Part shown: one piece after another, positions 1-62,813 of the stretch
How the letters are laid out: each line of letters opens with the position of its first letter
Numbering within the stretch: position 1 is the first letter of the stretch
Virus record (IMG/VR): IMGVR_UViG_3300030118_004366
Coordinates: 1-62,813 of that record
DNA length: 62,813 nt
Source: a virus
Reading direction: 5' to 3' (one strand)
Made by a program: the position numbers and the translations under genes
Notes under the pieces: generated by a model
Databases searched by the model: none
The model's input: the letters and a program-made list of their open reading frames with translations, nothing else
Told to the model about the DNA's origin: nothing

Positions 1-77
1 TACACGAAACCGTAACGTGTTACAAGCTCTACACCCTGTGTTACAATTTGTTTTTGATATGGTCTTAGTTTAATCAT
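1..77. repeat. Terminal overlap copy 1 (identical to 62737..62813)
   Basis: Nt 1-77 read identically to the last 77 nt of the window. The repeat cuts through the 5' end of the helicase ORF, which is typical of circular-contig closure overlap. Confidence 0.9.
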
Positions 78-2482
78 TAGAATGGAAAATCTTGTTGTTC
101 ATCGAGTTCATGTTTGTTTCTAAACCTAATCCACCTGGCGTGCATATCTCTTCCTTCTTCGGGTGCACAGCCATAATGATATAAAGAAAATGCTACAAGC
201 CACTTTGAAAATCTAACCCTGGATACACTCATTCTTGACTTAGGTGCAAAGTCAGGATTGTCTTCAACAAAGTCAGTATACAATTCATTCTTTGGTATCT
301 TACCGCCAACCTTTAATTTTTCATGTATAGGATTGTCTCCTATAACCCCACACCATTCTATAAATTCATGACATGTTTCTGCAGAAAGTTTTCTAATCTT
401 TAAATTAACAAACTCACTCTTCATTAATCCTTTTTCTAAGTAAAGCTGCAGACACTGAATCATATAGTTATCAAACTGACACCACTCTTCATCGTTCCAA
501 TCTCCAAACATAAGTTTACCAAACTCTTCGAGTGGAGTATAATCTTTATTATAATGGTGAGCTAACTCAAGCTCCCACTTACGTCTTTCAAATGATGTAC
601 CTTTTCCTTTGATAGCGTAGTTGGTTGTAATAGTTATCTTAGGTGACTTAGCAAATGGTATCTTGATTGCGTCTTTGTTTTTCTTTTCTAAGGTAAGACC
701 CTCAGTAACAACTGAAAACAATCTTTCAAAATCAAAATGCTTTTTCACATCATCAAAACACAGCACTTGTGTATCTGCACTTACAAGCTGATATGCAAAC
801 GAACGCTCAAAGTTGAAAGACTTTCCGTCAATGACTACAACTTTTTTCATGTGACTCAATCCGTTTACCCACAAACCTTTACCACTACCACCTTCAGGAT
901 TGTCTGAAATCATTTCATCATTCAGTATAACAGCTGGACAATACGCCAGGTTCTTCCAACCGTGAAGCATGTAGCCAATAGTAGAACGCATACTGCTTGC
1001 TCTCTGAATGTCGTTACCACAAATGTTTTGAATAAACTTTTGATAATCACAATCTATACTTTCACAAAGAGCGAAGTCTCTGTCAATAACGTGGTCTTTC
1101 CAAACGTATCCACCAAGGTCTAAGTAATCAATTTGTTTTATGTTGTTGTATGTAATTTCAACAGCTCCGTTTCTATAATACAAGTAAGAAGTATCTTTTT
1201 TATCTTCAATAAAATAAACATCGATAGATGAAAGAAGGGTCAAGAACTCTTCACGAAAGTATCTCGTATGTTCAGCAAAGTAATTATAAACAGATATGTC
1301 GTCGATTTCCAGCAGATAATTAAGTATATAATCTTTGATTTCTTTTTCAGAGGTATGGTCAATGAGGTTGTTAGTAACCTTGACAAAGACGTAATTCTTT
1401 GAACCTTCAGGACAAAATTTATAAAAACCATTCTCTTCTAAAAAGTTTTTGAAAGATATGTGTACAATCTTTATTACACCCTTTTCATTCTTTGTCCAGA
1501 ACTGATGATTACTTTGCTCTTCCTCTAATCTATTAATAACATTCTCTACTAAATTAGGGTCAAGCTCTGTCAACTGAGTTCTTAATTCTTTTTTAGATAC
1601 ACCTCTTTTAAGTTTATGTTTTATCATGTTTACTTTCTCATCATCTTCATAATACTTAGTGCCAAAGTTTTGTAACTGTGCATAAGCTGAATCAATAGTT
1701 CTTTTAATTTCAGAGCGTTTAAACGTAGTGGTTTCAAATCCACCAAGAACATATTCAGCGAGTGTTTTTGTAACTCCGTAATCGTTGAAAGCTGCAGCTA
1801 ATACATAAGCATTGTTGTTTCTTTGACCCTCGCTCATTGGGTATTTCTTTTGCCACCACTTTACTAATATTTCTACAATTTTATTTTCATCAGTAATAGG
1901 TATGGTTTGATTGTCAACATTCTTTATAACCTCATTGTATTCTTTTTCCTCTTGCTTATCCCACACACTTGCGTTCTCATTGATATGTATAAGCGGGTCA
2001 TAGCTTTCATAACACACACGTGATACATTCTTACAAGTCTTATCAAACTGTGGAGAATTAAAATGTTTTTCCAGGCTATTGAAATAACTTACATGATTTT
2101 CTGGGATAGGTGGTATCTTAACAATAGCTTTTAATCCTTTACCCGAAGGCGATATAAATACAGAATAAACATATTTATTTTTTGAAAGTCTTTCTTTTTC
2201 TTGTAACAAATCTCTTTGTGAATCGTAGCCGTCAAAGTCTAAACAAATTAAACCACTATGCTGGCTAAGGGATTTATCATTACGCTTTGTAAATTTACCA
2301 CTGAAACAAATAGCTGGAAGCTTTTGTTTTAAATTATTAATTTTATCTTTATCTTTTTCTTCTCTAATTCTTTTTACTAAATCTTTTGAAGAACCCTCCT
2401 TTATTCTATTTAAAATAACTACAGCTCCCCTATAAAAGGGTTGAGATGTAACCTTTATATCTTTAAATATTGTTATTTCCAT
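77..2482 (-). CDS. DNA primase / SF3-type helicase fusion (BT4734/VirE-N-like primase domain, PriCT-like region, D5/VirE-like P-loop NTPase)
   Basis: 801-aa ORF. It has an N-terminal ..AICFSGKF..HSGLICLDFDGY.. acidic primase-type motif and a central ..NNNAYVLAAAFNDYGV.. region. It also has a Walker A-like NPEGGSGKG and a Walker B-like VLCFDDV. The stop TAA overlaps (TAATG) the helicase start across the window junction. Confidence 0.85.
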   Translation of the reverse strand: MEITIFKDIKVTSQPFYRGAVVILNRIKEGSSKDLVKRIREEKDKDKINNLKQKLPAICFSGKFTKRNDKSLSQHSGLICLDFDGYDSQRDLLQEKERLSKNKYVYSVFISPSGKGLKAIVKIPPIPENHVSYFNSLEKHFNSPQFDKTCKNVSRVCYESYDPLIHINENASVWDKQEEKEYNEVIKNVDNQTIPITDENKIVEILVKWWQKKYPMSEGQRNNNAYVLAAAFNDYGVTKTLAEYVLGGFETTTFKRSEIKRTIDSAYAQLQNFGTKYYEDDEKVNMIKHKLKRGVSKKELRTQLTELDPNLVENVINRLEEEQSNHQFWTKNEKGVIKIVHISFKNFLEENGFYKFCPEGSKNYVFVKVTNNLIDHTSEKEIKDYILNYLLEIDDISVYNYFAEHTRYFREEFLTLLSSIDVYFIEDKKDTSYLYYRNGAVEITYNNIKQIDYLDLGGYVWKDHVIDRDFALCESIDCDYQKFIQNICGNDIQRASSMRSTIGYMLHGWKNLAYCPAVILNDEMISDNPEGGSGKGLWVNGLSHMKKVVVIDGKSFNFERSFAYQLVSADTQVLCFDDVKKHFDFERLFSVVTEGLTLEKKNKDAIKIPFAKSPKITITTNYAIKGKGTSFERRKWELELAHHYNKDYTPLEEFGKLMFGDWNDEEWCQFDNYMIQCLQLYLEKGLMKSEFVNLKIRKLSAETCHEFIEWCGVIGDNPIHEKLKVGGKIPKNELYTDFVEDNPDFAPKSRMSVSRVRFSKWLVAFSLYHYGCAPEEGRDMHARWIRFRNKHELDEQQDFPF

Positions 2483-2555
2483 TCTATTTAATTCTATTTT
2501 TTATGACGTGAATGACAAAGTAAAGTAATAATATAGATGTAAGTAAATATAAAAT

Positions 2556-2563
2556 CAAAATTA
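2556..2563 (-). promoter_or_regulatory. Bacteroidota-type -7 box (TAATTTTG on minus strand) upstream of primase gene
   Basis: Plus strand reads caaaatta, the reverse complement of TAATTTTG, which matches TAnnTTTG. It lies about 75 nt upstream of the ATG at 2482 in a 214-nt intergenic gap. Confidence 0.45.
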
Positions 2564-2696
2564 TTCTGTCTATCGTTTTATTTAATTTGAGTTAGTCATA
2601 GTCAACATAAAAAAGGGGAAGGTTAAAATGTAGTAATGTGAATTCTCTCTTCACCTATCCCCTAAATTATGCCGTGCCTTTCGGCTTCCAAAATTT

Positions 2697-2942
2697 TTAG
2701 AATCCCAAGTCGTCCTGAGGTTCAGGCTTCCAAGTGTTCACTTCAACAGAATGAGTTTTGCCATATTCGTCAGTCTCTTTTTTCTTGTTGACTTTGAGTT
2801 TAGTGTACCACTTACCTTCGTACTCGAACCTATGTTCTTGTGGAATCTTTGATAGGCAAACACTAATCTCAATTAGATTACCGTCAAACTTTTCAACTCC
2901 GCTTCCACAATATAACTTTTCGTTCTTAACTTCTGTACTCAT
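2697..2942 (-). CDS. Small protein with SSB-like acidic C-terminal tip (possible minimal ssDNA-binding protein)
   Basis: 81-aa ORF ending ..PEPQDDLGF, which resembles the SSB C-terminal tip ..DDDIPF. It sits in the replication operon. Confidence 0.6.
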   Translation of the reverse strand: MSTEVKNEKLYCGSGVEKFDGNLIEISVCLSKIPQEHRFEYEGKWYTKLKVNKKKETDEYGKTHSVEVNTWKPEPQDDLGF

Positions 2943-2943
2943 A

Positions 2944-3174
2944 TTATTTAATTTTAATATTACGCTCCAAAATATTCACAGCATTTAGAATGGTTGACTC
3001 CCTTTCCTCTTTGCTCATGTAGATAGTTGGAACTTCTATCCACAATTTTTTATCATCAGTTTTATAACGACGTTTAAACGACTTATAGAACTTCTGTATA
3101 TATGTAATCATTGATGTCGCAAGGCGCATCATTACTAAAAAATTTCTCATAAACTTTAATTGCTTTTTTAACAT
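2944..3174 (-). CDS. Hypothetical small protein (start uncertain; internal ATG at 3111 gives 55 aa)
   Basis: ORF-track entry. It overlaps the 3' end of the exonuclease gene, so the shorter form starting MITYIQ.. is more plausible. It contains CGTTTAAACG (read as ..SFKRR..). Confidence 0.4.
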   Translation of the reverse strand: MLKKQLKFMRNFLVMMRLATSMITYIQKFYKSFKRRYKTDDKKLWIEVPTIYMSKEERESTILNAVNILERNIKIK

Positions 3175-3883
3175 TGTCTTCTCCTTTGTCTATAAACTCT
3201 TGACTCGTAGGGAAAACTTTTAATAACCCATCGTTCTTACCTATAGCCACAAAGACAAACGGTTTACCAAACAACTGCTGGTATATGTAGGCTTGTGAAT
3301 TGTAGCAATAAGCAGAACATGAATGTCTAAACTTGAATATGTCAGAGCTGGTTTTTAAATCTACAACAGCTCCGTCTGGATAATCCATAATAAAAGTCTC
3401 ACCGTCATGCTCAATCTCCAGCTCAAATGGTTCGTGAACCAATACATCACACTTGCCTTTGAACATGTGTCCATGTATTTCTTTTATGTTAGGTACTTCA
3501 TACTCAGTATTAACACCGTATACCAAATCAAATACAGTCCAGTTACTTAACATCTTATCAACCAACTCATCTAACGCTTCCTTTTCTTTTGTCAAAAGGA
3601 CATCGTACTGGTCAAGCTGTTGCTCAATCTTATACTGTTTAAACGCATTGGTTGTTCTTGATGAAGCATTGAATACTGGTATCGTGTCTATCTTTTCTGG
3701 CTCCAGAATTTTTGTATGAAAGTACCTTCCTTGTAATAAGGGTAAAGTCTTTTCTGATTTATTAAAGTCAGTAGGCTTGTAAAGTAATTGTCTGATATTA
3801 GAAGCAGATAAAAACTGCTTTCCAAACTTCCCATAATACTCTGAATCCTTTTGAAGCTTCTTAAGTATCTTACTTCTTTCCAT
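3083..3883 (-). CDS. PD-(D/E)XK (RecB/Cas4/YqaJ-like) recombination exonuclease
   Basis: 266 aa with ..GKCDVLV.., ..AVVDLKTSSD.. (D-x-K) and ..SQAYIYQQ.. (QxxxY) motifs. It is translationally coupled to the annealase gene by a 14-nt overlap. Confidence 0.75.
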   Translation of the reverse strand: MERSKILKKLQKDSEYYGKFGKQFLSASNIRQLLYKPTDFNKSEKTLPLLQGRYFHTKILEPEKIDTIPVFNASSRTTNAFKQYKIEQQLDQYDVLLTKEKEALDELVDKMLSNWTVFDLVYGVNTEYEVPNIKEIHGHMFKGKCDVLVHEPFELEIEHDGETFIMDYPDGAVVDLKTSSDIFKFRHSCSAYCYNSQAYIYQQLFGKPFVFVAIGKNDGLLKVFPTSQEFIDKGEDNVKKAIKVYEKFFSNDAPCDINDYIYTEVL

Positions 3884-4463
3884 TAATAGCTTTCTTGAGT
3901 TTAGTTTTAATGGCAGGAGTTACCTTATACTTTGTTGACAGCTGTGCCACAATGTAATCCAAACCTTTATCTTTATTCTTAGCTACGTACATCAAGACCT
4001 TGTCCCACTTGTCTGTAGTTAATTCAAAGGTTTGCTCCTTCTGAACAGGTTTATCTTTCACTTCTTTCACTTCGTTTAAACGACCTGTGTCCTCCCCTAT
4101 CCATAACGATAAACCAAGGCCGTGCATAGCTATTGCTTTTGCTGTAGCTCTTTGCACTGAATTGTTTACATTGAAAGAATTAAGTTTTGTAAGAGGAATA
4201 GGTCTATTCGCATTATCAAGTATAGGTAGATAATCGATGTGTTCAATACCATTAATAACAATACCAACTTTAACATTTGCAAACTTGCCGTCAGTAAAAT
4301 AGGGCATACCCATTTCATTTTCATACACGATTCTGTTTGCAGTTGGATACTCTTGCTTAACGTAATGCCAAGCCCAAGCCCAAGATAAATAAGGATAAGC
4401 TCCTTTCTTTTCAACCTTATCGGCTACTGAGATTGCACTCAGATTTTTATAAACATTTTCCAT
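3870..4463 (-). CDS. Single-strand annealing protein, Sak/Rad52-like (DUF1071-type)
   Basis: 197 aa with ..PYLSWAWAWHYVKQEYP.. and ..VQRATAKAIAMHGLGLSLWIGED.., which I recognise as Sak/Rad52-like hallmarks. It lies adjacent to the exonuclease gene. Confidence 0.7.
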   Translation of the reverse strand: MENVYKNLSAISVADKVEKKGAYPYLSWAWAWHYVKQEYPTANRIVYENEMGMPYFTDGKFANVKVGIVINGIEHIDYLPILDNANRPIPLTKLNSFNVNNSVQRATAKAIAMHGLGLSLWIGEDTGRLNEVKEVKDKPVQKEQTFELTTDKWDKVLMYVAKNKDKGLDYIVAQLSTKYKVTPAIKTKLKKAINGKK

Positions 4464-4464
4464 A

Positions 4465-4857
4465 TTATAATTTATTAAGTTCTGATTTTAAATTTGTATA
4501 CTTATTAAGTAACGTTTCCCTGCGGTTCTTTAAGTTCTGAATATGCTTATCGTTCTTACGAGTATTCAATTCAGTCTTAATTCTTGATTCAATTATAGCC
4601 AGCTTATGTAAGCAGTTGCTCATGCTAACTTGCGTACAACCCTTACGCCAGCCGTCTCTATAAAAGAAATCATACTCTTCATCGGAACACTCTTTAAAAT
4701 AGTCACCGCCTTTTCCCATGTTGAGTATTTGGACACCGTCTTCAAACTCCTGAATCTTTACACCCCTACCAATAACACTTACACCTTTCGGTAATATGTT
4801 CTTAATACTTTTAGGGTCTTCCAAAGCTTGCTTCATGATATCACTACGTTTAAACAT
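4465..4857 (-). CDS. Hypothetical protein
   Basis: 130-aa ORF tightly packed in the operon. Its start codon overlaps a GTTTAAAC copy (MFKRS..). Confidence 0.6.
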   Translation of the reverse strand: MFKRSDIMKQALEDPKSIKNILPKGVSVIGRGVKIQEFEDGVQILNMGKGGDYFKECSDEEYDFFYRDGWRKGCTQVSMSNCLHKLAIIESRIKTELNTRKNDKHIQNLKNRRETLLNKYTNLKSELNKL

Positions 4858-4858
4858 T

Positions 4859-5164
4859 CTAAACTTTTAAGTTCATTAATTCAATATGATTGACGATAGC
4901 TTTATAATCTTCATCTTCTTCTACCATTTTCTTAGCCTTTTTATAACCATGAATGATAGTCGAATGAAAGACGTCGCAACCATGCTCAGCCATATACCTC
5001 TGTATATAAGAGACTCTAATAGGTCTTTCCATACATAGATAATAAAGCATTTGTCTGGCGTCAACCAAGTCTCTTCGTTTATCTTTATTAAACATCTCAT
5101 CTAATTGAAGATGAAATTGTTTAGCAACCGCGTTTGCATACGCTTCAAATATATCTGCTTTCAT
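4859..5164 (-). CDS. DnaA domain IV-like helix-turn-helix DNA-binding protein
   Basis: 101 aa. ..DLVDARQMLYYLCME..SYIQRYM....FHSTIIHGYKKA.. parallels the DnaA C-terminal ..aRqiAMYL..DHTTVlHA.. pattern. Confidence 0.6.
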   Translation of the reverse strand: MKADIFEAYANAVAKQFHLQLDEMFNKDKRRDLVDARQMLYYLCMERPIRVSYIQRYMAEHGCDVFHSTIIHGYKKAKKMVEEDEDYKAIVNHIELMNLKV

Positions 5165-5514
5165 TATTTAAATTCTTTTAGTTTTTCATTTTTGCCCTTT
5201 ATGAGCATGTCTTTAACTCTATTCTCTTCCTTACGTATTTGCACAAGAAGAAGGATTAAGTATCCCGTAATATCTCTTACAGTATCTACTCCACTTTCGT
5301 CTTTCATAGGGTCACTACCTATATGATTGATAGAAAGCTTTTTTATTCTACTAAGCTTATCGTCTATACGAGCAAGTAATCCTTCTTTAGCAGAAAGTTT
5401 GCTGAAAATTTGTGGTGGATTATTAGCTGTATCACCATAAGCTTTATTCTTTTCAAGTAGAAGAAGAACAACTTCTTTACCTACTTCTTTAATTAAGTCT
5501 TGAGTCTTACTCAT
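5164..5514 (-). CDS. DUF1599 / MazG-like all-alpha protein (nucleotide-modification-associated domain 1-like)
   Basis: 116 aa. ..LEKNKAYGD....ARIDDKLSRIKKL....ITGYLILLL.. fits my memory of the DUF1599 pattern (KN.DYG ... DK..RI). Confidence 0.5.
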   Translation of the reverse strand: MSKTQDLIKEVGKEVVLLLLEKNKAYGDTANNPPQIFSKLSAKEGLLARIDDKLSRIKKLSINHIGSDPMKDESGVDTVRDITGYLILLLVQIRKEENRVKDMLIKGKNEKLKEFK

Positions 5515-5656
5515 AAATAAATTTTAATACGTTATAAATTATAAATGTAAATACCATTACTACAACCACAGCTCCTAAAAATTCCATGAATTTATATTGA
5601 GCTTCGCGCTGTTTAAACGACCTGCCCTGTCTATATCTTTTATCTTCTTCTGTCAT
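5507..5656 (-). CDS. Hypothetical 49-aa protein with C-terminal transmembrane helix (not in ORF track)
   Basis: Hand translation: MTEEDKRYRQGRSFKQREAQYKFMEFLGAVVVVMVFTFIIYNVLKFIYE. It has an ATGA overlap with the upstream ORF and an 8-nt overlap with the downstream gene. Confidence 0.4.
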   Translation of the reverse strand: MTEEDKRYRQGRSFKQREAQYKFMEFLGAVVVVMVFTFIIYNVLKFIYE

Positions 5657-5832
5657 ATAAATAGTGGAGGGTCTTCATCATTCTTTCCCCAAGGAATTGG
5701 AGGAAGCTCAGGCTTTGGCTTTGGTTTCTCTTCTTTATCTCCTTCCTTATCCTTGTCAATAGGAAATAAACTATTAAGAAATCTATCAAAGACTTTGTTT
5801 TGATATTCAAATTCGTTATTAAAGTGTGCCAT
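5653..5832 (-). CDS. Hypothetical 59-aa protein (not in ORF track)
   Basis: Hand translation: MAHFNNEFEYQNKVFDRFLNSLFPIDKDKEGDKEEKPKPKPELPPIPWGKNDEDPPLFI. It is preceded by a -7 box at 5863..5870. Confidence 0.45.
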   Translation of the reverse strand: MAHFNNEFEYQNKVFDRFLNSLFPIDKDKEGDKEEKPKPKPELPPIPWGKNDEDPPLFI

Positions 5833-5862
5833 AGTATTGTATTTAATTTAATTTAATTGCAA

Positions 5863-5870
5863 CAAATTTA
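5863..5870 (-). promoter_or_regulatory. -7 box TAAATTTG (minus strand)
   Basis: Plus strand reads caaattta. It matches TAnnTTTG and lies about 31 nt upstream of the ATG at 5832. Confidence 0.4.
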
Positions 5871-6038
5871 TACATTTTGTTTTAATTTTGCAAACAAACT
5901 GACAAATTTATAGACCTCATGTTTAAACAGATACTTGCCAGAAGCTGGACAATAATAGCTGTACACTTTGTCTTGAACCTTCACAACTTTTTGACCAGAA
6001 GCCTTGCTTCTCATTTCAAATGGTAACATATCCTCCAT
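5868..6038 (-). CDS. Hypothetical 56-aa protein (not in ORF track)
   Basis: Hand translation: MEDMLPFEMRSKASGQKVVKVQDKVYSYYCPASGKYLFKHEVYKFVSLFAKLKQNV. It has a TAATG overlap with the upstream gene and contains GTTTAAAC. Confidence 0.4.
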   Translation of the reverse strand: MEDMLPFEMRSKASGQKVVKVQDKVYSYYCPASGKYLFKHEVYKFVSLFAKLKQNV

Positions 6039-6271
6039 TAGTAATAAGGTTTATTTTCTATTGCATAATCCCTAACGTCTTCTTCTAAATCATCTTTAAC
6101 ATAATCCCAGAAAAAATCTGTTATCTCAAAGCCGTCGACTAATACTCTTAATATTGTCAGCTCATCTTCTGGAGGTTGTTCCCAAGTTCCATTGTCCCAA
6201 TAATATTCATAATCAACTGCTACATAATAGCTGTCGTATTCTTTGCAATATGTTCCGCTATACTTACTCAT
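6038..6271 (-). CDS. Hypothetical very acidic, aromatic-rich small protein
   Basis: 77-aa ORF rich in D/E/Y/W, with overlapping stop and start codons with its neighbours. Confidence 0.6.
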   Translation of the reverse strand: MSKYSGTYCKEYDSYYVAVDYEYYWDNGTWEQPPEDELTILRVLVDGFEITDFFWDYVKDDLEEDVRDYAIENKPYY

Positions 6272-6738
6272 AGTTGTAATGGTTGTACGTTTAAACGATG
6301 TATAATCTCATGCTCTATCTCATCGTATTGTTTGTTGAAAAAATCTTGAGCGTCCTCAGTGTATTCTAAAGTGTCTGAATCATTATCTGCATAAGTCATG
6401 TGACCAAACTTTGCTTCGGTTACTCTGTTTGCAAGGTGACATATCACAGAAATAAAATCTGAATTGTCTACCACCCGCTCGTTTAAACGGACTTCAATAT
6501 CATAGTCATCACGGAGTCCTTCAATGAGGTGAACCGTGTACATGTTTTCGTGGACGTGGTCTAATAGTTCTTGTATCTGACTTAAGTCATCAGAAGCTAT
6601 CCAACCTTGACCCCACAGCATGTTAGCTACATTAGATAGTTCATTGAAGCCAACGAAATGATACGTGCTCATGTATCGTTGGTCTAAGTCTATACTAATA
6701 TAGTGTTCGCTTTTGTTTTTCATTTTTGCTTTTGCCAT
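6268..6738 (-). CDS. Hypothetical acidic protein
   Basis: 156-aa ORF containing two CGTTTAAACG copies (read as VRLNE and HRLNV). Confidence 0.65.
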   Translation of the reverse strand: MAKAKMKNKSEHYISIDLDQRYMSTYHFVGFNELSNVANMLWGQGWIASDDLSQIQELLDHVHENMYTVHLIEGLRDDYDIEVRLNERVVDNSDFISVICHLANRVTEAKFGHMTYADNDSDTLEYTEDAQDFFNKQYDEIEHEIIHRLNVQPLQL

Positions 6739-6739
6739 A

Positions 6740-6961
6740 TTATTTTGATTTTAAATTATACTTTTCTCTTGCTATAATATCAATAGATTCGAAGATGGTT
6801 TCATATACCGCCTCGCAACTAAGGGCGTCGTTTAAACACTCCCATGCCGTGTCGTCATCGCACTTGTAATTTTGCTGTACGTCTTCAACATGCCATAAGC
6901 TATCAACATATCCCTTGTCTTTTAATTGTTTTCTAAGTTCTTGAGTTTCTTTGTATCCCAT
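6740..6961 (-). CDS. Hypothetical acidic small protein
   Basis: 73-aa ORF with AAAATTTATTAT directly upstream of the ATG. Confidence 0.6.
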   Translation of the reverse strand: MGYKETQELRKQLKDKGYVDSLWHVEDVQQNYKCDDDTAWECLNDALSCEAVYETIFESIDIIAREKYNLKSK

Positions 6962-6971
6962 ATAATAAATT

Positions 6972-7343
6972 TTAAAGGTTATAAAAATATTCTGTCTCGT
7001 CGCGATGTTTAAACGCTATCGCTTGAGCTTCAAGTCGTTGGTCTGGGTGAACGCAAATGAATTTGATTCTCATAAAAAGATTTGATGAGTCACCCCACAC
7101 ACAACGATACTTAATCTTTGCTTGCCGTAGTTTCTTGCAGAAGCTATCGACTTCATTGTTCGCAGTCTCATACCATTGGTCTGTAAAGTTACAACCACCA
7201 ACAGCATTGACTGGCTCCAACCATGAACGCCAAGCGTCCAGCCTGAAGACTTTTGTTTGTGTAGTATTAATATGCACTGGCTTGTCTTTTTTGGTTATCC
7301 TCATAGCTACATGAAGACCAGAAACAGTCAGCATGAAAGCCAT
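6972..7343 (-). CDS. Hypothetical protein (start uncertain)
   Basis: 123-aa ORF. It overlaps the 3' end of 7267..7593 by 77 nt. An internal Met (MRITKK..) would shorten the overlap. Confidence 0.55.
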   Translation of the reverse strand: MAFMLTVSGLHVAMRITKKDKPVHINTTQTKVFRLDAWRSWLEPVNAVGGCNFTDQWYETANNEVDSFCKKLRQAKIKYRCVWGDSSNLFMRIKFICVHPDQRLEAQAIAFKHRDETEYFYNL

Positions 7344-7593
7344 TGGTTAAGTTATGATAGTATCTCTTCAGCTTTTCATTCAGCGCGTTTAAACGGTCTA
7401 TGCTTTTCCAGTCTGGAACATTGCAATCACCGTCAACTCTTCCCAGCATACCACCACCAAGGTAGTTTTGATATGCCGTCATCTTTCCGTTTGGGTAGCC
7501 CCACTTTTTTAAGTCTATCTCAATTCCGCCACCGCGTGGGCTAACTTGTTGACGAATTATAGACTGTTCTATTCTCTTAACTCTCATAGCCAT
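7267..7593 (-). CDS. Hypothetical protein
   Basis: 108-aa ORF in operon context. It contains CGTTTAAACG (read as DRLNA). Confidence 0.55.
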   Translation of the reverse strand: MAMRVKRIEQSIIRQQVSPRGGGIEIDLKKWGYPNGKMTAYQNYLGGGMLGRVDGDCNVPDWKSIDRLNALNEKLKRYYHNLTNGFHADCFWSSCSYEDNQKRQASAY

Positions 7594-7895
7594 ACGTTTG
7601 CTGATTTGATTTTATTTGGGTCTACGTCCCTTTCAATTATCTCTGTGCTTACGCCTTGAACTGATGAGTCTTTAAGCTTATAGCATTTAGTTAGCTGAAT
7701 AAACTCTACGACTTTGCCCTGACGTTTAGTCGAGCTTAGATGTTCAATAGCTTCTTTTAAAGTATCAAAAGACTTAGTCTTTTTGTTTGGGTTCTGCCAT
7801 GTGTTGGCATGAGTCAAGGCTTTACCTTTGCCGTTATGAATTTCATAATGGTCAACGGTTTCCATGATTGTCCCGTAAATAATGTTCTGTTCCAT
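7584..7895 (-). CDS. Hypothetical protein
   Basis: 103-aa ORF with AAAATTTAT directly upstream of the ATG. Confidence 0.6.
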   Translation of the reverse strand: MEQNIIYGTIMETVDHYEIHNGKGKALTHANTWQNPNKKTKSFDTLKEAIEHLSSTKRQGKVVEFIQLTKCYKLKDSSVQGVSTEIIERDVDPNKIKSANVWL

Positions 7896-7951
7896 ATAAA
7901 TTTTATTTAATTATGCGTGGCGTTTAAACGGGTGCCACACTTTACCCTTAG

Positions 7952-8034
7952 TGGAAGGTGGGGGACTCGAACCCCCGTGGTTCACTTACGAGCTTTCGCT
8001 ACAAGGAACTACACGCACCATGCTCCAACCTACG
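7952..8034 (-). ncRNA. tRNA-like RNA lacking an anticodon loop (degenerate tRNA or tRNA mimic)
   Basis: Minus-strand 83-mer. It has a canonical T arm GGGGG-TTCGAGT-CCCCC (7960..7976) and a 5/7-paired acceptor stem CGTAGGT/ACCTTCC plus discriminator A. U8 is present, and the D arm GAGC-ATGGTGCGTGTA-GTTC carries A14, GG and A21. The anticodon arm position is occupied by an 8-bp bulged stem capped by GAAA. Confidence 0.45.
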
Positions 8035-8080
8035 GACTGACAAAATTTATACACAAAAGAACAGTCCGTTTAAACGTCTT

Positions 8081-8365
8081 CTACAATCTATCCATGAAGT
8101 CTTGTGCTAACTCCATTGGATTTGTAACATCTTCAAGTGCCCAGAACTCGATGAACTTTTCAGCGTCATCATACACGCCTTGAAATATTTGTTCATCGGT
8201 ACGCCAACGCTTGCGCTGGTCTGCACTCATGGTTTTGACTTTACCATTTTCAAGGAAATTAAATCGACTAAAACTTGTCGCTCCGTAATTAAAGAACACG
8301 TCTGAAATACTGAACGAAGTTGAGGTCATCATTAACTTACCTTTGTTTTTACTTATTGTATTCAT
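8081..8365 (-). CDS. Hypothetical protein (94 aa from MNTISKNK; the ORF track extends it to 8431)
   Basis: The ATG at 8365 is preceded by AAAATTTAAGTAT, the start context shared by neighbouring genes. Confidence 0.55.
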   Translation of the reverse strand: MNTISKNKGKLMMTSTSFSISDVFFNYGATSFSRFNFLENGKVKTMSADQRKRWRTDEQIFQGVYDDAEKFIEFWALEDVTNPMELAQDFMDRL

Positions 8366-8430
8366 ATACTTAAATTTTAAAATTCGTCTGCAATATACAA
8401 AATGTTTTTTAATTGTGCAAGCTTTGTACA

Positions 8431-8562
8431 TTAAAATATTATTTTTATTTGTTCACCCCGTTTAAACGCACGCGACTTTTTTTCGGCGATGAGCTTGTTT
8501 AAACGTCGTTGCTCTCTCGCTTTATAAACCGCGTGCATTATTTGTCTTTCTTTTCTGTGCAT
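8431..8562 (-). CDS. Possible 43-aa basic peptide (not in ORF track)
   Basis: Hand translation: MHRKERQIMHAVYKAREQRRLNKLIAEKKSRAFKRGEQIKIIF. It has TAATG overlaps at both ends and contains two GTTTAAAC copies. Confidence 0.3.
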   Translation of the reverse strand: MHRKERQIMHAVYKAREQRRLNKLIAEKKSRAFKRGEQIKIIF

Positions 8563-8807
8563 TAGTTTCGTCTTACGGTATAGTCTTCATTAATTAAAGT
8601 GAAGACATCGCTCCATACTTCAGACGGGACTTCAGCTTCATTCATACAATCGTTTATTCCCTCGAACAATCCGTCAACTGCCTTATCGTCAATCCCTCTT
8701 TGTTCTACGTGGTTATACCAGTGATGAGCTTGCTCCTCTTTACTCCATTCTTCAAAAGGAACGCCTGCTTCTTCTTCGGCTTCTAAAATGTGATTTGGTT
8801 TTTCCAT
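8562..8807 (-). CDS. Hypothetical highly acidic small protein
   Basis: 81-aa ORF rich in E/D, with AAAATTTATATT upstream of the ATG. Confidence 0.6.
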   Translation of the reverse strand: MEKPNHILEAEEEAGVPFEEWSKEEQAHHWYNHVEQRGIDDKAVDGLFEGINDCMNEAEVPSEVWSDVFTLINEDYTVRRN

Positions 8808-8833
8808 AATATAAATTTTAAATTAAACTTCGT

Positions 8834-9058
8834 TTAAACGTCCTCTATCTCATCTGAGTTAGTCAACATGCTTTCCGCAATTTCAAGAGACACAGACTCC
8901 AGAACTTCATAATAAATATAGTCACCGCCTTGGTGCATTTGCAATCCTGATTTGTCTGCAACCTTTTCAATGTGCGAAACTAATCTGCTTATCAAAGTGT
9001 AGTCACCGTCAATAGCGTCATAGATTTCTTTGGCTACTTTTCTTTCAATTTCTGCCAT
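8834..9058 (-). CDS. Hypothetical acidic small protein
   Basis: 74-aa ORF. Its stop codon TAA lies inside a CGTTTAAACG copy. Confidence 0.6.
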   Translation of the reverse strand: MAEIERKVAKEIYDAIDGDYTLISRLVSHIEKVADKSGLQMHQGGDYIYYEVLESVSLEIAESMLTNSDEIEDV

Positions 9059-9085
9059 AATATAAATTTTAAATTAATAACTCCT

Positions 9086-9105
9086 GCACCGCGTTTAAAC
9101 GGTGC
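9086..9105. repeat. Intergenic GC-armed palindrome around GTTTAAAC (module copy C)
   Basis: The sequence is GCACC-gc-GTTTAAAC-GGTGC, followed by aacgctttgagcttagtg. Confidence 0.8.
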
Positions 9106-9147
9106 AACGCTTTGAGCTTAGTGTTCTATTTATAGTCGCTCAATCGA

Positions 9148-9645
9148 CTATTCATCATCACTCCAATCATCGTCCCATTCATACTGGTTGTACTCATTGT
9201 ATTTAACATCTTCCCAATCACCCAGAGTTGTCTCTTTCTTTCTGCACTTATTTAAATCATTAAGTAAATCAATAAAATGACCAACAGCCATGGTATAATT
9301 TACAATGCGTTTAAACGACCCGCTTTTCAGCATGTCCTCTGCGTCTTTCCACATGTCGTACTCACATTGATACAGTTCTGAAGGGTCACCCCAATTAGAA
9401 TCCGCGCTGTGTAACCAATAGATATCATTACCTTGAGCGTCTGATTCTCTATCAATTACAAGAGTATCTGAACCAGTGTAATAACCGCTATTATGGTAGA
9501 GACAATAATCTTTTTCTCTATCTCCTAATAGTTCCCATTGCCACGGGCTGAAATTTCTTTTTAATTCTGCAACGTTGAGACTGCTACTGTCTTCACAGTT
9601 CCAACCGTTTTTTGTTCCGTAAATTTTTAATTCTTTTATAATCAT
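9148..9645 (-). CDS. Hypothetical acidic, Trp/Tyr-rich protein
   Basis: 165-aa ORF with C-terminus ..WDDDWSDDE. It contains CGTTTAAACG (read as SFKRI). Confidence 0.65.
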   Translation of the reverse strand: MIIKELKIYGTKNGWNCEDSSSLNVAELKRNFSPWQWELLGDREKDYCLYHNSGYYTGSDTLVIDRESDAQGNDIYWLHSADSNWGDPSELYQCEYDMWKDAEDMLKSGSFKRIVNYTMAVGHFIDLLNDLNKCRKKETTLGDWEDVKYNEYNQYEWDDDWSDDE

Positions 9646-10055
9646 AAGTTTTGAATTTTAGTTAATCTCTCTAATTTGTCCGAGTCGTTTAAACGCTCCC
9701 AGTCTGAGGGTGGTTGCCAATTTGGAATCTTGCTCCTCATTGTAGCAAATACAATCCTTTCTTTATACTTGACCGCGTCTGCTGTATCCTCCTTTTTATC
9801 ATTCATTAAATCCCCCATTAATAAAAAGGCTTTCATTGAATTTAGTATTGGGTCTGACTCTTTCTCTTTTTGGTCTTGCTTGCTCAAAGTCAAATTTAAT
9901 TCTCTGGCTACATAGTTAATATGTTTTTGAGTAGTTACTGACCAGTAGCCTAATTGAATCAATTTTGAGCCTTCAATAGTTGCTACATGTGTGCTGTAAG
10001 AAAATACTTTATTTCCTTCAACTTTTAGATTTTTATTATATCTTTTTAATTTCAT
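9642..10055 (-). CDS. Hypothetical protein
   Basis: 137-aa ORF with ..VFSYSTHVATIEG..LGYWSVTTQKHINYV... It has an ATGA-type overlap with the upstream gene. Confidence 0.65.
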   Translation of the reverse strand: MKLKRYNKNLKVEGNKVFSYSTHVATIEGSKLIQLGYWSVTTQKHINYVARELNLTLSKQDQKEKESDPILNSMKAFLLMGDLMNDKKEDTADAVKYKERIVFATMRSKIPNWQPPSDWERLNDSDKLERLTKIQNL

Positions 10056-10080
10056 ATTGTATAAATTTTAGTTAAACAAC

Positions 10081-10102
10081 GGACAACGTTTAAACGCTGT
10101 CC
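10081..10102. repeat. Intergenic near-palindrome around GTTTAAAC (module copy A)
   Basis: The sequence is GGACAA-CGTTTAAACG-CTGTCC, followed by cgctttgggcttaatg. Confidence 0.8.
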
Positions 10103-10123
10103 CGCTTTGGGCTTAATGCCTTT

Positions 10124-10333
10124 TTAACGTCGCCCAAACGACTCACGTACCAGCCCAATAATTAACACTGAGCTAACGTACATTAAGAATCCAACGAACA
10201 CGACAAAAGCGAACATTGTCAATCCTTGCTCTAAGGTCTTGACACTATCCAGCATGTGAATAATTACCCGACCTATAGCCGTGAGTAGAAAGAACCACGT
10301 CACGGCTAAAATTGATGTTTGAATTTTCTTCAT
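10124..10333 (-). CDS. Small membrane protein (two predicted TM helices)
   Basis: 69-aa ORF with two long hydrophobic stretches (AVTWFFLLTAIGRVII and FAFVVFVGFLMYVSSVLIIGL). Confidence 0.6.
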   Translation of the reverse strand: MKKIQTSILAVTWFFLLTAIGRVIIHMLDSVKTLEQGLTMFAFVVFVGFLMYVSSVLIIGLVRESFGRR

Positions 10334-10334
10334 A

Positions 10335-10712
10335 TTAAATTAATTTAGGTTTATAACTTGAGTGATTTGAAGGAAGAGTTGTAAAAGTATCATAACCCTT
10401 AGTCCATGAATCAAATTTCTTGATTAAGTTCTGTTGCTCCTTGTCCTCTTTTTCAGCCTGTCTTTTGGCTTCTTCTTCCTCTTCTTCTTCCTCTCTTCGC
10501 ATTTGCTCTTCATTGTCGTCCCAACGCCTTAGAGCGTCTTCAATTTCGTGCTTCATGGCCACGATTTCTTGACAATGTCCGAGCAGGTTTTCCAACCCGT
10601 CTCGCTCGTATTGGCTCATGTCTGTTGACATGTCGCCGTTCTGAATTGCTTCCTCGCAATCGCTTAAGTCTCTCGAAGTATTTTCGAATCGACAATATGA
10701 CATATTTCCCAT
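10335..10712 (-). CDS. Hypothetical protein with poly-Glu tract (start set at MGNMSYC)
   Basis: The ATG at 10712 is preceded by AAAAATTTATACT. The ORF-track extension to 10760 would run through the intergenic palindrome. It contains REEEEEEEEAKR. Confidence 0.6.
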   Translation of the reverse strand: MGNMSYCRFENTSRDLSDCEEAIQNGDMSTDMSQYERDGLENLLGHCQEIVAMKHEIEDALRRWDDNEEQMRREEEEEEEEAKRQAEKEDKEQQNLIKKFDSWTKGYDTFTTLPSNHSSYKPKLI

Positions 10713-10740
10713 AGTATAAATTTTTAAAGTTAAACAACCT

Positions 10741-10758
10741 GAGCCGTTTAAACGGCTC
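10741..10758. repeat. Perfect 18-bp palindrome GAGCCGTTTAAACGGCTC (module copy B)
   Basis: Read directly from the sequence. It is followed by aacgcttagggcttaatg, as in copies A and C. Confidence 0.9.
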
Positions 10759-10770
10759 AACGCTTAGGGC

Positions 10771-10899
10771 TTAATGTACTATTTCAAGACGCCCTAACGT
10801 CCCCAAACCTTTCACGAATTGACGCCATTCTTTGCGCGTTAGTTTAGCGCGCTTACGTGCTTTCGTTTGTCTGTTTGGCTTTGAGATTTTTAATATCAT
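10771..10899 (-). CDS. Possible 42-aa basic peptide (not in ORF track)
   Basis: Hand translation: MILKISKPNRQTKARKRAKLTRKEWRQFVKGLGTLGRLEIVH. AAAATTTATACACT lies upstream of the ATG. Confidence 0.35.
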   Translation of the reverse strand: MILKISKPNRQTKARKRAKLTRKEWRQFVKGLGTLGRLEIVH

Positions 10900-10916
10900 A
10901 GTGTATAAATTTTAGT

Positions 10917-10944
10917 TAATAAAAGGGGCGCGTTTAAACGCCCC
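10917..10944 (-). terminator. Hairpin plus T-run after the SprT-like gene (stem built around GTTTAAAC)
   Basis: The minus strand reads GGGGCGTTTAAACGCGCCCC followed by TTTTATTAA. Confidence 0.5.
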
Positions 10945-10951
10945 ATGTCAT

Positions 10952-11581
10952 TTAGTAATCTTGTTCGTTGTCCATTAGTCCACCGCAACCCGTAGGGCAT
11001 TGTATGTGGTCTGGAAGCATGTTAATATTCTTCCTTGACAATCTGAAACTGAAATCGCAACAATTACAGCTTACCTTCAAATTTCTCACCCCGTCCTTAC
11101 GTCCGCCCGTCATGACCTTAGCATGAGGGAACAAGCCTAACGGCTTTACAACGTTGGCTTTTAGATAATCTTCAAGCCATTCTGTTTCAGTTGTCGCGGT
11201 CATTTTACCTTTCAACCCTACAGCTGTAGCGCAACGTTTAAACGGTGCCCCGTGACCGCTTTTGCAATCATCAACGGCATGAACTAATTCATGAACAAGA
11301 ACGCCTAAAATTCTCAGCGTACCGCTTAAGCTGGTGCCGTCTAAATATGGGGTGATATTTACTTGATTAATTCCACTGTCACAAAGACCCGTTGGAAAGC
11401 ATTGTCCCAACACCTTAACGCCTTTACCGTGTTTTGTTCTGTTTCCTCTGGTTGCCCAGCTTACAGATAATTGAACCTTTGGCACTGTGTACCCTTTGTC
11501 CTTGAAGAGCCCCTTTCTTAGTATGTCTGTTGCATTTTCTAAGTAAGTTTCTCTGTTAGATTTTGACTTTTTATGTCTCAT
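10952..11581 (-). CDS. SprT/Wss1-like zinc metalloprotease with C-terminal zinc ribbon
   Basis: 209 aa with HExxH in ..LVHELVHAVDD.. and a Cys cluster ..CNCCDFSF...CPTGCGG... It is the first gene downstream of the early promoter. Confidence 0.8.
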   Translation of the reverse strand: MRHKKSKSNRETYLENATDILRKGLFKDKGYTVPKVQLSVSWATRGNRTKHGKGVKVLGQCFPTGLCDSGINQVNITPYLDGTSLSGTLRILGVLVHELVHAVDDCKSGHGAPFKRCATAVGLKGKMTATTETEWLEDYLKANVVKPLGLFPHAKVMTGGRKDGVRNLKVSCNCCDFSFRLSRKNINMLPDHIQCPTGCGGLMDNEQDY

Positions 11582-11609
11582 AATGTATAAATTTTGTATT
11601 AATTATGTA

Positions 11610-11617
11610 CAAATATA
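11610..11617 (-). promoter_or_regulatory. Early-arm promoter -7 box TATATTTG (minus strand)
   Basis: Plus strand reads caaatata. It is an exact TAnnTTTG match about 29 nt upstream of the ATG at 11581, at the head of the leftward arm. Confidence 0.55.
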
Positions 11618-12053
11618 GTACAATTCTATTAAAAAACAATAGCCAAACGAAAATATATTTTCATGCACCTGCCAACCTGCTTGTAACTTGCTGACGTTCA
11701 ATGACTTAGCCTGTTGAAAACTTTTATATTTTTTTTATATTTTGTTTTGTCTTTTGATTTATCGGGCGGGCATAACGGGGGAAATCTCTTTTCCTCTTCA
11801 ATTAAAAAACGTCAAACCTTCCCCCGCCCCTCAGCTCGTTTAAACGTTCAGACCCTCACCACGTTTAAACAATGCGCCCGCTTTTGCGGTCAACCTTGAC
11901 CCCGTTTAAACGCTGTAGAAAAAGCTAAAAAATCTGAGAAAAAATTTTTTTATTTTGCTTTGACCGACAAAATATTTTGACTTTCTGTTAGGGGGGTGGC
12001 GAACGTATAACGGGGTATTACCCTCAACCCCAAGATATCTAATAAAATTTTAT

Positions 12054-12061
12054 TATCTTTG
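12054..12061 (+). promoter_or_regulatory. -7 box TATCTTTG
   Basis: The context ttattatctttg lies 17 nt upstream of the ATG at 12078. The same dodecamer context occurs at 49743. Confidence 0.5.
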
Positions 12062-12077
12062 ATAAAAATTAAAAGCT

Positions 12078-12275
12078 ATGAGTATGAACAATTACGTTGA
12101 CGGATTATATATTAAGGATGGCAGGTTAATAAACGACAGGCCTTCATCAGAATCAGGAATAGCAAGAGCAGCTTCTATAAAGAGGTCTGTAAAAAACGAT
12201 AGAAAGATAAATCAAATTGCTGAAGGGATTCAACTTGCAGAAGACAAGAAAAACTTTAGACAATTAGAATTTTAA
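12078..12275 (+). CDS. Hypothetical 65-aa protein (stand-alone transcription unit)
   Basis: The ORF is bracketed by a -7 box and a strong terminator. Confidence 0.5.
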   Translation: MSMNNYVDGLYIKDGRLINDRPSSESGIARAASIKRSVKNDRKINQIAEGIQLAEDKKNFRQLEF

Positions 12276-12319
12276 AAAAACAAATTTCCCTATTTGTTCT
12301 GTTTTGATTTGAGTGAAAG

Positions 12320-12348
12320 AGAGTTTCGTAACTGAAACTCTTTTTTTT
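12320..12348 (+). terminator. Rho-independent terminator
   Basis: AGAGTTTC-gtaact-GAAACTCT followed by T8. Confidence 0.7.
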
Positions 12349-12511
12349 GTCATACCAATGACTAACTTATGACAATTTAATTTTTTGTAACTTATTGATT
12401 ATTAGTTACTTATTTCTTTTATGACGACTATGACGAATAAAATATATAAATTATAATAATAATAATATATAATAATAAGAAAATATATATATAAAAAATA
12501 AAAGCAATTCA

Positions 12512-12542
12512 TTTGTCATATTCGTCACATTTTGTATATTTG
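12512..12542 (+). promoter_or_regulatory. Full Bacteroidota-type promoter upstream of groEL (-33 TTTG, 19-nt spacer, -7 TATATTTG)
   Basis: TTTG is at 12512..12515 and TATATTTG at 12535..12542. The ATG follows at 12569. Confidence 0.65.
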
Positions 12543-12568
12543 AAAAAGTTCTAATTAAATTAAGTACA

Positions 12569-14167
12569 ATGAATAAGCAAGGTTATATTCCTAAGAATCT
12601 TCATTTTGATTCTGAAGGAAGAAAAAAATTAATATCAGGAATAGAAAAAATTTCCAACGCAGTTAAATCTACATTAGGCCCACGCGGGCAAACTGTTATA
12701 ATAGAAAGCACCGAACATCTTAGCGGAATGACCATAACAAAAGACGGAGTAACTGTAGCCCGTAGCATTTTCTTGGACGACCCTGTAGAAAATATAGCAA
12801 TACAAATAATGAAAGACGCTTCCAACCGTACAGCTAATTCAGCTGGCGATGGAACAACTACAGCAATCGTGTTGGCAGAAGCCTTTGTCAAGGCGGGTGT
12901 CAAGTATATGATACCAAATAACAATACCACACAAGTTGTTAGACATATAAACAAACTTGTACAAGATGTTGTAAAGTATTTAGAAAAAAATTCAAAGAAG
13001 ATTACAAACAGTAGTCTTTTAGATGTAGCTAAGATATCAGCCAATAATGATGCAGAGATAGGTAAATTAATATTTGATGCTTATCAGAAAGTTGGAAAGG
13101 ACGGAATAGTAACTGTTGAGCGTTCTCAAAACCATGAGACTTTCGCTGAAGTAACTAACGGTATCAAAGTAGATAGAGGATATTCATCTAACCTGTTCAT
13201 AAATAATCAAAAGAAGGATGAGTGTATATTAGAAAATGTCAAGGTTCTTGTGTGTGACCAAGACATTAATAACATACTTCAAATAGAAAGTGTGTTAAAA
13301 CCTATCATTCAAAAAAGCGAGACCTTGCTTATAATCGCTGATTGCGGAACGAATGTGGTAAATACACTTGCAGCAAATGTCGTAAGAAACGGTTTGAAGC
13401 TGTGTAATATACCGACTCCTTCGTTTGGTTATAAAAAACATGAGCTGATGCAAGACATAGCTCTTACATTAGGAGCAAAGTATTTGTCAGAAAAAACTGG
13501 TGACGATTTATCTACATTGTCAGAAGCTGACTTAGGTACAGCTGATAAAATTATTGTAGGTAAATCAAACTCTGTTCTCATTACTAATAACGAACCAAGT
13601 GAAGAATTAAAAATGAGAATAGATGAACTACGTATTCAAAAAGAAAATACTGAAACACCACAAGAAAGAAAATTTATAGATGAAAGAATAGCCAGCTTAG
13701 CTGGAGCTATCGGGTGTATCTACGTTGGTGGTAACTCAGATGTGGAACAAAAAGAAAAATTTGACCGAGTCGATGACTCGGTATGTGCAGTACGTTCTGC
13801 ACTGGAAGAAGGGATTGTTGCTGGAGCTGGACTTGCATTATATAATGCTTCAAAGACCATCGTAAGTAATAATAAAGATGCTGACTATAATACAGCATGC
13901 AATATTGTTAGAGAAGCTATAGTCCAACCATTAATACAAATATTAGAAAATGCAGGTATCAATCCCGAAAATATATTATCAGAAATAAATGACAAGAAAA
14001 AAAATTATGGATTTGATGTAAAGAATGAGAAGTTTGGAGATTTATTTAAACTTGGTGTTATAGACCCTTTGAAAGTTACAAAGAATGCTTTGATAAATTC
14101 AAGCAGTGTAGCAGCAACAATATTATCAACTAATGCAATCGTAACACATGCCAGAGTCAAAGAGTGA
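12569..14167 (+). CDS. groEL: Chaperonin GroEL (Cpn60)
   Basis: 532 aa with GPRGQTVIIE, ITKDGVTVA, SAGDGTTTAIVLAEA, DGIVTVE and GVIDPLKVTKNAL. It is collinear with bacterial GroEL and has no GGM tail. Confidence 0.95.
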   Translation: MNKQGYIPKNLHFDSEGRKKLISGIEKISNAVKSTLGPRGQTVIIESTEHLSGMTITKDGVTVARSIFLDDPVENIAIQIMKDASNRTANSAGDGTTTAIVLAEAFVKAGVKYMIPNNNTTQVVRHINKLVQDVVKYLEKNSKKITNSSLLDVAKISANNDAEIGKLIFDAYQKVGKDGIVTVERSQNHETFAEVTNGIKVDRGYSSNLFINNQKKDECILENVKVLVCDQDINNILQIESVLKPIIQKSETLLIIADCGTNVVNTLAANVVRNGLKLCNIPTPSFGYKKHELMQDIALTLGAKYLSEKTGDDLSTLSEADLGTADKIIVGKSNSVLITNNEPSEELKMRIDELRIQKENTETPQERKFIDERIASLAGAIGCIYVGGNSDVEQKEKFDRVDDSVCAVRSALEEGIVAGAGLALYNASKTIVSNNKDADYNTACNIVREAIVQPLIQILENAGINPENILSEINDKKKNYGFDVKNEKFGDLFKLGVIDPLKVTKNALINSSSVAATILSTNAIVTHARVKE

Positions 14168-14390
14168 TATAAGAAAACATTTTGGTGTGAAGCAAAGAAA
14201 AGGTATTGATGGTTATCCATTAAAACCAATTTCAAAAGATTTATCAATTAGTTTGATAGCTGAATACAAACAAAAAATATTTTTAGAAGAACTATTTAAA
14301 AAAAATACAATCCAATTCAATAGTTATTTTAAAGATAGTCGTAGAATTGAGAAAGGAAAAAGATTTAAATTAATAGAAACTAAAATATAA
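14148..14390 (+). CDS. Hypothetical basic protein
   Basis: 80-aa ORF overlapping the groEL 3' end by 20 nt. Confidence 0.4.
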   Translation: MPESKSDIRKHFGVKQRKGIDGYPLKPISKDLSISLIAEYKQKIFLEELFKKNTIQFNSYFKDSRRIEKGKRFKLIETKI

Positions 14391-14394
14391 TATT

Positions 14395-14526
14395 ATGCCA
14401 ATACACAATTATCTATTTGAAATTGCAAGAGCAGAAAGAAAAAAAGAAGAAGAAGCGATAAAATATTTGCAAAGCAGAGGCTATGTGATTTCAAGTAAGA
14501 AAAAAACTTATGCAAGCAGTAAATAA
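14395..14526 (+). CDS. Possible 43-aa peptide (not in ORF track)
   Basis: Hand translation: MPIHNYLFEIARAERKKEEEAIKYLQSRGYVISSKKKTYASSK. It overlaps the groES start. Confidence 0.3.
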   Translation: MPIHNYLFEIARAERKKEEEAIKYLQSRGYVISSKKKTYASSK

Positions 14527-14767
14527 GTATATAGTTATAAAAAAAATAAACGAAGAGTACAAAACAAAATCTGGACTCTTATTGTCTAATGAAGATATGT
14601 CTTCACTTAGATATCACAAAGCATTAGTTGTAAATCCTGGAACCAATGTTGAAACAGTTAAGAAGAATGATGTAATATTATTTGATAAAGCTGCAGGACA
14701 CTCTATGGTTATTGATGACAACACATATACAGTGATTGAAGAAAGAGATGTGGTAGTAGTACTATAA
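14510..14767 (+). CDS. groES: Co-chaperonin GroES (Cpn10)-like
   Basis: 85 aa. ..YIVIKK....KTKSGLLL......ALVVNPG....VKKNDVILFDK..G......Y.VIEERDVVVVL follows the Cpn10 pattern. Confidence 0.8.
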   Translation: MQAVNKYIVIKKINEEYKTKSGLLLSNEDMSSLRYHKALVVNPGTNVETVKKNDVILFDKAAGHSMVIDDNTYTVIEERDVVVVL

Positions 14768-15211
14768 TCTATTTTCTTGGTTTATTTTTTTCATGTAATT
14801 TCTGTACACCTTATCTCTATACTTAACATCATGTTTAAACACTGGGTTGTTTACTGAGTTCTCGGGAATATCTTCACCATTTAACTTAGCATAAACATTA
14901 CTTATCATTCTTTTGGCCTGAAACGTAAGTTCATACAATGCAGCTTCATTTCCTTTTTTAGGTCTCCACTTATGTATCCAACCTTTTTTAATTAAATCAT
15001 AAAATCTATTTGTATTCCAAGACATCAACTCATTGTATTCTTCAAACTTAGTTTTGGTAAATAGATGTTCGCTGTATAAAAATAACATCAGTTCTAAATC
15101 ACCCGTTGTTATATTATATTTGCGTTTTGCCCAATACTTAATTACTTTCCAATATTTTAAATAATCATGTTCAGGCTGCTTACGTGTAGTGTTTCGTATG
15201 ATGATAGGCAT
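14762..15211 (-). CDS. Hypothetical basic protein, possibly a winged-helix DNA binder; lone leftward gene inside the rightward arm
   Basis: 149-aa ORF with its own -7 box at 15246..15253. Its stop abuts the groES stop. It contains a GTTTAAAC copy at 14833. Confidence 0.6.
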   Translation of the reverse strand: MPIIIRNTTRKQPEHDYLKYWKVIKYWAKRKYNITTGDLELMLFLYSEHLFTKTKFEEYNELMSWNTNRFYDLIKKGWIHKWRPKKGNEAALYELTFQAKRMISNVYAKLNGEDIPENSVNNPVFKHDVKYRDKVYRNYMKKINQENRL

Positions 15212-15234
15212 AAATTATATTAGATTAAATTATT

Positions 15235-15253
15235 TATCTTTGTTACAAAGATA
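15235..15253. promoter_or_regulatory. 19-bp palindrome TATCTTTGTTACAAAGATA holding two back-to-back divergent -7 boxes
   Basis: TATCTTTG lies on the plus strand (15235..15242) facing 15266, and TATCTTTG on the minus strand (15246..15253) facing 15211. Confidence 0.55.
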
Positions 15254-15265
15254 TAATAAAATCAA

Positions 15266-15403
15266 ATGGCTCGTAAAAATGTAAGTACGTATGTATTTCG
15301 TTCTCGAAAAAAAAGACCTGGGGTACATTCAAAAAACAGACATACGAACCAAAAGAGCGGAAAGTATTATACAGGAACTAAATATAAAGGCCAAGGAAGA
15401 TGA
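15266..15403 (+). CDS. 45-aa highly basic peptide (not in ORF track)
   Basis: Hand translation: MARKNVSTYVFRSRKKRPGVHSKNRHTNQKSGKYYTGTKYKGQGR. Confidence 0.45.
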   Translation: MARKNVSTYVFRSRKKRPGVHSKNRHTNQKSGKYYTGTKYKGQGR

Positions 15404-15570
15404 GTAAACTATCATTAAGAAAACCAAAGAAGGGAAGTAAAATTTGTCCAGCAGGAATAGCTTGGGCTAAAAGAACTTTTGATACTTATCCAGGAGCTTA
15501 TGCAAATATGGCTGCAAGTAAGTATTGTAAAGACCCAAACTATGCTAAAAAGGCAAAAGGGAAAAAATAA
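15400..15570 (+). CDS. 56-aa basic protein with two-Cys motif (not in ORF track)
   Basis: Hand translation: MSKLSLRKPKKGSKICPAGIAWAKRTFDTYPGAYANMAASKYCKDPNYAKKAKGKK. It has an ATGA overlap with the previous ORF. Confidence 0.5.
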   Translation: MSKLSLRKPKKGSKICPAGIAWAKRTFDTYPGAYANMAASKYCKDPNYAKKAKGKK

Positions 15571-15594
15571 TTGTAAATATTAAAATTAAAAATC

Positions 15595-15888
15595 ATGATG
15601 AAAAAACCTATGCTTAATGCCATACAGAAAGTTAAAATGTCCATGGCAATGAAATCAAAAAATCCCAAGATGAATCCTGGGTTTGACTCTTTACCAAAAG
15701 AAGTTCAAAGTAAAATTATGAAAAAGAAAGCAAAGCTTTCTATGAAAAAGAAACCTAAGATGGCTATGAAAAAGCCAAAGGTAGGTATGAAAAAAGTTCC
15801 TAAAGGAGACATGACAATGCCAAAGATGGCTATGAAAAAACCTGCTTTGATGGGAAAGAAACCTAAAATGGCAATGAAAAAGAAATAA
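15595..15888 (+). CDS. Lys/Met-rich repeat protein (PKMAMKK repeats)
   Basis: 97 aa with 32 Lys and 19 Met by my count. The motif (K)PKMAMKK(K) recurs four times. Confidence 0.6.
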   Translation: MMKKPMLNAIQKVKMSMAMKSKNPKMNPGFDSLPKEVQSKIMKKKAKLSMKKKPKMAMKKPKVGMKKVPKGDMTMPKMAMKKPALMGKKPKMAMKKK

Positions 15889-16232
15889 TGCCTTTTAAAT
15901 TAAAAACATTAGGACAGGTATTAGATTTTAGTGACAAGTATTCGACAGGCGATTATATCGTAAAAGAAAAGAAACTTGGCAAATACACTTTGGGTGAAAT
16001 AAATCCAAACGGTGTGATTGACATTGAAAAAGATATGTCACCTGCTCTAAAAAGAAAAGCTGTAAAACATGAGGTAGACCATTTGTATCAAATGAAAAGA
16101 GGAGAGATGAGGTTTGACCATAATAATTATTATTATAAACCCACACCATATTCACCAATACAAGTTATACCTTCAAGTAAAATAGACCCTCACGATAGAA
16201 GTCTACCGTGGGAACAAGATGCACATAAATAA
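15888..16232 (+). CDS. Hypothetical protein with HExxH motif
   Basis: 114 aa containing ..AVKHEVDHLYQM.. Its start overlaps the previous stop. Confidence 0.55.
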   Translation: MPFKLKTLGQVLDFSDKYSTGDYIVKEKKLGKYTLGEINPNGVIDIEKDMSPALKRKAVKHEVDHLYQMKRGEMRFDHNNYYYKPTPYSPIQVIPSSKIDPHDRSLPWEQDAHK

Positions 16233-16474
16233 TGGGTGAATTAAAAAAATGGAGAGAGCAAAACTGGGTACGCATAGGTCGTGATGGAAAAATCAAAGGA
16301 CCCTGTGGAACTTCCAAGAATAAAAAAAATCCAGATAGATGTTTGCCGATGTCTAAAGCAAGGTCTTTATCAAAAAGACAATTAGCTAAAACAGCTCGAA
16401 AGAAAAAAGCTGCTGGTAGAAAAGGAAAACAAGTTGTTCCAAACACCCCAGCTGCAAAAGTAAGAAACTCATAA
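16232..16474 (+). CDS. Small basic protein (..GPCGTSKNKKNPDRCLP.. motif)
   Basis: 80 aa. It resembles small basic proteins I recall from marine phages and giant viruses. That recollection is not verifiable here. Confidence 0.55.
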   Translation: MGELKKWREQNWVRIGRDGKIKGPCGTSKNKKNPDRCLPMSKARSLSKRQLAKTARKKKAAGRKGKQVVPNTPAAKVRNS

Positions 16475-16755
16475 TGGCAAAGAATATAGCAAAAACTACA
16501 GGTAAGGGAGGAAACTTTCGTAAAGCATCAGCTGGTGCGGGCATGACTGAAAAAGGTGTTGCTGCATATCGTAGAGCTAACCCTGGTTCCAAATTAAAAA
16601 CTGCCGTTACAGAAAAAAAGCCCAGTAAGATGAGGGCTAAAAGAAGAAAGTCTTATTGTTCAAGGTCACTTGGTCAAATGAAAATGCACAACATTAATTG
16701 TTCTAAAACTCCAGAAAAGAGAATATGTGCAGCAAGACGTCGCTGGAGATGTTAA
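16474..16755 (+). CDS. Small basic Cys-containing protein
   Basis: 93 aa ending ..KRRKSYCSRSLGQMKMHNINCSKTPEKRICAARRRWRC. Confidence 0.55.
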   Translation: MAKNIAKTTGKGGNFRKASAGAGMTEKGVAAYRRANPGSKLKTAVTEKKPSKMRAKRRKSYCSRSLGQMKMHNINCSKTPEKRICAARRRWRC

Positions 16756-16768
16756 AAAAATATATTAT

Positions 16769-16776
16769 TATATTTG
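16769..16776 (+). promoter_or_regulatory. -7 box TATATTTG
   Basis: The context ttattatatttg lies 29 nt upstream of the ATG at 16805. Confidence 0.5.
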
Positions 16777-16804
16777 TATTTATATTAATTTAAAAAAAAA
16801 AGTT

Positions 16805-17014
16805 ATGGCACAAGGTTATAATGCAAGACTCGATGAGTCGTTAGGTGCAAAGCACGGAAAAAAATCTCAGTCTTTTAAAGACAGAAGAGATGAATCAAAA
16901 GCTATGTCTAAGAAAATGTATGGACATGCTTATGGTGGAGACCATTCTATGAAATATGAGAAACATTATCCTAAAAGTGTAAAAGGACATTTAGGTAAGT
17001 TAATCAGCAAATAG
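16805..17014 (+). CDS. 69-aa basic protein (MAQGYNARLDESLG..)
   Basis: An in-frame ATG downstream of the promoter box. The ORF-track start at 16727 would overlap the previous gene. Confidence 0.55.
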   Translation: MAQGYNARLDESLGAKHGKKSQSFKDRRDESKAMSKKMYGHAYGGDHSMKYEKHYPKSVKGHLGKLISK

Positions 17015-17015
17015 T

Positions 17016-17195
17016 ATGGCTTTTCCACAAATAAAAAAACAAAATCGTGGAAAGTTCACAAAGTGGGCTAAAAGAAACGGTTTCAAAGATGCGTGTAGTG
17101 CAGCATCAGCAGTAATGAAGAGTACAAAAAAATATTCTAAAGAAGTTGTTGAAATGGCTAACTACGCAAATAACTTTGGTTGTAAAAGAAAATAA
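17016..17195 (+). CDS. 59-aa basic protein (not in ORF track)
   Basis: Hand translation: MAFPQIKKQNRGKFTKWAKRNGFKDACSAASAVMKSTKKYSKEVVEMANYANNFGCKRK. Confidence 0.5.
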   Translation: MAFPQIKKQNRGKFTKWAKRNGFKDACSAASAVMKSTKKYSKEVVEMANYANNFGCKRK

Positions 17196-17205
17196 AATTA
17201 AATCT

Positions 17206-17382
17206 ATGGCGAAAGCAAAAAAGAAAGCTGCACCAAAAAAAAGTGTAGCTAAAAAAGAAGTAAAAACTAAAGTAGAAGGTAAACCTGCTGAAGTAAAAGC
17301 TGTAAGCACACATTGCGATGTTCCTTACATACCAAGAAGAATAGATAGGTTACCTCCAGACTTAAATAAATTAAAAAAGTAA
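17206..17382 (+). CDS. 58-aa histone-H1-like Lys/Ala-rich protein
   Basis: MAKAKKKAAPKKSVAKKEVKTKVEGKPAEVK.. This is the internal start of ORF-track entry 17146..17382. Confidence 0.5.
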   Translation: MAKAKKKAAPKKSVAKKEVKTKVEGKPAEVKAVSTHCDVPYIPRRIDRLPPDLNKLKK

Positions 17383-17523
17383 ATGGGAAAATTATTAGTA
17401 AAATTTGGATACTGGATACAGAAAGCTTGGTGCAAATTATTATGTAAGTGGAACTGGCTGGTATCAAAATTAGTAGTAAACGTAAACGACTGCCCAGTGG
17501 CAGAATGTGTTTGTAAAAAATAA
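17383..17523 (+). CDS. 46-aa Trp/Cys-rich hydrophobic peptide (not in ORF track)
   Basis: Hand translation: MGKLLVKFGYWIQKAWCKLLCKWNWLVSKLVVNVNDCPVAECVCKK. Confidence 0.35.
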   Translation: MGKLLVKFGYWIQKAWCKLLCKWNWLVSKLVVNVNDCPVAECVCKK

Positions 17524-17527
17524 AAAA

Positions 17528-17698
17528 ATGAAATTAAATGAAAAATCCCGAGGTTTGGGAGATACTATAGAAAAATTTACCACGGCTACTGGTATTAAAA
17601 ATGTAGTCACTAAGGTCACAAAAGCAGTTGGAGCAGAAGATTGCGGGTGTGGTCAAAGGAGAGACACTTTAAATCGTGTGTTTCCTTACAAAAAGTAA
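17528..17698 (+). CDS. 56-aa protein (..GLGDTIEKFTTATGIK....DCGCGQRRDTLN..)
   Basis: Internal start (MKLNEK) of ORF-track entry 17507..17698. I recall the motif from small proteins of marine phages, from memory only. Confidence 0.5.
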   Translation: MKLNEKSRGLGDTIEKFTTATGIKNVVTKVTKAVGAEDCGCGQRRDTLNRVFPYKK

Positions 17699-17728
17699 AG
17701 AGATTTTTAACCCTCTAAAATAAAAAAA

Positions 17729-18286
17729 ATGGCATATCCTAAAATAACCGTAAACACTGGCTTAGCACTTCAAGTTATAGCCGCAGATTCAATACCAATT
17801 CCATATCCTGGCTGCCCCCAACTAACTGGAAATAATACAGCAAATACTACCGACAAACTTGTCGATGTAGGTGCTGACTTTTCTAACGTTGTTGTTGGTG
17901 ATATTGTATATAATACAGCTACAGGAACTATTGCAACAGTAACTGCGATTGATAGTTCTACTATATTAACTCTAAGTGCTGATATTTTTCAAAACTCTCC
18001 TAACGATACTTATATAGTATTTCAAGGTGGGCCAATATTTGAACAAAGAATAGAATCATCTTCAGGATGCTTACTATACATTGGGTCCACTGCTACCATA
18101 TCTGGAGCTGGAGATGAGTATGTAGATGTGTGTGTAGATACTGTTACTGGTTCAGTACAATCTCCTAACACTGTAATATTCAAAAACTTTAAAGTAGGAA
18201 ACTACCTACCTGTTCAAGTAAAAAAATTACGAGTAGCTGGAAGTAGTGCATCGATTAGAAATCAAGCATGTATAGCTATTTGGTAA
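17729..18286 (+). CDS. Hypothetical (probably structural) protein
   Basis: 185-aa ORF in the late operon. Confidence 0.6.
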   Translation: MAYPKITVNTGLALQVIAADSIPIPYPGCPQLTGNNTANTTDKLVDVGADFSNVVVGDIVYNTATGTIATVTAIDSSTILTLSADIFQNSPNDTYIVFQGGPIFEQRIESSSGCLLYIGSTATISGAGDEYVDVCVDTVTGSVQSPNTVIFKNFKVGNYLPVQVKKLRVAGSSASIRNQACIAIW

Positions 18287-18287
18287 A

Positions 18288-19157
18288 ATGAAAAACAAAT
18301 TAAAAGCAATATCAGCTGAACTAAAAAAAGCATCGAAGACACATGCTGGACAAGCGGCTAAAATTGATAAAATAATAAAACCTAAAATGAGTAAACTACA
18401 TAAAAGCACAAGAAGAAGCATGAGACCAAAGATGTCTATGAAACCAATGCTCTCAATGAAAAAACCTAAAAAAGGTGATGGAAAATTTGGTAAAGTAGCT
18501 GGAAAGGTAGGAGGTGCATTAGGCCTTGTTGGGCAAGCATTAGGAGTGGTAAATCAAATAAAAGAATTAAAAAAGAAGACACCATCAAGTAAAGCTCCAG
18601 ATAAAACTAAAGTTGCTGGTAGAGTTCAAAAACCTTATTTGTCTAAAAAGAAACCTAAAAAATCTGACAAACCTGATATTGATAAAAAATTAATAAAAGA
18701 AGCAGAAAAGAATTTCAAAATAAGAACACCTAAAACTCAAGGTGATAGTATTTATCTTACAAGAACCATGAAAAAAATGGGACAAGTGCCAGGAAGAGAA
18801 TCATCTGCAAAACTGGACTTTTATGAAAAGTATGGTAAAAAAGGTGGCATGAAAAGTAAAGCTGAATTAATAAAAGCCAACAAAGAAAAATTGGCTAAAA
18901 AAAGAGCAGCTACACTTGCTAAAAGAACAAAACCTAAATTATCAAAAAAGAAAAAAGAAATAGCTAAATATAATGTTAGCGGTTTTGTTTCCAAACATAC
19001 AGGATTAAAACCAGGACGTTATGAAAAAGCAGTAATTATGAATGGTGTAAGAAACGCAGCACCATCACGTAGAAAACAAGTTTTAGAAAAATTAAAAACA
19101 AATGCTGGAACAGCAGCCATGTTTAAAAAACCTAAATTATCAAAAAAGAAAAAATAA
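18288..19157 (+). CDS. Large Lys-rich protein sharing KPKMSMK / KPKLSKKKK modules with 15595..15888
   Basis: 289 aa with ..RPKMSMKPMLSMKKPKKGDGKFGK.. and two KPKLSKKKK repeats. Confidence 0.65.
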   Translation: MKNKLKAISAELKKASKTHAGQAAKIDKIIKPKMSKLHKSTRRSMRPKMSMKPMLSMKKPKKGDGKFGKVAGKVGGALGLVGQALGVVNQIKELKKKTPSSKAPDKTKVAGRVQKPYLSKKKPKKSDKPDIDKKLIKEAEKNFKIRTPKTQGDSIYLTRTMKKMGQVPGRESSAKLDFYEKYGKKGGMKSKAELIKANKEKLAKKRAATLAKRTKPKLSKKKKEIAKYNVSGFVSKHTGLKPGRYEKAVIMNGVRNAAPSRRKQVLEKLKTNAGTAAMFKKPKLSKKKK

Positions 19158-19223
19158 AATGGAATATACTCAAACAAACACAGCGGGAAATAATATAACT
19201 TTTAATTATATATATGTAGAGAA

Positions 19224-19535
19224 ATGAGCCAAGACAAAAACTTATCGCCTGAAAGTAAATTTACTTTATCATTAAAAGAAATGGTAGCTATGGCCATAGG
19301 TTTCGCTTCACTCGTAGGCATGTACTATACTTTACAGGCTCAAATAACTACAGCAATGGAACTGCCTAAACCAGAGGTCAGTAAAATTGAATTTCAATAT
19401 AAGGACGAATTGGTGAGAAGCACCATAGATAATATTCAATCTGATGTGACAAACATCAAAGATGATGTAAATGAAATCAAAGAGTCTTTAGCTAAAATGG
19501 ATGAAAGGCTCTACGAAATAAGTAGAAAAAAATGA
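19224..19535 (+). CDS. Single-pass membrane protein with coiled-coil ectodomain (i-spanin-like or holin-like)
   Basis: 103 aa. One TM helix (MVAMAIGFASLVGMYYTL) is followed by a heptad-like charged region. Confidence 0.55.
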   Translation: MSQDKNLSPESKFTLSLKEMVAMAIGFASLVGMYYTLQAQITTAMELPKPEVSKIEFQYKDELVRSTIDNIQSDVTNIKDDVNEIKESLAKMDERLYEISRKK

Positions 19536-19867
19536 GACTATGTATAGTATTAATGTTATTTCCTATGTTGATTTTTTCTCAAGACTTCAAAGAGGAAATA
19601 TCAGTAGTACAATTTAGTGCTCCATTTACTGAAGGTTCAGAGATTTCGCTGAAGCCGTTTAAACAACACAACACTTATACATTTAAGATAACAGAAAAGA
19701 AAAAAGTATTTGATAATGAAAAAATCAAATACCTTCCTACTATAATTCTTTATCACAATGGTGATGAAGTAATTAGAGTGGAGAGTGGTATCTCTTTAAA
19801 ATTACCAGAAAATACAATCGAATTAATTGAAGAAAAAATTGAAGAAATCATTGAAAGTAAATTTTAG
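19532..19867 (+). CDS. Secreted thioredoxin-fold-like protein lacking the CxxC site
   Basis: 111 aa with signal peptide MRLCIVLMLFPMLIFSQ. ..KYLPTIILYHNGDEVIRVESG.. parallels thioredoxin ..IPTLLLFKNGEV..VG. The active-site position reads SAPFTE. Confidence 0.45.
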   Translation: MRLCIVLMLFPMLIFSQDFKEEISVVQFSAPFTEGSEISLKPFKQHNTYTFKITEKKKVFDNEKIKYLPTIILYHNGDEVIRVESGISLKLPENTIELIEEKIEEIIESKF

Positions 19868-19869
19868 AT

Positions 19870-21099
19870 ATGAAACAATTAATAACATTAATATTTATAA
19901 TATTAAGTCTTAACGTATCAGCACAAGTAATTAATGCAGATAAAAAGATTGAAAACAAAATAGTAAAGAAGTATAAAGCAAAAAATTTTTTTGATAATTT
20001 ATACAAAGATATTTTTAAATATGCTACAGTATATGTAGCGGGTGACATAGGTAATGCTTATGAAACTCAATATCCTGATTATTTTATAAGAACAAATCCT
20101 GATGATTTATATGCTATACCAAGAGTAGAAGACCAAACTATTTATCATCCTTTTGATTATAGAGTTGGGTTTGGTGTGCGTAAACTTGCAAGATTTGATT
20201 ACGAGGTAAAAGGGAGAAACTATTATGATGGAACAGAAAATAACAAAGCTTTGTCGGCACCAACAGCTGCGGTTCAAGGTTTTGAATACTTGTTTCATTG
20301 GGAAAGAGAAAGACAAAGGTCTGATGTTTTTACAAATTCAAGATATTTTTTAAGACATACAGGAGATTATCATATAGTTAAAGTTGAGCAAAGAGAAGTA
20401 GGTAATGTAGATTTGAAATATCAAAGTGCAGAAGTGAGAGCTCGATTACCGATTGGTAAAAAATTTAGTATTAGTGCGGGTGTTATAGCAAGAACTCATC
20501 AAAAAGCTTTTGGATATAACCCAATAGAACTATGGCTAAATGAAATAGATGAAAATGGAAATCCAGCAAACTATTGGTACACGTTAGGATTTGAATATGG
20601 CTATGATGACTGGTACTATTCTTCAACTGATGAAAGCGGGAATTCATTTTATGATTGGTATTGGACAAATCCGCAAGGCGATATAGTAGCCTGGACGGAT
20701 AGACAGTTTCGTGACTTAATATTTGGTCAACTTATGAATGATTATAATCAAGCAAGATGGGCAGAGCTTGACGCATTTGCGGAGTATGCACCTATCGTGG
20801 GATTTGATTTCTATCATTACAAGTCGAAGTTTTGGGTACACACTTATGCTAACTGGATTTTACCGTATCATAAATATTTTAAGGGTAATGTCGACTTCAG
20901 CTACTTACATCGCGATAGTTGGGGGCTCGGGGGCCACAACAATTTACTGAAAGGTAAACAGTGGAGTGATTATCAAGGCGGGTTGATAGTCGGTTGGAAG
21001 ATTACAAAAACGCTTGGAATTTTTATGGAAGCTGAATATGCTAAGTTTTGGGACTCTGAAATATATAATAGTAGTGTAGGTCTGAATGTTAGGTTATGA
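19870..21099 (+). CDS. Secreted, aromatic-rich, probable outer-membrane beta-barrel protein
   Basis: 409 aa with signal peptide MKQLITLIFIILSLNVSAQ. It is rich in alternating aromatic and Gly-rich segments, and its ATGA overlaps the endolysin gene. Confidence 0.5.
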   Translation: MKQLITLIFIILSLNVSAQVINADKKIENKIVKKYKAKNFFDNLYKDIFKYATVYVAGDIGNAYETQYPDYFIRTNPDDLYAIPRVEDQTIYHPFDYRVGFGVRKLARFDYEVKGRNYYDGTENNKALSAPTAAVQGFEYLFHWERERQRSDVFTNSRYFLRHTGDYHIVKVEQREVGNVDLKYQSAEVRARLPIGKKFSISAGVIARTHQKAFGYNPIELWLNEIDENGNPANYWYTLGFEYGYDDWYYSSTDESGNSFYDWYWTNPQGDIVAWTDRQFRDLIFGQLMNDYNQARWAELDAFAEYAPIVGFDFYHYKSKFWVHTYANWILPYHKYFKGNVDFSYLHRDSWGLGGHNNLLKGKQWSDYQGGLIVGWKITKTLGIFMEAEYAKFWDSEIYNSSVGLNVRL

Positions 21100-21557
21100 G
21101 TAACATAAGTAAAAATATTACATACAAAGAAGCTGTACACTCTAATACAGCAAAAAGATTTGGTATAGATAACGAGCCGAGTCATGAACAAATAGCTAAT
21201 ATGATGACTATTGCCGAAATGATATTTCAACCTTTGAGAAGTTATGTCGGAGGTCCTATAAAAATCACTTCTTTTTTTAGGTCACCAAAACTTAACAAAG
21301 CTATTGGTGGAAGCAAGACAAGTCAGCATTGTAAAGGTCAAGCAATGGATATTGATGATGTTTATGGACACAAGTCAAATGCAGAAATGTTTATGTATAT
21401 AAAAGAAAATTTAGATTTTGACCAATTAATTTGGGAGTTTGGAAATGATGAGAATCCATCCTGGATTCATGTCTCTTATGTTGATGCACAAGAAAATAGA
21501 AACAGATGTTTACAAGCATATAAAGAAAATGGTAAAACAAAATATAAAGTAATATGA
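21096..21557 (+). CDS. Endolysin, peptidase M15 (VanY / D-Ala-D-Ala carboxypeptidase-like)
   Basis: 153 aa with ..SFFRSPKLN...SQHCKGQAMDID....WIHVSY.. zinc-ligand pattern (H..D..H). Confidence 0.85.
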   Translation: MSNISKNITYKEAVHSNTAKRFGIDNEPSHEQIANMMTIAEMIFQPLRSYVGGPIKITSFFRSPKLNKAIGGSKTSQHCKGQAMDIDDVYGHKSNAEMFMYIKENLDFDQLIWEFGNDENPSWIHVSYVDAQENRNRCLQAYKENGKTKYKVI

Positions 21558-21955
21558 AAGATATATTAGCAAAAATATTTGGTGGAGCAGGTGCTTCAGT
21601 AGCAGAAAAAATATCGGGTATTATAGATAATCACACTTTTAGTAAAGAAGAAAAGGCGCGTTTTGAAAAAGAAATGACTGAAGTATTTATTAATGCCGAA
21701 GCAGCTCAACAAAAAAACGTTACAGAAAGATGGAAAGCCGATATGGCTTCAGATAATAAATTATCAAAATCCGTAAGACCTTTGTCTTTAATTTTTGTAT
21801 TGGTCAGTACGGTTGTGCTTATCTTTATTGACTCAGGATTTATTAACTTTGCAGTTGATGATAAATGGAAAGATTTGCTTCAGCTTCTTCTCATTACGAT
21901 TGTAGCAGCTTATTTCGGTGGAAGGTCCTACGAAAAGGGTAAATCAATAAAATAA
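21554..21955 (+). CDS. Holin-like membrane protein (GTA-type 3TM holin-like)
   Basis: 133 aa. A soluble N-terminal helix region is followed by ..VRPLSLIFVLVSTVVLIFI.. and further hydrophobic helices. It overlaps the endolysin stop. Confidence 0.5.
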   Translation: MKDILAKIFGGAGASVAEKISGIIDNHTFSKEEKARFEKEMTEVFINAEAAQQKNVTERWKADMASDNKLSKSVRPLSLIFVLVSTVVLIFIDSGFINFAVDDKWKDLLQLLLITIVAAYFGGRSYEKGKSIK

Positions 21956-21959
21956 ACAA

Positions 21960-22700
21960 ATGGCAAGAATATCCACATACGTTAAAGATACCAATGTAGT
22001 TGGTGCTGATAAATGGATTGGTTCTGATTCTCAGAATAATTTTCAAACCAAAAATTTTACAGCGCAAGATGTTGCTAATTTTATAAATAAAAAAGCAGCT
22101 GAATCACAATTATTAAGATATCAATACGATATGATAAACCCTACAGGAAGTCATCCAAGACCAGATGAGTCTATTACTTTTACAAATGGAGGGGCTTTTA
22201 ATGTACCGTTTAGTGGTATCACAACATTTGTTCTGAGTGCGTATGCAGAAAACCAAGGTGGTTTACTTATAGATGTATCTACATGGTATACTGCACCCTT
22301 GACTGGTTCTGATGTTTTAATAACACAATGTGATGATATTACTAATTGGGCTATATATAAATGGAACAGCTCTGCTCTTCAGACTGGAACGTTCTATGAT
22401 ATCAGCTTGACTTACATTGCAGGCAATGGGGGCTTAACAGACAAAAAAGATTATTTTATATCTTTGCTACAATATGTAGGGAGTAGCGGAGACAAAAATG
22501 AAGTGAGTGCTCTTTTAACTGGAAACAGTAGTTATATAGTCACTCATAGTTTAAACAAGTTCCCTGCAGTGAGTGTTACGTTAGTAGACGGGTCTAACAA
22601 CCCAACAGAAGAAGTTGAGTGCAAGGTAACTTACATAGATGTAGACCGAGTACAGTTAGACTTTACAAGTAATTTCACTGGTAAAGCAGTATTTAATTGA
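21960..22700 (+). CDS. Tail fibre / receptor-binding protein 1
   Basis: 246 aa. Its N-terminus MARISTYVKD..GADKWIGSD....TKNFTAQDVANF resembles that of 29873..30409. Confidence 0.55.
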   Translation: MARISTYVKDTNVVGADKWIGSDSQNNFQTKNFTAQDVANFINKKAAESQLLRYQYDMINPTGSHPRPDESITFTNGGAFNVPFSGITTFVLSAYAENQGGLLIDVSTWYTAPLTGSDVLITQCDDITNWAIYKWNSSALQTGTFYDISLTYIAGNGGLTDKKDYFISLLQYVGSSGDKNEVSALLTGNSSYIVTHSLNKFPAVSVTLVDGSNNPTEEVECKVTYIDVDRVQLDFTSNFTGKAVFN

Positions 22701-22717
22701 AAAAAAATATATAAAAA

Positions 22718-24898
22718 ATGGCAATAAGATTTTTAAAAGAAGTATTTATAGACGGAACGCTCCAGCTTACCGTAAACGCAGATGATGCAACATATACAGG
22801 TTTAGTTACCGTTGACGGCGGTATATTAAAATATAGAACAAAAGCACAGGTATTATCCGATATAGGAGCGGGAACTATGAGTAGTTTTGTTGCCGCAGCT
22901 GATTCAGGTTCTAATTCCACAATATCAAATGGTGATACTTTAACCTTTACAGCTGGTTCAGGTATAACGACAGCAAATGACGGTAATGGTACAATTACTA
23001 TTACTGCCACTGCGAGTGGTTATGCAGGATGGGAACTTGCTGGAGATTCAGGTTCTGCACAAGATATAGGCTCTGGTAACACAGCTACGTTTGCTGGTGG
23101 AACTAAAATTAGTACAGTCGTAAGCGCAACTGACACATTAACAATAAATCACGACGCTCAATCACAAACTAATACAACACCATCTACCGCTTTATCAAGT
23201 GGTGCTACGTTTACAGCTCTTTCAGCTAATGTAGGTGTAGATTCAACAGGTCATGTTACAGGCCAAGCTCTTACTACATACGAGCTTCCAGCTTCAGACA
23301 ATTATGTAAGTTGGACACTATCAGCGGATAGTGGTTCAAATCAAACTATACTTAGTGGCAATACAGTAGATATTGCAGGTACTGCAAATAATATTTCTAC
23401 GGTTGTTGCTAATACTGACACAGTAACTATTGATTTAATTGACACAGCGGTAACAGCTGGTTCGTATACATCTGCAAACATTACAGTTGACGATAAAGGT
23501 AGAATTACCGCAGCATCAGACGGTGGTGCAGGAACAATGACATCATGGACCTTACAAGGTGATTCAGGTTCTAATTTAACTGTTTCTGATGGAACAACAG
23601 TTGATATTGCAGGTGGTACAGGAGTTTCTACTGAAACTACAGCGTCAGGAATGACACTGACAAACAGTTTACCGTTTAACAGTATAACATTAGCTGCCAC
23701 AACTGGAGCTAATTCAACAATTTCAAACAATGGCACAATTACTATAGCTGCAGGCGCAAGCATTTCTACAACAAATAATGCAAGTGGAACAGTAACTATA
23801 GCATATACAGGCGGTACAGGTTCAATGAGTTCATGGGTGCTTACAGCTGATTCAGGTTCTGACCAAACAATAGATGATGGAGAGTCAGTTTTAATTGGAG
23901 GTAGTACGGGAATTGATACATCAATTTCTGCAACTAATACAGTAGAAATTGCTCTTGATTTAAATGAATTGACAACTATTACTTCAGCAGCAGCAACAGA
24001 TGAGCTTATTATAAATAGTTCTGGTAACAAAAAAATAGATATAGATGATATTCATCTAAATCAGTTTGGTGATGCAGAAGCAGATGTTGATTTTGGTGGA
24101 AATAAACTATTAGATGTTGCAACAGGTACTGCTGGAACAGACGGTGTTAACTTAGCACAAGTTCAATCTATAGCGGCTGGAGTTGGAATATTTAGAGGAG
24201 GATATAATGCAATTACAAACACCCCAGTATTAACTGGTTCAAGTAATATAGCTTTAGACCAAGGTGACTTCTTTGCTGTAACAGACTCTAATAATACAAG
24301 TTTCTTAGGAACAGTAGTAGAGGTTGGAGATTTAATATTTGCAAATAGTAACATATCTGCGAGCTCATCACCAAGTGCATCAGATTATACGATAGTACAA
24401 TCTGGACAAAGTATTGCAGGTGTAGGACTAACAGATGGTGCTACAATAAAAGGTATTGCAGGTTTCGATAGTGCAAACTTTAACGCAACTTCTAATGGAT
24501 TTATAACTTTAGACGACACTGGAGTAACCTCGGGTTCTTATGGTGGTGCAAGTAAATCACTTTCAGCTACTGTAACTGCAAAAGGTTTACTATCTTCGCT
24601 AAGTGAACAAGCTATTGATATTACAGCATCACAAGTTAGTGATTTCTGTACAGCGGTTAGCACATGTATAGCAGCAAACGAGCAGTATGTTGTAAGTATA
24701 GGAGATGGAACTGCAACTTCGTATTCAGTAAGTCATGGTTTAAACACAAAAGATGTAATTGTGCAACTATATGATGTTAGTAGCGGTGACACTGTTTATG
24801 CGGACGTAGTAAGAACATCAGCAGCGGTAGTAACAATTACATTTACATCGGCACCTTCAACTAATGATATAAGAGTATTGATTACGAAGGTTGCATAA
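22718..24898 (+). CDS. Tail fibre protein 2 (about 45-aa W.L..DSGS...I..G.TVDIAGG..I repeats)
   Basis: 726 aa, rich in Gly/Ser/Thr. It carries at least 6 internal repeat units, shared with the next gene. Confidence 0.7.
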   Translation: MAIRFLKEVFIDGTLQLTVNADDATYTGLVTVDGGILKYRTKAQVLSDIGAGTMSSFVAAADSGSNSTISNGDTLTFTAGSGITTANDGNGTITITATASGYAGWELAGDSGSAQDIGSGNTATFAGGTKISTVVSATDTLTINHDAQSQTNTTPSTALSSGATFTALSANVGVDSTGHVTGQALTTYELPASDNYVSWTLSADSGSNQTILSGNTVDIAGTANNISTVVANTDTVTIDLIDTAVTAGSYTSANITVDDKGRITAASDGGAGTMTSWTLQGDSGSNLTVSDGTTVDIAGGTGVSTETTASGMTLTNSLPFNSITLAATTGANSTISNNGTITIAAGASISTTNNASGTVTIAYTGGTGSMSSWVLTADSGSDQTIDDGESVLIGGSTGIDTSISATNTVEIALDLNELTTITSAAATDELIINSSGNKKIDIDDIHLNQFGDAEADVDFGGNKLLDVATGTAGTDGVNLAQVQSIAAGVGIFRGGYNAITNTPVLTGSSNIALDQGDFFAVTDSNNTSFLGTVVEVGDLIFANSNISASSSPSASDYTIVQSGQSIAGVGLTDGATIKGIAGFDSANFNATSNGFITLDDTGVTSGSYGGASKSLSATVTAKGLLSSLSEQAIDITASQVSDFCTAVSTCIAANEQYVVSIGDGTATSYSVSHGLNTKDVIVQLYDVSSGDTVYADVVRTSAAVVTITFTSAPSTNDIRVLITKVA

Positions 24899-24910
24899 AT
24901 TTAATTTATA

Positions 24911-27900
24911 ATGGCAATAAAATTTTTATCAGATGGTAACATTGATAATGACCTTCAAGTACAATCAAAATTAACAGTAGGTAACGGCTCTACCAGTTAT
25001 TCTAAAATACAAAACAATGCTATTAATTTGTATGATAGCGGTGGTTCGTCCAAAGGCCAAATATTTATAAACGAATCTGGTAGTAATCATCTTCTAATGA
25101 TTAACAATGGCTCTTCAGGGGGTATTGTTTATTTTGGAGCTCCCACATCTTACACTCAAAATGTAATTATTCAAGGCGGCTATTTAACTGTAGGAAACTA
25201 TCTTGATATAGAAGGTAGTCTTATAAAGATGGATGCTCCTGGCACTACTACTGCAGTAGATGTAATTAAATTTGAAACAACAACCTCCTCTTCACCTTAT
25301 ACGGGTGGTAAAACATTAACTATAGGTGATGTAGCTGCAGGTGACCAAGTAGAAACTATAAACCTCATGACAATGGGGCACACCTATTTACAAATTTCTG
25401 ATGACCAAATTATTTCTAAAGCAGATGAATTAAAATTTACAGGTAATTTAGGTTCAAATGCAATTACTCAATTTTGGGGATTAAATAGTAATGGTGATGT
25501 GCAAAAAAGAACAAAGGCTCAATTCGCTTCTGATGCAGGTATAGTTCGTACAACTACTTCTCAAACCATAGCTGGTGACAAAACATTTTCTGGTGCAACA
25601 ACATTTACTAATTCTATAACACAAACTGGAGGTGGAACAACAACATTATCTGGGGACCTTGATGTACAAGGAAGTGGAATAAGTTTAGTTGATGATATTA
25701 CCTTTAGTGGTAGTGGAAGAATACAAGGTTTAGCTTCTCCATCATCTGGTACAGATGCAGCCAACAAATCTTATGTAGATGCACATCCATCAGGAACAGT
25801 AACATCAGTTGCTCTTTCAGGTGGCACTGGGATTTCTATTTCTGGTTCTCCTATAACTGGTTCTGGAACAATAACTGTTACAAACTCTGCACCTGACCAA
25901 ACAGTAGCTCTAACAGGAGGTACTGGCATATCAATATCAGGTACCTATCCTAATTTCACTATAACGAATAGTTCACCGAGTAGTGGTGGGACTATTACAG
26001 GTTCTGGCACCGCTAATAAAGTAACAAAATTTACAGGTGCTTCAGCTATCGGTAACGGCCCTATTACATTCTCAAGTAATGATTCCACATTTGCAGGAAA
26101 TGTGACAATAGATAATTCTGGAAGCGGTGATAGTAAATTAACACTTTCTACTTCAACAGGTGGCGACCCTCAAATAGTTATGAATAGTGATGCTTCAAAT
26201 AGAAGTGGACTAATTATGTATCAAGACAATGGAACAAATATAGGTAGAATTGAATATGTTCACAACGGAGATAAATTGCAATTTCAAGCAGGCTCATCAA
26301 CTGGCTATGCTTTACAATTAGAAAATACTGTTGCAACTTTTTCAGGTAATATAACCCTTAGTTCAGATAAAAAAATAAATTTTGGAGCATCTACTAATAT
26401 TGAAGGAGCAACTTCTGGTACAAAAATGATATTAGAAACTTCAACTGATTATCTTTTCCGTTTTGGAGGTTCTACTAAAGTATCTTTTGAATCTAATGGT
26501 CAAGTAAGTTTTTTAAATTATGGTTCTGGAACATTTACTGGTACAGCTACAAAGGCTTTACAGGTAACTTCTGCTGGTAAAATAATTGAAGGAAATATAG
26601 GAGGTTCTGGTACAGTAACAAGTGTAGGTATCACTGCTGGTACAGGAATATCTGTATCTGGTTCACCAGTTACAAGCTCAGGAAATATAACAGTTACTAA
26701 CTCAGCACCTGACCAAACGGTCGCTTTAACTGGTGGCACAGGAATTTCTATATCGGGTTCTTATCCAAACTTCACTATAACTAATAGTTCACCAAGCAGT
26801 GGAGGTACAGTAACAAGCGTAAGTGCAACATCACCAGTAACCTCAACGGGAGGAAACACTCCAACGATTGGTGTTGATACAGCTGCGGTAAGCAGTGGTT
26901 CATCAAAATTAGCAACAGGAACACAAATACAAACAGCAATAAACAGTGCAGTCTCTGGATTAGGTTCTGGTACAGTTACAAGTGTAGCTACTGGAACAGG
27001 TCTTACAGGTGGTACAATAACTACTTCAGGCACACTTTCATTAAATTTAAATGGACTGACAACCACAACAGGTGCAGGTAGTGCAGACTTTTTTGCTATT
27101 GTAAACAGTGCAGGAAGTCAATTTAAAATAGCTCCTGGTAATGTAAATATATCTACATTTAATAATAATGCAGGGTATGTTACGAGTTCTGGCGTAACCT
27201 CGGTTGCAACTGGTTCAGGATTAACTGGTGGTACCATAACTGGTAGTGGAACTGTAAGTGTAGATTATGGGACTGCAGGTTTAATAAATGACGCACCTGG
27301 AGGTAGTGGTAATCCAGACCAAGATGACTTAGTATTAATTGGTAAAGACTCTTCAGGTAGTGGAGAAACAAGGTCATATGCTTTAGTAGATTTACCTTTT
27401 GCACCTTCAGGAACAGTATCAGGTGTAACAAGTGTAGCTGTTTCTGGTGGTACAGGAATATCTATATCGGGTTCACCCATAACATCTACAGGCACAATAA
27501 CAGTAACTAATTCAGCTCCCGACCAAACGGTTGCCTTAACAGCGGGAACTGGTATATCGGTTTCGGGCACTTATCCAAACTTTACAATAACAAACTCTTC
27601 TCCAAGTAGTGGAGGAACAATGTCGAGCTGGTCTTTACAAGGAGATTCAGGAGGTTCGACCGCTATTACAAATGGTGAAACTGTAGATATTGCTGGAGGC
27701 ACTAATATTACTACATCCAGGTCAAGTAATACTATAACTATAAATAATGGGATTACCAACAATAATCAATTAACCAACGGAGCTGGATATATAACGTCAA
27801 TAACAATAGGTTCTGGAACAGGGCTTACTGGCGGGGGGACTGGAACTTCATTTACTTTAAACTTAGATTTAAACGAATTAACCACCACAACAGGTTCAGG

Positions 27901-29248
27901 TAATGCAGATTTCTTCCCTATAGTCAATAGTGGGGGTTCTCAGTTTAAAATTGCACCAGGCGATATTGATATATCCACTTTGAATAATGACGCTGGATAT
28001 GTAACATCTTCAGGTGGCTCTATGTCAACTTGGAAACTTACTGCTGATAGTGGTGGGACCGCAACTATTGATGATGCAGAGACAGTAGACATTGCAGGGG
28101 GAACAAACATAACCACAGCTCGTTCTGGAAACACAGTGACTATAAATAATGGTCTTGTAAATAACAGTCAGCTTTCTAATACTGCAGGATATATTACAGG
28201 TTCAACAGTATTTTCAGCTGGTGGTGGAGACGTTACGGGTAGTGCAGCGTTAAACCAATCAGTAGTTTTAACCATGGCTACAGTAAACTCAAATGTAGGT
28301 TCATTTACAAATGCAAATATAACTGTAGATGGTAAGGGTAGAATAACTGCTGCATCAAGTGGTAGTAGTGGAATAACTGGTTTAGGTACGGCTAACTTCT
28401 TATCAAAATTTGGTACTTCTTCAACCATAACTAATTCTGAAATATCAGACACTGGAAGTGTGATACAATTAGGTCTTGATGCTTCCAATAATTCAACATT
28501 ATATTTAGACACTGTTAATAGGAAGGTCGGATTTAGAACAACGAGCCCTGGTGCTGCATTCGATGTTAATGGCACAATGAGAGTTAGAAACCAATTAAAT
28601 GTTGGAGATACTACAGAACAAAATTTATATGTAGATGGAAATGCAAATCCAGGTGGCAAGTATGTTAAGATGGGTAATTATGGTGGAGCTACAGGTAATT
28701 ACTTTGGAATAACTTCATCAGAAAATCAACCAAAATATAGTGCTGCGTTTGGTAATGGCGGTAAAATAGTACAAGACAAAAGAATAGTAACAGTAAAAAT
28801 AGCAGCATCCGCTTTAAATAGTGCAACAAGTGATAATGGAAAAATAATAATTTCAAACCCAGGGACTAACAGTGTTCTTTGGCCAACAAATATATTTATT
28901 TATAGGGGCTCAGGACAACCTGGTTCAGGATGGGCCAGTGGAAATACAGCTGGAGCAGTTTTTTATTTTTGCCCAAGTGGTAACTGTGGTCAAAGAAGAA
29001 TTATAACTGTAATGGCTGGAGGGGTTTGTAGTACTGCAAGTGAGTGGTATTGGGGCAGACCAGTTCCATTACCCACTATCAATGAAAATCCTACTGTAGT
29101 TTGGGATGGGTTAAAAAACCAAGCCTTAAGATTTAGAACATCAACTACTGTTAGTAACGCTACTATGGATTGGTATGTAAGAATAGAATATTTGAAAATA
29201 AATGTAACTGCAGGATTTGTAAATAATGTAGATACAACTGTAACTTAA
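24911..29248 (+). CDS. Giant tail fibre protein 3
   Basis: 1445 aa. It has three copies of a 68-71-aa module plus modules shared with 22718..24898. Confidence 0.7.
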   Translation: MAIKFLSDGNIDNDLQVQSKLTVGNGSTSYSKIQNNAINLYDSGGSSKGQIFINESGSNHLLMINNGSSGGIVYFGAPTSYTQNVIIQGGYLTVGNYLDIEGSLIKMDAPGTTTAVDVIKFETTTSSSPYTGGKTLTIGDVAAGDQVETINLMTMGHTYLQISDDQIISKADELKFTGNLGSNAITQFWGLNSNGDVQKRTKAQFASDAGIVRTTTSQTIAGDKTFSGATTFTNSITQTGGGTTTLSGDLDVQGSGISLVDDITFSGSGRIQGLASPSSGTDAANKSYVDAHPSGTVTSVALSGGTGISISGSPITGSGTITVTNSAPDQTVALTGGTGISISGTYPNFTITNSSPSSGGTITGSGTANKVTKFTGASAIGNGPITFSSNDSTFAGNVTIDNSGSGDSKLTLSTSTGGDPQIVMNSDASNRSGLIMYQDNGTNIGRIEYVHNGDKLQFQAGSSTGYALQLENTVATFSGNITLSSDKKINFGASTNIEGATSGTKMILETSTDYLFRFGGSTKVSFESNGQVSFLNYGSGTFTGTATKALQVTSAGKIIEGNIGGSGTVTSVGITAGTGISVSGSPVTSSGNITVTNSAPDQTVALTGGTGISISGSYPNFTITNSSPSSGGTVTSVSATSPVTSTGGNTPTIGVDTAAVSSGSSKLATGTQIQTAINSAVSGLGSGTVTSVATGTGLTGGTITTSGTLSLNLNGLTTTTGAGSADFFAIVNSAGSQFKIAPGNVNISTFNNNAGYVTSSGVTSVATGSGLTGGTITGSGTVSVDYGTAGLINDAPGGSGNPDQDDLVLIGKDSSGSGETRSYALVDLPFAPSGTVSGVTSVAVSGGTGISISGSPITSTGTITVTNSAPDQTVALTAGTGISVSGTYPNFTITNSSPSSGGTMSSWSLQGDSGGSTAITNGETVDIAGGTNITTSRSSNTITINNGITNNNQLTNGAGYITSITIGSGTGLTGGGTGTSFTLNLDLNELTTTTGSGNADFFPIVNSGGSQFKIAPGDIDISTLNNDAGYVTSSGGSMSTWKLTADSGGTATIDDAETVDIAGGTNITTARSGNTVTINNGLVNNSQLSNTAGYITGSTVFSAGGGDVTGSAALNQSVVLTMATVNSNVGSFTNANITVDGKGRITAASSGSSGITGLGTANFLSKFGTSSTITNSEISDTGSVIQLGLDASNNSTLYLDTVNRKVGFRTTSPGAAFDVNGTMRVRNQLNVGDTTEQNLYVDGNANPGGKYVKMGNYGGATGNYFGITSSENQPKYSAAFGNGGKIVQDKRIVTVKIAASALNSATSDNGKIIISNPGTNSVLWPTNIFIYRGSGQPGSGWASGNTAGAVFYFCPSGNCGQRRIITVMAGGVCSTASEWYWGRPVPLPTINENPTVVWDGLKNQALRFRTSTTVSNATMDWYVRIEYLKINVTAGFVNNVDTTVT
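25790..27619 (+). repeat. Three dispersed copies of a 68-71-aa module (25790..25993, 26606..26809, 27407..27619)
   Basis: The module is SGTVTSV..GTGISISGSPIT..G.ITVTNSAPDQTVALTGGTGISISG.YPNFTITNSSPSSGGT. Copies are conserved at protein level and diverged at synonymous sites. Confidence 0.85.
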
Positions 29249-29261
29249 TAAATTTAAAATT

Positions 29262-29573
29262 ATGGCAATAGTAAGTAATGTAAAAATAATATCTTTAAAA
29301 GCTTTAAAATCTTTTGAAGAAAAAAATCATGTGATTGAAGAAGTACACTATCTTGTTGAATCAAAAGATGGAGAATTTGCACACTCTATGGGTGGTGTAA
29401 AAAATTTAACTTTTGATAAAGATAATTTTGTTGAATGGGAGGATTCAGATGAATTTCAAGACATAGTATTGAGTTGGATTAAAGATGACACAGATAAGAT
29501 TATTTCTATTTGTGAGCTTCATGTCTCTGAATTAAAAGCAGACAATAAAGAAGAGTTGTTTTTTTCAAACTAA
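29262..29573 (+). CDS. Hypothetical acidic protein
   Basis: 103-aa ORF directly after the fibre gene. Confidence 0.55.
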   Translation: MAIVSNVKIISLKALKSFEEKNHVIEEVHYLVESKDGEFAHSMGGVKNLTFDKDNFVEWEDSDEFQDIVLSWIKDDTDKIISICELHVSELKADNKEELFFSN

Positions 29574-29590
29574 CAATAGTTTTAATTCAC

Positions 29591-29598
29591 TATATTTG
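29591..29598 (+). promoter_or_regulatory. -7 box TATATTTG
   Basis: Exact TAnnTTTG match 31 nt upstream of the ATG at 29629. Confidence 0.5.
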
Positions 29599-29628
29599 TA
29601 ATATGTATAACAATTTAAATTAAATAAA

Positions 29629-29889
29629 ATGGCAAAATTAAAAGACGAAGAATTAAAAAAAGTTCAAGAGTTAAATCAGCAGTTTTTACAAACTAAGATT
29701 GAAATAGCAGATGCTTTTGTGGCATTAGTTAAAAAAGTTCCAAATTTAGACGCGGTTCAAAGTCAATTTGGCGAATTAGAAAAAGAGCTTATTGCATCTT
29801 ATGGAGAAAACGCAGTGATTGATTTAAGAACTGGAGAAGTAAAAGAACCAGAAAAAGAAAAAGAAGAATCAGATGGCGAAAATAAGTAA
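29629..29889 (+). CDS. Hypothetical coiled-coil protein
   Basis: 86-aa ORF. Confidence 0.55.
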   Translation: MAKLKDEELKKVQELNQQFLQTKIEIADAFVALVKKVPNLDAVQSQFGELEKELIASYGENAVIDLRTGEVKEPEKEKEESDGENK

Positions 29890-30409
29890 CACAGTAGCAT
29901 ACCCCTCAATATCTAATTTAGATGCGGCGGATTATTTAGTATTGACAGATGCAGAAAATGAATTAAAAACAAAAACTGCAACTATCTCTCAAATACAAGC
30001 TTTGTTTGGGGTAGACACTAATGTTGCTAAAACGACTATTAACACAGGCTCTTTGCTAACATTAGCAGATACAGCTATCGCTATAGTTCCTGCACCTGGA
30101 GCAGGTAAAGTTATTGACGTTATAAGTATAATGTTTTTTTTAGATGCAGGTTCAACGGCATTTGATTTTGGTACAGGTTCTTTACCTATTAAAATGGGAG
30201 CTCAAGAAATAGCGTCTGTTCCAAATAGTAGTACTACAGTTAATTCAGCTACAGACGCGGTGTTTAAGCCAGAGGTTCCAAACTCTAATGAGATAATAGC
30301 TCAAAATACTGCGGTTACTATAGAAGCTCAATCAAACCCTTCACAAGGCTCTGGGACTTTATATGCGAATGTATTTTATAGAGTTCTTGAGGTAGGCTCA
30401 TCATTCTAA
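29873..30409 (+). CDS. Tail fibre / receptor-binding protein 4
   Basis: 178 aa. Its N-terminus MAKISNTVAYPSISNLDAADYLVLTD....TKTATISQIQALF has the same architecture as the 21960 product. Confidence 0.5.
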   Translation: MAKISNTVAYPSISNLDAADYLVLTDAENELKTKTATISQIQALFGVDTNVAKTTINTGSLLTLADTAIAIVPAPGAGKVIDVISIMFFLDAGSTAFDFGTGSLPIKMGAQEIASVPNSSTTVNSATDAVFKPEVPNSNEIIAQNTAVTIEAQSNPSQGSGTLYANVFYRVLEVGSSF

Positions 30410-30413
30410 TTAA

Positions 30414-30638
30414 ATGGACATAAGAAAAATTTCAATAGGTGCAGACTATAAGTCTGGAGCAATGCACTACATCGTAGGACAAGATGTATTAGGTAGTAAT
30501 TATCAGATACATTTGATTCAGCATGACCATGAAAAAGATTCTTATAAAATTTGGATTATTAAAAATGAAGAAATTCTACTTTGGAAAGAATTTAAAAATA
30601 CACTACCTATTTCTTTAGAATATAATATTAATTTTTAA
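30414..30638 (+). CDS. Hypothetical protein
   Basis: 74-aa ORF. Confidence 0.5.
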   Translation: MDIRKISIGADYKSGAMHYIVGQDVLGSNYQIHLIQHDHEKDSYKIWIIKNEEILLWKEFKNTLPISLEYNINF

Positions 30639-31240
30639 TGCAATCACCTTATTGTTTTATTGTAAAGCCCTACAACGATAGGCGTTATGATAATATAAAA
30701 TATTATGGTGATAAAAAATTTTTTATTAGCACATCTGAAGAAGACCATACCGTATCTACGAGATTTGCAACTGTAGTAAACACCCCTATAAATTATAAAG
30801 GAAAAATTCAAAAAGGAGATACGCTTGTCGTTCATCATAATGTTTTCAAATATTATAACGATATTTATGGAAGACAAAAAAGCGGAAGAAGCTGGATTAT
30901 TGATGATTTATTTTTAGTAGATGATTATCAATTTTATATGTATAAGCAAAATGATAAGTGGTATAGTCATGATAAGTATTGTTTTATAAAACCTATACCA
31001 ATAGAAAAAAAATACATAGATGTTGCTGAAAGTGAAGAACCTCTTTGGGGTATAGTAAAATACGGCAATAAACAGTTAGAGCGTTTAAACATTTTGCCTG
31101 GTGATAAAGTTTCGTTTCAACCGAACAGTGAGTATGAATTTAAAATAGACGATGAAAAATTATATCGTATGTATACTAATAATATAACATTGAAAGATGG
31201 ACACAAAAGCAATAAAACTACAAATCATACAAGCTGGTGA
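30638..31240 (+). CDS. Possible tandem Cpn10 (GroES-fold)-like protein
   Basis: 200 aa in two halves. The first reads CFIVKP....ATVVNTP....IQKGDTLVV. The second reads CFIKPIPIE....WGIVKYGNK....ILPGDKVSF....DDEKLYRM. Both echo the GroES pattern. Confidence 0.4.
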   Translation: MQSPYCFIVKPYNDRRYDNIKYYGDKKFFISTSEEDHTVSTRFATVVNTPINYKGKIQKGDTLVVHHNVFKYYNDIYGRQKSGRSWIIDDLFLVDDYQFYMYKQNDKWYSHDKYCFIKPIPIEKKYIDVAESEEPLWGIVKYGNKQLERLNILPGDKVSFQPNSEYEFKIDDEKLYRMYTNNITLKDGHKSNKTTNHTSW

Positions 31241-31472
31241 AAAAGCCGTTAAAGAGTTAATTGACGTAGCTAAAGAAAAAATTATAAAACCAGATATAGA
31301 TGATGAACTTGCTGCTGATAGACTAAAAAATGCAGCAGCTACCAAAAAGCTCGCTATATTTGATGCTTTTGAAATACTTAAAAGAATAGACGAAGAAAGA
31401 GATAAACTGGAGGGAAAAGAAATTAAAACTAATAATTTACCAAAAGGCTTTGCAGAACGTAACTCAAAATAA
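31197..31472 (+). CDS. Hypothetical helical protein (possible small terminase subunit by position)
   Basis: 91-aa ORF overlapping both neighbours and lying immediately upstream of terL. Confidence 0.3.
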   Translation: MDTKAIKLQIIQAGEKAVKELIDVAKEKIIKPDIDDELAADRLKNAAATKKLAIFDAFEILKRIDEERDKLEGKEIKTNNLPKGFAERNSK

Positions 31473-33699
31473 TATTTCTAATTTATGTAAAGGATTAATT
31501 CCTTCAAACATATTATCTCGGAAAAATAAAGCGAGAACTTGGCGATATGGATATGATGAAAAATATGACATAATTATTATTTCAAAAGACGGAACTATTG
31601 GGGATATTTTACATATATCAGGATTGCGTATTGCATTACCATCTGTTCCCAAGAAAGTGTTTAAACGGTCTGATAAAAAAACTGAACAATACTGGGAAGT
31701 AACAGATATACCACCTGTTTTAAAAAGAATATCATCTATATTTCAGTGGCATGAAGCTCCCTCTACATTTAAAAACCAATGGGTTGATTACATAGAAGAA
31801 GAGTTTAATAGAAGAGAAGAAGGTTTTTGGTTTATGAATAATGGTGAACCTACCTACATCACTGGTACACATTATATGTATTTACAGTGGACTAAAATAG
31901 ATGTTGGTCATCCAGATTATAGAGAAGCTAATAGAATATTTTATTTATTCTGGGAAGCTTGTAAAGCTGACAAAAGAAGTTTTGGAATGTGTTATTTAAA
32001 AATAAGACGTTCTGGTTTTTCATTTATGAGTTCATGCGAAGGTGTAAATACAGGTACAATAACAAAAAATGCACGTATAGGAATATTATCTAAAACAGGA
32101 GCAGATGCAAAAAAAATGTTTACAGACAAAATAGTTCCAATATCTAACAACTATCCTTTCTTTTTTAAACCCATACAAGACGGTATGGATAAACCAAAAA
32201 CAGAATTAGCATATAGAGTGCCAGCTTCAAAGATTACAAAAAAGAATATGTTTAATGTTGAAGAAGAAGTGTTAGAGGGTTTGGATACAACTATAGATTG
32301 GAAGAATACATCTGATAATAGTTATGATGGAGAAAAATTACAGCTATTAATACATGATGAAAGTGGTAAGTGGGAAAAACCTGAAAACATTTTAAATAAC
32401 TGGAGAGTTACAAAGACGTGTTTAAGATTGGGTAGTAAAATAATTGGTAAATGTATGATGGGCTCTACTTCAAACGCCCTTGATAAAGGGGGTAGAAACT
32501 TTAAAAGTTTATACAATGATTCTGATTGCACCAAAAGAAATGCAAATGGACAAACAAAAAGCGGATTATATTCTTTGTTTGTTCCTATGGAATGGAACAT
32601 GGAAGGCTTTATAGATAGGTATGGTATGCCTGTATTAGACAATCCAAAACAAGAAGTGGTAGGAATAGATAATGAATACATATATCAAGGTGCTGTAAAT
32701 TATTGGGAAAATGAAGTTGTTTCTTTAAAAAATGACCCTGATGCTTTGAATGAGTATTACAGACAATTTCCTCGCTCAGAGTCACATGCTTTTAGAGATG
32801 AAAGTAAACAATCTATATTTAATTTAACTAAAATATATCAACAGATAGATTATAATGATAGTATAATTAAAGAACACTTTATAACCCAAGGTTCTTTTAG
32901 TTGGGAAAACGGAATAAAAGACACTAAGGTGGTTTGGACTCCAAATAAAAGAGGAAGATTTTTTGTAACTTACATTCCTAAACGCTCTCTTCAAAACAAT
33001 GTTATAAGAAAGAATAATAGATTCTTTCCAGGCAATGAACATTTGGGTACATTTGGCTGTGACTCTTATGATATATCAGGTGTTGTAGTTGGTAAAGGTT
33101 CTAATGGTTCTTTACATGGTTTAACCAAGTTTAGTATGGAAGAAATTCCAAGTAATCATTTTTTTTTAGAATATATTGCCAGGCCACAAACAGCTGAAAT
33201 ATTTTTTGAGGAAGTATTAATGGCATGTGTATTTTACGGCATGCCAATATTATGTGAAAATAATAAACCTCGTTTGTTATATCATTTTAAAAATAGAGGA
33301 TATCGAGGGTTTTGTTTAAACAGACCTGACAAAACATTTAATAAACTTTCTAAAAGTGAAAGAGAATTAGGTGGTATACCAAACACGTCAGAAGATGTTA
33401 AACAATCACACGCGTCTGCTATCGAATCATATATTGAAAAATATATAGGTATTGATACGGATGGAGTGCATAGAGTACAAGGTGATATGGGTGATATGTA
33501 TTTTCAAAGAACACTTGAAGATTGGGCCAAGTTTGATATAAATAATAGAACTAAGTTTGATGCTTCCATAAGCTCAGGATTAGCAGTTATGGCAAACCAA
33601 AAACACTTATATACACCGACTAAAGAAAAGACAAAAATTAGCATTAACTTTGCAAGATATAATAACAGCGAAAAAGTTAGTCGAATTATTAATAAATGA
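31450..33699 (+). CDS. terL: Terminase large subunit
   Basis: 749 aa with a deviant Walker A-like ..LKIRRSGFS.., a Walker B ..LQLLIHDESG.. and a C-terminal nuclease-like ..FGCDSYD... It is followed by the portal gene with overlapping stop and start. Confidence 0.75.
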   Translation: MQNVTQNNISNLCKGLIPSNILSRKNKARTWRYGYDEKYDIIIISKDGTIGDILHISGLRIALPSVPKKVFKRSDKKTEQYWEVTDIPPVLKRISSIFQWHEAPSTFKNQWVDYIEEEFNRREEGFWFMNNGEPTYITGTHYMYLQWTKIDVGHPDYREANRIFYLFWEACKADKRSFGMCYLKIRRSGFSFMSSCEGVNTGTITKNARIGILSKTGADAKKMFTDKIVPISNNYPFFFKPIQDGMDKPKTELAYRVPASKITKKNMFNVEEEVLEGLDTTIDWKNTSDNSYDGEKLQLLIHDESGKWEKPENILNNWRVTKTCLRLGSKIIGKCMMGSTSNALDKGGRNFKSLYNDSDCTKRNANGQTKSGLYSLFVPMEWNMEGFIDRYGMPVLDNPKQEVVGIDNEYIYQGAVNYWENEVVSLKNDPDALNEYYRQFPRSESHAFRDESKQSIFNLTKIYQQIDYNDSIIKEHFITQGSFSWENGIKDTKVVWTPNKRGRFFVTYIPKRSLQNNVIRKNNRFFPGNEHLGTFGCDSYDISGVVVGKGSNGSLHGLTKFSMEEIPSNHFFLEYIARPQTAEIFFEEVLMACVFYGMPILCENNKPRLLYHFKNRGYRGFCLNRPDKTFNKLSKSERELGGIPNTSEDVKQSHASAIESYIEKYIGIDTDGVHRVQGDMGDMYFQRTLEDWAKFDINNRTKFDASISSGLAVMANQKHLYTPTKEKTKISINFARYNNSEKVSRIINK

Positions 33700-36131
33700 A
33701 ACAAGTAGAAATTAACTTAAAAGCAGCTGCATTTCCAGATGAATTTGCCTCCGATGCACAAAAAGATACAGCGGAGTACGGCCTGCAAGTTGGACAGGCT
33801 ATTCAATATGAATGGTTTAGAAAAGATAATGGGTCATGTAGATATTTTAATCAGTATGCTGAGTTCAACAGGTTGCGTTTGTACGCACGTGGTGAACAGT
33901 CTGTACAAAAGTATAAAAACGAAATTGCTATTGATGGCGATTTATCCTACCTTAATTTAGATTGGACACCAGTTCCAATAATTCCAAAGTTTGTAGATAT
34001 TGTAGTAAATGGTTTAAATGATAGATTGTTTAAAGTAAATGCTTTTGCAGAAGATGCAATGTCAGCAGAAAAAAGAGATGAGTTTCAAAAGAAAATAGAA
34101 GGAGAGATGATTGCGCGTCCTTTGTTTCAGCAAATTGAAGAAGACTTTGAGTTAAATGTATTTCAAACTGCAGAAGATGAATTGCCAGAAAATGATGAAG
34201 AGTTAGAGTTATTCATGCAAATGAAATATAAACCAGCTGTAGAGATTGCAGCTGAAGAAGCAATCGATACTGTATTAAATCAAAACCATTATCAAGATAT
34301 TCGTAAAAGAGTTGATTATGATATAATGACTATTGGAGTTGGTATGACTAAACATCAATTTTTACCAGGTCAGGGTATTGAACTAAACTATGTTGACCCA
34401 GCTAATGTTGTCTATAGTTATACTGAAGACCCTTATTTTAAAGATTGTTTTTATTGGGGTGAATTAAAAACTATACCAATGGCTGAGCTTGTAAAAATAA
34501 ATCCTGACATTACAAATGAAGAAATGCAGGAGATAGCAAAGTATAGTCAGTCTTGGTATAATTATTACAATAATGCACAATACTATGAGAACTCTTTGTT
34601 TTATAGAGATACTTGTACATTACTTTATTTTAATTATAAAACTACCCACACATTTGTATATAAGAAAAAAGAAATGCCAGATGGTACTTTCAAAGTTGTA
34701 CAAAAAGATGAAAGCTTTAACCCACCAGAAGAAATGATGGCTGAAGGAAAGTTTGAAAGAGTTGAAAAAAAGATAGAAGTATGGTATGATGGTATTATGG
34801 TTATGGGCACAAACATTCTTTTAAAATGGGAGCTTGCTGAAAATATGGTTAGACCAAAAGCTGCAAGTCAAAATGCTTTACCTAATTATGTAGCTTGTGC
34901 TCCTCGATTATACAAAGGTATGTACGAGTCTTTAGTAAGAAGAATGATTCCTTTTGCAGATTTAATTCAGGTTACACATTTAAAGTTACAGCAAGTAATA
35001 TCCAGAATGGTCCCAGATGGTGTTTTTATAGACGCTGATGGACTTAATGAGGTTGACTTGGGTACTGGTAACGCTTATAATCCTGAAGATGCTCTGCGTC
35101 TTTATTTTCAAACTGGTAGTGTTGTAGGTAGAAGCTTTACTCAAGACGGTGAATTTAATAACGCAAAGGTTCCAATAACACAACTAACATCAAATAGTGG
35201 TGGGGCTAAAATGCAAATGTTAATAGCTAACTATAATCATTATCTTGACATGATTAGAACTGTAACTGGTTTAAATGAAGCTCGTGATGGTTCTACCCCA
35301 AATCCTGACGCATTAGTTGGTGTACAAAAATTAGCTGCACTTAATTCTAACACAGCTACCAGACATATATTAAACGCCAGTCTGTACATTACCAGAAGAT
35401 TAGCAGAGGGTATAGTTTTAAGAACAGCAGATGTTTTAGAATACTCTGAATTTAAAGACCAGTTTGCTATGCAAATTGGTAAGTATAATTTAAACTTACT
35501 TGAAGATATTAAAAATTTATATCTGTATAGCTTTGGAATATTCTTAGAATTAGCTCCAGATGAAGAAGAAAGAGCAATGCTTGAAGCAAATATTCAGATG
35601 GCTTTATCTAAAAATGATATTAATTTAGAGGATGCGTTAGACATTAGAGAGATACATAATTTAAAAATGGCCAACCAACTTCTCAAAACTAAAAGAAAAA
35701 AGAAAGCTCAAATGGAACAGCAGCAAGCTCAAATGCAACAAGCCGCACAAGCTGAGATGCAGCAACAAGCAGCTATGATGTCGGCCCAACAAGAGCAGCA
35801 ACGAATTGCAGCAGAGACTCAATCTAAAATGCAAATTAAACAAGCTGAAATAGCTATGGAAATAGAAAAGATGAAGAATGAGGCTATGTTAAAATCACAA
35901 CTTATGGAAACTGAGTTTGCTTATAATATGCAATTAAAAGGTATAGAGCAATCTCAAATAGATGCAAGAGAAAAGGCAAAAGAAAAAGGTAAGTCAGATA
36001 GAATTAGCCAGGCTAACACTCAACAATCTAAACTTATAGAACAAAGAAAAAGAAATTTACCAGCAGTAAAGTTTGAATCAAATGAAGATACTTTAGATGG
36101 TTTTGATTTGGCAGAGTTTGGACCTAAATAA
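33696..36131 (+). CDS. Portal protein (putative)
   Basis: 811 aa. The call rests on its position after terL, its size and a Gln-rich helical C-terminus. Confidence 0.55.
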   Translation: MKQVEINLKAAAFPDEFASDAQKDTAEYGLQVGQAIQYEWFRKDNGSCRYFNQYAEFNRLRLYARGEQSVQKYKNEIAIDGDLSYLNLDWTPVPIIPKFVDIVVNGLNDRLFKVNAFAEDAMSAEKRDEFQKKIEGEMIARPLFQQIEEDFELNVFQTAEDELPENDEELELFMQMKYKPAVEIAAEEAIDTVLNQNHYQDIRKRVDYDIMTIGVGMTKHQFLPGQGIELNYVDPANVVYSYTEDPYFKDCFYWGELKTIPMAELVKINPDITNEEMQEIAKYSQSWYNYYNNAQYYENSLFYRDTCTLLYFNYKTTHTFVYKKKEMPDGTFKVVQKDESFNPPEEMMAEGKFERVEKKIEVWYDGIMVMGTNILLKWELAENMVRPKAASQNALPNYVACAPRLYKGMYESLVRRMIPFADLIQVTHLKLQQVISRMVPDGVFIDADGLNEVDLGTGNAYNPEDALRLYFQTGSVVGRSFTQDGEFNNAKVPITQLTSNSGGAKMQMLIANYNHYLDMIRTVTGLNEARDGSTPNPDALVGVQKLAALNSNTATRHILNASLYITRRLAEGIVLRTADVLEYSEFKDQFAMQIGKYNLNLLEDIKNLYLYSFGIFLELAPDEEERAMLEANIQMALSKNDINLEDALDIREIHNLKMANQLLKTKRKKKAQMEQQQAQMQQAAQAEMQQQAAMMSAQQEQQRIAAETQSKMQIKQAEIAMEIEKMKNEAMLKSQLMETEFAYNMQLKGIEQSQIDAREKAKEKGKSDRISQANTQQSKLIEQRKRNLPAVKFESNEDTLDGFDLAEFGPK

Positions 36132-36137
36132 TTTTTT

Positions 36138-36692
36138 ATGGGCAGTCTTCCTTCTATGTTTAGTGATTTCAACATCAAGAAATATAAAGTAATTAAGTAT
36201 CCCTCTGATATAAGTTTACAAACTCTTAATGAAATAAAATCTTTGCAAACTCAACGCATGGATGTTGCTTACGCAGATAAATATGATGATATCAACGAGT
36301 CGTTTAAACGACTTTTTAAAAACCGAACAAGAGAATATCCAGAAGAATTAGTAAATGATGTAATAGAAAACTCTTCTAAGGTTATTTTAAAAATAAAAAA
36401 TTATCACGATAGACCAAGACCTGATAAACTGGCAAAAAAATTTGGCATAAGTTTGTTGTATCATAAAATGAAAAGTGCACAGACACCAGCTTTTCCATCA
36501 GGACATTCAGCTCAAGGTAGAATGATAGCATTAATTTTGGGAGATATGTTTCCTGAAATGAAAAAAGAACTTATGGATGTTTCAAACCATATATCTAAAA
36601 GCAGAATAGTTGCACGTGTGCACTACAAATCTGACAAAGAGGTAGGTGAAAAACTGGGAGAAGACATGTATAACTATTTGAAAAACGCCTAA
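36138..36692 (+). CDS. PAP2-superfamily (type 2 acid phosphatase / haloperoxidase-like) enzyme
   Basis: 184 aa with all three signature motifs: K-IKNYHD-RP, PSGH and SR-IVARV-H-YKS-D. No obvious TM helices. Confidence 0.85.
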   Translation: MGSLPSMFSDFNIKKYKVIKYPSDISLQTLNEIKSLQTQRMDVAYADKYDDINESFKRLFKNRTREYPEELVNDVIENSSKVILKIKNYHDRPRPDKLAKKFGISLLYHKMKSAQTPAFPSGHSAQGRMIALILGDMFPEMKKELMDVSNHISKSRIVARVHYKSDKEVGEKLGEDMYNYLKNA

Positions 36693-36713
36693 AAATGGTA
36701 AATAATTATTGTT

Positions 36714-36721
36714 TAATTTTG
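36714..36721 (+). promoter_or_regulatory. -7 box TAATTTTG
   Basis: TAnnTTTG match 17 nt upstream of the ATG at 36738. Confidence 0.45.
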
Positions 36722-36737
36722 TTAAAAATTTAATCTA

Positions 36738-37877
36738 ATGGAAATAAAAGTAAAAGCAGTGGATGGCAACACTCAAAAATCAAAAGCCGAAATAGAAGAG
36801 CAGTTGTTGCAAAAACATGAAGCTCAACAAAATGAAACTCAAGCTGAGGCGAAGCCTGAAAAGGTTGAACCACAAGCAGAAGTAAAGGAAAAACCAGCAG
36901 AGGAAACTCCAGCTGCAGAAGAAAAAACTCCCTCGTCAGAGTTAAATGACGAACATGTTCTTAATTTTATTAAAGAAAGATATAATAAAGACATTAATTC
37001 AGTACAAGAATTATTTGAAACAAAAGAATCAAATGTAGAATTGCCTGATGATGTTAAATTATATTTTGATTATAAAAAAGAAACAGGCCGTGGAATCGAA
37101 GACTTTTATAAATTACAAAAGAACTACGATGAAATGGACGAAGATTCAGTTTTAGCTGACTATCTCGGTGTTCAGGAGGAAGGTCTTGATGCCATAGATA
37201 TTCAAGATATAATGGACGACAGATTCGGATATGATAAAGAAGAAGATGACGAAAAGGATATTAAGAAGAAAAAGTTAGCTAAAAAGAGAGAGCTTGCAAA
37301 AGCAAGAAAGTTTTTTAAAGAACAGAAAGATAAGTATAAAGTCCCTCTTGAGTCAAGTGGGGGTGGATTATCTGATGAACAAGAAAACAATCTTAATGCT
37401 TACAAGACATTGTTAGAGGAATCTAATTCTCAGAAGGAAAGCTTCCAGCTTATGAGAAAAAATTTTGAGGAGCGTACAAACAAAGTGTTTGGCGATGAAT
37501 TCAAAGGTTTTGAGTTTAACGTTAGCGACGACAAATCTATTCTCTATAAACCAGGGACTGCTGAAGAATTAAAGAACAAGCAAATGGATTTCAATAATTT
37601 CATCTCAAAATATAATGATGAGAATGGACTTATGAAAGACGCAGCGGGATATCATAGAGCTATGTCAATAGCTATGAATCCTGAAAAGTTTGCAAAGTTT
37701 TTTTATGAGCAGGGTGTTGCTGCAACAGTAGATGATGTAGCAAGAAAATCTAAGAATATCAATATGGATGTTCGTAGAGCCCCGCAACTTAGCACGAAAA
37801 ATAGTTTAAAAATAAAAGCTGTAGGAGATACTTCAAGTGGTAGAGGACTCAAAATTAGAAGTATTAAAAAAGTTTAA
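36738..37877 (+). CDS. Scaffolding protein (putative)
   Basis: 379 aa, acidic, rich in Glu/Lys and helical. It lies immediately upstream of the capsid gene. Confidence 0.5.
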   Translation: MEIKVKAVDGNTQKSKAEIEEQLLQKHEAQQNETQAEAKPEKVEPQAEVKEKPAEETPAAEEKTPSSELNDEHVLNFIKERYNKDINSVQELFETKESNVELPDDVKLYFDYKKETGRGIEDFYKLQKNYDEMDEDSVLADYLGVQEEGLDAIDIQDIMDDRFGYDKEEDDEKDIKKKKLAKKRELAKARKFFKEQKDKYKVPLESSGGGLSDEQENNLNAYKTLLEESNSQKESFQLMRKNFEERTNKVFGDEFKGFEFNVSDDKSILYKPGTAEELKNKQMDFNNFISKYNDENGLMKDAAGYHRAMSIAMNPEKFAKFFYEQGVAATVDDVARKSKNINMDVRRAPQLSTKNSLKIKAVGDTSSGRGLKIRSIKKV

Positions 37878-37897
37878 CAAATTAAAATTTTAAAATT

Positions 37898-39370
37898 ATG
37901 GCAGTAAATATTAGCCCAGGCTTCGACTTACAACCATCGGCTCAACAGGTTCCTGTTGAAACGAATTATATCAAAGATTTTGATTTCTTGAATCAGTATC
38001 TACCAGATACTTACGAGAAAGAATTTGAAAGATATGGTAATAGAAGCATTAGTTCATTCCTACGTATGGTAGGAGCAGAAATGCCTTCTAACTCTGACCT
38101 TATTAAATGGGCAGAGCAAGGAAGATTGCATATTAAATACAAAGCATGTACTTCAGCAGCTGCTGCAGGTACAGACTCTGGAGCAGTTTGGACAATTCCA
38201 AATAACTTAACTAACTTCAATCCTGCGTTAGCTAACCCTAACACAGCGAGAGATGCTAAAAACGTTATTAGAGTAGGTCAAACTGTAATGATTTCTGACA
38301 ACACTCCAGGTTCATCACTAACAAACAAAGCGATTGTTACAGCTGGACCAACTAACGCAAACCCTAATACATTTACAGTAGCTTATTATGAAGCAGCTGG
38401 ACAATCAGTAGCAGCGGGTGTAGCGTGTGATGTCTTTATTTACGGTTCTGAATTTGCAAAAGGAACTGAAGGAATGGTAGGTTCATTAGAATCTGACGAT
38501 TTCTTTTTTGACAATAAGCCAATTATCTTAAAAGATAAATACTCTGTATCAGGTTCTGATATGGCACAAATTGGCTGGGTTGAAGTAAGTGGAGAAGACG
38601 GAGTAAGTGGATACTTATGGTATCTAAAGTCTGAGCACGATACAAGACTAAGATTTGAAGACTACATGGAAACAGCTTTAGTAGAAGCAGTACCAGCTGA
38701 AGCAGCTTCGGGTGCTGGTGACTATTTACAAGGTACAGGTGCAGCTGCGTCTGTTGCTGGATTAAGTGGTTCTAAAGGTGTATTCTTTGAAGTAGGTGCA
38801 AGAGGTAATGTTTATGGTGGTGGTAACCCAACATCATTAGCTGACTTCGACAGCATTATTCAAAGATTAGATAAGCAAGGTGCAATCGAAGAAAATGTAA
38901 TCTTCGTAAACAGAAACTTCTCATTTGATATTGACGATATGTTATCAACACAAAACTCTTACGGAGGTGGTGGTACATCTTATGGTCTATTTGACAATGA
39001 TGAAGAAATGGCACTTAACCTTGGTTTCTCTGGATTTAGAAGAGGTTATGACTTTTATAAGTCTGACTGGAAATACCTAAATGACCCAACTATGAGAGGT
39101 GGATTAGTAGCAGGTGGTATCAATGGACTATTAGTTCCAGCTGGTTCTACTTCAGTTTATGACCAAATACTTGGTAAAAACGCTAAGAGACCATTCTTAC
39201 ATGTAAGATATAGAGCTTCTGAAGCAGAAGATAGAAGATATAAAACTTGGATTACTGGCTCAGCTGGTGGAGCAAGAACATCTTCTTTAGATGCAATGGA
39301 AGTTAACTTCTTATCTGAAAGAGCAGTTTGTGTTTTAGGTGCAAACAACTTCTTCTTATTCCAAAACTAA
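37898..39370 (+). CDS. Major capsid protein (putative)
   Basis: 490 aa. The call rests on its position after the scaffold-like gene, the strong terminator directly downstream and its Gly/Ala-rich composition. Confidence 0.6.
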   Translation: MAVNISPGFDLQPSAQQVPVETNYIKDFDFLNQYLPDTYEKEFERYGNRSISSFLRMVGAEMPSNSDLIKWAEQGRLHIKYKACTSAAAAGTDSGAVWTIPNNLTNFNPALANPNTARDAKNVIRVGQTVMISDNTPGSSLTNKAIVTAGPTNANPNTFTVAYYEAAGQSVAAGVACDVFIYGSEFAKGTEGMVGSLESDDFFFDNKPIILKDKYSVSGSDMAQIGWVEVSGEDGVSGYLWYLKSEHDTRLRFEDYMETALVEAVPAEAASGAGDYLQGTGAAASVAGLSGSKGVFFEVGARGNVYGGGNPTSLADFDSIIQRLDKQGAIEENVIFVNRNFSFDIDDMLSTQNSYGGGGTSYGLFDNDEEMALNLGFSGFRRGYDFYKSDWKYLNDPTMRGGLVAGGINGLLVPAGSTSVYDQILGKNAKRPFLHVRYRASEAEDRRYKTWITGSAGGARTSSLDAMEVNFLSERAVCVLGANNFFLFQN

Positions 39371-39391
39371 TAAGAAGTAAACACTAATATT

Positions 39392-39424
39392 AGGGGAGGT
39401 ATACTCCTCCCCTGATATTTTTTA
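39392..39424 (+). terminator. Rho-independent terminator after the capsid gene
   Basis: AGGGGAGG-tatact-CCTCCCCT followed by gatatttttt. Confidence 0.75.
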
Positions 39425-39448
39425 TTAATCAAATTAAATTTAAATAAA

Positions 39449-40207
39449 ATGAAAAAAGTAAATAAAGATAAATACGCAGATAAAGCCTATAGATTACTAC
39501 TTAGGCAAATACCGCTAACTTATATGTTAGCTTCAAGACACACCAACAGGTCCCCACTATTATGGTTTGATGAAGAAAAAGGAGTCAATAGGCCTCTTAG
39601 ATATGCACGAAATCAAAAGTCTCCATTTGAAGACGAGCAAGATGGAAATGCAGTATTAGAACCAGTAATGTTTGAGGATGGTATGTTGTCAGTTCCAAGA
39701 ACTAATCAATCGCTTCAAAAATTTTTATATTACCATCCATCTAATGGTAGTGTTTTTGAGGAAATCAACAATGAAAAAGATGCAGCTGCAGAATTAGCTT
39801 TTGTTGAAATGGGATTAGAAGCCCAAATTATGGCAAAGAATTTAAAAGGTGATGAGCTTGTTACAGTATGTAGAGTTCTAATGGGAGGTGCAGCCGATAG
39901 GCTCACAACCTCTGAATTAAAAAGAGATGTATTGTTATATGCAAAAAATAATCCACAAGATTTTATAGAAACGGTCAATGACCCTATGTTAAATCTATAT
40001 GGAGATGTTGTTCAGTTTTTTAATAACACCTGGTTGATTTTGAAAAACAATGGTAAGGATGTGTTTTTTAATCTTCCAAAAAATAAAAACAAATTATTGT
40101 CAGTACCGTTTGGTGAAGACCATTACTATATAGTAGCATCTTATTTTCAGGGTGATGACGGAGTTGAAACATATAAGCTGTTAAAGAAGAAGCTTAAAAA
40201 AGATTAA
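39449..40207 (+). CDS. Hypothetical virion-module protein
   Basis: 252-aa ORF. Confidence 0.6.
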   Translation: MKKVNKDKYADKAYRLLLRQIPLTYMLASRHTNRSPLLWFDEEKGVNRPLRYARNQKSPFEDEQDGNAVLEPVMFEDGMLSVPRTNQSLQKFLYYHPSNGSVFEEINNEKDAAAELAFVEMGLEAQIMAKNLKGDELVTVCRVLMGGAADRLTTSELKRDVLLYAKNNPQDFIETVNDPMLNLYGDVVQFFNNTWLILKNNGKDVFFNLPKNKNKLLSVPFGEDHYYIVASYFQGDDGVETYKLLKKKLKKD

Positions 40208-40217
40208 TAAGGAATCG

Positions 40218-40225
40218 TATCTTTG
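40218..40225 (+). promoter_or_regulatory. -7 box TATCTTTG
   Basis: Exact match 32 nt upstream of the ATG at 40257. Confidence 0.5.
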
Positions 40226-40256
40226 TGGTATTGTTTAACCCTTAAATTTTTTAACT

Positions 40257-40586
40257 ATGCTTAAATTTTTAAAAGTGGTGATTAGTGGAGTAGACTATTT
40301 AATACCTATCAATGAAATATTGCAGGTAGAAGTAGGTGCATCAACTAAAGTTGAAATTCTATACAAAATCAAAGGACACAGTGCAACTGGAGCGTCTGAG
40401 GTTTTAGGTGTAGAGCTTGCAGCTTCTGGTGCAGATGACGCATCTAAGTTAAATGAGCAACTAAATAGCATCGTAGATGGTATTGAAGATGCTCTTGCAA
40501 CTGCATGGTCAAAGCCTATTTATGTTCTTGAGCCAAAGTATCCTATTACTGGATTTGCTAAGATAGAGCAAGAGTGGTCAGCTTAA
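40257..40586 (+). CDS. Hypothetical small virion-module protein
   Basis: 109-aa ORF bracketed by a promoter box and a terminator, which suggests high expression. It may be a decoration or accessory capsid protein. Confidence 0.55.
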   Translation: MLKFLKVVISGVDYLIPINEILQVEVGASTKVEILYKIKGHSATGASEVLGVELAASGADDASKLNEQLNSIVDGIEDALATAWSKPIYVLEPKYPITGFAKIEQEWSA

Positions 40587-40613
40587 TCACTAATTAACCT
40601 TAGTTATGAAAGG

Positions 40614-40643
40614 GGCTTAAACAATTAAGCCTCTTTTTTTTTT
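40614..40643 (+). terminator. Rho-independent terminator
   Basis: GGCTTAA-acaa-TTAAGCC followed by a T-run of about 10 nt. Confidence 0.75.
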
Positions 40644-40646
40644 ACT

Positions 40647-40654
40647 TATATTTG
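40647..40654 (+). promoter_or_regulatory. -7 box TATATTTG
   Basis: It lies directly after the terminator, 16 nt upstream of the ATG at 40670. Confidence 0.5.
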
Positions 40655-40669
40655 TAGAAAGAATCTCGC

Positions 40670-41635
40670 ATGATAAATTCAGTTAGAAATACAGTATTGG
40701 CTATTGCCAATAAAAATAATTATGGGTACATATCCCCACAAGATTTCAATTTGTATTGTTTACAAGCTCAAATGGATTTGTTTGAAGATTATTTTTACCA
40801 ATATAATAATTGGATAAACAGAGAAAATCAGCGAACCTCAGGTACAGGTTATGCTGATATTATAAAAAACTTAGAAGAAGTAATAGATACTTTTTCTGCT
40901 ACAGCTTATTTAGCACAACCAGTTGCAAACCAAAATAACCAATATAATTTACCTGCAGACTATTATTTGATAAATAAAATATTTTATTATCCCACGTTAA
41001 AGGTAAGCGGGACATCAACTGGTTTATCTGCTGGGACTCTATTAGTTGATTCAACTCAAACATTTACAACATCAGTGTCTGTAGGAGATGTATTAACAAA
41101 TACTACAGACAATACTTCAGCATATATTACTGAAGTTAGGTCTGACACTATTTTGACTTTAAGTGAAAGCATAATGGCGTCAGGGGAAACATATAGTATA
41201 TATGACCAGTACAATATTACAGAGGTTGAAAGAGTAAATCAAAATAAATTATTTTATTTAACAAGCTCTAATCTAACATATCCTACTACGCAATATCCTG
41301 CTTATGTTTTAGGTGGTGCAAGTTCTAATGTTACACCTGGTGTATTAGGTAATACTATTTCAGTATATCCTACTACTATAACTCAGGGTGGCGCATTACA
41401 AGCACAATACATTAGATATCCATTAGCACCAAACTGGACGTATTTAACAACATCGGGTCAAGACCCTATATTTAATCCTGCTGCTGCTGACTACCAAAGT
41501 TTTGAGTTACCTGCATCTGATGAACCTAATTTAGTTGCAAAAATATGTCAGTATATAGGTATAGAAATAAGAGAGGATGCAGTATACAAATTTGGACAAA
41601 CAGAAGAATTAACAGATACACAAGAAACAAGCTAA
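40670..41635 (+). CDS. Virion structural protein (neck/adaptor or tail, putative)
   Basis: 321-aa ORF in the structural operon. Confidence 0.5.
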   Translation: MINSVRNTVLAIANKNNYGYISPQDFNLYCLQAQMDLFEDYFYQYNNWINRENQRTSGTGYADIIKNLEEVIDTFSATAYLAQPVANQNNQYNLPADYYLINKIFYYPTLKVSGTSTGLSAGTLLVDSTQTFTTSVSVGDVLTNTTDNTSAYITEVRSDTILTLSESIMASGETYSIYDQYNITEVERVNQNKLFYLTSSNLTYPTTQYPAYVLGGASSNVTPGVLGNTISVYPTTITQGGALQAQYIRYPLAPNWTYLTTSGQDPIFNPAAADYQSFELPASDEPNLVAKICQYIGIEIREDAVYKFGQTEELTDTQETS

Positions 41636-41636
41636 G

Positions 41637-42551
41637 ATGACATACATAAATCAATATCAATATTATACTAATAACGGTAACGCTCCTGAAGACGCAAACT
41701 GGGGCTCATATCAATACGTGTCTTTACAAGATATCGTAAATAATTTTATGTTGATGTATCAAGGTAATCATGAATTAGTAAACAATATAAACAGGTTTCA
41801 AATATTATTTCACGCAAAGCGTGGTATTCAAGAGTTGAATTACGACGCGATGAAAGAAATAAAAGTTTTACAATTAGATGTAGGTAATAATTCAAGATTT
41901 ATATTGCCAGCGGATTATGTAAACTGGGTAAGAATATCTCAATTTAGAAATGGTGTATTGTATCCAATGAGCGAAAACATACAAACTAATTGGAGTTCAG
42001 CTTATTTACAAGATAACAATGATAGAATATTATTTGACCAAGATGGTAATCCTTTAAGCCCACAAGATTCGCAAGTAGATTTAAGTAGAGGAAGAAGAGG
42101 TATATATCTAAACAGCAACAGTATGTTTCATAATTGTGAAGGCACATGCGTTGATGGTTGCTGGTATTTTGATTATGCAGTCGGTGCAAGATTCGGATTA
42201 AACACAGAAACAGCAAACGTAAATCCTACATTTACTATAGATAAAAAAGCAGGAGTAATTAATTTTAGTTCTTTAGGTGGAAGTGCTTCTGTTGTTTTAG
42301 AATATGTTTCAGATGGTATGGAAGGTGGTGATGATTCTAAAGTTAGTGTAAATAAATTATTTGAAGAATATATATACGCATATATTAAATATTCTATTTT
42401 GAATAGTAGATTAGGAGTGCAAGAATATATAGTAAGAAGAGCTCAAAAAGATAAGTCTTCTTTACTACGTAATGCAAAAATAAGATTAAGTAATATACAT
42501 CCTGGTCGACTCTTAATGAACTTAAGAGGTCAGGATAAATGGATAAAGTAG
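41637..42551 (+). CDS. Virion structural protein (putative)
   Basis: 304-aa ORF in the structural operon. Confidence 0.5.
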   Translation: MTYINQYQYYTNNGNAPEDANWGSYQYVSLQDIVNNFMLMYQGNHELVNNINRFQILFHAKRGIQELNYDAMKEIKVLQLDVGNNSRFILPADYVNWVRISQFRNGVLYPMSENIQTNWSSAYLQDNNDRILFDQDGNPLSPQDSQVDLSRGRRGIYLNSNSMFHNCEGTCVDGCWYFDYAVGARFGLNTETANVNPTFTIDKKAGVINFSSLGGSASVVLEYVSDGMEGGDDSKVSVNKLFEEYIYAYIKYSILNSRLGVQEYIVRRAQKDKSSLLRNAKIRLSNIHPGRLLMNLRGQDKWIK

Positions 42552-42552
42552 T

Positions 42553-45500
42553 ATGCCAATAGTAACCACAAATTTTATAAAAGGACGTATGAATAAGTCT
42601 GTGGATGAGAGGCTTCTCCCACCAGGCGAATACGTAGATGCTATGAATCTAAGATTGGGTTCTACAGAAACCACTGAAGTTGGTGCTGTAGAAAACAGTA
42701 GAGGTAATACGCAGCTTACAACTTTATCTTTTGAAAATATAAACTTAACAAGTGCAGCTACATGTATTGGTGCGTATGAAGACAGTGCAAATGAAACATT
42801 GTATTGGTTTGTTCATGACCCTAACTATACTACTGGAGGTAAGGTTAAACCACTTGATTTAATTTTATCATACAATACAAATGCGAATACACTTAGATAC
42901 CATGTAATATCTTTTACTGTTTTAAATTTTAATCCTTTATACTTAATGACTGCAGTAGAAAAGATAGAGAATTTACTTTTCTTTTCTGATAACTTTAACC
43001 CACCCAGAAAAATAAACGTTACTTTTTCTTATGATTTTCCTGTAGGACAGGTAGACCAAATAGTAGACGAAGATTTAAATGTTATAGTAAAACCACCTGG
43101 TTATGAGTTTGAACCTGGTGTAACTCCAACTGCAGATATACCATTACCAGCACCAACCTTTGTTGGTTTAGAATTAACTGGTTCAGAAAATTATATTGAA
43201 GATAGATTTTTATCCTTTGCTTACCGTTACAGGTATGCAAACAACGAATATAGTGCAACATCATTATTTTCAAAACCTGCTTTTGCTCCAAACCCTTTTA
43301 AGTTTAGTGTTAAAAATTATAATAATGAAGGAATGACAAACAGATTTAACGCTGTTAATGTATCATTCAACACGGGAAGTGAAAGGGTTAATGAAGTAGA
43401 TTTATTGTTTAAAGACTCAAATACAAATAATATTTATGTTATAGAAAGATTTAACAAATTAGAGCAAGGTTGGGCTAATAATTCTGTACATACTTTTCAG
43501 TTTAACAACAGTAAAATATATTCTGTTTTAGGTAGTGATGAGTTGCTTAGGTTATACGATAATGTTCCTAAGAAAGCTCGAGCATTAACTATTATGGGTA
43601 ATCGTCTAATATATGGTAATTACACTGACGGTTATAATATTACGAATGAAAATGACCAGAAAATAGCTATTGATTATACCACGGAACTTGTAACTAAAAA
43701 CGTAGGCTTTATTCAATTACAAGAACCTACATTAGCTAATGGTACTAATTATACGATTGACCCAAACAATACAGTGACAGCTACTAATGCTATTGTTCAA
43801 TTTGATTTATCTGAAATAAACGATAAGCTAAAACAAAATTCTATTCTAAATCTAAGTCTTTTATTAGAGTCTTCACAAATCGGTGGTACAACAGGTGAAC
43901 CTTGTTTTCAAGATAATATAAATTTTTCACAAGGTATTATTAATTTTGATATAGGTATAACACTGCAACAAGACTATGCAACCGTTTATGATTTATCACA
44001 AAGCTCTGATTTTAGAAATGCAATAGGCACACAGTTGGGTGTAAACTTTTTAACAATGGCAGATGCCAGTCAGGGAGGTTCTCTAACTGATAGGTTTAAT
44101 AATGATTTAGCTCTTCCGTCTGTAGGTGCATGTGTTTTTTCAAAAGAGATAAGTGGTATAGATAGTTCTTCAGCTCAACAAGGCTTTAGAATTACAGCTA
44201 CACCAGGTAGTGATATTATTGGATTACAAGTAATAGCAATGAAGTTTATCAGTGCTGCAGACCCAACAGCTACACCCCCTATATCTCAAACTGATTTATA
44301 TGAATACTTTAGAATTGTTTCGGGTGACGCAGTTTTCAGTACAGCATCAGACACAGGTTCATTACATAGTAATCGAGACTTTGCCACTGGTATTGTTTAT
44401 TTAGATGAGTATGGACGAGCATCAACAGTATTAACAAGTAATTTTAATACTATCAGTATACCTACTGCTAATAGCATAACACTTAATAGTATTAGAGCAA
44501 CAGTTCAAAACTACGCTCCATCATGGGCACAGAGATATAAGTTTGTGGTCAAGCCAAGTAAAGGTAATTACGAAACAATATTTTCTAATTTTTATTACGC
44601 TGTACAAACATCACAAGTAACTTATTTTAAATTAGAAGGTGACAATCAAAATAAAGTAAAAACAGGAGATACTTTAATTGTAAAGACAGACGTTGGTGGT
44701 CCTATATCAGAGGTTGTAAAAGCAAAAGTTTTAAATGTAGAAGGACAACCTAAAAACTTTTTAAATGACGACCAAGGAATGGGTCAAAGTACAACTCAAT
44801 TAGCTGGATTATATATGGAAATAAAGCCCTCTGGTTTTAATGTAAACATTCCAGATGATGCAGTAATTGATAACGGAGAAAAGAAAACAACAGGAACTGG
44901 TAATGATGGTACTTGTAAGCACGGTGTACTTTATCCTTTATTTACAACTGATGCTGGTCCACCTCAAACTACAAACAACTATGATATACCAGCTGGTTCA
45001 GCTATTGATATAAACATAAGAGTTAGCAGACCAGGTAGAGGTAGTAAATGTGAGGAATATAATTGGAAGTGGAATCAAACATTGTTTGCATCAACTGATT
45101 ATCCAGACTTTAGAAGATGGTGGTTGGGTGACGGAATAAACGCAGCAAACGCATCGCCTGGTGAAATAGCAGCTCAAGGAAGTATAGATGTAGTTTTTAA
45201 AACAGCTGTAGGAAGTTATTCGGCAGGAGTTGGAGGAGTTACTTGTACTGACAATAGTGGAGCAAGCATGGGTAATAATACCATATTTTTTCAGTTTGTC
45301 CAAGACACAGTAGCGGACGCTGCATCTCCACTTGGTTTAGTAGTAAAAACAAAAAAACAAGGATGCTCAGGATTTCAACCATTTTCACGAAGAAGAAATG
45401 TTTCTGTTAGATGTGAAATAGTAGTTACACGAGCAAACACTATGATTGTGTTTGAAACAGAACCTGTAGACGCAAGTCCAGATATATTCTTCGACGCTTC

Positions 45501-47379
45501 AGAATCTTATCCAATTATAAGAGACACGTCTACTGGTAATTATTTTCATCAATCTGCGACAGCTGATGGTGACCAAAACCAAACCGCTACACAGCCAGCC
45601 ATAGTCACGCTTCCATTTATTGATTGTTTTACCTTTGGTAATGGTGTAGAAAGTTTTAAAATTAAAGATGACTTAGCAGGCAGGCCACTAAAAATGGGGC
45701 AACGAAGTTTGGCTGTTTCTGAGCAAGACTTTAAAGAAGCTCATAGGTTTGCTGATTTATCGTATAGTGGTGTATTTAGTAATAACGCAGGTGTAAATAA
45801 TCTTAATGAATTTAATTTAGGATTAGCAAACTTTAAAGAATTAGAAACAAGTTTTGGTCCTATACAAAAATTATATGCAAGAGAAACAGACATACTTACA
45901 TTACAGGAAGACAAGATAAGTTATGTGTTGGCGTCTAAAAATTTAATAAGCGATGCAACTGGAGGTGGGGCTATTGTTTCTTCACCTACAATATTAGGAA
46001 CACAAATTGCCAGAACAGAAGAATATGGAATAAGTTTTAATCCTGAAAGTTTTGCGGTATATGGAGATAGTTATTATTTTACTGATACAAAAAGAGTAGC
46101 AGTAATTAGATTAGTTGGCAATTCGCAAAACGACCAGCTCGAAGTAATATCTGATAAAGGTATGCGTTCATGGTTTAGAGATAATTTTCAATTAGCTTTA
46201 GGTACACAAAAATTAGGAGGTTATGACCCTTATATGGATGAGTTTGTTTTGTCTACCAACGATAAATTAGTACCATTACCTCCAGTTATATATGAATGTG
46301 GTTCTGAATTTCAAGCAACTTCAGATACAGCTCAGTCTTATACCATAGATTTTGGTACTATTATAGGAACCTTTGATGTGGTTTTCACAGTAAGCGGCAC
46401 GGCTACTTGTAGTGTGTTGTATAATGGTAGTACTTCAACTACAGGAGCAGTAAGTAATGCTACTGTAACTTTATCTGTACCAAAATCTACAAACACACCT
46501 ACAACTGCAGTGGTCACAGTAACCCCAGCAGCTACAGCAAGCTGGACAGTAAAACCAAAATGTGTACCACCAGTAAATATAACAGTATTTAAATGTGTAA
46601 TAAATTCTAACATAGATAGTGGCGAATTGATATCAGTAGAATATGGATGGAGTGATGTTCAAACAATAAGTCCAATAGATACTGACCAAATTACTATGGG
46701 TCCAAACCCACAGATATTTAGTTATTTTCAGAGTCAAACAGGTGTGCGTTCTGTTGGTGTTTATCCATTTAATGGAGCCAGTTTAAACATGCGCATAAAC
46801 AAGATGGCTACGGACACTTATGATTATAAGTTTCCAAATGATAATTTTAAATTTTTATCTACTAATACTTTGTATTCTAACACAGTATCTGATGTCAGCA
46901 CATTATTGGGGTTAGCTTCAACAATACCAAATAGTTTTGTAAGTAATCCTACAGGCACAAACATAAGAGAAGCTACGGTAACACCTGCAACAAATCCATC
47001 GTTCACGTTGCCTTTAGCTAATCAGTATTTGTATTTAATTTATGACTTTAGATTTACAGCTGCACAAAACTTATGTTATTCAGACACATCATCTTCAGAG
47101 GCATGTTGTGAGTGTACAATACCTTGTAACTCATTTGCAGCAAGCACAGTGCAGATATCATCATCAGTAGCATGTAATCAACCATTGAGTCAAACGTTTT
47201 ATTATGCAGGTTCTGGAGGATTAGCGTTGTATGATTTAGTATATTCTGATGCAGCTTGTGCGGGTAATGCACCAGGTCAAGGTATAAATAACTTAACAGC
47301 TGGTTATTATAAGATAACAGGAAATGAGTATATTAGGGTAAATAATTTAGGAATGGTAATAGAAAAAGCAAGTTGTTAA
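42553..47379 (+). CDS. Very large tail/nozzle structural protein with Cys-framed C-terminal domain
   Basis: 1608-aa ORF. Its C-terminal 60-odd residues belong to the repeat family seen in the next gene. Confidence 0.65.
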   Translation: MPIVTTNFIKGRMNKSVDERLLPPGEYVDAMNLRLGSTETTEVGAVENSRGNTQLTTLSFENINLTSAATCIGAYEDSANETLYWFVHDPNYTTGGKVKPLDLILSYNTNANTLRYHVISFTVLNFNPLYLMTAVEKIENLLFFSDNFNPPRKINVTFSYDFPVGQVDQIVDEDLNVIVKPPGYEFEPGVTPTADIPLPAPTFVGLELTGSENYIEDRFLSFAYRYRYANNEYSATSLFSKPAFAPNPFKFSVKNYNNEGMTNRFNAVNVSFNTGSERVNEVDLLFKDSNTNNIYVIERFNKLEQGWANNSVHTFQFNNSKIYSVLGSDELLRLYDNVPKKARALTIMGNRLIYGNYTDGYNITNENDQKIAIDYTTELVTKNVGFIQLQEPTLANGTNYTIDPNNTVTATNAIVQFDLSEINDKLKQNSILNLSLLLESSQIGGTTGEPCFQDNINFSQGIINFDIGITLQQDYATVYDLSQSSDFRNAIGTQLGVNFLTMADASQGGSLTDRFNNDLALPSVGACVFSKEISGIDSSSAQQGFRITATPGSDIIGLQVIAMKFISAADPTATPPISQTDLYEYFRIVSGDAVFSTASDTGSLHSNRDFATGIVYLDEYGRASTVLTSNFNTISIPTANSITLNSIRATVQNYAPSWAQRYKFVVKPSKGNYETIFSNFYYAVQTSQVTYFKLEGDNQNKVKTGDTLIVKTDVGGPISEVVKAKVLNVEGQPKNFLNDDQGMGQSTTQLAGLYMEIKPSGFNVNIPDDAVIDNGEKKTTGTGNDGTCKHGVLYPLFTTDAGPPQTTNNYDIPAGSAIDINIRVSRPGRGSKCEEYNWKWNQTLFASTDYPDFRRWWLGDGINAANASPGEIAAQGSIDVVFKTAVGSYSAGVGGVTCTDNSGASMGNNTIFFQFVQDTVADAASPLGLVVKTKKQGCSGFQPFSRRRNVSVRCEIVVTRANTMIVFETEPVDASPDIFFDASESYPIIRDTSTGNYFHQSATADGDQNQTATQPAIVTLPFIDCFTFGNGVESFKIKDDLAGRPLKMGQRSLAVSEQDFKEAHRFADLSYSGVFSNNAGVNNLNEFNLGLANFKELETSFGPIQKLYARETDILTLQEDKISYVLASKNLISDATGGGAIVSSPTILGTQIARTEEYGISFNPESFAVYGDSYYFTDTKRVAVIRLVGNSQNDQLEVISDKGMRSWFRDNFQLALGTQKLGGYDPYMDEFVLSTNDKLVPLPPVIYECGSEFQATSDTAQSYTIDFGTIIGTFDVVFTVSGTATCSVLYNGSTSTTGAVSNATVTLSVPKSTNTPTTAVVTVTPAATASWTVKPKCVPPVNITVFKCVINSNIDSGELISVEYGWSDVQTISPIDTDQITMGPNPQIFSYFQSQTGVRSVGVYPFNGASLNMRINKMATDTYDYKFPNDNFKFLSTNTLYSNTVSDVSTLLGLASTIPNSFVSNPTGTNIREATVTPATNPSFTLPLANQYLYLIYDFRFTAAQNLCYSDTSSSEACCECTIPCNSFAASTVQISSSVACNQPLSQTFYYAGSGGLALYDLVYSDAACAGNAPGQGINNLTAGYYKITGNEYIRVNNLGMVIEKASC

Positions 47380-47380
47380 T

Positions 47381-48937
47381 ATGGCAGTAAATTACGGTAT
47401 ATTTTATTTTGATGGTATAAATTTTTCAAGTGCTACTTCGGTGTACTCGAATCCAGCCCTTACTACTTTAGCGGCTGATGGATACTATGCACAAAATGGA
47501 ATAGTAAGACAACAGTTAAATGGTGTATTATTAAACGCACAATCATGCACATCATGTGGAGTTGATTGTGGTTCTGGAATAAGTGCAAATTTCTCTGGCA
47601 CTGGTTTCTTTAATGCTGATATCAATGTTGCAAACAGTGTTGGTGCTGTTGTAATATATGCCTATATGACAGGCACAATACCAGATGGTATACAAGCAAC
47701 CTTTAATAATGTTGCATACAACAAACTAACTTGTTTTAATAATCACAATGGTGTTACACTAATTGATTGTGACAGAAATACAAACCTTGATTATGCTGGA
47801 GTAAATAATCAACCAGCAACAGGTACTAACTTTACATTAGTTGGTAATGATAGAGGGCCCTCAGCATGTGGTACTTATAATAATCTTCCAGACTATAATT
47901 TAGTTGGAACAAACTACGTTCAAACTGGAACCACCCAAAGTGTTACTATTGTAAACAATATGGTGGGGTGTGCAACAGACACATCAAATCCAAGTTCTCC
48001 TGTATTTACATTAGTAGTTCCTAAAACAGACGTTAGTTTGACAAGTGTGAATGTAAAAATTATTGCACCTTTTACTGGGACTATATTCCACTGGGAAATA
48101 TTATGCCCAGAAGCTTTACCAAGTTTTACTGGTAGTGCGTTACAAGACAACACAAACTGTACTTCACCAACCACAACTTATTACTTTGCACGAAATGCAC
48201 AGGGTACAACCGCACCATTTACAAAAGATACTAATACCACACCTGATATAGGTAATTTTGTTTATACAGATGATAGTGGAGCAAATGCTTTAAACGGCAC
48301 ATCGGCATTGAGATATGTAATAATAAATAGTACAACAGCCCTTGGAATAAGAAATGGAGTAGTGGTTAGTTCTGCCGCGTGTGCAAACTCAGGAGCATTT
48401 ACTTCGTTCCAAGCTTCTTTAGCCACTACAGTAAGTGCAATATGTGACGGAGGTTCAGCACCAGCAACAGGGCAAACTTATTATCATAATGGTTCTGGAA
48501 CATACCCAGTCAATGGTGATGTAGTATACAGCTCATCGAGTGGCCCAGGTTCGGAATTAGCAGCAGGAGTATATTATTTATATTCTGCTGGAGGAACCGC
48601 TAACTATATAAGTATAGGCGTAGGTGGTGTGGCTACCACAGCAACCTGTAGTCCTCCAACAACTTTAATATATTTAAGTCCAGTAGCATCTGCTTGTAAT
48701 GCTTTTTGTAATAGTTCTTACCTTATAAACACACCAAGAGCTACAACAAATAACCATAATTTCGCAGCAGTAGAGATAGGAGATATAATATCTGGTGCAA
48801 GTTTAACACCAGGTTGGTACGCCTATGCAGCCTCTTCTACAGCTACATCGGGTACATTTAGAATTATGCAAGTAGATAGTAGTAATCAAATAACATCATT
48901 AGCTGAATGTGATTCTGGCTCTTGTGCAATAATATAA
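47381..48937 (+). CDS. Structural protein built from repeated Cys-framed Y-Y-x-G...VY...GYY...C domains
   Basis: 518 aa with at least 4 copies of a domain of about 55 aa. Confidence 0.6.
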   Translation: MAVNYGIFYFDGINFSSATSVYSNPALTTLAADGYYAQNGIVRQQLNGVLLNAQSCTSCGVDCGSGISANFSGTGFFNADINVANSVGAVVIYAYMTGTIPDGIQATFNNVAYNKLTCFNNHNGVTLIDCDRNTNLDYAGVNNQPATGTNFTLVGNDRGPSACGTYNNLPDYNLVGTNYVQTGTTQSVTIVNNMVGCATDTSNPSSPVFTLVVPKTDVSLTSVNVKIIAPFTGTIFHWEILCPEALPSFTGSALQDNTNCTSPTTTYYFARNAQGTTAPFTKDTNTTPDIGNFVYTDDSGANALNGTSALRYVIINSTTALGIRNGVVVSSAACANSGAFTSFQASLATTVSAICDGGSAPATGQTYYHNGSGTYPVNGDVVYSSSSGPGSELAAGVYYLYSAGGTANYISIGVGGVATTATCSPPTTLIYLSPVASACNAFCNSSYLINTPRATTNNHNFAAVEIGDIISGASLTPGWYAYAASSTATSGTFRIMQVDSSNQITSLAECDSGSCAII

Positions 48938-48939
48938 TT

Positions 48940-49737
48940 ATGTCTTTACAAAACTATACATTAACATATAAACCAGAAAACGACGGATGGCCTTCGTTCT
49001 ATTCTTTTATGCCTGAATATATCATTGGTATGAATGCTTACTTATATACTTTCCAAAACGGAAACTTATACAGACATAATACTAATCCAAATAGAAATGA
49101 ATATTACGGTGTGCCTGGCACTGACCCAGCAAACGCTTCAACTTTAACAAGTGTTTTTAATCCAGAGCCAACACTATCTATAAAACTATTTAAAACATTA
49201 TCCTTTGAAAGTAATGCTGCCTGGGATTGTACAAACTTGTTAACAGATTTAAGCCAGGGTGATGTAGATTTAATACACTTTGAACAAAAAGAAGGAGAAT
49301 GGTATGCTTATGTAAGACATCTTGAGGGTGTAACTGATTTTACTTTACGTTATGCGAATGGTTTAGGTACAGTAAGTATCGCACCGACTGGACCAAATAC
49401 AGCCAGAGTCATAACTTTAGGTCAACCTATAGGCAACATAGTAAGTATTGGTGCGGTTATATATACATTAGTTGCAGGAAATACTCCTGTCATAGCAGGG
49501 ACTATAATAGGAATAGATAAAAATAATAATACAATTACTGTAAATGAAACTATACCAGCTGGGCCACCGACGCCAGTCGGACCAGTCAATGGTAATTTTA
49601 TTTTGTTTGCAAACAATACGGTAGCTGAATCATACGGCATGCGAGGTTATTTTATGGAATTTACCCTGTCTAATAATCTTGACACACCAGTGGAGTTGTT
49701 CTCGGTGGGTAGCAGTGTGATGAAAAGTTTTCCATAG
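48940..49737 (+). CDS. Virion structural protein (putative; start set at MSLQNY)
   Basis: 265 aa. The ORF-track start at 48922 overlaps the previous gene. Confidence 0.55.
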   Translation: MSLQNYTLTYKPENDGWPSFYSFMPEYIIGMNAYLYTFQNGNLYRHNTNPNRNEYYGVPGTDPANASTLTSVFNPEPTLSIKLFKTLSFESNAAWDCTNLLTDLSQGDVDLIHFEQKEGEWYAYVRHLEGVTDFTLRYANGLGTVSIAPTGPNTARVITLGQPIGNIVSIGAVIYTLVAGNTPVIAGTIIGIDKNNNTITVNETIPAGPPTPVGPVNGNFILFANNTVAESYGMRGYFMEFTLSNNLDTPVELFSVGSSVMKSFP

Positions 49738-49745
49738 ATTTTTAT

Positions 49746-49753
49746 TATCTTTG
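49746..49753 (+). promoter_or_regulatory. -7 box TATCTTTG
   Basis: The context ttattatctttg lies 19 nt upstream of the ATG at 49772. Confidence 0.5.
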
Positions 49754-49771
49754 TCTGAAATAGTATACAAC

Positions 49772-50305
49772 ATGCAAGAATCTTTGGTAACCAATGAGTA
49801 TAAGCCAGAAGATATTTTAAATGCTGTCCACTATAACAAAGGTATTTTGTGGGATAAGATATCTGCATTTCATAAACAAATATCTGTTTTAGAAGGAGCA
49901 GCTACACATGAGGTAGGAAAACCACAGGAGGAATTGATGCAGCAATATTATCCTTTGAAGCATCACATGGAAGGTGGTTTATATACCAGAGAAATATTTA
50001 TGCCGAAGGGACACTTGACTGTTTCGTTTATACATAAGCAACAGCATCCGTCTTTTTTACTTCAGGGTAAGGTTTCTTTTTTGAATGATGAAGGTAAAAT
50101 AATTACTATAGAAGCCCCACATACTGTGTTTACACAAGTGGGAACACAAAGAATATTTTATATTCATGAAGATACAAAATGGGTATGCGTTCATAAGACT
50201 AATGCTACAACAGTAGAAGAAGCAGAGAAAGAAATATATGCAAGTGATTATAAACAATTACCAAAAAAAATAATTAATAAAGCTTTAAAATTATGGCAGG
50301 AGTAA
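49772..50305 (+). CDS. Hypothetical protein, possibly cupin-like (start set at MQESL)
   Basis: 177 aa. The ORF-track start at 49751 is a TTG lying inside the promoter box. Confidence 0.55.
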   Translation: MQESLVTNEYKPEDILNAVHYNKGILWDKISAFHKQISVLEGAATHEVGKPQEELMQQYYPLKHHMEGGLYTREIFMPKGHLTVSFIHKQQHPSFLLQGKVSFLNDEGKIITIEAPHTVFTQVGTQRIFYIHEDTKWVCVHKTNATTVEEAEKEIYASDYKQLPKKIINKALKLWQE

Positions 50306-51138
50306 TAGCAGGTATAGGCTTAGCACTTTCAGCAGTAGGTTCAGGAGTCGGTTTTGCACAAGCGGCAAAAGCCAGAAGAGAACAAAGAAAGGCTCAAAAC
50401 GAGCAAAGAAAATTAATGCAGAAAGCTAAAGAGCGTGCAGAAAAAAACTTTTATGACACATTAAATGTACCAGTAGACGCATTTGAGAATCAGTTTAAAC
50501 AGAATCAACAAGTAGCTGCCCAGGCTTTACAAGCACTACAACAAGGAGACGCAAGAAATTTAGCTGCAGGAGTAGGTGGTCTACAAGCTGCCGCTTCTCA
50601 GGCAAATGAGGTTGTTAGAACAGGTATGCAGGATGCTCTGTATGAAAATCAAAAGATGAAGGTAGAAGCAAGAGATAGAGTAAATCAACAGCTTCTGGAT
50701 ATGGAGGTAGGAGCTGCTGCCGACCAAGCTCAAATAGCAAGAGATTTTGGGGCAGACGCAGCTGCAGGTATACAAGGAGGTATAGCAAGCGCACAACAAG
50801 CTGCACAACAAGCCTCAGCATTAGTTCCGTTGTTTGGAAAAAGTAAAGCAGATAGAGCAGGAATGAGGATAGAAGAAGGGTTTGGAGTAGATGATTTAGG
50901 TAAATCTGTAGCCGAAGGAGGAACGGGTATGACACAGAAACAAAGAGCTGATAAATTAAGGGGTTATGAGTTTACTCCTCAAGAAATAAAACAGTTTCAA
51001 CAAGGAGGTACTATTGATGTAGAAAAGTTTAAAACATTTGTTACAGGTGATGACCCAAGATTTAAAAATTTACAGGCGGGAATTGGTGATGTTACTGATT
51101 TAGCAAGTCTGCAAAAATTACTGTACGGATACGAATAG
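50293..51138 (+). CDS. Internal virion protein (gp14-like by position), Gly-zipper N-terminus, Gln/Ala-rich
   Basis: 281 aa starting MAGVIAGIGLALSAVGSGVGFAQ... Confidence 0.5.
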   Translation: MAGVIAGIGLALSAVGSGVGFAQAAKARREQRKAQNEQRKLMQKAKERAEKNFYDTLNVPVDAFENQFKQNQQVAAQALQALQQGDARNLAAGVGGLQAAASQANEVVRTGMQDALYENQKMKVEARDRVNQQLLDMEVGAAADQAQIARDFGADAAAGIQGGIASAQQAAQQASALVPLFGKSKADRAGMRIEEGFGVDDLGKSVAEGGTGMTQKQRADKLRGYEFTPQEIKQFQQGGTIDVEKFKTFVTGDDPRFKNLQAGIGDVTDLASLQKLLYGYE

Positions 51139-51140
51139 TT

Positions 51141-53222
51141 ATGGCTGAGAACGTAAAAAACAAAGTAACACCAGGAGCTTCTAACAAATATTCTCTCTAC
51201 GCAGGTAGAGAAGAAACAGTTAACTGGGGGCAGGTAGCAGTTAACCTTACAAAAGGGTTAAACACTATTGCTAAAGAAAGAGAAGCTGCTAAGCAAAAAA
51301 TTATAGATGACACTAACGCAGCAATGACTGAGCTTAGTGAAATCGCTGACGTTCAGTCAGGCTCTATGAACTCTATACTTATAGATGGTTCAGACTTTTC
51401 AAAAAACACTTTACAAGCAAACATGGATTTAGTTAGACGTGGTCTGTTAGACCCAAAAGACTACATGTTAATTATGCAACAACAAAAAGATGGTTATAAA
51501 TCTTTAAGTAACTATGCTAAAAATTATGATGCCAAATATCAAGAAGGAATGGCAAGGATACAAGATGGTAGTGCCAGTAATTTAGAAGAATATTTTAGAG
51601 GAACTGGTTTTAGTTTTGGTAATGTAAAAAACAAAAAGCTATGGACAGACCCTGGAACAGGTGAATTGTTTTTAGTTGAGATGCAACCAGACCCAGATAA
51701 TCCAGGTAAATTTATTTTACCAGACCGTAATGAAATGCCTGGGGCCTATGCCTCACCATCATCTATGGTAAACATGATAGGGTTTCAAGAAGACTCAAAA
51801 AATTTAAGCGAAGATGTAAAGAATATGGTTACCGCTAATTTAGCTGAGGTAGTAACAGCCACTATAAGTTCTTATAGTGTTTTGTCTGGAGGAAAGGATG
51901 TGACAAGTATAGAAGATTTTAGACAGTTGTTTGATGATGTAGAAGGAGCAGGCTTTACAGATGCTCAGGGTAATAAAATGTCTTACGATGACTGGATGAC
52001 TCAACAAGCTAAAGGTGTTGTAGGAAATGCAAATGGTGCAGCAGAGTATTTAATGAATGCTAATATGGGTTATTTTTTTACTGATGATAAAAAGGTAGCA
52101 GAAAGTAATCCGCTTGCAATATTAGCTGTGAGTGATGGTGGCCCTCCACAAGTTACTATAAGTGACAAGCAAATGGAGGCTGCAGAAAACTTAGCTAAGA
52201 ATCAAATTAATTCTCAGTTAGATTCAGTTGTAAAAGTAAATGCTGGTCTCGGTGGTCAACAAGAAAGAGCGCAAACTACTGGTGAAATAAATCAAGAAAA
52301 CATTGATGATAATATTAACGGATACCTTAATGACTTGAATCGTGTATTAACTGACACAGATTTACAATCTGCTGAATCACAATTACAAAAATTGATACAA
52401 CAAAGAAACGAACAAAACATTAAAAGTAAAAATCCAGTTATTAATAATGTAGATATTACAGACGACGTGATATTAATAGAATTTGATGGTAGAGAGCCTA
52501 TACAAATACAAAGAAGAAAATATAATGATGATGGTACAGTAGCTGGTGAAACCACCTTGCAAGAAGATATCGCTTCCCTATATGATGTGTTAAGTCCTTT
52601 CGGTGATAAAGAAGGATATGACTTGTCAACTACTGAAGTTGATAAGAGGATAGAAGGTAACGTATCATTAGGTGACAGGGGTGAAAATAGAAATGTAGGA
52701 TTCGAGGAAGCAAGAGCAGATGCGTCTACTGATAATACTTCAGCAAAAATTTATGACATAGACGGTACAGATGAAACGATTCTTGATTACTTAAGGGATG
52801 AAGGTGGTATGTCTGAGACTACAACAGGTAATAGAAATGCCGAAATACAAAGAGTATTAACTCAAACCATAAATAGATTCTTATCTGCTTCTGACAAGCA
52901 AGCATTTGCAGACGCAGGCTTTACAGGTTTAAAAATTGACGTGTCTGGTACTGGTACTAATAATAAAATTACTCTGATATATAAAAAACCTGGTGGTGGT
53001 GGTACTGTGGAAGAAGTAAGAGAGGTTATTGGTACAGGGAGAGACGGAACAACCATGGAGCAGTTGGCCGACGCCATTGCTGATGGTATGAATAAAGTTA
53101 ATGAGGATGCTAATAAGAACAGAGTAAAGAAAGGGCAAACATTTAGGCCCACCCTAATGCAATACTTAAAAGATAACCCTGAGAAAACTGCAAAGGATTA
53201 TAAACAACAATATGGCTTATAG
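51141..53222 (+). CDS. Internal virion protein (gp15-like by position)
   Basis: 693-aa ORF. Confidence 0.5.
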   Translation: MAENVKNKVTPGASNKYSLYAGREETVNWGQVAVNLTKGLNTIAKEREAAKQKIIDDTNAAMTELSEIADVQSGSMNSILIDGSDFSKNTLQANMDLVRRGLLDPKDYMLIMQQQKDGYKSLSNYAKNYDAKYQEGMARIQDGSASNLEEYFRGTGFSFGNVKNKKLWTDPGTGELFLVEMQPDPDNPGKFILPDRNEMPGAYASPSSMVNMIGFQEDSKNLSEDVKNMVTANLAEVVTATISSYSVLSGGKDVTSIEDFRQLFDDVEGAGFTDAQGNKMSYDDWMTQQAKGVVGNANGAAEYLMNANMGYFFTDDKKVAESNPLAILAVSDGGPPQVTISDKQMEAAENLAKNQINSQLDSVVKVNAGLGGQQERAQTTGEINQENIDDNINGYLNDLNRVLTDTDLQSAESQLQKLIQQRNEQNIKSKNPVINNVDITDDVILIEFDGREPIQIQRRKYNDDGTVAGETTLQEDIASLYDVLSPFGDKEGYDLSTTEVDKRIEGNVSLGDRGENRNVGFEEARADASTDNTSAKIYDIDGTDETILDYLRDEGGMSETTTGNRNAEIQRVLTQTINRFLSASDKQAFADAGFTGLKIDVSGTGTNNKITLIYKKPGGGGTVEEVREVIGTGRDGTTMEQLADAIADGMNKVNEDANKNRVKKGQTFRPTLMQYLKDNPEKTAKDYKQQYGL

Positions 53223-53228
53223 TGAATT

Positions 53229-56200
53229 ATGAATGAGATTCAAATAAAAATATTAGAAGATATATTTACATTGGTTCCCGAGGGAACCTTTAGTGATATA
53301 GAGGAGCTACAAGAATTTATTGAAGACAAAGGTGTAGAAGATATATTTACATTAATGCCAGAGGGTGTCTTTGGAGATGAAGAAGAGTTTGAGGAGTTTA
53401 TAACACCCTTAAAAAAAAAAGACTTTTCTGGAGATGGACCTCAGCAGCCCGTGGATTCGGCTACGCAAACTCCTACAGAAGAGACTCCTTTGTCTCGAGG
53501 TCCTGGTTCTTCGGCTACACCCGATAGAACAGTAGACCGTATTAATCCACAAATAGGTTCAATACAAACCCAACAAAATTTACCAGATAAACCAGTGGGC
53601 ACAAGGTATGGTGCTAACGTTGAGTCAGGTGAAAAAAATACTTGGCTTGAAGAAATGCTGGGTAAAAATGCTGTCACAGATTTCTTTGGTGATATGTACA
53701 GAGCAGGTGCTCAAGGTATAGGTCAAGGTGCTACAATAGATGATGCAAGAAAATTATTTGTGTCTGGTAGTGAAACTTCACAGGAGGATGTAGCAAAATA
53801 TATTGAGGCCGTTCAAAGAATGGATGATTATAGTATGTCTGATGAAATGAAATCTTTTAACAGAATATATGAGGATAATGGTGGGGGAGTTTTAGGATTT
53901 GTTTTAGGTGTTGGTGAAAATCCAACTGTCCTTGGACAATTATTTATATCATCAATAGCATCAATGGTAAACCCTGATGTAATTGCAGGTGCTGCAGCGG
54001 CAGGTGCAACTGGTGCTGGTGTAGCAGCTGGTGCTGGTGCATTAGCTGGAACAGGAATAGTACCTGGATTAGGTACTGCAGTTGGAGCTATTGGTGGAAC
54101 TATTGGTGGTGGTATATCTGGAGCAATATTAGGAGCAAGTGCTACGCTTGAAACAGGTTTAGCTTTTACAGAGTTTATGAAAGAAGAAGTGGAGCAAGCA
54201 GGTTTTAAATTTGATAAAGAGGGAGTAAGAAATATACTAAATAATCCAGATGCCATGCAGTCAATTAGAAATAAAGCTATGGCAAGAGGTCTCGTTATAG
54301 GTACTATAGATGCGTTTACACGAGGAGCAGCAAGTAAGATAGGGGGTAGCACCATAAAGGCTGCAAAAGCGGCAGACAAGGCTATTACAAAAGGAATGAA
54401 GGCAAGGGCTGGTTTAAAAGCCGCAGGTATTGAAGCTGTTGGAGGTTCAACAGGTGAAGCCACCGCAAGAGCAGTTACAGGTCAAGAACAAGATACAGCT
54501 GAAATTTTATTTGAAGGTGTAACAGGACAGGCTTCTTCTGTATTATCAGTACCAGCTGCAGTAAGTGGTAGGAGTTTGACAGAGATAGGTAATGACATGG
54601 TAGGTAAAGGCACAAACTTTTTTAAACCACCAAGTTATGGTTACTTGACAAAGAAAGGCGAAAAGCAGCAGATGACTAAAAAACAAATTGAAGCTGCTAT
54701 TGATACTATGACTGACCAAGAAATAATAGATTCTCAGTTTGTTATTGAAAACGACACAGCTCTTGAACAAAAATATACCAACAGAAGACAACAAGCAAAT
54801 ATAAACGAACAGACTCCTGACAATATTAAAGGAGAGAATAGAAAAAGATATATAGAATTGACACAGGAGAAATCTAATATGGAAAATCCTGATACTCCTG
54901 AAAACAAAGAAAGGATAAAAGCTATTGATGAAGAACTTAAATCCATTACTGATGAAGCAGAAGCAGCCCCAGCTGAAGAGCAGACTGGACTTCCTGAATC
55001 AGAGGTACAAACAAAAGTGGAAAATGAAAGAAAAAAATTCATTAAATTAGCAAAAGATGAATTAATATCAGAAGGTATATTAGAACCTACTGAACAACAA
55101 ATAAACGATAGAGCCAATGCCCTTCAAGAGTCAAGCGCAACGCAGGTGGATGTACAAGAATCTACCACAGATAGCCCAGAAGTGGGAGAAGGAGACGCCC
55201 CAGGGGTCGTTACCCCAGAGAGTCAGACCCAAGAGCAGGTTGCTGACAAGCCTATTGAGACGCAAACGCAAGAGGAAATAAGTGTAAACATTGCACCGTT
55301 TTATGAGACCAGTATAGAATCTACAACTGAAGCTGGTGGTCTAAGAAAATCTCCACAATACCAACAGTATAAACAAGGGTTGCAAGATACGGCAAATGAG
55401 TTAGGATTAGAAATTGAAATAGAAGAAGGTGTAGGTGGTTATGTAAATGATGCGGGGAATAAGATAAGAGAAATAAGTAATGTAGTAAAATTAAAGAATG
55501 CTACACTACAACAAGCAGCAGAATACGCAGCAATGTTGGCTGCATTATCTCCTGAAGTTCAAGAATCAAGTATAGCTGCTGAGTATGTAGCAGACGATTC
55601 ACCAGGCGTTACAGGACAAGAGTATACACTGGAAGTATCAGATGCAGAAGGTACCTTTCAAGCACTGAAAGAAGTAGGTATTGATGAATATACTTTGAAT
55701 GAATCAAATAATTTATTAACTTTGTTCAAGTTTAATGACGCTACAGAGGTAGATGTCCTTAACAAATTACAAGCATTAAAAGATAATTTAGATGGCAGAA
55801 ACATCCAACACACCGCAAAAACAAGGGAATCAATCAAAAGTGAATATATCACAGTTGAGGAAAGAAAATCGTTTCTTGCAACTCTTCGAAGGAATCTCAT
55901 CAACCAAGGCAAAGAGGGGACAAACCTTTATAAGAAGGTCATCTCGGCGATAAACAGAGACGCAGAGAGTCAAGGCATATCCCCTAACGAATATATAGGT
56001 ACACAAGAAGCACCACAAGTAACGGCCGACCAAAGTCGTGTAGAAAAAATAGCACAAGACATAAAGAAAAAAATACTTAGTCGTAGACCAAAGTCTATGA
56101 ATCCTGCTTACATAGTAAAGCAAGTAACTGAATATTTAACACAAACCAAACTACGTTCTGAACTGAATGATGTTCAGTTTGATGCGTTAGTTAGAAAGGT

Positions 56201-59200
56201 TACGGAAGATTTAGGAGTCAAGGTTAAAAAAGGACCAAGTGTTAAAAAGATACTTGGTAAACCTAAAGATAAAAAGGTTGTAGTAAATGAAAGAGTAGCA
56301 CTTAAAGACCAAATAAGAAAAGAAGCTAAAGCTGCAAGAGAAGGAGCAGCTGCTTATAAAAAGTCTATGAAAAACATAGCTGGTCTAATAAGTAGCTTTG
56401 GAAAAAACCTTGGTAAGATTTCACAAGCTAAAGTAAAAGCAGTTACAAAAAGATTTGCAAATGTAAATCTAAATAATAAAAAATCTGTAGATAACTTCTT
56501 GACATTTGTAGATAATGTATTTACAAAAGCAGATTATGTACAACGTTTAAACACTGCCAGGAAACAATCCAGAAAAGCTAAGAAGCAAGTGGGTGGAGCA
56601 AAGACTGGTGTATTACCAGCTGATTTAAAAGCTGCGTTGAAGACAGTGTTCAGTATAAACCCTGCACTCATACCAGAACCTTTATTAGATTCTTTTATAG
56701 AACTTACATCTGAGTATGGCTCAGGTAAAAAAGTTCCTTCGTTTAAAAAAGCTCAAGAAACTTTACCAAAAGCTCTGGAGATAATTAATGGTGTCCAGGA
56801 AAATATAAATGAAGATATTGATTCGATTAAAGCTGAGCCTACACCTGATGATTTTGATGCAGATGCAACTATTAAAACTATATCTGAAAAACAAAAGACA
56901 GTTACTGAAGCTGACTTAAATAATATACCAGATAAAAGAGCTAAAGAAGATGCGCGTCAAATATTAAACATGACTCCAGAAGAAATGAAACAACTGGATG
57001 ATTCTGATTTAAAAGTATTAGACCAGATAATAGAAAACATTAAGAATGGTTTTGCTGGTAAACCAGTTACTGACATAGCAACAAAGCTTAATGCTATAAA
57101 AAGTTTTAACCAAGTTAATCCTATCATTCGAGCCTTTACACAAAATAAATATGTAGATGCTATAACTAATCTATATAGTAAAATAAAAAATGCAAGAACA
57201 AAAAGAGGGTTTTTAACAGAAAGAATTCGTAGTCTTTCAACTTTCTTTATTGATGATGTGTTTGGAAATAGAAATAGTAAAACACTTTATAACAATACGT
57301 TTGGTAAGATAGCAAGGTCTTTAGAAACTGTTAAATCTAAAATAAAAAGATTAGAGACAAAAGTAAATGCAGCTGAAAAATTATTAAACACTGACGGTAA
57401 TAGATTAGGTATAACAAGAAATGCTTTAGTCAAAAAGAAATACAAACTTAGAGTGTTACAGTTACAAAGAGAACATGAATCTAATTTTGTTGACGGTAAA
57501 CCTAACGCAAAGACTCCTCCTGCTATAGACTTTATGAATAAAACAATAGACGCTATAGAGAATGAGGGTATTTTAAACGAACAAGATGCAATAATACTTA
57601 AAGAATTAAAAGCAGAGTTTGAAGTAGATGGACAAATAAGTTTAGAAAAAATAGAAAACTCTTTAACCGCTAAAGAAAAGAAAGCCCTGGCGTTATATGA
57701 TGATGTGAATAATTCTTTAGCGTCTGAAGCTGAATATAACGCAGCTAATTTACATGGTCAACCTGTTGAGTTATATAATAATTATAGTCACCGTTATGTT
57801 ATAGACCCTAAAACAAAGAACGAACAAACCGTACAAAAATTAGTAGACAAAGTAAATAACAATGTAACAAGCACGAAATCAAATACAATAGTCACCAGAA
57901 CAAATGGTGCTAAAGCTATTAGTTTTGACCCAAGCTTTTCAGCAATGCGTGGAGCTCAAGAAACTATTATGGATTATGAGATGACCCAGACATTAAGAGA
58001 AGTAGACCAAACTATAAAAAGAGTTAAAGAGGATGCGAAAAGCGGAAGTAAAGATGCGAAGCAAGCGATAAATGCTATTGAAAAAGCTAAGACAGAGGTA
58101 GTAGATATTATTTTAAAAGGAACATATACAGATACGCCAAGTGATAACTTAAGTACAATGAACTTAATGCGTCTTGGTTATCAAGCCACCTTAGGTTCTA
58201 TATACAGAATGGGAGCTGAAATTGTAGCAAACTTTGGTATCATGTTAAAGAATCCTGCTATGGCAGCCAGAGCTTACAAAAGCTTTGCCACGTGGGTTGC
58301 TAATCCAAAAAATGTTACAGCTGGTTTTGATGCCATGACAAATCTTAGGTCATCACAAACAAGTAAACTTTATAATGCTGACGTAATGGAATCTAAACAT
58401 ACACAAATGTCAGACTACGGTGGTTTAGATGCTAAAGCTGGTTCAGCTACAAGTCGTTTAAACAATGTCTTTGGTGAAATTTTAAAATATACAGGACTAA
58501 AACTAACAGGTAGAATAGTTAATTCAATAGCATCAAACATAATAACTTTTCCTGATAAAGCCATGTCACGTCCTTTATGGTTTGGTAAATGGGCAGACTC
58601 CTTTGAAGCCCAGGTAAAAGAAATAACAGGCGAAGATGTTAAGATTTCTAAAAAAGATTTTCAAGAAATAGCAGATGGAACATCGAGATATTTATCTCCT
58701 GAGTTTAAAGAAGCTCGAGATAATGCAACAGCTATGGCAGATGGTGAAGTAGTTACCATGGCAACTTCTAATAATGCAGCTGATGCCATTATTAAAAACA
58801 TGAGAAGAACAGATGATAAAGCTGGTATGTCAATATACAGAATGGCTAATTCATACATGGCAAGATTTAGTTTGTTTGAATTTGCGACTGCACGAAATGC
58901 AATCTTTGCTTTATTTAATAAAGGTGACTTATCAAAAGCTGAAGCTGCTGGTCTACTTGCTGGTATTACTTTTAGAATGTCTGCATATATGACTGTGTAT
59001 GGTATGTTGACAAGCGCATTAGATGAAGAATTATTTGATGCAAAAGATGATAAAGACGAAGAAATAGAAGATGTAATGGCAAGACAAATAGTAGGAGCAA
59101 TGATATCTCTTCTTGCAAGACAATCATTAGGAAACATCCCTATGCTACCAATTAATTTCTACTTAGAAGAATCAGTTAACAGAAATTTATTAGAAGAATT

Positions 59201-59663
59201 AAGAGATGGTGAAGAGTATGATAAGTATAAACACTCTATTGTGTTCAGTCAGATAGGTGTTGAAGATTTAAAAAAGAAAAGCTTAGAGGAAATATTCGTT
59301 GACTCTTTTGCTGGTCCTTATGGTCCAATTATAAATACTTTGTCTCGATTAGTTAAGGTGGGTATCTCGTCTCAAACAGCACAAAAAAAAGAGACAAGAG
59401 ATAAAGCTATGAAGGAAATAGAAGAAAGGTTAATACTTGAAGTGTTGGGTAATTTAGGACTTGTTCCTTTATATAAAGATGTACGAAGAGTAGTAATTAA
59501 AGATATGTTTCCGCCCGAAGAAAAACTTACTCCTGAACAAAAGAAACGTTTAAAAAAAATAGAGGAACAAAAAAATAGAAGACGACCTCAAAGAGGAAAA
59601 GGTGGAGACAGAAGAACTACAACAAATAGAAGACCTAAGAGAGTTAGAGTAAATACAAGATGA
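53229..59663 (+). CDS. Giant internal virion / DNA-ejection protein (gp16-like by position)
   Basis: 2144 aa. It has a duplicated N-terminal EDIFTL.PEG.F.D.EE..EFI motif and a Gly/Ala-rich membrane-like segment (AGAAAAGATGAGVAAGAGALAGTGIV..). Hydrophobic helices lie near the C-terminus, and the tail is rich in Arg and Lys. Confidence 0.6.
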   Translation: MNEIQIKILEDIFTLVPEGTFSDIEELQEFIEDKGVEDIFTLMPEGVFGDEEEFEEFITPLKKKDFSGDGPQQPVDSATQTPTEETPLSRGPGSSATPDRTVDRINPQIGSIQTQQNLPDKPVGTRYGANVESGEKNTWLEEMLGKNAVTDFFGDMYRAGAQGIGQGATIDDARKLFVSGSETSQEDVAKYIEAVQRMDDYSMSDEMKSFNRIYEDNGGGVLGFVLGVGENPTVLGQLFISSIASMVNPDVIAGAAAAGATGAGVAAGAGALAGTGIVPGLGTAVGAIGGTIGGGISGAILGASATLETGLAFTEFMKEEVEQAGFKFDKEGVRNILNNPDAMQSIRNKAMARGLVIGTIDAFTRGAASKIGGSTIKAAKAADKAITKGMKARAGLKAAGIEAVGGSTGEATARAVTGQEQDTAEILFEGVTGQASSVLSVPAAVSGRSLTEIGNDMVGKGTNFFKPPSYGYLTKKGEKQQMTKKQIEAAIDTMTDQEIIDSQFVIENDTALEQKYTNRRQQANINEQTPDNIKGENRKRYIELTQEKSNMENPDTPENKERIKAIDEELKSITDEAEAAPAEEQTGLPESEVQTKVENERKKFIKLAKDELISEGILEPTEQQINDRANALQESSATQVDVQESTTDSPEVGEGDAPGVVTPESQTQEQVADKPIETQTQEEISVNIAPFYETSIESTTEAGGLRKSPQYQQYKQGLQDTANELGLEIEIEEGVGGYVNDAGNKIREISNVVKLKNATLQQAAEYAAMLAALSPEVQESSIAAEYVADDSPGVTGQEYTLEVSDAEGTFQALKEVGIDEYTLNESNNLLTLFKFNDATEVDVLNKLQALKDNLDGRNIQHTAKTRESIKSEYITVEERKSFLATLRRNLINQGKEGTNLYKKVISAINRDAESQGISPNEYIGTQEAPQVTADQSRVEKIAQDIKKKILSRRPKSMNPAYIVKQVTEYLTQTKLRSELNDVQFDALVRKVTEDLGVKVKKGPSVKKILGKPKDKKVVVNERVALKDQIRKEAKAAREGAAAYKKSMKNIAGLISSFGKNLGKISQAKVKAVTKRFANVNLNNKKSVDNFLTFVDNVFTKADYVQRLNTARKQSRKAKKQVGGAKTGVLPADLKAALKTVFSINPALIPEPLLDSFIELTSEYGSGKKVPSFKKAQETLPKALEIINGVQENINEDIDSIKAEPTPDDFDADATIKTISEKQKTVTEADLNNIPDKRAKEDARQILNMTPEEMKQLDDSDLKVLDQIIENIKNGFAGKPVTDIATKLNAIKSFNQVNPIIRAFTQNKYVDAITNLYSKIKNARTKRGFLTERIRSLSTFFIDDVFGNRNSKTLYNNTFGKIARSLETVKSKIKRLETKVNAAEKLLNTDGNRLGITRNALVKKKYKLRVLQLQREHESNFVDGKPNAKTPPAIDFMNKTIDAIENEGILNEQDAIILKELKAEFEVDGQISLEKIENSLTAKEKKALALYDDVNNSLASEAEYNAANLHGQPVELYNNYSHRYVIDPKTKNEQTVQKLVDKVNNNVTSTKSNTIVTRTNGAKAISFDPSFSAMRGAQETIMDYEMTQTLREVDQTIKRVKEDAKSGSKDAKQAINAIEKAKTEVVDIILKGTYTDTPSDNLSTMNLMRLGYQATLGSIYRMGAEIVANFGIMLKNPAMAARAYKSFATWVANPKNVTAGFDAMTNLRSSQTSKLYNADVMESKHTQMSDYGGLDAKAGSATSRLNNVFGEILKYTGLKLTGRIVNSIASNIITFPDKAMSRPLWFGKWADSFEAQVKEITGEDVKISKKDFQEIADGTSRYLSPEFKEARDNATAMADGEVVTMATSNNAADAIIKNMRRTDDKAGMSIYRMANSYMARFSLFEFATARNAIFALFNKGDLSKAEAAGLLAGITFRMSAYMTVYGMLTSALDEELFDAKDDKDEEIEDVMARQIVGAMISLLARQSLGNIPMLPINFYLEESVNRNLLEELRDGEEYDKYKHSIVFSQIGVEDLKKKSLEEIFVDSFAGPYGPIINTLSRLVKVGISSQTAQKKETRDKAMKEIEERLILEVLGNLGLVPLYKDVRRVVIKDMFPPEEKLTPEQKKRLKKIEEQKNRRRPQRGKGGDRRTTTNRRPKRVRVNTR

Positions 59664-59995
59664 AATACTTTGATGAACATAAATGTATGATGGACAGTTA
59701 TAAATTGTTAACTGGTAAAGCTTCTTATGAAGAGTTGTTAGATGATGATAATAACCCACCAGCATTTATATTTAATCCAACTAAACCAGTGGTGTCTATG
59801 GAGGATGATGTCTTTGATGTGTTGATGGAATACTTTGTAGACCTGGAGGACTATGAAAAGTGCGCTGAATTAAGAGAACACAAGCGTCTTAATTCTTACT
59901 ATAGTTTGTCCTCTCCGCTTGTAACTTATAAAAGTGGAATGCCTGCATTCCGCTCACGTGGGAATCGGTTGGGAAAAAATACTTCCAACCCTTAG
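59660..59995 (+). CDS. Small protein with UVR-like motif (3' end uncertain)
   Basis: 111 aa. ..MEYFVDLEDYEKCAELREH.. resembles the UvrB/UvrC-type UVR motif. The last 107 nt overlap a convergent gene. Confidence 0.45.
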   Translation: MKYFDEHKCMMDSYKLLTGKASYEELLDDDNNPPAFIFNPTKPVVSMEDDVFDVLMEYFVDLEDYEKCAELREHKRLNSYYSLSSPLVTYKSGMPAFRSRGNRLGKNTSNP

Positions 59996-60221
59996 ACCTT
60001 CCTCTATTAATATAATAACAAAAAGCTACAGCCAGTTTACCGCTTTGTTTAAGTGTTGATGTTTTCTTAAAATTTATTACAGCTGAATCATCTGATAGTG
60101 GTATAATATCTTCAACTGAAAATGTTTCTTTGTTTTGATTTCCATCCCGATTGAAATTAGAAAATCTGTCTGCTATAGTTTGAGCAAACTTTTTAAGCTC
60201 CAAGGCTCTATCTCTATTCAT
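59889..60221 (-). CDS. Hypothetical protein (start set at MNRDRAL, ATGA overlap with upstream gene)
   Basis: 110 aa. It is the last gene of the leftward arm. Confidence 0.5.
   Translation of the reverse strand: MNRDRALELKKFAQTIADRFSNFNRDGNQNKETFSVEDIIPLSDDSAVINFKKTSTLKQSGKLAVAFCYYINRGRSKGWKYFFPTDSHVSGMQAFHFYKLQAERTNYSKN
59936..59990. terminator. Two hairpins at the convergence point of the two arms (possible bidirectional terminator)
   Basis: The hairpins are GGAATGC-ct-GCATTCC (59936..59951) and GGTTGG-gaaaaaatactt-CCAACC (59967..59990). Confidence 0.35.
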
Positions 60222-60415
60222 ATTTCGTCTGTTAGTGATTGTATTAATTCGGCCATGACTTTGCAAATATTCTGAGCTGTTTGCTTGGCCTTCTCGTTAT
60301 CACGGTCCATTAAATCCTCATATAATTGGTCCACCAAGTCATGACTACTATTTGTCACGTGGTTAATGTGAGAAATAGACTGGTTGTCATTTTTCGATAT
60401 GGGTGGCGTCATCAA
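60218..60415 (-). CDS. Hypothetical small protein
   Basis: 65-aa ORF. Confidence 0.5.
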   Translation of the reverse strand: MMTPPISKNDNQSISHINHVTNSSHDLVDQLYEDLMDRDNEKAKQTAQNICKVMAELIQSLTDEI

Positions 60416-60661
60416 TTATTTATCCATAGAATCAAGTAAAAGTTTTCCTTTGGATTCGTCTATAGATTTTATCGCTCGGTAAATATTTCTTGATTGGGTT
60501 CGTACATTCTTTTTTTCCCCTATTGTACTGTCCGTTCCCAAGTTCGCGTATTGAGTGCAATCTATATGTAACAATGTATCAATCTTTTTTTTGTCTGACC
60601 AGGTGATGTAAGATAAAATCTTATCTATATCAGTAGCTTTATATTTACAATCTTCAGACAT
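60416..60661 (-). CDS. Hypothetical small protein
   Basis: 81-aa ORF. Confidence 0.55.
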   Translation of the reverse strand: MSEDCKYKATDIDKILSYITWSDKKKIDTLLHIDCTQYANLGTDSTIGEKKNVRTQSRNIYRAIKSIDESKGKLLLDSMDK

Positions 60662-61064
60662 TTTGTAGCTCGTTTAATTGTTTTTGTAATAGTCTCGACT
60701 CCAAATTAAGCAAAAAAATCCTATCTTGCAAATCTTTTATCTGCTCAGAACGTTTGGTATAACGCTTTAAATGGTAGTTTTCACCCCACTTTTTTAACAA
60801 TTCTACTTTTTTTTCTGCTAAAGATTTGTTGTATTTAATCATGTAGGGTAGTTCATTATAAGCATGTATAACAGTAGCATGGTTTTTGTTAAAAACTTTT
60901 GCTATCTCTTGATACGTCATGTTTAAACAGTCTCTTAAAATACTGTAACAAACAGCTCTGGCAAGTATGTATTGTTCTTTCCGAGAATTAAGATGAATGT
61001 CTATTTGGAAAACTCTACTGGCTTCTAATAACAAGTTTTGGATAGCTGAATCTTTCGTCGACAT
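60654..61064 (-). CDS. DnaA domain IV-like helix-turn-helix DNA-binding protein (second paralogue)
   Basis: 136 aa. ..RKEQYILARAVCYSILRDCLNMTYQEIAKVFNKNHATVIHAYNEL.. parallels the DnaA C-terminal domain. It has a coiled-coil tail. Confidence 0.65.
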   Translation of the reverse strand: MSTKDSAIQNLLLEASRVFQIDIHLNSRKEQYILARAVCYSILRDCLNMTYQEIAKVFNKNHATVIHAYNELPYMIKYNKSLAEKKVELLKKWGENYHLKRYTKRSEQIKDLQDRIFLLNLESRLLQKQLNELQNV

Positions 61065-61449
61065 TTAAATTTAATTTAAGATTTATAAAGTCTAAGTATT
61101 CATCCATGTCAATAAACTGTAAGTCACTTAACACTATGAAATTTTCTTCAGACTTTGTGATTTCTATAATAAAAGGAATAGCTTCTCCATAATGATAAAC
61201 TAATCCAGCTCGTACATGTGAGCATAATCTATTCACCTCCAGTTCAGGAAGGTGCTCTTCAATATACAGAGCGATAGTTAAAGATAAAGTAGATGGTAAA
61301 TTTTCTAATGCTGAAATAAAATAATCATCTAATTCAAAGTCCTTTACGTACGATAACTTTACATCCATGTTCTTCAAGTTCTTCAATTCTATATTCTTGT
61401 AGCTTTGAAACTTTCCCATTTGTTTTTTTGACTTCGATAAATTCAACAT
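61015..61449 (-). CDS. Hypothetical protein (start uncertain)
   Basis: 144-aa ORF overlapping the VRR-NUC 3' end. Internal Met codons would reduce the overlap. Confidence 0.5.
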   Translation of the reverse strand: MLNLSKSKKQMGKFQSYKNIELKNLKNMDVKLSYVKDFELDDYFISALENLPSTLSLTIALYIEEHLPELEVNRLCSHVRAGLVYHYGEAIPFIIEITKSEENFIVLSDLQFIDMDEYLDFINLKLNLNVDERFSYPKLVIRSQ

Positions 61450-61579
61450 CAGAGTTTGGCGGTATGGCTATTAAGTCAGGGATACCATTTTTGTTTGTCA
61501 TCTTTAACTTAATAACGTAGTAGCCTTTAGCCTCCATCTCTTTAATTACTTTAGCTTGTATCTTCTGCTCCGTCATCAC
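61334..61579 (-). CDS. VRR-NUC domain nuclease
   Basis: 81 aa. ..GIPDLIAIPPNSDVEFIEVKKTNGKVSKLQ.. gives the PD...E.K core plus the conserved Gln. Confidence 0.75.
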   Translation of the reverse strand: MMTEQKIQAKVIKEMEAKGYYVIKLKMTNKNGIPDLIAIPPNSDVEFIEVKKTNGKVSKLQEYRIEELEEHGCKVIVRKGL

Positions 61580-62813
61580 CTAAAGTTACTAAATCTTTCT
61601 TGAAATGATTGAGCGTATAATCTTTCTTTTTAACAACAGCTTTGTAGATTTGTTTTTCAATACCTGTTTTAGAAAATACCCAGTATATCTTATTATATAA
61701 CCTATCTTTTGTTGTCATTCTATCTCTTGATTGCCAGTAACTTGTAGCACTGAAATCAATATTGTAGTAAACTAAAGCTTCTGCTTTACGTAAACTAATT
61801 CCCTCACGCCCACTGACTATTTGTAATGCAATGGAGCGTGGTGTAGTGTTAAACACGTCAAGTGTTTCACAAAGTAAATTACCGTATTCTTCTTTTAATG
61901 CTTTGAGTTCTTCCTTAAATTTGTAGAAGATTGCTATCTTTTTACCAGCAAACTTGTTTCTAATAAAGCTTGCTTTGTTAGTACACAAAACCATGGAGTT
62001 ACCACTTTCAAACTTAATAGTTCCTGAGCTCATTTGGTGAGTCTTTATCATTAACTTTACAGGAGTGTCTGCCAGTATTACTTCGTCTTCACCCCTCAAT
62101 ACTCTATCTTTAGAAAGTTTTTTCATCATGTCTGTAACATCAGGACAAATGTCCACGTATAAAATCTCCTCGTCTGTTTGAACTTTAAAGCCAGCTTCTT
62201 TTTGTGAATAAGATATCATATACTTTCTCATGACTTTAAGTATATCATCTCTACCCCTTGAGTAATCATTGATAGGGAAACCATTTATAATTTTCTTTGT
62301 AACAGTCACATAATTATTTGCAAACTGATAAAAGTTTTTGCAGTAAGCAAAAGGATTTGATGGTATCCCAGACACCTGATGATACATTTGACTATACGAT
62401 TCTGGGGTTGGGGTTCCTGATAATAAAATAACACGAGGGTGATGAATATTTATTAACCGTTTTATTTGACCACTTCTCTTATTTTGTTTTGGATAAGCAC
62501 CAATAGTATGTGCTTCATCTATAATGAGACAGTCATATATTGTCTCATGAGACACTTTATGCAGAGACTCATAATTAATTACGTGTAGTTTAAACGGTGC
62601 TTGTAACAAACTCATATCATTTTCAATACTTGATATAGCTTTTTTCTTGGTAACAAACAAAACATTGGTTGCGTTTAAACGCTGGCATATACTCAAGCTT
62701 GTCAATGTTTTACCAGTCCTAACTTCCATAGCCAGGTACACGAAACCGTAACGTGTTACAAGCTCTACACCCTGTGTTACAATTTGTTTTTGATATGGTC
62801 TTAGTTTAATCAT
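61551..62813 (-). CDS. SNF2/DEAD-box-like superfamily 2 helicase
   Basis: 420 aa with LRPYQ, a P-loop MEVRTGKT, DEAH in LIIDEAHT, LLSGTP, and a motif VI-like QSRDRM. Its start codon is the last triplet of the window and is coupled to the primase stop across the junction. Confidence 0.85.
   Translation of the reverse strand: MIKLRPYQKQIVTQGVELVTRYGFVYLAMEVRTGKTLTSLSICQRLNATNVLFVTKKKAISSIENDMSLLQAPFKLHVINYESLHKVSHETIYDCLIIDEAHTIGAYPKQNKRSGQIKRLINIHHPRVILLSGTPTPESYSQMYHQVSGIPSNPFAYCKNFYQFANNYVTVTKKIINGFPINDYSRGRDDILKVMRKYMISYSQKEAGFKVQTDEEILYVDICPDVTDMMKKLSKDRVLRGEDEVILADTPVKLMIKTHQMSSGTIKFESGNSMVLCTNKASFIRNKFAGKKIAIFYKFKEELKALKEEYGNLLCETLDVFNTTPRSIALQIVSGREGISLRKAEALVYYNIDFSATSYWQSRDRMTTKDRLYNKIYWVFSKTGIEKQIYKAVVKKKDYTLNHFKKDLVTLGDDGAEDTS
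62737..62813. repeat. Terminal overlap copy 2 (identical to 1..77)
   Basis: See the feature at 1..77. Confidence 0.9.

Follow-up and report, generated by a model that had tools for sequence, protein, structure and literature searches.

A short DNA word arrayed along a phage early operon accompanies a gene for a SprT-like zinc protein, a candidate reader of the word

RESULTS

Features of the early operon

The window, by which we mean the whole stretch of viral DNA that was analyzed (62,813 nt), carries a leftward early operon whose first gene (10952..11581, minus strand) encodes a SprT-like protein of 209 aa (phrog_6361). The protein combines an HExxH motif (VHELVHA) with a C-terminal Cys-rich zinc ribbon, and HExxH together with another invariant His is present in it and in most of alignment A2. 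Its AF2 model (pLDDT 89) had no PDB neighbor at E < 1, and its structural neighbors in a viral library were only other SprT-like proteins. Directly after the stop codon of this gene lies a terminator-like, GC-rich hairpin on the minus strand (10925..10944; GGGGCGTTTAAACGCGCCCC followed by TTTTATTAAC), which was recognized by a consensus scan only. Three pistol ribozymes (Rfam RF02679) were located on the same strand, at 10075..10143 (61.7 bits; gathering score, 34.5), 9078..9149 (60.0 bits), and 10733..10802 (58.0 bits). No integrase was found in the window.

Along this operon, 26 copies of the 8-bp palindrome GTTTAAAC, 18 of them extended to the 10-mer CGTTTAAACG, form a dense, unstranded array at 3072..11911. 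The copies start at 3072, 3637, 4074, 4848, 5611, 5921, 6289, 6481, 6830, 7007, 7387, 7922, 8068, 8460, 8497, 8832, 9093, 9309, 9687, 10088, 10746, 10932, 11236, 11838, 11863, and 11904. The last three, spaced by 25 and 41 bp, constitute a cluster (11838..11911) in the divergent control region, some 260 to 330 bp upstream of the SprT-like start codon and adjoined by GC-rich direct repeats, while the copy at 11236 is carried by the SprT-like gene itself. The 18- to 22-bp GC-armed intergenic palindromes described in an earlier, sequence-only reading of this DNA correspond to the following elements: the copies at 10088, 9093, and 10746 are the P3 apices of the first, second, and third ribozymes, respectively, and the copy at 10932 occupies the loop of the terminator-like hairpin.

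Elsewhere, one copy lies in the primase gene (77-2482, minus strand) at 1717..1724 and three more in leftward genes at 60921, 62588, and 62673. Twelve sparser copies are found between 12001 and 60400 (14833..58463), at 14833, 19657, 22549, 24738, 31083, 31659, 33314, 36302, 46781, 50493, 56545, and 58456. The first of these falls inside the minus-strand gene 14762-15211, and the majority are common only to the closest relative, L001. The sequence-only reading had counted 41 copies, 11 of them rightward; our recount gave 42, with 12 between 12001 and 60400, and moved one of its four other leftward copies from 62683 to 62673. Its figures for the array and for the 10-mer in the whole window (21) were reproduced exactly.

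The word is over-represented and selected as nucleic acid

GTTTAAAC is the commonest 8-mer of the whole window. Its 42 copies compare with 2.73 ± 1.67 (maximum, 7) in dinucleotide shuffles, and the 21 copies of CGTTTAAACG with an expectation of 0.04. Under Markov models of orders 1 and 3, the expectation was 0.4 to 0.9 copies for 3000-12000 and about 2 for the rightward arm. One-mismatch variants were not enriched (54 versus about 58 expected, with a single one within 3000-12000), and the flanks of the word were informative only to ±1. The over-representation, which neither the third-order Markov nor the codon-shuffled null reproduced, is confirmed. In addition, sites in 3072-11236 are spaced more evenly than random (CV of 0.51 versus 0.94, P = 0.0002), with a largest gap in the array of about 775 bp.

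The majority of copies fall in coding sequence. In 1,000 synonymous-codon shuffles within the early-arm genes, 0.82 ± 0.87 coding copies (maximum, 4) were obtained against 15 observed. Of the peptide contexts that could encode the word synonymously, 15 of 16 do so in the early arm, 4 of 4 in the remaining leftward genes, and 11 of 25 in the rightward arm. Both stop-free frames (xLN and FK) are used, and gene 8834-9058 takes its stop codon from one copy, as the earlier claim of frame independence had it. Within the early operon the word thus occupies intergenic DNA, ribozyme and terminator loops, a stop codon, and nearly all permissive F-K and L-N dipeptides. Together with the conservation of the 8-mer between variable flanks in relatives (see below), the codon shuffle supports the view that selection acts on the nucleic acid rather than on the peptide.

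Close relatives keep the word only along with the SprT-like gene

At 27 homologous positions the exact 8-mer is kept, with variable flanks, in the SprT-positive relatives L081, L083, L084, L085, L162, and L163, whereas the sequence has diverged in the SprT-negative L110, L087, L113, and L088. At 1717, for instance, SprT-positive relatives have CGTTTAAACG and SprT-negative ones have CATTTAAGAA, ACTTTAATAA, and similar sequences. The triple cluster is retained in L081, L162, and L163, and the SprT-negative relative contains nothing that matches 11902-11718. In that genome, which is syntenic, the gene-holding segment (window 11608-10204) is replaced by 173 bp, and its early arm shows no other enriched word. 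Among 184 control loci of the same lineage, all four gene-bearing ones are motif rich and 174 have neither the gene nor motif richness; the other six are motif rich, and each ends before the expected position of the gene. At the level of sequence comparison, these data showed that among close relatives the word is kept only in genomes with the SprT-like gene.

The sequence-only reading had proposed a stoperator-like array for a DNA-binding protein. The dispersed array remains the best reading, but the readers it named were not supported. Both DnaA-C HTH proteins (4859-5164 and 60654-61064) have homologs in the motif-free L110 (87% and 59% identity), and the 14762-15211 product is 88% identical in L164, which belongs to the same contig as L110 and has 0 copies. 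It is the SprT-like gene, absent from that list of candidates, that tracks the array.

The same word and the same protein family recur in unrelated phages

A homology-free scan for three clustered copies of the word recovered many unrelated motif-rich contigs. Families were clustered from ORFs of at least 40 aa by BLAST and HMM-to-sequence searches, and the SprT-like family was the sole non-generic one common to the motif-rich contigs, occurring in 8 of 9 lineage groups (64 loci); at least six phage lineages that are otherwise unrelated but bear such arrays have this family alone in common. Eight of 22 loci from the scan had no such gene in the stretch examined, probably owing to truncation, and other members of those lineages do possess it. 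In the reverse test, 80 loci were chosen solely by homology to the SprT-like protein: GTTTAAAC was significantly enriched in 41 and GTTTACAC in 14, all of high GC, and in most of the remaining 25 the word still ranked first. The 8-mer recurs in phages with a G+C content of 0.32 to 0.73 and takes the form GTTTACAC, a non-palindromic variant of high-GC actinophages, above about 0.6. Upstream of the gene, at distances over 1 kb, sites number fewer than 0.4 per kb; between 1 kb upstream and 9 kb downstream there are 1.0 to 1.85 per kb, and the last bin still has 0.67. The arrays keep mainly to one operon rather than spreading over the genome. These results make the SprT-like gene a candidate for encoding the reader of the motif.

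Family members without arrays also occur, namely in Microbacterium phage Brahms, Bordetella phage FP1, and about 60 chromosomal loci of the Polynucleobacter type, and the member in E. coli phage ep3 is accompanied by merely 4 copies. The gene might be a mere companion of the array, with a host factor, an RNA, or a phage protein that is very short or evolves fast as the true reader. Such array-free homologs would suit this explanation, as would the 40-aa limit of the clustering and the loss of the gene along with a 1.4-kb segment in which a 42-aa ORF, a 141-aa ORF, and a pistol ribozyme are likewise located. We nevertheless consider it distinctly improbable, since the association extends from phages of Actinobacteria hosts to low-GC aquatic phages that have no other family in common, the neighbors of the gene vary from lineage to lineage, and a host factor would not account for presence and absence among close relatives.

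The non-palindromic variant speaks against the proposal that a nuclease, nickase, or modification enzyme acts on the sites, for which one can cite that the word is a strict 8-bp palindrome with a PmeI (PmeI/MssI-type) core. The ORFs scanned yielded no methyltransferase, restriction enzyme, or nickase, and no such gene co-varies with the arrays; this explanation, offered by the earlier reading, appears the least probable of all.

Placement of the sites suggests what they might do. In many lineages copies lie 16 to 75 nt upstream of the SprT-like start codon, and they overlap promoter-like elements at lineage-specific offsets. Lineage 2 uses the word for many stop codons (GTT-TAA), and clusters in other lineages are spaced roughly 35 to 60 bp apart (about 43 to 44 bp in L193). 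Such copies exactly at gene junctions, the clusters, the GC-rich direct repeats beside the triple cluster, and a Sak annealing protein and a PDDEXK nuclease encoded in the arm could indicate recombination or replication sites, whether Chi-like, at cassette boundaries for shuffling small early genes, or iteron-like at an origin. Against this, motif-free relatives encode homologs of both proteins, the arrays co-vary with no recombinase or nuclease, and in-gene sites hold fixed positions in conserved genes instead of marking mosaic joints. We judge a role of this kind improbable, slightly more so than an unseen reader.

DISCUSSION

We propose, with about as much confidence as doubt, that the SprT-like protein recognizes the copies of GTTTAAAC as its cognate sites in double-stranded DNA, and that these most likely form an operator or roadblock array for the early operon. 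The word, here extended to CGTTTAAACG, would be under selection at the level of double-stranded DNA and be bound directly by the phage's own HExxH/zinc-ribbon protein, and binding would set or time early-operon expression. The upstream triple cluster and the promoter-overlapping sites of other lineages would serve as operators, and intragenic copies as roadblocks through which early transcription may shut itself off. It is from placement alone that we infer this regulatory role; a "coverage" function would account just as well for the even spacing and the genome-wide enrichment.

Coverage is central to a second explanation, in which the SprT-like protein is a DNA-anchored protease or antidefense factor that binds at the sites and clears away or cleaves host proteins on incoming early DNA, such as silencers, restriction enzymes, other defense complexes, or covalent adducts. 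Its fold and family, the retained HExxH and further invariant His, the position of its gene as the first early gene, the lack of any gap above about 775 bp, and the weaker enrichment of the word genome-wide are all consistent with this. There is also a precedent in plasmid ArdC, a DNA-binding metalloprotease with which conjugating plasmid DNA escapes the hsdRMS restriction system of the recipient (PMC7213743). On the other hand, HExxH is gone from many family members, among them whole lineages with the densest arrays, the arrays are mainly limited to one operon and do not cover the genome, the N-terminal domain of ArdC was not detected in the protein, and neither a PADLOC match nor an antidefense annotation was obtained. 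We regard the protease explanation as unlikely, if the strongest of the competitors. Under the operator or roadblock reading, site recognition rather than proteolysis would be the conserved activity, because many members lacking HExxH keep dense arrays.

Proteins of the Spartan and ArdC type respond to DNA structure (single-stranded DNA or junctions) and are not known to recognize a sequence word; nor is sequence-specific DNA reading known for any SprT-like protein. The phage protein shares with the DNA-dependent metalloproteases SprT, Spartan (SPRTN), and Wss1 and with ArdC an HExxH zincin core, a zinc-binding C-terminal module, and (as proposed here) an association with DNA (PMC5127644, PMC7213743). 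It differs from them in that none is known to be tied to a genomic site array and in that the phage family is often without the catalytic motif.

Multicopy palindromes that are scattered in phage genomes and thought to be protein binding sites have precedents in the conserved inverted repeats (CIRs) bound by the phiC31 repressor and in the 17-bp palindromes of Cluster O mycobacteriophages. Those palindromes exceed the present one in length, lie mostly between genes, and belong to a single phage group, whereas here the same 8-mer accompanies one protein family over the G+C range given above. Another parallel is offered by the stoperators of Cluster A mycobacteriophages and their L5 gp71-type immunity repressor (PMC9283540, PMC6550527). 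In both systems, the phage genome contains tens of dispersed copies of a single short word, in transcribed regions as well, plus operator copies at a promoter; a protein encoded by the phage reads the word (as proposed here); and word and reader vary together between related phages. Stoperators, however, are 13-bp asymmetric sites, oriented with transcription and mostly intergenic, whose reader is an HTH repressor of temperate phages. The present word is an 8- to 10-bp palindrome, or occurs in both orientations where asymmetric, is predominantly coding, and goes with a zincin-fold protein encoded first in the site-bearing operon, in a window where no integrase was detected. Arrays accompanying one protease-like zinc protein across very different phages point to an undescribed protein-and-site system.

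The ribozymes raise the question of whether the word functions at the RNA level, where hairpin loops of the early transcript, together with the pistols, would present it for processing, for stability, or to a binding protein. Three copies are indeed P3 loops and one a terminator-like loop, copies are concentrated in a single transcription unit, and the asymmetric actinophage variant is sense biased about 2:1 (95 sense and 47 antisense copies). Yet its antisense copies likewise lie far above the expectation of about 0.05 per locus, as sites in double-stranded DNA would, the variant cannot form a hairpin, and the coding copies have no complementary arms, which leaves an RNA-level role very improbable. 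The three intergenic elements are regular members of the pistol class, and their neighborhood of phage genes is common for the class, whose P3 loops are dispensable for catalysis (PMC4604425). The P3 stems of the first ribozyme covary among relatives, and the word is found in 11 of 11 P3 loops in SprT-positive relatives and in none of the single one in a SprT-negative relative. In SprT-positive phages, a functionally free loop has been taken over by the DNA word.

An 8-bp palindrome is over-represented beyond composition and codon usage

The window contains 42 copies of the palindrome GTTTAAAC (hereafter the word), compared with 2.7 ± 1.7 in dinucleotide shuffles, and 21 copies of its 10-mer extension CGTTTAAACG, of which 0.04 were expected; no other single 8-mer is as common in the whole window. 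As the sequence-only reading had stated, 26 8-mers and 18 10-mers lie at 3072-11911, where Markov models of order 1 and 3 both predict less than one 8-mer. Its total of 41 was one copy short, its 11 rightward copies became 12 (between 12001 and 60400; about 2 expected), and the last leftward copy, placed at 62683, is located at 62673. The claim of frame independence held, since within ORFs the xLN and FK frames, both of which avoid a TAA stop, are in use, and the copy at 8832 indeed provides the stop codon of the gene at 8834-9058.

A codon-aware null was then applied, in which synonymous codons were shuffled among 23 early-arm genes with proteins and codon usage preserved. It yielded 0.82 ± 0.87 coding copies (maximum of 4 in 1,000 shuffles), and 15 were observed, so the claimed over-representation is not reproduced by this null either. 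Together, the dinucleotide, Markov, and synonymous-codon nulls ruled out chance, composition, or codon usage as the cause of the counts. When permissive contexts were defined as [C/R/S/G]-L-N or x(G)-F-K-[L/P/H/Q/R], the word was present in 15 of the 16 in the early arm, in all 4 in other leftward genes, and in 11 of the 25 in the rightward arm; per codon, such contexts are 3.6 times as frequent in the early arm as in the rightward arm. Variants with a single mismatch show no enrichment (54 seen versus about 58 expected, with 1 in 3000-12000), indicating that all eight positions matter and that near-misses have in effect been turned into the exact word. The copies are spaced more evenly than by random placement (coefficient of variation [CV], 0.51 versus 0.94; P = 0.0002), and the largest gap is 774 bp. 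These data demonstrated strong position-specific selection for the exact 8-bp word, the strength of which is evident from the fact that nearly all codon contexts able to hold the site do so and that ribozyme loops have been taken over too.

The word is paired with an SprT-like gene in unrelated phages

A homology-free scan of the viral collection for three word copies within short distances retrieved 115 stretches, including many unrelated contigs in which dispersed arrays reach a density of 1.5-4.7 copies per kb and the G+C content is 0.41-0.51. The 209-aa SprT-like product of 10952-11581 (minus strand) is the only window protein with homologs in those unrelated motif-rich contigs, and its family is also the one most widely shared among the loci of the scan. 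ORF clustering of 64 motif-rich loci gave six multi-member lineages and three singletons, with fewer than 4 gene clusters in common between groups. The SprT-like family occurs in 8 of these 9 groups, and the other clusters reaching five or six groups are only antisense-ORF artefacts and a generic TOPRIM primase domain. Conserved neighbours of the SprT-like gene are lineage specific only, the top clusters again being antisense-ORF artefacts.

For the reverse test, 80 loci were fetched by family homology alone. Significant enrichment was found for GTTTAAAC in 41 of them and for GTTTACAC, an asymmetric variant, in 14, all of which are high-GC and actinophage-like; enrichment was not significant in 25 loci, of which the majority are short and nonetheless have the word in first rank. 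Two loci, L339 and L374, hold 38 and 35 copies of GTTTAAAC (0.6 and 0.7 expected), and the GTTTACAC-enriched loci hold 4-18 copies at an expectation of 0.1 or fewer. Arthrobacter phage Maureen, which carries gp49, has 17 GTTTACAC copies (0.19 expected), Arthrobacter and Pseudarthrobacter loci have 3-8 (about 0.07 expected), and Escherichia coli phage ep3 has four copies of GTTTAAAC, one of them 20 bp 5′ of its SprT-like gene. The word-gene pairing recurs in unrelated phages. Family members in Microbacterium phage Brahms and Bordetella phage FP1 are accompanied by no copies, and about 60 chromosomal homologs (mostly Polynucleobacter, 33-37% identical) by no arrays in the A2 scan of genome contigs, which limits the link to phage-borne subfamilies. 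Array-free homologs were seen in Polynucleobacter isolates and metagenome-assembled genomes and in other Burkholderiales genomes (L388-L463). Further over-represented words were noticed in two loci: CGAGCTCG in the Microbacterium phage Zeta1847-like L340 (50 copies versus 9 expected) and GTTATGAC/TGGTTATGA in L334 (15 versus 0.5).

Close relatives retain the sites only together with the gene

Using the BT4734-like/PriCT primase (77-2482, minus strand) as the query, we obtained early-arm stretches of up to 10 kb from 80 related viral contigs. The motif-rich ones include L081-L086, with primases 94-98% identical to that of the window, and L112 (73%); only 0-2 copies are present in L110 (94%), L087 and L113 (87%), and L088-L091 (about 82%). 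Three readers of the word had been suggested from the sequence, none of which was retained. The MarR/SarA-like product of 14762-15211 was rejected because it has homologs in motif-free genomes, one of them 88% identical in L164 (same contig as L110) with 0 copies there, and the two DnaA-C HTH proteins (4859-5164 and 60654-61064, minus strand) because their homologs occur in tens of motif-free loci. The window's own lineage supplied 184 control loci: all four that contain the SprT-like gene are motif-rich, 174 have neither gene nor array, and 6 are motif-rich without the gene, each stopping short of its expected position.

We then aligned 27 window copies to the relatives. Conservation of the word, which had been named as a check, was found at the 27 positions compared: SprT-positive genomes retain the exact 8-mer, even where the flank shifts C to T or G to A. 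Homologous positions in SprT-negative genomes hold diverged sequence; for example, the primase site at 1717 changes from CGTTTAAACG to CATTTAAGAA, and sites 3637 and 4848 read CTTATAAGTC and TGTTCACAAG, respectively. No replacement word is enriched in SprT-negative early arms. L164 and L110 together represent an SprT-negative genome that shares synteny with the window and has 173 bp instead of window positions 11608-10204, the part with the SprT-like gene, one pistol ribozyme, and two ORFs of 42 and 141 aa.

Pistol ribozymes offered a further comparison. Three full-length copies (RF02679), with P1, the pseudoknot, P2, and P3 in place, were identified with Rfam on the minus strand at 10143-10075, 9149-9078, and 10802-10733, scoring 58.0-61.7 bits against a gathering threshold of 34.5. 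The tips of their P3 hairpins consist of word copies 10088, 9093, and 10746. Three of the GC-armed palindromes of 18-22 bp in the sequence-only reading are thereby accounted for, being present but as ribozyme stems; the copy at 10932 lies in the loop of a terminator-like hairpin immediately past the first early gene. P3 stems covary among 12 pistol copies, and the apex carries the word in 11 of the 11 pistols of SprT-positive relatives; in the lone pistol of SprT-negative L110, it is CCCTTAGGGG, not the word. Since P3 loops can be deleted with catalysis retained (PMC4604425), they are free positions used by selection to hold the word. Single-site, pistol, and synteny comparisons therefore agree that sites are retained across an arm of homologous genes only with the SprT-like gene and, as far as genome comparison goes, demonstrate that selection on the word depends on the presence of this gene.

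Relatives have 1-3 pistols each (L081, L162, L163, and L110). The three in the window are situated 24-28 nt 5′ of early-gene start codons (minus strand). Their predicted self-cleavage, which in pistols takes place at the G-U junction 3′ of P3, would divide the polycistronic early transcript so that each unit has a short 5′ leader.

Site architecture points to recognition of double-stranded DNA

Site density relative to the gene was summed across low- and mid-GC loci. It is <0.4 copies per kb more than 1 kb upstream of the SprT-like gene, 1.17 per kb in the last kb 5′ of the start codon, 1.85 per kb from the gene's first kb, and about 1.0 or more per kb up to 9 kb downstream, with 0.67 in the 9-10 kb bin. 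The SprT-like gene thus heads a site-rich domain, in the window as in other loci. A triple site cluster (11838, 11863, and 11904) occupies the divergent control region of the window, and in many lineages a copy is found 16-75 nt 5′ of the gene's own start codon. One marine lineage shows TTG(C/T)GTTTAAAC-N11 followed by a −10-like hexamer. Intergenic GTTTACAC of actinophages lies inside promoter-like TTGCGC-N17-TANNNT contexts, at lineage-specific fixed distances from the start codon (21-22, 24-34, or 35-39 nt). In lineage 2 (L374 and L339), many copies fall exactly at gene ends, giving Val-stop (GTT-TAA), and the word marks many junctions. Clusters of 3-6 copies, roughly 35-60 bp apart, were seen in loci L193, L257, L255, L197, L207, and others; the 43- to 44-bp spacing in L193, about four helical turns, resembles iteron or cooperative-binding arrays.

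The flanks of the word hold no information beyond ±1, which indicates that the word itself is the unit, not a longer promoter. A fixed promoter element was rejected on the same ground and because the distance to the conserved TAAAATTTATA...ATG region varies (12-22 nt). The asymmetric actinophage variant occurs 95 times in the sense and 47 times in the antisense orientation, either of which is far above expectation, and coding copies lack complementary arms. Recognition of double-stranded DNA is therefore the simplest reading, one that does not account for the 2:1 sense bias of the asymmetric variant. Early genes of the window have no Shine-Dalgarno sequence; instead, a common TAAAATTTATA(N2-4)ATG is found upstream of many starts.

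The product is probably a divergent SprT-like protein

The protein encoded at 10952-11581 has an HExxH motif (VHELVHA), the zinc-binding catalytic motif of the SprT-like/Spartan zincin family (PF10263) of DNA-dependent proteases, and a C-terminal Cys-rich zinc ribbon; across the 57 sequences of alignment A2, H97, E98, and H101 do not vary. The protein falls in phrog_6361, a group of unknown function. Against PF10263, it reaches 16.7 bits (E = 0.0068), less than the 25.6-bit cut-off, and 45 of the 57 family members match at an E value of ≤0.01 (best, 1e-8). The AF2 model (pLDDT 89) matched predicted viral SprT-like proteins in Foldseek (best E = 4e-13); it has no PDB fold neighbour with an E value of <1, and a PDB sequence search gave no meaningful match. 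We conclude that the protein is probably SprT-like, though divergent. In Pfam scans that covered it and 56 relatives, the only matches were to SprT-like and a few zincin/zinc-finger families. These scans gave no N-terminal single-stranded-DNA-binding domain of the kind that is joined to the metalloprotease in ArdC antirestriction proteins.

A putative reader of the word

We infer that the SprT-like protein binds the word and that the array controls the early operon, in which promoter-region sites would act as operators and intragenic sites as roadblocks, resulting in auto-shut-off. The arrangement resembles the stoperator array of Cluster A mycobacteriophages, in which copies of one short site are likewise dispersed, also inside transcription units. 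At stoperators, the bound protein blocks elongating RNA polymerase. However, stoperators are asymmetric and their orientation follows transcription, whereas the window site is palindromic and the actinophage variant occurs in both orientations. Moreover, stoperators are read by the HTH immunity repressor of a temperate phage, whereas the co-varying gene here is SprT-like and the HTH and MarR-like candidates are present in motif-free relatives.

The main rival is a DNA-anchored protease or anti-defence role, with which both the even site spacing and the weaker genome-wide excess of the word are compatible. Here, an SprT-like protease or pseudo-protease would read the word sequence specifically and, anchored to DNA, remove host proteins from the first-expressed phage DNA or cut them (e.g., silencers or restriction and other defence complexes). 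Phages of Actinobacteria and of putative low- and mid-GC aquatic hosts would have written the word at saturating density along the gene-headed operon. We consider this proposal rather unlikely. HExxH is lost in several array-bearing lineages (e.g., IAQLCRT, VAMLCHT, and ILPLLKV), and its loss from array-rich lineages argues for site recognition rather than proteolysis as the activity that is conserved; under the protease proposal, lineages lacking catalysis would exert the proposed function by steric means alone.

If the SprT-like protein reads the word, the genes labelled "SprT-like protease," present in well over 100 cultured phages (164 matching records) and also frequent in viromes, would acquire a function. 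The protein would represent a new fold among sequence-specific DNA readers and a regulatory or protective logic portable across phages of different host phyla. Word and gene are each predictive of the other, which helps to delimit early operons of uncultured phage genomes. A bench test is feasible because Maureen, with 17 GTTTACAC copies and gp49, has a culturable host. The system may be widespread among phages and so far undescribed; no earlier description was found in open-access text on the motif strings, on SprT-like proteins in phages, or on Arthrobacter/actinophage repeats.

Genome context

At about 63 kb, the window resembles an entire phage genome. Its leftward arm encodes a helicase (61551-62813, minus strand), a PDDEXK protein (3083-3883, minus strand), a Sak annealing protein (3870-4463, minus strand), and many small ORFs without a family match. 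On the plus strand are a GroEL homolog (12569-14167; phrog_5725, E = 3e-134), two GroES/Cpn10-like genes (14510-14767 and 30638-31240), endolysin and holin (21096-21955), and terminase and portal (31450-36131); virion genes also lie in the rightward arm. For a 2144-aa protein, a PDB sequence search gave no match, and the only PHROG was one of unknown function. The genome in the window is probably complete and circularly permuted. The helicase ORF has its ATG exactly at the window end (62811-62813; other end, 1-76), and contig IMGVR_UViG_3300030012_003842 (L081/L161; primase 98% identical) is of nearly the same size, 62,467 bp.

No integrase was detected among the ORFs scanned, nor was a methyltransferase or endonuclease cognate to a PmeI/MssI-type site, many ORFs having no family match. 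PADLOC and NCBIfam searches returned nothing, and no N4- or crAss-like virion RNA polymerase using hairpin promoters was found.

At about 11610-11617, about 26 nt 5′ of the SprT-like start codon, lies TATATTTG, which matches TAnnTTTG, the −7 promoter box of Bacteroidota, and hints that the phage may have a host in this phylum. A GC-rich island (11740-12020) in this 34% G+C genome, with repeated CCCCGTTAT and A/T runs, adjoins the triple cluster and could be a replication origin or a structured leader. At about 7950-7985 (minus strand), GGGGGTTCGAGTCCCCCACCTTCCAC is reminiscent of a T-arm and a 3′ acceptor end, as in a tRNA or tmRNA; Rfam matches it to a tmRNA 3′ end with E = 0.005. ARAGORN called no tRNA in the window and no gene at this stretch, which may be an attachment-site remnant. 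Directly after GGGGGTTCGAGTCCCCCACCTTCCAC follows a pistol-like 3′ half, composed of CACTAAGGGTAAAGTG and a hairpin containing the 7922 copy of the word.

Follow-up and report, generated by a model that had tools for sequence, protein, structure and literature searches.

In a marine Flavobacteriia podophage, two early genes are separated by a gap that holds a tRNA-derived RNA element without an anticodon loop. The element lies in a leftward early operon of the window (the whole 62,813-nt stretch of viral DNA that was analysed). It is proposed to be a tRNA-derived cassette that no longer decodes and that would act as a t-element-like RNase P/RNase Z punctuation signal within the operon, a reading given a probability of about 0.42. 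Comparison with relatives confirms that the element is real. More than 10 related contigs share its T arm, flanks, and position, and farther out a true tRNA is found at the same site. The details of the cloverleaf are less secure than the element itself.

The gap at 7896-8080 contains no ORF and is flanked by minus-strand ORFs (8431..8081 and 7895..7584), as a preliminary description had reported. The element is on the same strand as these genes, in the sense orientation, inside a tightly packed minus-strand gene array. This gap is the largest ORF-free gap of the operon, and the next three largest (68-190 nt) hold one Pistol ribozyme each. Relatives likewise carry a mixture of Pistol ribozymes, tRNA-like elements, and tRNAs, and their homologues of the 103-aa gene are preceded by either a tRNA-Met or a tRNA-like element. 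Flavobacterium phage elemoE, a cultured relative, carries a tRNA-Met within its early operon; elemoE and the Manatee Spring contig have only a tRNA-Met, with no Pistol ribozyme and none of the mini elements described below. A DNA similarity search of deposited phages gave no match for the element's locus, and the whole window returned one distant uncultured relative. Coordinates are collected in Table 1.

Table 1. Features of the element, its flanks, and the surrounding early operon (positions in the window).
Feature	Position	Strand	Evidence or remark
Upstream gene, 116 aa	8081..8431	-	No family match
Downstream gene, 103 aa	7584..7895	-	No family match; ATG at 7895
Pistol ribozyme, neighbouring intergenic gap, same operon	9078..9149	-	Rfam RF02679, 60.0 bits
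Pistol ribozyme, same operon	10075..10143	-	Rfam RF02679, 61.7 bits
Pistol ribozyme, same operon	10733..10802	-	Rfam RF02679, 58.0 bits
tRNA-like element, 83 nt as first delimited	7952..8034	-	Sequence; no tRNA by ARAGORN/Rfam
Acceptor 5' strand GGUUGG, register kept in relatives	8025..8030	-	Pairs with CCUUCC 7958-7953 at 4/6, tandem U.U
D-loop-like segment GCAUGGUGC	8015..8023	-	Holds AUGGU 8021-8017; kept in allele types A and B
Hairpin arm in place of an anticodon arm, GUUC-CUUG-U-AGC-GAAA-GCU-CG-UAAG-U-GAAC	7980..8009	-	MFE folds of window and L220
T arm GGGGG-UUCGAGU-CCCCC	7960..7976	-	Sequence; local match to T arms of tmRNA model and model R1
Acceptor 3' strand ACCUUCC	7953..7959	-	Sequence; discriminator A7952
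CUAA trailer, directly 3' of discriminator	7948..7951	-	Same N-CUAA after related phages' tRNA-like elements and true tRNAs
Hairpin GUGUGGC-(ACCCGUUUAAAC)-GCCACGC	7915..7940	-	Fold -11.2 kcal/mol; 19 nt upstream of ATG 7895
8-bp inverted repeat ACGGACUG/CAGUCCGU, A/T-rich loop	8032..8069	-	Fold -11.5 kcal/mol, z -1.91
Upstream CGTTTAAACG palindrome	8067..8076		Directly after stop codon of 116-aa gene

By sequence comparison, the element is one allele of a tRNA-derived cassette whose flanks and T arm are shared and whose body is swapped. Type A is made up of the window's element and its sister L220, which has an identical interior and a clean acceptor. The MFE fold of L220 is composed of the acceptor, a small hairpin, the GAAA-capped arm, and the T arm. 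Type B is a borderline tRNA-Phe(GAA)-like form, called by ARAGORN at default settings in L207, L221, L222, and L233. At a permissive E-value threshold, the Rfam tRNA model finds no match in the type B allele L221, and none in L220, L223, or L226. Type C has a long arm and lacks a D arm. In L208-L217, the homologue of the 103-aa gene is immediately preceded by a true tRNA-Met (Rfam 58.9 bits). One option in the preliminary description, a decayed tRNA gene, fits this series, in which a tRNA-Phe(GAA)-like allele has the same flanks and a tRNA-Met occupies the site in relatives. The relatives that carry these alleles are so close that conservation of the T arm is hardly above that of the flanking intergenic DNA.

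The sequence features first described are all present (T arm, 5/7 acceptor, U8, GAGC/GTTC, GAAA stem, and repeats). The reading of 8034-7952 as tRNA-like, tRNA-derived, and lacking an anticodon loop is supported. The T arm has a perfect stem (GGGGG 7976-7972, TTCGAGT 7971-7965, CCCCC 7964-7960) and takes the canonical form, a 5-bp stem ending in G53-C61 with a UUCRANY loop. It is common to all alleles, and the changes within it all preserve the structure. Relatives keep the T arm, the flanks, and the position, but not the acceptor register or the D stem as first drawn.

The acceptor was first drawn as CGTAGGT (8034-8028) against ACCTTCC (7959-7953), with 5/7 pairs followed by A7952. This register is not maintained in relatives; a 6-bp register is, and it places the ends of the element at G8030 and at the discriminator A7952. 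In the conserved register, AGUGGG/CCCAUU pairs 6/6 in L220, L226, and L230, and type C alleles have GGUGGG/CCCAYU. The GGUUGG/CUAACC of L207 pairs 6/6 only when the 3' strand is moved by one nucleotide, and L218, L223, and L231 also have acceptor mismatches. The window's element falls short of the canonical 7-bp stem with either 5/7 pairs or 4/6 and a tandem U.U. Acceptor sequences vary between alleles on both strands. The poor acceptor of the window, together with the mismatches in L218, L223, and L231, looks like relaxed constraint.

T8027 occupies the U8 position in the window, as first noted, but L218 and L223 have a G there. The D stem was drawn as GAGC (8025-8022) with GTTC (8009-8006), enclosing the loop ATGGTGCGTGTA. 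This stem can be drawn in the window, yet in MFE folds GUUC is better paired with GAAC, which extends the GAAA-capped arm, and type B alleles keep GAGC without GUUC. The GG of AUGGU is conserved. Both the IMG/VR mini class and the mini elements found in related phages have AUGGU immediately 3' of the acceptor 5' strand, and this motif is a possible mimic of G18-G19 that would make the elbow contact with the T loop. In place of an anticodon arm with a 5-bp stem and a 7-nt loop, the element has a longer, interrupted stem with a 4-nt GAAA loop. The stem was first read as CTTGTAGC-GAAA-GCT(C)GTAAG at 8005-7985, with the GNRA tetraloop GAAA at 7997-7994. In fold models, GUG (8014-8012) and CAC (7979-7977) may extend this arm. 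A GAAA tetraloop/11-nt receptor contact (CAUGG ... CUAAG), checked by eye, was rejected; the putative receptor strands are not kept together in the alleles with GAAA loops.

ARAGORN at default settings finds 0 tRNA genes and no tmRNA in the window. The Rfam tRNA model gives no match at gathering over the window and none at E <= 10 on 7800-8200 (401 nt). On the 401 nt, Rfam returns only T-arm fragments. The tmRNA match is a 17-18-nt local T arm at 12.4 bits, against a gathering threshold of 47, and the Tymo_tRNA-like match reaches 11.8 bits, against 40, scores that place the element in neither family. The first-read cloverleaf scores -16.6 kcal/mol, the comparatively supported fold -23.5, and the MFE fold -28.0. 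Fold energy is unexceptional (z = -0.81), the GAAA-capped arm has a z-score of -1.67, and arm stabilities are marginally above those of shuffles (z -1.2 to -1.9). The expected number of T arms of such quality in a dinucleotide-shuffled window is 0.147, and 44 of 300 shuffles contained one. The sequence alone is therefore not significant, because shuffles yield similar T arms and the fold energy is unexceptional. The GAAA-capped arm and the first-read D stem show no covariation, since L220, the sole other type A allele, is identical there.

The hairpin upstream of the 103-aa gene carries the downstream CGTTTAAACG (7930-7921). Its compensatory variants are GCGUGUC/GACACGC in L001 and GCGGUGCG/CGCACCGC in L207 and L220. 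The halves of the inverted repeat read ACGGACTG (8069-8062) and CAGTCCGT (8039-8032) as DNA, and A-to-G variants in L001, L220, and L226 retain a G.U pair. The putative promoter box TATAAATTTTG (8051-8041) is within the loop of this repeat. The proposal that the element has its own promoter is weakly supported. The box matches TAnnTTTG at 7/8 without a correctly spaced -33 TTTG, and the positional homologues in L010 and L208-L217 lack it; there the element begins 0-4 nt after GTTTAAAC. A scan for the strict Bacteroidetes pattern TTTG-N17-23-TAnnTTTG gave 8 matches against 5.4 expected, none of them upstream of the element, and the 16-mer promoter box has only loose relatives elsewhere. The CGTTTAAACG copies said to bracket the element are not specific to it. 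The window has 35 near-copies, compared with 1.5 expected, and exact GTTTAAAC occurs in 27 copies in its first (early) 12 kb.

A side scan identified anticodon-less tRNA top halves of ~43 nt that are widespread in viral contigs and co-oriented with genes. The search pattern in IMG/VR was ATGGT-N7-11-GGTTCGATTCC. It has at least 112 unique matches. The pattern leaves three T-stem pairs unconstrained, and 103 of the matches listed form all of them. Among the listed matches, 76 have at least 6/7 acceptor pairs; the controls gave 5-9 when the 3' strand was shifted downstream and 21 when it was shifted upstream into the element. In alignment A3 of mini elements, 11/12 pairs are changed on both sides, a count biased upward by the pre-selection of sequences with at least 6/7 acceptor pairs. 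The listed matches are co-oriented with flanking ORFs at 146:18, and none is called as a tRNA. The next same-strand ORF starts 10-75 nt downstream of 39/68 listed mini elements (57%) versus 40/335 random positions. Among the matches listed, CTAA is enriched in the trailers (17/114 versus 4/228).

Members of the window's own phage family also have mini elements (L019, L023, L038, and L058), and model R1 scores L038 and L058, on which it was not trained, at 38.5 and 36.8 bits. The viral contig L339 has at least 5 mini elements ~150 nt apart, an array with ORF-free, A/C-rich spacers. Not all mini elements punctuate mRNAs, so the released RNA may have a function. No Rfam family matches the mini top halves, and a search of full-text literature on tRNA-like and minihelix elements in phages returned nothing describing them.

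The element and the mini top halves have in common an acceptor strand with AUGGU after it, a T arm with UUCGANU, and an acceptor 3' strand. They also share the CUAA trailer, frequent in the class, the sense orientation, and a site just upstream of a gene. The spacing of AUGGU in the window (GGUUGG-AGC-AUGGU, 8030-8017) falls within the 0-4 nt after the acceptor 5' strand seen in the class. The window's element differs in its 3-nt spacer, its weak acceptor, and a ~40-nt hairpin inserted between AUGGU and the T arm. Mini elements have a linker of 9-13 nt including AUGGU and a total length of 40-46 nt, whereas the window's element has 45 nt from the start of AUGGU to the T stem, including a hairpin arm of ~30-38 nt. 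Model R1 matches only the T arm of the window's element (7976-7960, 11.7 bits, E = 1.3), which is not a significant score. It is possible, though less likely than not, that the element belongs, as a diverged form with an additional arm, to a large undescribed class of phage anticodon-less top halves. Such a class would recruit host tRNA-maturation enzymes (RNase P, RNase Z, and perhaps the CCA-adding enzyme), through which cistron 5' ends would be set or small RNAs released. Phages would thereby have an equivalent of intergenic self-cleaving ribozymes that depends on protein enzymes.

Transcript ends that do not belong to tRNAs can be defined by tRNA mimicry that recruits RNase P (and RNase Z), e.g., in the mascRNA/MALAT1 3' modules, the C4 RNA of phages P1 and P7, and the P4 CI RNA. 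The element has no sequence relationship to these RNAs, which are single well-studied cases, whereas here a variable cassette family is found and processing is inferred. The tRNA-like domain of tmRNA resembles the element in its acceptor and T arm, its reduced D region, and the long helix that replaces the anticodon arm. The element has no mRNA-like domain and no pseudoknots, and it is 83 nt long rather than ~360. Canonical phage tRNA genes (the tRNA-Met of elemoE and of L208-L217) share its position, orientation, T arm type, and N-CUAA trailer, and they also need to be excised from an operon transcript. The window's element differs from them in having no 7-nt anticodon loop, an imperfect acceptor, and a doubtful D arm, and in going undetected by ARAGORN at default settings or Rfam RF00005. 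Plant mitochondrial t-elements are tRNA-like structures that serve as mRNA end-processing signals (PMC1920247). Like them, the element has an acceptor/T-arm structure without decoding (with a weak acceptor in the window, a clean one in L220) and is on the coding strand beside protein-coding sequence, between cistrons of a polycistronic unit. Cleavage by RNase P and RNase Z sets the mRNA ends at t-elements, and we infer such cleavage for the window's element. It differs from t-elements in that it belongs to a bacteriophage with a bacterial host, has a GAAA-capped hairpin at the position of the anticodon arm, counts a tRNA-Phe-like gene among its alleles, and shows synteny with a tRNA-Met.

In the proposed mechanism, the element would be transcribed within the polycistronic early RNA. 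It would present the retained top half of a tRNA, made up of the T arm, the D-loop-like AUGGU segment, the weakened acceptor, and the discriminator, with the GAAA hairpin replacing the anticodon arm. Host RNase P would act on the 5' side, at about G8030 (or at C8034 in the first-read register), and RNase Z on the 3' side, after A7952. RNase Z is the predicted 3' enzyme because Bacteroidota-type tRNA genes have no encoded CCA, and such genes fit endonucleolytic 3' maturation by this enzyme. The tRNA-Thr genes of this type were observed in a metagenome scan for CAGTCCGT-N57-87-GGTTCGAGTCCC and end without CCA. The scan itself was rejected as too loose: the matches listed were all tRNAs of bacteria, in most cases a Bacteroidota tRNA-Thr that follows a CAGTCCGT terminator, with no homologue of the element among them. 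The two cuts would part the 116-aa cistron from the 103-aa cistron, whose RNA would then have a short leader opening with CUAAGGG and bearing the GUUUAAAC hairpin. In effect, the element would be a counterpart, dependent on host enzymes, to the Pistol ribozymes in the three neighbouring gaps, which are self-cleaving. The body would be free to be swapped, as the alleles show, because these enzymes need only the top half. With its weakened acceptor, the copy in the window may be a poor or decaying substrate.

The main rival to processing is a functionless relic, a reading that is less likely than not. A tRNA-Phe-like phage gene, which itself replaced the tRNA-Met of distant relatives, would be decaying, its body scrambled by recombination between cassettes and its T arm surviving only through recent divergence. 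The imperfect acceptor stems of the window, L207, L218, L223, and L231 point this way, as do the lack of a tRNA by ARAGORN or Rfam in the window, the lack of an Rfam tRNA in L220, L221, L223, and L226 at the permissive threshold, and the lack of covariation in the body. Unexceptional fold energies, flanking intergenic DNA conserved about as well as the T arm, and the failure of the mini-class model to recognise the element are also consistent with decay. A relic does not readily account for the presence of an element of ~80-115 nt in every allele, when the other gaps of this compact operon are minimal or hold ribozymes. The T-arm changes that preserve structure argue against it, and every replacement body also forms a hairpin, with a GAAA cap in two cases (window/L220 and L003). 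Anticodon-less top halves also recur and covary in many unrelated viral contigs.

Three further readings assign the element a role outside operon processing. As a trans-acting small RNA, the excised mimic would accumulate and titrate or block a host factor that reads the elbow or acceptor (a tRNA-targeting defence nuclease, or a CCA-adding or modification enzyme), or offer a phage protein a handle. The cuts made by most known tRNA-directed defence nucleases fall in anticodon or variable loops, and the element has neither. The flanking proteins match no family, a partner protein is not apparent, and the 57% of listed mini elements that are 10-75 nt upstream of a start codon point to a role in cis. 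This reading is improbable, though it draws on the top-half mimicry with an AUGGU/T-loop elbow, on the ORF-free tandem arrays of mini elements in L339, which suggest that the RNA product itself can matter, and on the numerous tRNA-targeting phage defences described in recent literature (PMC10264068, PMC11555353, PMC12445682, PMC13096335). An unusual decoding tRNA, such as a class II tRNA-Tyr(GUA) with the GAAA region in a long variable arm, is close to refuted. ARAGORN at the 80% threshold (-ps80) calls tRNA-Tyr(gta) in the window and L220. This is a poor register and not an ordinary tRNA, with 3/5 anticodon-stem pairs, a weak D stem of G.U/A:G/G.U, and a 5/7 acceptor, and the default and Rfam searches given above are empty. 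Least credible is an attP site that includes the 3' portion of a tRNA gene from the host. A perfect T arm with an acceptor 3' strand is found in many attP cores, but the element also has the 5' acceptor strand and the D-like segment, its acceptor differs between alleles on both strands, and it is inside an early operon. With no integrase among the ORFs scanned and both acceptor strands present, the attP reading was rejected.

If the element and its mini relatives are cut by RNase P and RNase Z, phages would punctuate their operons with ribozymes or tRNA mimics interchangeably. Judging by the IMG/VR scan, this would be true not only of Flavobacteriia phages but of many others. To our knowledge, the biological role of the Pistol ribozyme class is still an open question, and clustered phage Pistol ribozymes would gain a concrete role in intercistronic processing. 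The elements are missed by tRNA finders and Rfam and are thus currently unannotated in phage genomes. They would also be natural, selected minihelix top halves of tRNA, the half for which greater age and self-sufficiency have long been argued. The principle of mitochondrial tRNA punctuation would extend to bacterial viruses.

The features listed in the preliminary description were all found on the minus strand by direct reading. The element lies in a 185-nt gap between two ORFs; no other gap in this densely packed array of minus-strand genes is as large. Taken alone, the window sequence gives a weak signal: 44 of 300 dinucleotide-shuffled versions contain a T arm of equal quality, and the fold energy is ordinary (z = -0.81). 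ARAGORN reports zero tRNAs and zero tmRNAs in the entire window, and Rfam at gathering likewise lists no tRNA there. Relaxed to E <= 10 over 401 nt, the Rfam search returns local T-arm matches only (tmRNA, 12.4 bits; Tymo_tRNA-like, 11.8 bits). A "tRNA-Tyr(GUA)" register that emerges at the ARAGORN 80% threshold was rejected for its poor stems. The claim that the RNA is anticodon-less survives this ARAGORN and Rfam check, and no ordinary tRNA had been overlooked.

Features of the element, its alleles and associated RNAs
Feature	Locus	Position	Strand	Basis
T arm GGGGG-TTCGAGT-CCCCC, perfect	window	7976-7960	minus	sequence
Acceptor as first proposed, CGTAGGT / ACCTTCC, 5/7 pairs, then A7952	window	8034-8028 / 7959-7953	minus	sequence
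GAGC and GTTC flanking ATGG-containing loop	window		minus	sequence
CTTGTAGC-GAAA-GCT(C)GTAAG	window	8005-7985	minus	sequence
TATAAATTTTG, within inverted repeat ACGGACTG/CAGTCCGT	window	8051-8041	minus	sequence
CGTTTAAACG, two copies	window	8076-8067 and 7930-7921	minus	sequence
Neighbouring ORFs	window	8431..8081 (116 aa) and 7895..7584 (103 aa)	minus	
Pistol ribozymes, three	window	9149-9078, 10143-10075, 10802-10733	minus	Rfam, 58-62 bits
Type A, identical GAAA-capped body	window, L220			
Type B, AAGG/CCUU stem, 7-nt loop CUGAAGA or CUGAAAA	L207, L218, L221-L223, L226, L230, L233			
Type C, 8-bp acceptor UGGUGGGU/ACCCAYUA, no D region, long composite arm	L001, L003, L224, L225, L227, L228, L231			
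Different body again, no A/T-rich box, begins directly after GTTTAAAC	L010			
Mini elements	L019; L023; L038; L058	4278-4321; 1234-1276; 913-956; 270-311		

Homologous sites in other contigs (L handles) were located through both flanking proteins, and ~12 distinct alleles were recovered. Common to the alleles are an upstream CGTTTAAACG, an inverted repeat with an A/T-rich box, CAGTCCGT, and an A-CUAA(A)GGG trailer; a downstream hairpin with CGTTTAAACG in its loop is kept in most. Changes in the T arm are confined to loop position 59/60 plus one G.U. The body between these conserved parts is exchanged wholesale. Four type B alleles are called tRNA-Phe(GAA) by ARAGORN at default settings, with two mismatches atop the acceptor; the Rfam tRNA model at a permissive threshold has no match in L221, L223, or L226. 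The long arm of L003 (type C) is also GAAA-capped. In the more distant L208-L217, the product of the downstream gene is 60% identical, and directly upstream of this gene stands a true tRNA-Met(CAU) (Rfam 58.9 bits; ARAGORN); before the tRNA come another tRNA-like element and ~250 non-coding nt. In the cultured Flavobacterium phage elemoE, too, a tRNA-Met lies within the early operon. Given the shared flanks and T arm, the swapped bodies, and the tRNA-Met of relatives, the window element is one allele of a cassette derived from a tRNA and no chance resemblance. It is of tRNA ancestry, its anticodon loop is lost, and its top half is retained while the body is exchanged.

Other structured sequences are found nearby. 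A second tRNA-like element of the distant group, AAGGCGG...CCGCCUU (L208 3565-3640; also L210, L213, L214, L217), follows CGTTTAAAC upstream of the true tRNA-Met and has two T-arm-like hairpins, GGGG-GUCGAAU-CCCC and GGAGG-UGCAAAU-CCUCC. A conserved non-coding motif, ..AAAUCUGGAA..UUAUUCCAGAACCACUGAGCA-[variable hairpin]-UGUGGAUAGAAGGGAUAAAA, lies downstream of tRNA-like elements in L208 (3640-3800; L209-L217) and L230 (170-300), with a similar one in L010 (1270-1350). It is absent from the window, has no Rfam match at gathering, and could be another structured RNA or ribozyme. A near-perfect conserved hairpin, ACCGUUGACCAUUAUGAAAU/UCAUAACGGCAAAGGU, is located at the 5' end of the coding region of the 103-aa ORF (window 7808-7877; also L223 1222-1289), with weak mir-451 model matches of 19.8 and 26.2 bits.

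The acceptor register first proposed is not kept in relatives (5/7 pairs in L207, 4-5/7 in L220, 4/7 in L223). An alternative is kept, in which the six nucleotides directly 5' of AGCAUGGUGC pair with the six after CCCCC-A. This pairing is AGUGGG/CCCAUU in L220, L226, and L230 (6/6), GGUUGG/CUAACC in L207 (6/6, 3' strand moved by one nucleotide), GGUGGG/CCCAYU in type C, and only GGUUGG/CCUUCC in the window (4/6, two central U.U). The suggested D stem GAGC/GUUC is unlikely: type B alleles keep GAGC without GUUC, and MFE folds pair GUUC with GAAC, lengthening the GAAA-capped arm. L220 combines the window's body with a clean acceptor. Its MFE fold is four-way, with the acceptor, a small GCA-UGG-UGC hairpin, a 14-bp interrupted GAAA-capped arm, and the T arm. 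For the window, the cloverleaf first drawn has -16.6 kcal/mol, the comparative fold -23.5, and the MFE fold -28.0; the stability of the GAAA-capped arm is only marginal (z = -1.67).

The CGTTTAAACG copies are not a bracket private to the element, as the window holds 35 with <=1 mismatch versus 1.5 expected. CGTTTAAACG is a palindrome and PmeI site, strongly over-represented at 1716-11912 and present at 19656, 36301, 62672, and others. Exact GTTTAAAC occurs 42 times in the window (27 within the first 12 kb), often in hairpin loops; each of the three Pistol ribozymes has one in its P3 loop. The divergent control region (11838-11911) contains three copies of the palindrome close together, and sites stand 18-46 nt upstream of ~12 early start codons. 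Inserted gene cassettes of relatives are bordered by duplicated "AAGGGTAAAG-hairpin(GTTTAAAC)-AATTAAAT-ATG" modules. In T4-type phages, mobile regulatory cassettes shuffle early genes. The modules resemble these, and by analogy such cassettes would explain the swapping of the tRNA-like body. CGTTTAAACG may serve as an operator or promoter element, or it may delimit gene cassettes as a recombination boundary.

The promoter proposed for the element fits TAnnTTTG (7/8) and lacks a -33 box at the proper spacing. Strict matches in the window do not include it, and L010 and L208 dispense with it; an independent promoter is unproven. The 8-bp inverted repeat may just as well be an RNA hairpin, as its A-to-G variants retain a G.U pair. 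In many Bacteroidota metagenome contigs (L088-L206), a conserved terminator hairpin, CAGTCCGTTAGAAATAGCGGACTTTTTT, lies immediately upstream of a tRNA-Thr(TGT) gene without encoded CCA. This hairpin contains the same 8-mer, CAGTCCGT, that stands in front of the phage element, perhaps by coincidence.

Among the proteins encoded in the window are a GroEL-like chaperonin, large terminase, portal, BT4734-like/VirE primase, Sak annealing protein, and PD-(D/E)XK protein; no integrase was found among scanned ORFs. The chaperonin is full-length (12569-14167, plus strand; PHROG 5725, E = 2.6e-134), and a Manatee Spring relative has one too. The terminases nearest to that of the window come from podophages infecting Flavobacterium (Elemovirus), Cellulophaga, Tenacibaculum, and Maribacter (~46% identity) and from one uncultured contig (71.5%). 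At least 271 IMG/VR contigs have a related primase. The element is in sense orientation inside an early operon and co-occurs with self-cleaving ribozymes: three Pistol ribozymes fill consecutive neighbouring gaps. Each has GUUUAAAC in its P3 loop; therefore, cleavage would start the downstream RNA just before the GUUUAAAC hairpin. Relatives show the same mixture of Pistol ribozymes, tRNA-like elements, and tRNAs (Pistol in L003, L207, L208, L218, L221, L224, and L226).

Mini tRNA top halves of 42-44 nt, with only an acceptor stem, (C)AUGGU... linker, and T arm, occur among primase relatives (L019, L023, L038, L058). IMG/VR loci L234-L353 are of the same class: 40-46 nt, a 6-7-bp acceptor stem, AUGGU linker, and UUCGAUU T arm, without D stem or anticodon arm; their pairing is strong and covaries. 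An IMG/VR scan for ATGGT-N7-11-GGTTCGATTCC gave at least 112 unique matches, and the class is larger. Among the matches listed, all three T-stem pairs left free by the pattern form in 103/112, and immediately adjacent nucleotides give at least 6/7 acceptor pairs in 76/112, versus 5-9 in controls that slide the 3' strand downstream and 21 in one that slides it upstream into the element. This slid control is the unbiased test of pairing; changes on both sides at 11 of 12 pairs in a 17-sequence alignment are a count biased upward by pre-selection for pairing. Also among the matches listed, none is called a tRNA, co-orientation with flanking ORFs is 146:18, 39/68 stand 10-75 nt ahead of the next ORF start on the same strand (40/335 random positions), a typical distance to the start codon being 20-50 nt, and CTAA directly follows the discriminator in 17/114 versus 4/228, a feature that the window shares. 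The class matches no family of Rfam 15, and a full-text literature search found no description of it. R1, a covariance model of the class, recovers L038 and L058, on which it was untrained and which belong to the window's phage family. The window element was rejected as an R1 member. It is akin to the class in design (acceptor, AUGGU, T arm, CUAA) and, as modelled, falls outside it, because R1 matches only its T arm.

In one contig, L339, near-identical mini elements, at least five and probably six, follow one another in tandem ~150 nt apart (~8990-9800, minus strand), with ORF-free, A/C-rich spacers (AACAUAACAAAAC...). The arrangement resembles an array of non-coding RNA punctuated by tRNAs and might act as a sponge for a protein that binds A-rich motifs.

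The element may be a processing signal, a reading given a probability of about 0.4. It would be transcribed as part of an early polycistronic RNA. Host RNase P would cut on its 5' side and RNase Z after A7952, because tRNA genes of the Bacteroidota type lack encoded CCA. Any embedded tRNA, e.g., the relatives' tRNA-Met, must be excised by this same route. The downstream cistron would be released with a short structured leader, paralleling Pistol cleavage just 5' of the GUUUAAAC hairpin. The proposed cutting would resemble that of plant-mitochondrial t-elements, which work by RNase P and RNase Z (PMC1920247).

The main rival, somewhat less probable than processing, is a functionless relic; it is favoured by the poor acceptor stem of the window copy and by mismatches in several other alleles. 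A decoy acting in trans, suggested in the preliminary description, has a low probability and is neither supported nor contradicted. The ORF-free tandem array of L339 indicates that released RNA may be of consequence in some settings. The observation made in that description is confirmed, and its interpretation is supported in part: the tRNA-like character and missing anticodon loop stand; acceptor register, D stem, promoter, and private bracket lack support. The element is of a known kind, either a tRNA-like processing module or a tRNA pseudogene, and is associated with clustered Pistol ribozymes. Beyond it, phage genomes carry a widespread, unannotated class of tRNA top halves without an anticodon.

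What the first reader, a model, noticed from the sequence alone, without database searches (positions are those of the whole stretch)
15266..19157. Block of about a dozen tiny, extremely basic proteins, including Lys/Met-repeat paralogues
- The block: between the chaperonin genes and the lysis cassette lie 11 ORFs of 45-114 aa plus a 289-aa one. Several fall below the ORF-track cutoff and were hand-called at 15266, 15400, 17016 and 17383. Nearly all are rich in Lys and Arg.
- Lys/Met repeats: 15595..15888 has 32 Lys and 19 Met in 97 residues (my count), with four (K)PKMAMKK units. 18288..19157 repeats the theme (RPKMSMKPMLSMKKPKK, KPKLSKKKK twice).
- Other members: 17206..17382 is histone-H1-like (AKAKKKAAPKKSVAKK). 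Others carry paired Cys motifs (..KICPAG....KYCKDP.., ..GPCGTS....DRCLP.., ..YCSRS....INCSK....ICAARRRWRC). 15888..16232 carries HEVDH.
- Recollection: some motifs remind me of small basic proteins scattered in marine phages and giant viruses, but I cannot verify that.
- Interpretation: as a set they look like nucleic-acid-condensing or nucleic-acid-binding proteins. They might be co-packaged with DNA, act on the host nucleoid, or act on the ribosome.
Basis: partly seen in the sequence, partly recalled or inferred. Interest (0 to 1): 0.6.

Follow-up and report, generated by a model that had tools for sequence, protein, structure and literature searches.

The report
Cassette of small basic phage proteins
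A marine phage carries a tight row of real, conserved genes for tiny, strongly positively charged proteins; some are free-standing pieces of a protein found inside ocean cyanophage particles, and a small zinc protease is paired with a lysine/methionine-repeat chain protein, but no function has been tested.

Summary
15266-19157 carries 13 abutting + strand genes. Twelve are basic (pI 9.0-11.6, against a median of 6.0 elsewhere in the genome) and one, a 185-aa protein, is acidic. All 11 small ORFs are intact in up to 62 of 64 related marine phage loci and are under purifying selection (dN/dS 0.12-0.29; synonymous sites near saturation).

The block has three layers.
1. A module that moves as a unit: 15266, 15400, 16232 and 16474. 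16474 is Pfam DUF6321. 15400 is like the N-half of DUF5872.
   - The same parts sit together in the SAR11 podophage HTVC027P and in phage C75C1.
   - In T4-like marine myophages they are fused into one 380-580-aa basic protein next to the terminase gene.
   - That fusion was detected by mass spectrometry in purified S-CREM2 virions and is labelled "virion protein" in S-SCSM1.
2. An optional pair: a Lys/Met "string-of-modules" protein joined by KPKMAMKK-type linkers, always abutting a 114-aa HExxH zincin (closest solved relative: selecase).
3. A lineage-specific core of five small genes plus the acidic protein.

Best reading (about 45%): these are capsid-internal basic cargo proteins, and the zincin cuts the Lys/Met chains. 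Nothing is shown biochemically. The scan had noted similar blocks in other genomes.

The parts
15235..15253 (.). Palindrome holding back-to-back TAnnTTTG (-7 box-like) words in the 54-nt gap before the block; likely promoter of the six-gene module
   Evidence: The TA..TTTG scan finds boxes at 15235 (+) and 15253 (-). An earlier scan note gave the lead. The promoter role is inferred.
15266..15403 (+). 45-aa protein, pI 11.5; first gene of the mobile six-gene module
   Evidence: Intact in 12 related loci at 41-47 aa, dN/dS 0.18. Weak matches to phrog_17967 (E 0.053) and a 42-aa ORF of HTVC010P (E 0.057).
15400..15570 (+). 56-aa protein with the invariant core ICxAGIAWAKRTFDxYPSAYANMAASKYCKDPNY; resembles the N-half of DUF5872
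   Evidence: phrog_27331, E 3e-22. 33 invariant columns in 16 sequences. hhalign to P0206 at 349-368 gives E 1.7e-5; Pfam calls that region DUF5872 positions 1-44. Also present in C75C1 and HTVC027P gp49.
15595..15888 (+). 97-aa Lys/Met-rich chain protein (32 K, 19 M) with KPKMAMKK-type linkers
   Evidence: Relatives are 43-323 aa with shuffled modules. Linker copies differ at silent sites. It abuts the zincin gene.
15888..16232 (+). 114-aa HExxH zincin-type metallopeptidase (minigluzincin-like)
   Evidence: H61, E62, H65 and G72 are invariant and LPWE 106-109 nearly invariant in 48 sequences. AF2 pLDDT is 87. Top fold matches are selecase, abylysin, IrrE/PprI, SPRTN and ArdC. The profile hits selecase MJ1213 at E 0.0036.
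16232..16474 (+). 80-aa protein, pI 11.6, with the invariant core WVRIGxDGKIKGxCGTSKNKKxPDRCLP
   Evidence: phrog_23735, E 1e-27. More than 2,400 clusters in metagenomes. 36 invariant columns. Module-level similarity to the N-terminus of the T4-like fusion P0217 (BLASTP 4e-4, hhalign 1.5e-3). Fused to the DUF6321 gene in L009.
16474..16755 (+). 93-aa DUF6321 protein, pI 11.4; four Cys on a helical hairpin
   Evidence: Pfam PF19846, 54.5 bits against a cutoff of 28.5. AF2 pLDDT is 82 with helices at 52-71 and 83-90. C62 and C93 are invariant. 6,699 longer proteins carry this domain.
16769..16776 (+). TAnnTTTG box in the only other gap of more than 40 nt inside the block
   Evidence: Promoter role inferred.
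16802..17014 (+). 70-aa basic protein (QGYNARLDESLG... motif); part of the lineage core
   Evidence: Present in 55 of 64 loci, dN/dS 0.19. Weak match to HTVC027P gp47 (HMM E 0.0023).
17016..17195 (+). 59-aa basic protein with 2 Cys
   Evidence: Present in 24 loci, dN/dS 0.18. No family found.
17206..17382 (+). 58-aa Lys/Ala/Pro-rich protein, H1-like in composition only
   Evidence: Present in 11 loci, dN/dS 0.29. No Pfam or PHROG match.
17383..17523 (+). 46-aa Trp/Cys-rich amphipathic protein
   Evidence: Present in 52 loci, dN/dS 0.19.
17507..17698 (+). 56-63-aa basic protein (RGLGDTIEKFT...DCGCGQRR...FPY); the ATG at 17528 is the more likely start
   Evidence: Present in 62 of 64 loci, dN/dS 0.14. 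phrog_32048, E 1.6e-6. Homologues in the freshwater phage MW202828 and in Microcystis phage Mel-JY01.
17729..18286 (+). 185-aa acidic protein (pI 4.4), conserved in every related locus; function unknown
   Evidence: The anchor used to fetch 64 loci. No PHROG, PDB-sequence or cultured-phage match.
18288..19157 (+). 289-aa Lys-rich mosaic protein made of an N-terminal "module B", Lys/Met linkers, a Gly-zipper hydrophobic stretch and shuffled C-terminal modules
   Evidence: 75 K in 289 aa. Module B is a free 38-43-aa ORF in 10 loci and matches HTVC027P gp51. The best 19-aa hydropathy window is 1.47 at residues 70-88. Only 18 partial homologues exist.

Best explanation
The block is a mosaic late-operon cassette of small basic proteins. 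Most of them are probably carried inside the capsid with the DNA (capsid cargo) and leave with it at infection.

**Layer 1: a widespread viral module (15266, 15400, 16232, 16474, plus "module B", here fused to the start of 18288)**
- In podophages the parts are separate, translationally coupled genes.
- In T4-like marine myophages the same parts are beads of one 380-580-aa basic protein encoded beside the terminase gene.
- There the last bead (DUF6321) is preceded by a hydrophobic-x-Glu motif of the kind cut by T4-type head proteases.
- DUF6321 is modelled as a helical hairpin, probably stapled by two nested disulfides (C1-C4 and C2-C3). That would fit a particle exposed to oxidising seawater.

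**Layer 2: an optional pair (15595 and 15888, plus the second chain protein 18288)**
- The Lys/Met proteins are chains of short cationic modules joined by KPKM(A/S)MKK linkers.
- The abutting 114-aa zincin is proposed to cut at these linkers, with Lys at P1 and Met/Leu at P1'. This would release many small cationic peptides.
- This would be functionally like T4 internal proteins with gp21, or adenovirus pVII/pre-Mu with its protease.

**Layer 3**
- Five lineage-specific small proteins and one acidic partner of unknown role.

**Shown**
- The genes are real and under selection.
- The module structure, the fusions and the zincin signature.
- Virion detection of the fused homologues.

**Inferred**
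- Packaging in this phage, DNA binding, disulfides and cleavage by the zincin.
For: **Real genes**
- Intact ORFs across 10-61 loci with dN/dS 0.12-0.29 and pS 0.53-0.75.

**A module, not a chance row**
- 15400, 16232 and 16474 keep their order but move as a unit to either side of the lysis genes.
- They recur together in C75C1, and in HTVC027P gp49-52 with module B.
- 16232 and 16474 are one 170-aa ORF in L009.
- Pfam DUF5872 spans a 15400-like half, and DUF5872+DUF6321 fusions exist.

**Virion link**
- The fusion lies among the gp13-gp20 head, neck and packaging genes of T4-like phages.
- S-CREM2 ORF137 (108049-109521) carries DUF6321 at its C-terminus. It is listed among proteins detected by mass spectrometry in CsCl-purified virions (PMC10665884 Table 3).
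- S-SCSM1 ORF29 is annotated "virion protein" by authors who used mass spectrometry (PMC9602691).

**Joint and cysteines**
- 94 of 99 long fusions have hydrophobic-x-E-(D/E)-W just before DUF6321.
- The Cys pattern is 113 CCCC against 6 CC, and the CC forms examined (P0162, S-SCSM1 ORF29) keep C1 and C4. C62 and C93 are invariant.

**Zincin pair**
- HExxH...G...LPWE is invariant or nearly so.
- The fold and the sequence profile both point to zincins, with selecase closest.
- A Lys/Met ORF abuts the zincin gene in 10 of 12 loci. In the other two (L060, L066) the short module B ORF lies between them.
- Co-occurrence among 37 assessable loci is 11 with both, 2 with the zincin only and 24 with neither.
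- Linker-bearing extended or fused forms of 15400 and 16232 were seen only in zincin-positive loci.
- The linker is selected as a peptide: 16 KPKMAMKK copies in 13 nucleotide versions.
- Elsewhere the same zincin domain is fused to long basic tails carrying FK(L/M) motifs.
Against: - No direct evidence exists for this phage or for any podophage. The two proteomes are from distant T4-like phages.
- The S-CREM2 signal is small (values 4 and 4.1 in the table). The S-SCSM1 detection rests on the GenBank label only; neither the main text nor the held supplement names ORF29.
- Homology of 16232 and 15400 to the fused beads is modest: E 1e-3 to 1e-5 on short stretches. A4 against P0122 was not significant.
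- The window has no identified head protease or capsid-targeting signal.
- Zincin and Lys/Met co-occurrence involves only 3-5 independent events, too few for a test. Adjacency may simply reflect joint insertion.
- Fold matches for the zincin are weak (Foldseek E >= 0.04, Z <= 5.7).
- The recurring neighbourhood of lysis genes (window, HTVC010P, C75C1) also fits a lysis role.
- Many sister phages lack layer 2 altogether, so it is dispensable.
Confidence: 0.45

Rival explanations
1. The proteins are intracellular nucleic-acid or host-takeover factors that are not packaged. Made during infection, the small basic proteins would bind host or phage DNA or RNA (nucleoid compaction, shut-off, help with DNA condensation before packaging, or ribosome binding). 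The zincin would degrade host DNA-bound proteins, as its Wss1/SPRTN/IrrE-type structural neighbours do.
For: - Extreme positive charge.
- Very strong conservation of the 15400 and 16232 cores across phages of different host phyla, which suggests a universal partner such as DNA or the ribosome.
- The zincin's structural neighbours include DNA-dependent proteases.
- The block lies at the head of the rightward arm, right after the chaperonin genes.
Against: - Fused homologues are in purified virions and are encoded among the head, neck and packaging genes.
- No ribosomal-protein, histone or HU-type family matched.
- DUF5872 also occurs in a virus of a eukaryotic alga, which argues against a bacteria-specific target.
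- Paired cysteines are unusual for proteins that work in the cytoplasm.
Confidence: 0.22
2. The proteins are envelope-acting or lysis accessory proteins. The cationic peptides, above all the Lys/Met chains with their Gly-zipper stretch, would act on membranes or the outer membrane at lysis (as cationic lysis peptides do) or at entry. The zincin would mature them.
For: - The block abuts the lysis cassette, and the mobile module always sits on one side or the other of it.
- DUF6321 lies next to an M15 endolysin in HTVC010P and next to membrane proteins in C75C1.
- 18288 and its relatives carry Gly-zipper hydrophobic segments.
Against: - Apart from 18288, none of the 12 block proteins has a 19-aa hydropathy window above 1.3. 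18288 itself reaches only 1.47, which is borderline.
- No signal peptides are seen.
- In T4-like phages the fused form sits by the terminase gene, not by lysis genes, and is found in virions.
Confidence: 0.1
3. The small ORFs are artefacts of an A-rich strand and are not translated.
For: All three frames of the region are K/R-rich. Several ORFs are under 60 aa.
Against: - ORFs are intact with conserved length in up to 62 of 64 loci.
- Synonymous sites are near saturation while dN/dS is 0.12-0.29.
- There are matches to PHROG and Pfam families and thousands of metagenomic clusters.
Confidence: 0.02

Closest known systems
DUF6321-bearing basic virion proteins of T4-like cyanophages (S-CREM2 ORF137; S-SCSM1 ORF29, QFG06285.1)
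   Same: They share the DUF6321 domain: window 16474 against ORF29 gives E 9e-11, and 73% identity to S-CREM2 over residues 23-93. They also share a 16232-like N-terminal bead, a YPSAYA(N/S) bead, a high pI and a late/structural gene neighbourhood.
   Different: There it is one 490-580-aa protein with extra beads, in myoviruses that have a T4-type head protease. Here the parts are separate 45-93-aa genes in a podophage, and their packaging is untested.
Phage T4 internal proteins IPI-III/Alt with the capsid-targeting sequence and gp21 processing (established knowledge; also the comparison made by earlier scan notes)
   Same: Small basic proteins that ride in the head with the DNA. They are precursors cut at short motifs. 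A hydrophobic-x-Glu joint precedes DUF6321 in the fused forms.
   Different: There is no sequence similarity. No targeting sequence or head protease was identified in this window. The proposed protease here is a zincin and the linker is Lys/Met-rich, not L/I-x-E.
Adenovirus core proteins pVII and pre-Mu, processed by the adenoviral protease (established knowledge)
   Same: The working model is the same: polycationic DNA-condensing precursors trimmed by a virus-encoded protease.
   Different: The virus lineage is unrelated, the protease there is a cysteine protease, and this is analogy only.
Minigluzincins (selecase MJ1213, proabylysin, projannalysin) and the related zincins Wss1/SPRTN and IrrE/PprI
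   Same: A soluble HExxH domain of about 110 aa. Selecase is the best Foldseek and PDB-sequence match, and the top rows of the VIA search are almost all zincins.
   Different: The scores are weak (E 0.0036-0.04, Z 3.4-5.7). The family has its own invariant G72 and LPWE motif. It is phage-borne, sometimes on 2-4-kaa proteins. Substrate and zinc ligands are unknown.
Pfam DUF5872 (phages and giant viruses)
   Same: The 15400 core aligns to the stretch of P0206 that Pfam calls DUF5872 positions 1-44. A DUF5872 protein is annotated in the giant virus CpV-BQ1 (PMC12085832).
   Different: Neither 15400 nor 16232 reaches the Pfam model directly at E <= 1. The link between 16232 and the C-half is not established.
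Bacterial and eukaryotic H1-like Lys/Ala/Pro proteins
   Same: Composition of 17206 and of parts of 18288.
   Different: No family match. The similarity is compositional only.

Membership tests
Pfam DUF6321 (PF19846) | Score above the curated gathering threshold of the family model | tested here: met
   16474..16755 scores 54.5 bits against a cutoff of 28.5, E 1.8e-14, covering model positions 5-72 of 72.
Pfam DUF5872 (PF19197) | Direct match of 15400 or 16232 to the family model | tested here: not met
   No Pfam family at E <= 1 for either protein.
Pfam DUF5872 (PF19197) | Remote homology to regions that the model does match | tested here: inconclusive
   A3 (the 15400 family) against P0206 349-368: hhalign E 1.7e-5, probability 78%, inside the DUF5872 1-44 match. 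A4 (the 16232 family) against P0122 is not significant. A4 against P0217 gives E 1.5e-3.
Zincin metallopeptidases / minigluzincins | Invariant HExxH | tested here: met
   H61, E62 and H65 are invariant in 48 sequences. HE..H is present in all 12 locus homologues.
Zincin metallopeptidases / minigluzincins | Zincin fold (mixed sheet plus active-site helix) | tested here: inconclusive
   AF2 pLDDT is 87. Top Foldseek hits are selecase, abylysin and IrrE, but at E 0.04-1. VIA gives Z 5.7-3.4, and its top rows are almost all zincins. The profile against PDB sequences hits selecase at E 0.0036.
Zincin metallopeptidases / minigluzincins | Third zinc ligand and proteolytic activity | not testable with these tools
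   E109 of the nearly invariant LPWE motif is a candidate ligand. No coordinates or assay were available.
Phage capsid-internal (cargo) proteins, T4 IP type | Presence in purified virions | not testable with these tools
   Only fused homologues in S-CREM2 (mass spectrometry) and S-SCSM1 (label). No cultured relative carries the free genes together with a proteome.
Phage capsid-internal (cargo) proteins, T4 IP type | Targeting sequence and cleavage by a head protease | tested here: inconclusive
   Hydrophobic-x-E-(D/E)-W precedes DUF6321 in 94 of 99 long fusions. The window's free genes have no such leader, and no head protease was looked for systematically.
Ribosomal proteins / histone-like proteins | Match to any such Pfam family | tested here: not met
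   No family at E <= 1 for ten block proteins, other than DUF6321.

The most novel reading that the evidence does not exclude
The Lys/Met proteins and the 114-aa zincin form a self-contained polyprotein-processing system of a kind not described in phages. A dedicated minimal metalloprotease would cut KPKM(A/S)MKK-type linkers and release a changeable set of small cationic peptides. Those peptides would be packed with the genome and delivered into the host. The linker would also let phages fuse, split and swap cargo modules freely, including the DUF5872/DUF6321 beads shared with cyanophages, pelagiphages and giant viruses.
Probability: 0.2. Interest if true: 0.75.

Novelty: new variant of a known kind. 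Interest (0 to 1): 0.55.

Why it matters
- **Abundance.** These families are among the most common unexplained genes of ocean phages. There are more than 2,400 clusters at 90% identity for the 80-aa protein and 6,699 longer DUF6321 proteins. They occur in phages of SAR11, cyanobacteria and Flavobacteriia, and one of the domains also occurs in giant viruses.
- **A concrete hypothesis.** Showing that the free small genes of podophages and the beads of a virion protein of T4-like phages are the same parts gives a testable idea (capsid cargo) for a large slice of viral dark matter.
- **A new processing route.** The zincin plus Lys/Met-linker pair would be a new way for phages to make and reshuffle such cargo.
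- **Practical points.** Trypsin-based virion proteomics will largely miss these proteins, and gene callers often miss them too.

Tried and rejected
**Tool unavailable**
Contexts came from the search for related loci instead.

**Searches that gave no function**
- Pfam and PHROGs give no function for any member.
- The ESM Atlas returns only viral hypothetical clusters for 17507 and 16802.
- The DUF6321 model has no informative fold match in the PDB: Foldseek E > 4, and VIA Z <= 4.6 on generic helical hairpins. The A2 profile finds no PDB sequence.
- 17729 has no match among cultured phages or PDB sequences. 16802 has none in cultured phages.

**Weak or negative homology tests**
- Narrow family HMMs of the other block members find nothing significant in T4-like loci or pelagiphage blocks beyond decoy level. 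The exceptions are 15400 and 16232 in C75C1 and HTVC027P, and a weak 16802 match to gp47.
- hhalign of the 16232 family against the DUF5872 C-half of P0122 is not significant.

**Hypotheses rejected or weakened**
- That the KPKMAMKK unit is a DNA-level recombination linker: 16 copies come in 13 nucleotide versions with free silent-site variation.
- That the same unit is a reiterated start site: weakened by the same result, although some relatives do start exactly at its Met.

**Limits of what was checked**
- The S-SCSM1 paper's text and held supplement do not name ORF29.
- The tree-based co-occurrence test has too few independent pairs to be significant.

Full report
**What the window is**

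The window is a complete 62,813-bp phage genome with direct terminal repeats. Its large terminase, portal and main structural proteins place it with podophages of Flavobacteriia: the Flavobacterium elemo phages, Cellulophaga phages and Maribacter phage Panino. Its closest deposited relative is an uncultured freshwater phage, MW202828. That phage has the same layout: groEL, groES, an antisense gene, small ORFs, then lysis genes.

**Observation**

The block 15266-19157 holds 13 + strand genes. They are separated by -17 to +46 nt, and most starts overlap or abut the preceding stop.

Twelve genes are basic (pI 9.0-11.6). Median pI is 10.2 in the block against 6.0 elsewhere.

Every frame of this A-rich stretch is K/R-rich, so charge alone is weak evidence. 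I therefore fetched 64 related viral loci through the acidic gene and asked whether the ORFs persist.
- Each small ORF is intact, with similar length and pI, in 10 to 61 loci.
- Synonymous differences are near saturation (pS 0.53-0.75) while dN/dS is 0.12-0.29.

**Three layers**

The presence/position matrix shows three layers.

- *Layer 3, the lineage core.* 16802, 17383, 17507 and 17729 form a fixed core present in 52-64 loci, and also in part in the freshwater relative.
- *Layer 1, the mobile module.* 15400, 16232 and 16474 keep their order but sit either upstream of the core or about 3-5 kb downstream, beyond the lysis genes. They behave as a mobile unit. Both gaps of more than 40 nt in and just before the block carry a TAnnTTTG box, so the unit may have its own promoter.
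- *Layer 2, the optional pair.* The Lys/Met gene and the HExxH gene are present in only 13 loci and always lie inside the mobile unit.

**Layer 1: what the mobile module is**

- 16474 is Pfam DUF6321.
- 16232 has more than 2,400 metagenomic clusters, most about 80% identical.
- The cores of 15400 and 16232 are invariant across phages whose acidic protein is only 33-60% identical.
- The same genes lie side by side in podophage C75C1 and in the SAR11 phage HTVC027P as gp49, gp50 and gp52. There gp51 matches "module B", the N-terminus of 18288, and gp47 weakly matches 16802.
- A search for longer proteins found 6,699 with DUF6321, usually at the C-terminus. Some carry Pfam DUF5872. That model covers a YPSAYAN half like 15400 and a second half.
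- hhalign ties the 15400 family to that first half (E 1.7e-5).
- The 16232 family aligns over 56 columns, both cysteines included, to the N-terminus of the fusion P0217 (E 1.5e-3; BLASTP 4e-4). It does not align to the Cys-less DUF5872 C-half.
- Inside this phage family itself, L009 has 16232 and 16474 as one 170-aa ORF.
- DUF5872 is also annotated in a giant algal virus (PMC12085832).

**Where the fused forms live**

Loci fetched with P0217 are T4-like marine myophages. The 412-578-aa fusion (pI 9.4-9.8) is the only basic protein in a run of acidic neck, terminase, sheath, tube and portal genes, and it sits just upstream of the large terminase. 409 cultured phage records carry a relative, mostly cyanomyophages.

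Two virion proteomes bear on it.
- S-SCSM1 ORF29 is labelled "virion protein" in a record whose authors marked mass-spectrometry-detected proteins that way. It matches 16474 at E 9e-11.
- S-CREM2 ORF137 (108049-109521) has DUF6321 at its C-terminus. It is listed in Table 3 of PMC10665884 among proteins detected in CsCl-purified virions.

Low peptide counts are expected for such Lys/Arg-rich proteins after trypsin digestion.

In 94 of 99 long fusions the DUF6321 bead is preceded by hydrophobic-x-E-(D/E)-W. This has the form of the T4 head-protease site (L/I-x-E, established knowledge). Earlier scan notes on other genomes proposed such protease-jointed head-cargo polyproteins. I used that as a lead and tested only this one joint.

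**DUF6321 structure**

- The AF2 model (pLDDT 82) has a small hairpin of helices at 52-71 and 83-90.
- It has no informative match in the PDB. In the viral structure library it matches only other DUF6321 proteins, including the S-SCSM1 virion protein.
- 113 of 120 sequences have four cysteines and six have two; the two-Cys forms examined (P0162, S-SCSM1 ORF29) keep the outer pair. C62 and C93 are invariant.
- That pattern fits two nested disulfides better than a four-Cys zinc site. This is an inference, because no coordinates were available.

**Layer 2: the Lys/Met chains and the zincin**

*The Lys/Met proteins.* Relatives of 15595 and 18288 range from 38 to 407 aa and are built from a small set of modules in different orders. 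The modules seen are:
- a conserved N-terminal module;
- module B, which is free-standing in ten loci;
- a Gly-zipper hydrophobic stretch;
- several C-terminal modules.

The modules are joined by KPKM(A/S)MKK-type units. Some relatives begin exactly at the Met of such a unit. Only 18 partial homologues of the C-terminal half of 18288 exist in the large protein set. The 16 exact KPKMAMKK copies come in 13 nucleotide versions, so the peptide is what is selected, not the DNA.

*The zincin.* 15888 has invariant H61, E62, H65 and G72 and a nearly invariant LPWE motif.
- Its AF2 model has pLDDT 87.
- The best Foldseek hits are the minigluzincins selecase, abylysin and jannalysin, and IrrE/PprI.
- A Foldseek-independent search returns almost only zincins among its top matches, at Z 3.4-5.7.
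- Its profile finds selecase at E 0.0036.
- The domain also occurs at the N-terminus of 250-650-aa basic proteins and at the C-terminus of 1.9-4-kaa proteins.

*The link between them.*
- In 10 of the 12 loci with an intact homologue the zincin gene is immediately preceded by a Lys/Met ORF; in L060 and L066 the short module B ORF lies between the two.
- Among 37 assessable loci, 11 have both, 2 have the zincin only (a 43-aa mini form and a contig end) and 24 have neither.
- On the tree of the acidic protein this needs 3-5 changes. The Lys/Met trait follows in every informative pair, but there are too few pairs for a test.
- N-extended 15400 proteins and the 16232-16474 fusion, all carrying Lys/Met-type joints, occur only in zincin-positive loci.

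I therefore propose that the zincin cuts these linkers. This is inferred, not shown.

**Rival readings**

- *Intracellular DNA, RNA or host-takeover role.* This remains possible. It is favoured by the extreme conservation of the 15400 and 16232 cores and by the zincin's DNA-dependent structural neighbours.
- *Lysis or envelope role.* This is suggested by the recurring lysis-gene neighbourhood and by the Gly-zipper stretch. However, only 18288 has even a borderline hydrophobic window, 1.47.
- *Artefact.* Excluded.

**Novelty**

- The families are known only as DUFs or unnamed PHROGs. No paper in the library discusses DUF6321, and DUF5872 appears only in a gene table.
- The kind of thing, capsid-internal basic proteins cut from precursors, is known from T4 and adenovirus.
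- The variant here appears undescribed: free-standing beads in podophages, and a dedicated minimal zincin with a Lys/Met linker.
- The scan has flagged similar rows of tiny basic genes in several other genomes, so this is a recurrent feature of marine phages.

Noticed in passing
window 17729-18286: An acidic 185-aa protein (pI 4.4) sits in the middle of the basic block. It is conserved in all 64 related loci and in a freshwater relative. It has no PHROG match and no PDB-sequence or cultured-phage match. It could be a partner or chaperone of the basic proteins, or a structural protein.
   Followed up: partly
L005-L067 relative to window 15400-16755: The module 15400/16232/16474 keeps its internal order but lies either upstream of the core or downstream of the lysis genes in different relatives. 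It behaves as a relocatable cassette inside one operon.
   Followed up: partly
L065:3437-4036: In this relative the Lys/Met ORF and the zincin ORF are in the same frame, separated by a single stop codon (...KKKKK*MSFKLKN...). This could be chance (one in three) or a read-through arrangement.
   Followed up: no
P0255, P0283, P0306, P0314, P0317, P0318, P0325, P0328: The same roughly 100-aa zincin domain ends giant proteins of 1,900-4,000 aa that match no Pfam family. The stretch just before the domain is Lys-rich. These look like giant phage proteins with a terminal protease.
   Followed up: partly
P0254, P0261, P0276, P0311: Proteins with the zincin at the N-terminus have long basic tails with recurring short motifs: FKLxG right after the domain, then (S/A)(P/A)FKM(K/G) and PMKATPITKKS. 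The zincins themselves start M(A/S)FKLK. These may be self-processing sites.
   Followed up: no
window 14762-15211 (- strand) and L071:15230-15706: The lone antisense 149-aa gene before the block has a 44%-identical homologue at the same place in the freshwater relative, annotated "repressor protein". It is conserved in 48 of the 64 loci.
   Followed up: no
L071:14083-14220 (MW202828): The freshwater relative lacks the marine Lys/Met proteins. At the equivalent place it has a 45-aa Lys/Met/Gly-rich ORF (pI 10.5), so the composition recurs without detectable homology.
   Followed up: no
L070:3772-5227 (HTVC027P gp47-gp52): A SAR11 podophage has a parallel row: a 16802-like motif in gp47, then relatives of 15400, 16232, module B and DUF6321, just upstream of its groES. 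The link between a small-basic-gene row and a phage chaperonin recurs across host phyla.
   Followed up: partly
L001:5977-6165 (C75C1): The deposited CDS at this place (62 aa) is in a different frame from the conserved 15400 homologue (5988-6119). The deposited annotation is probably mis-framed.
   Followed up: no
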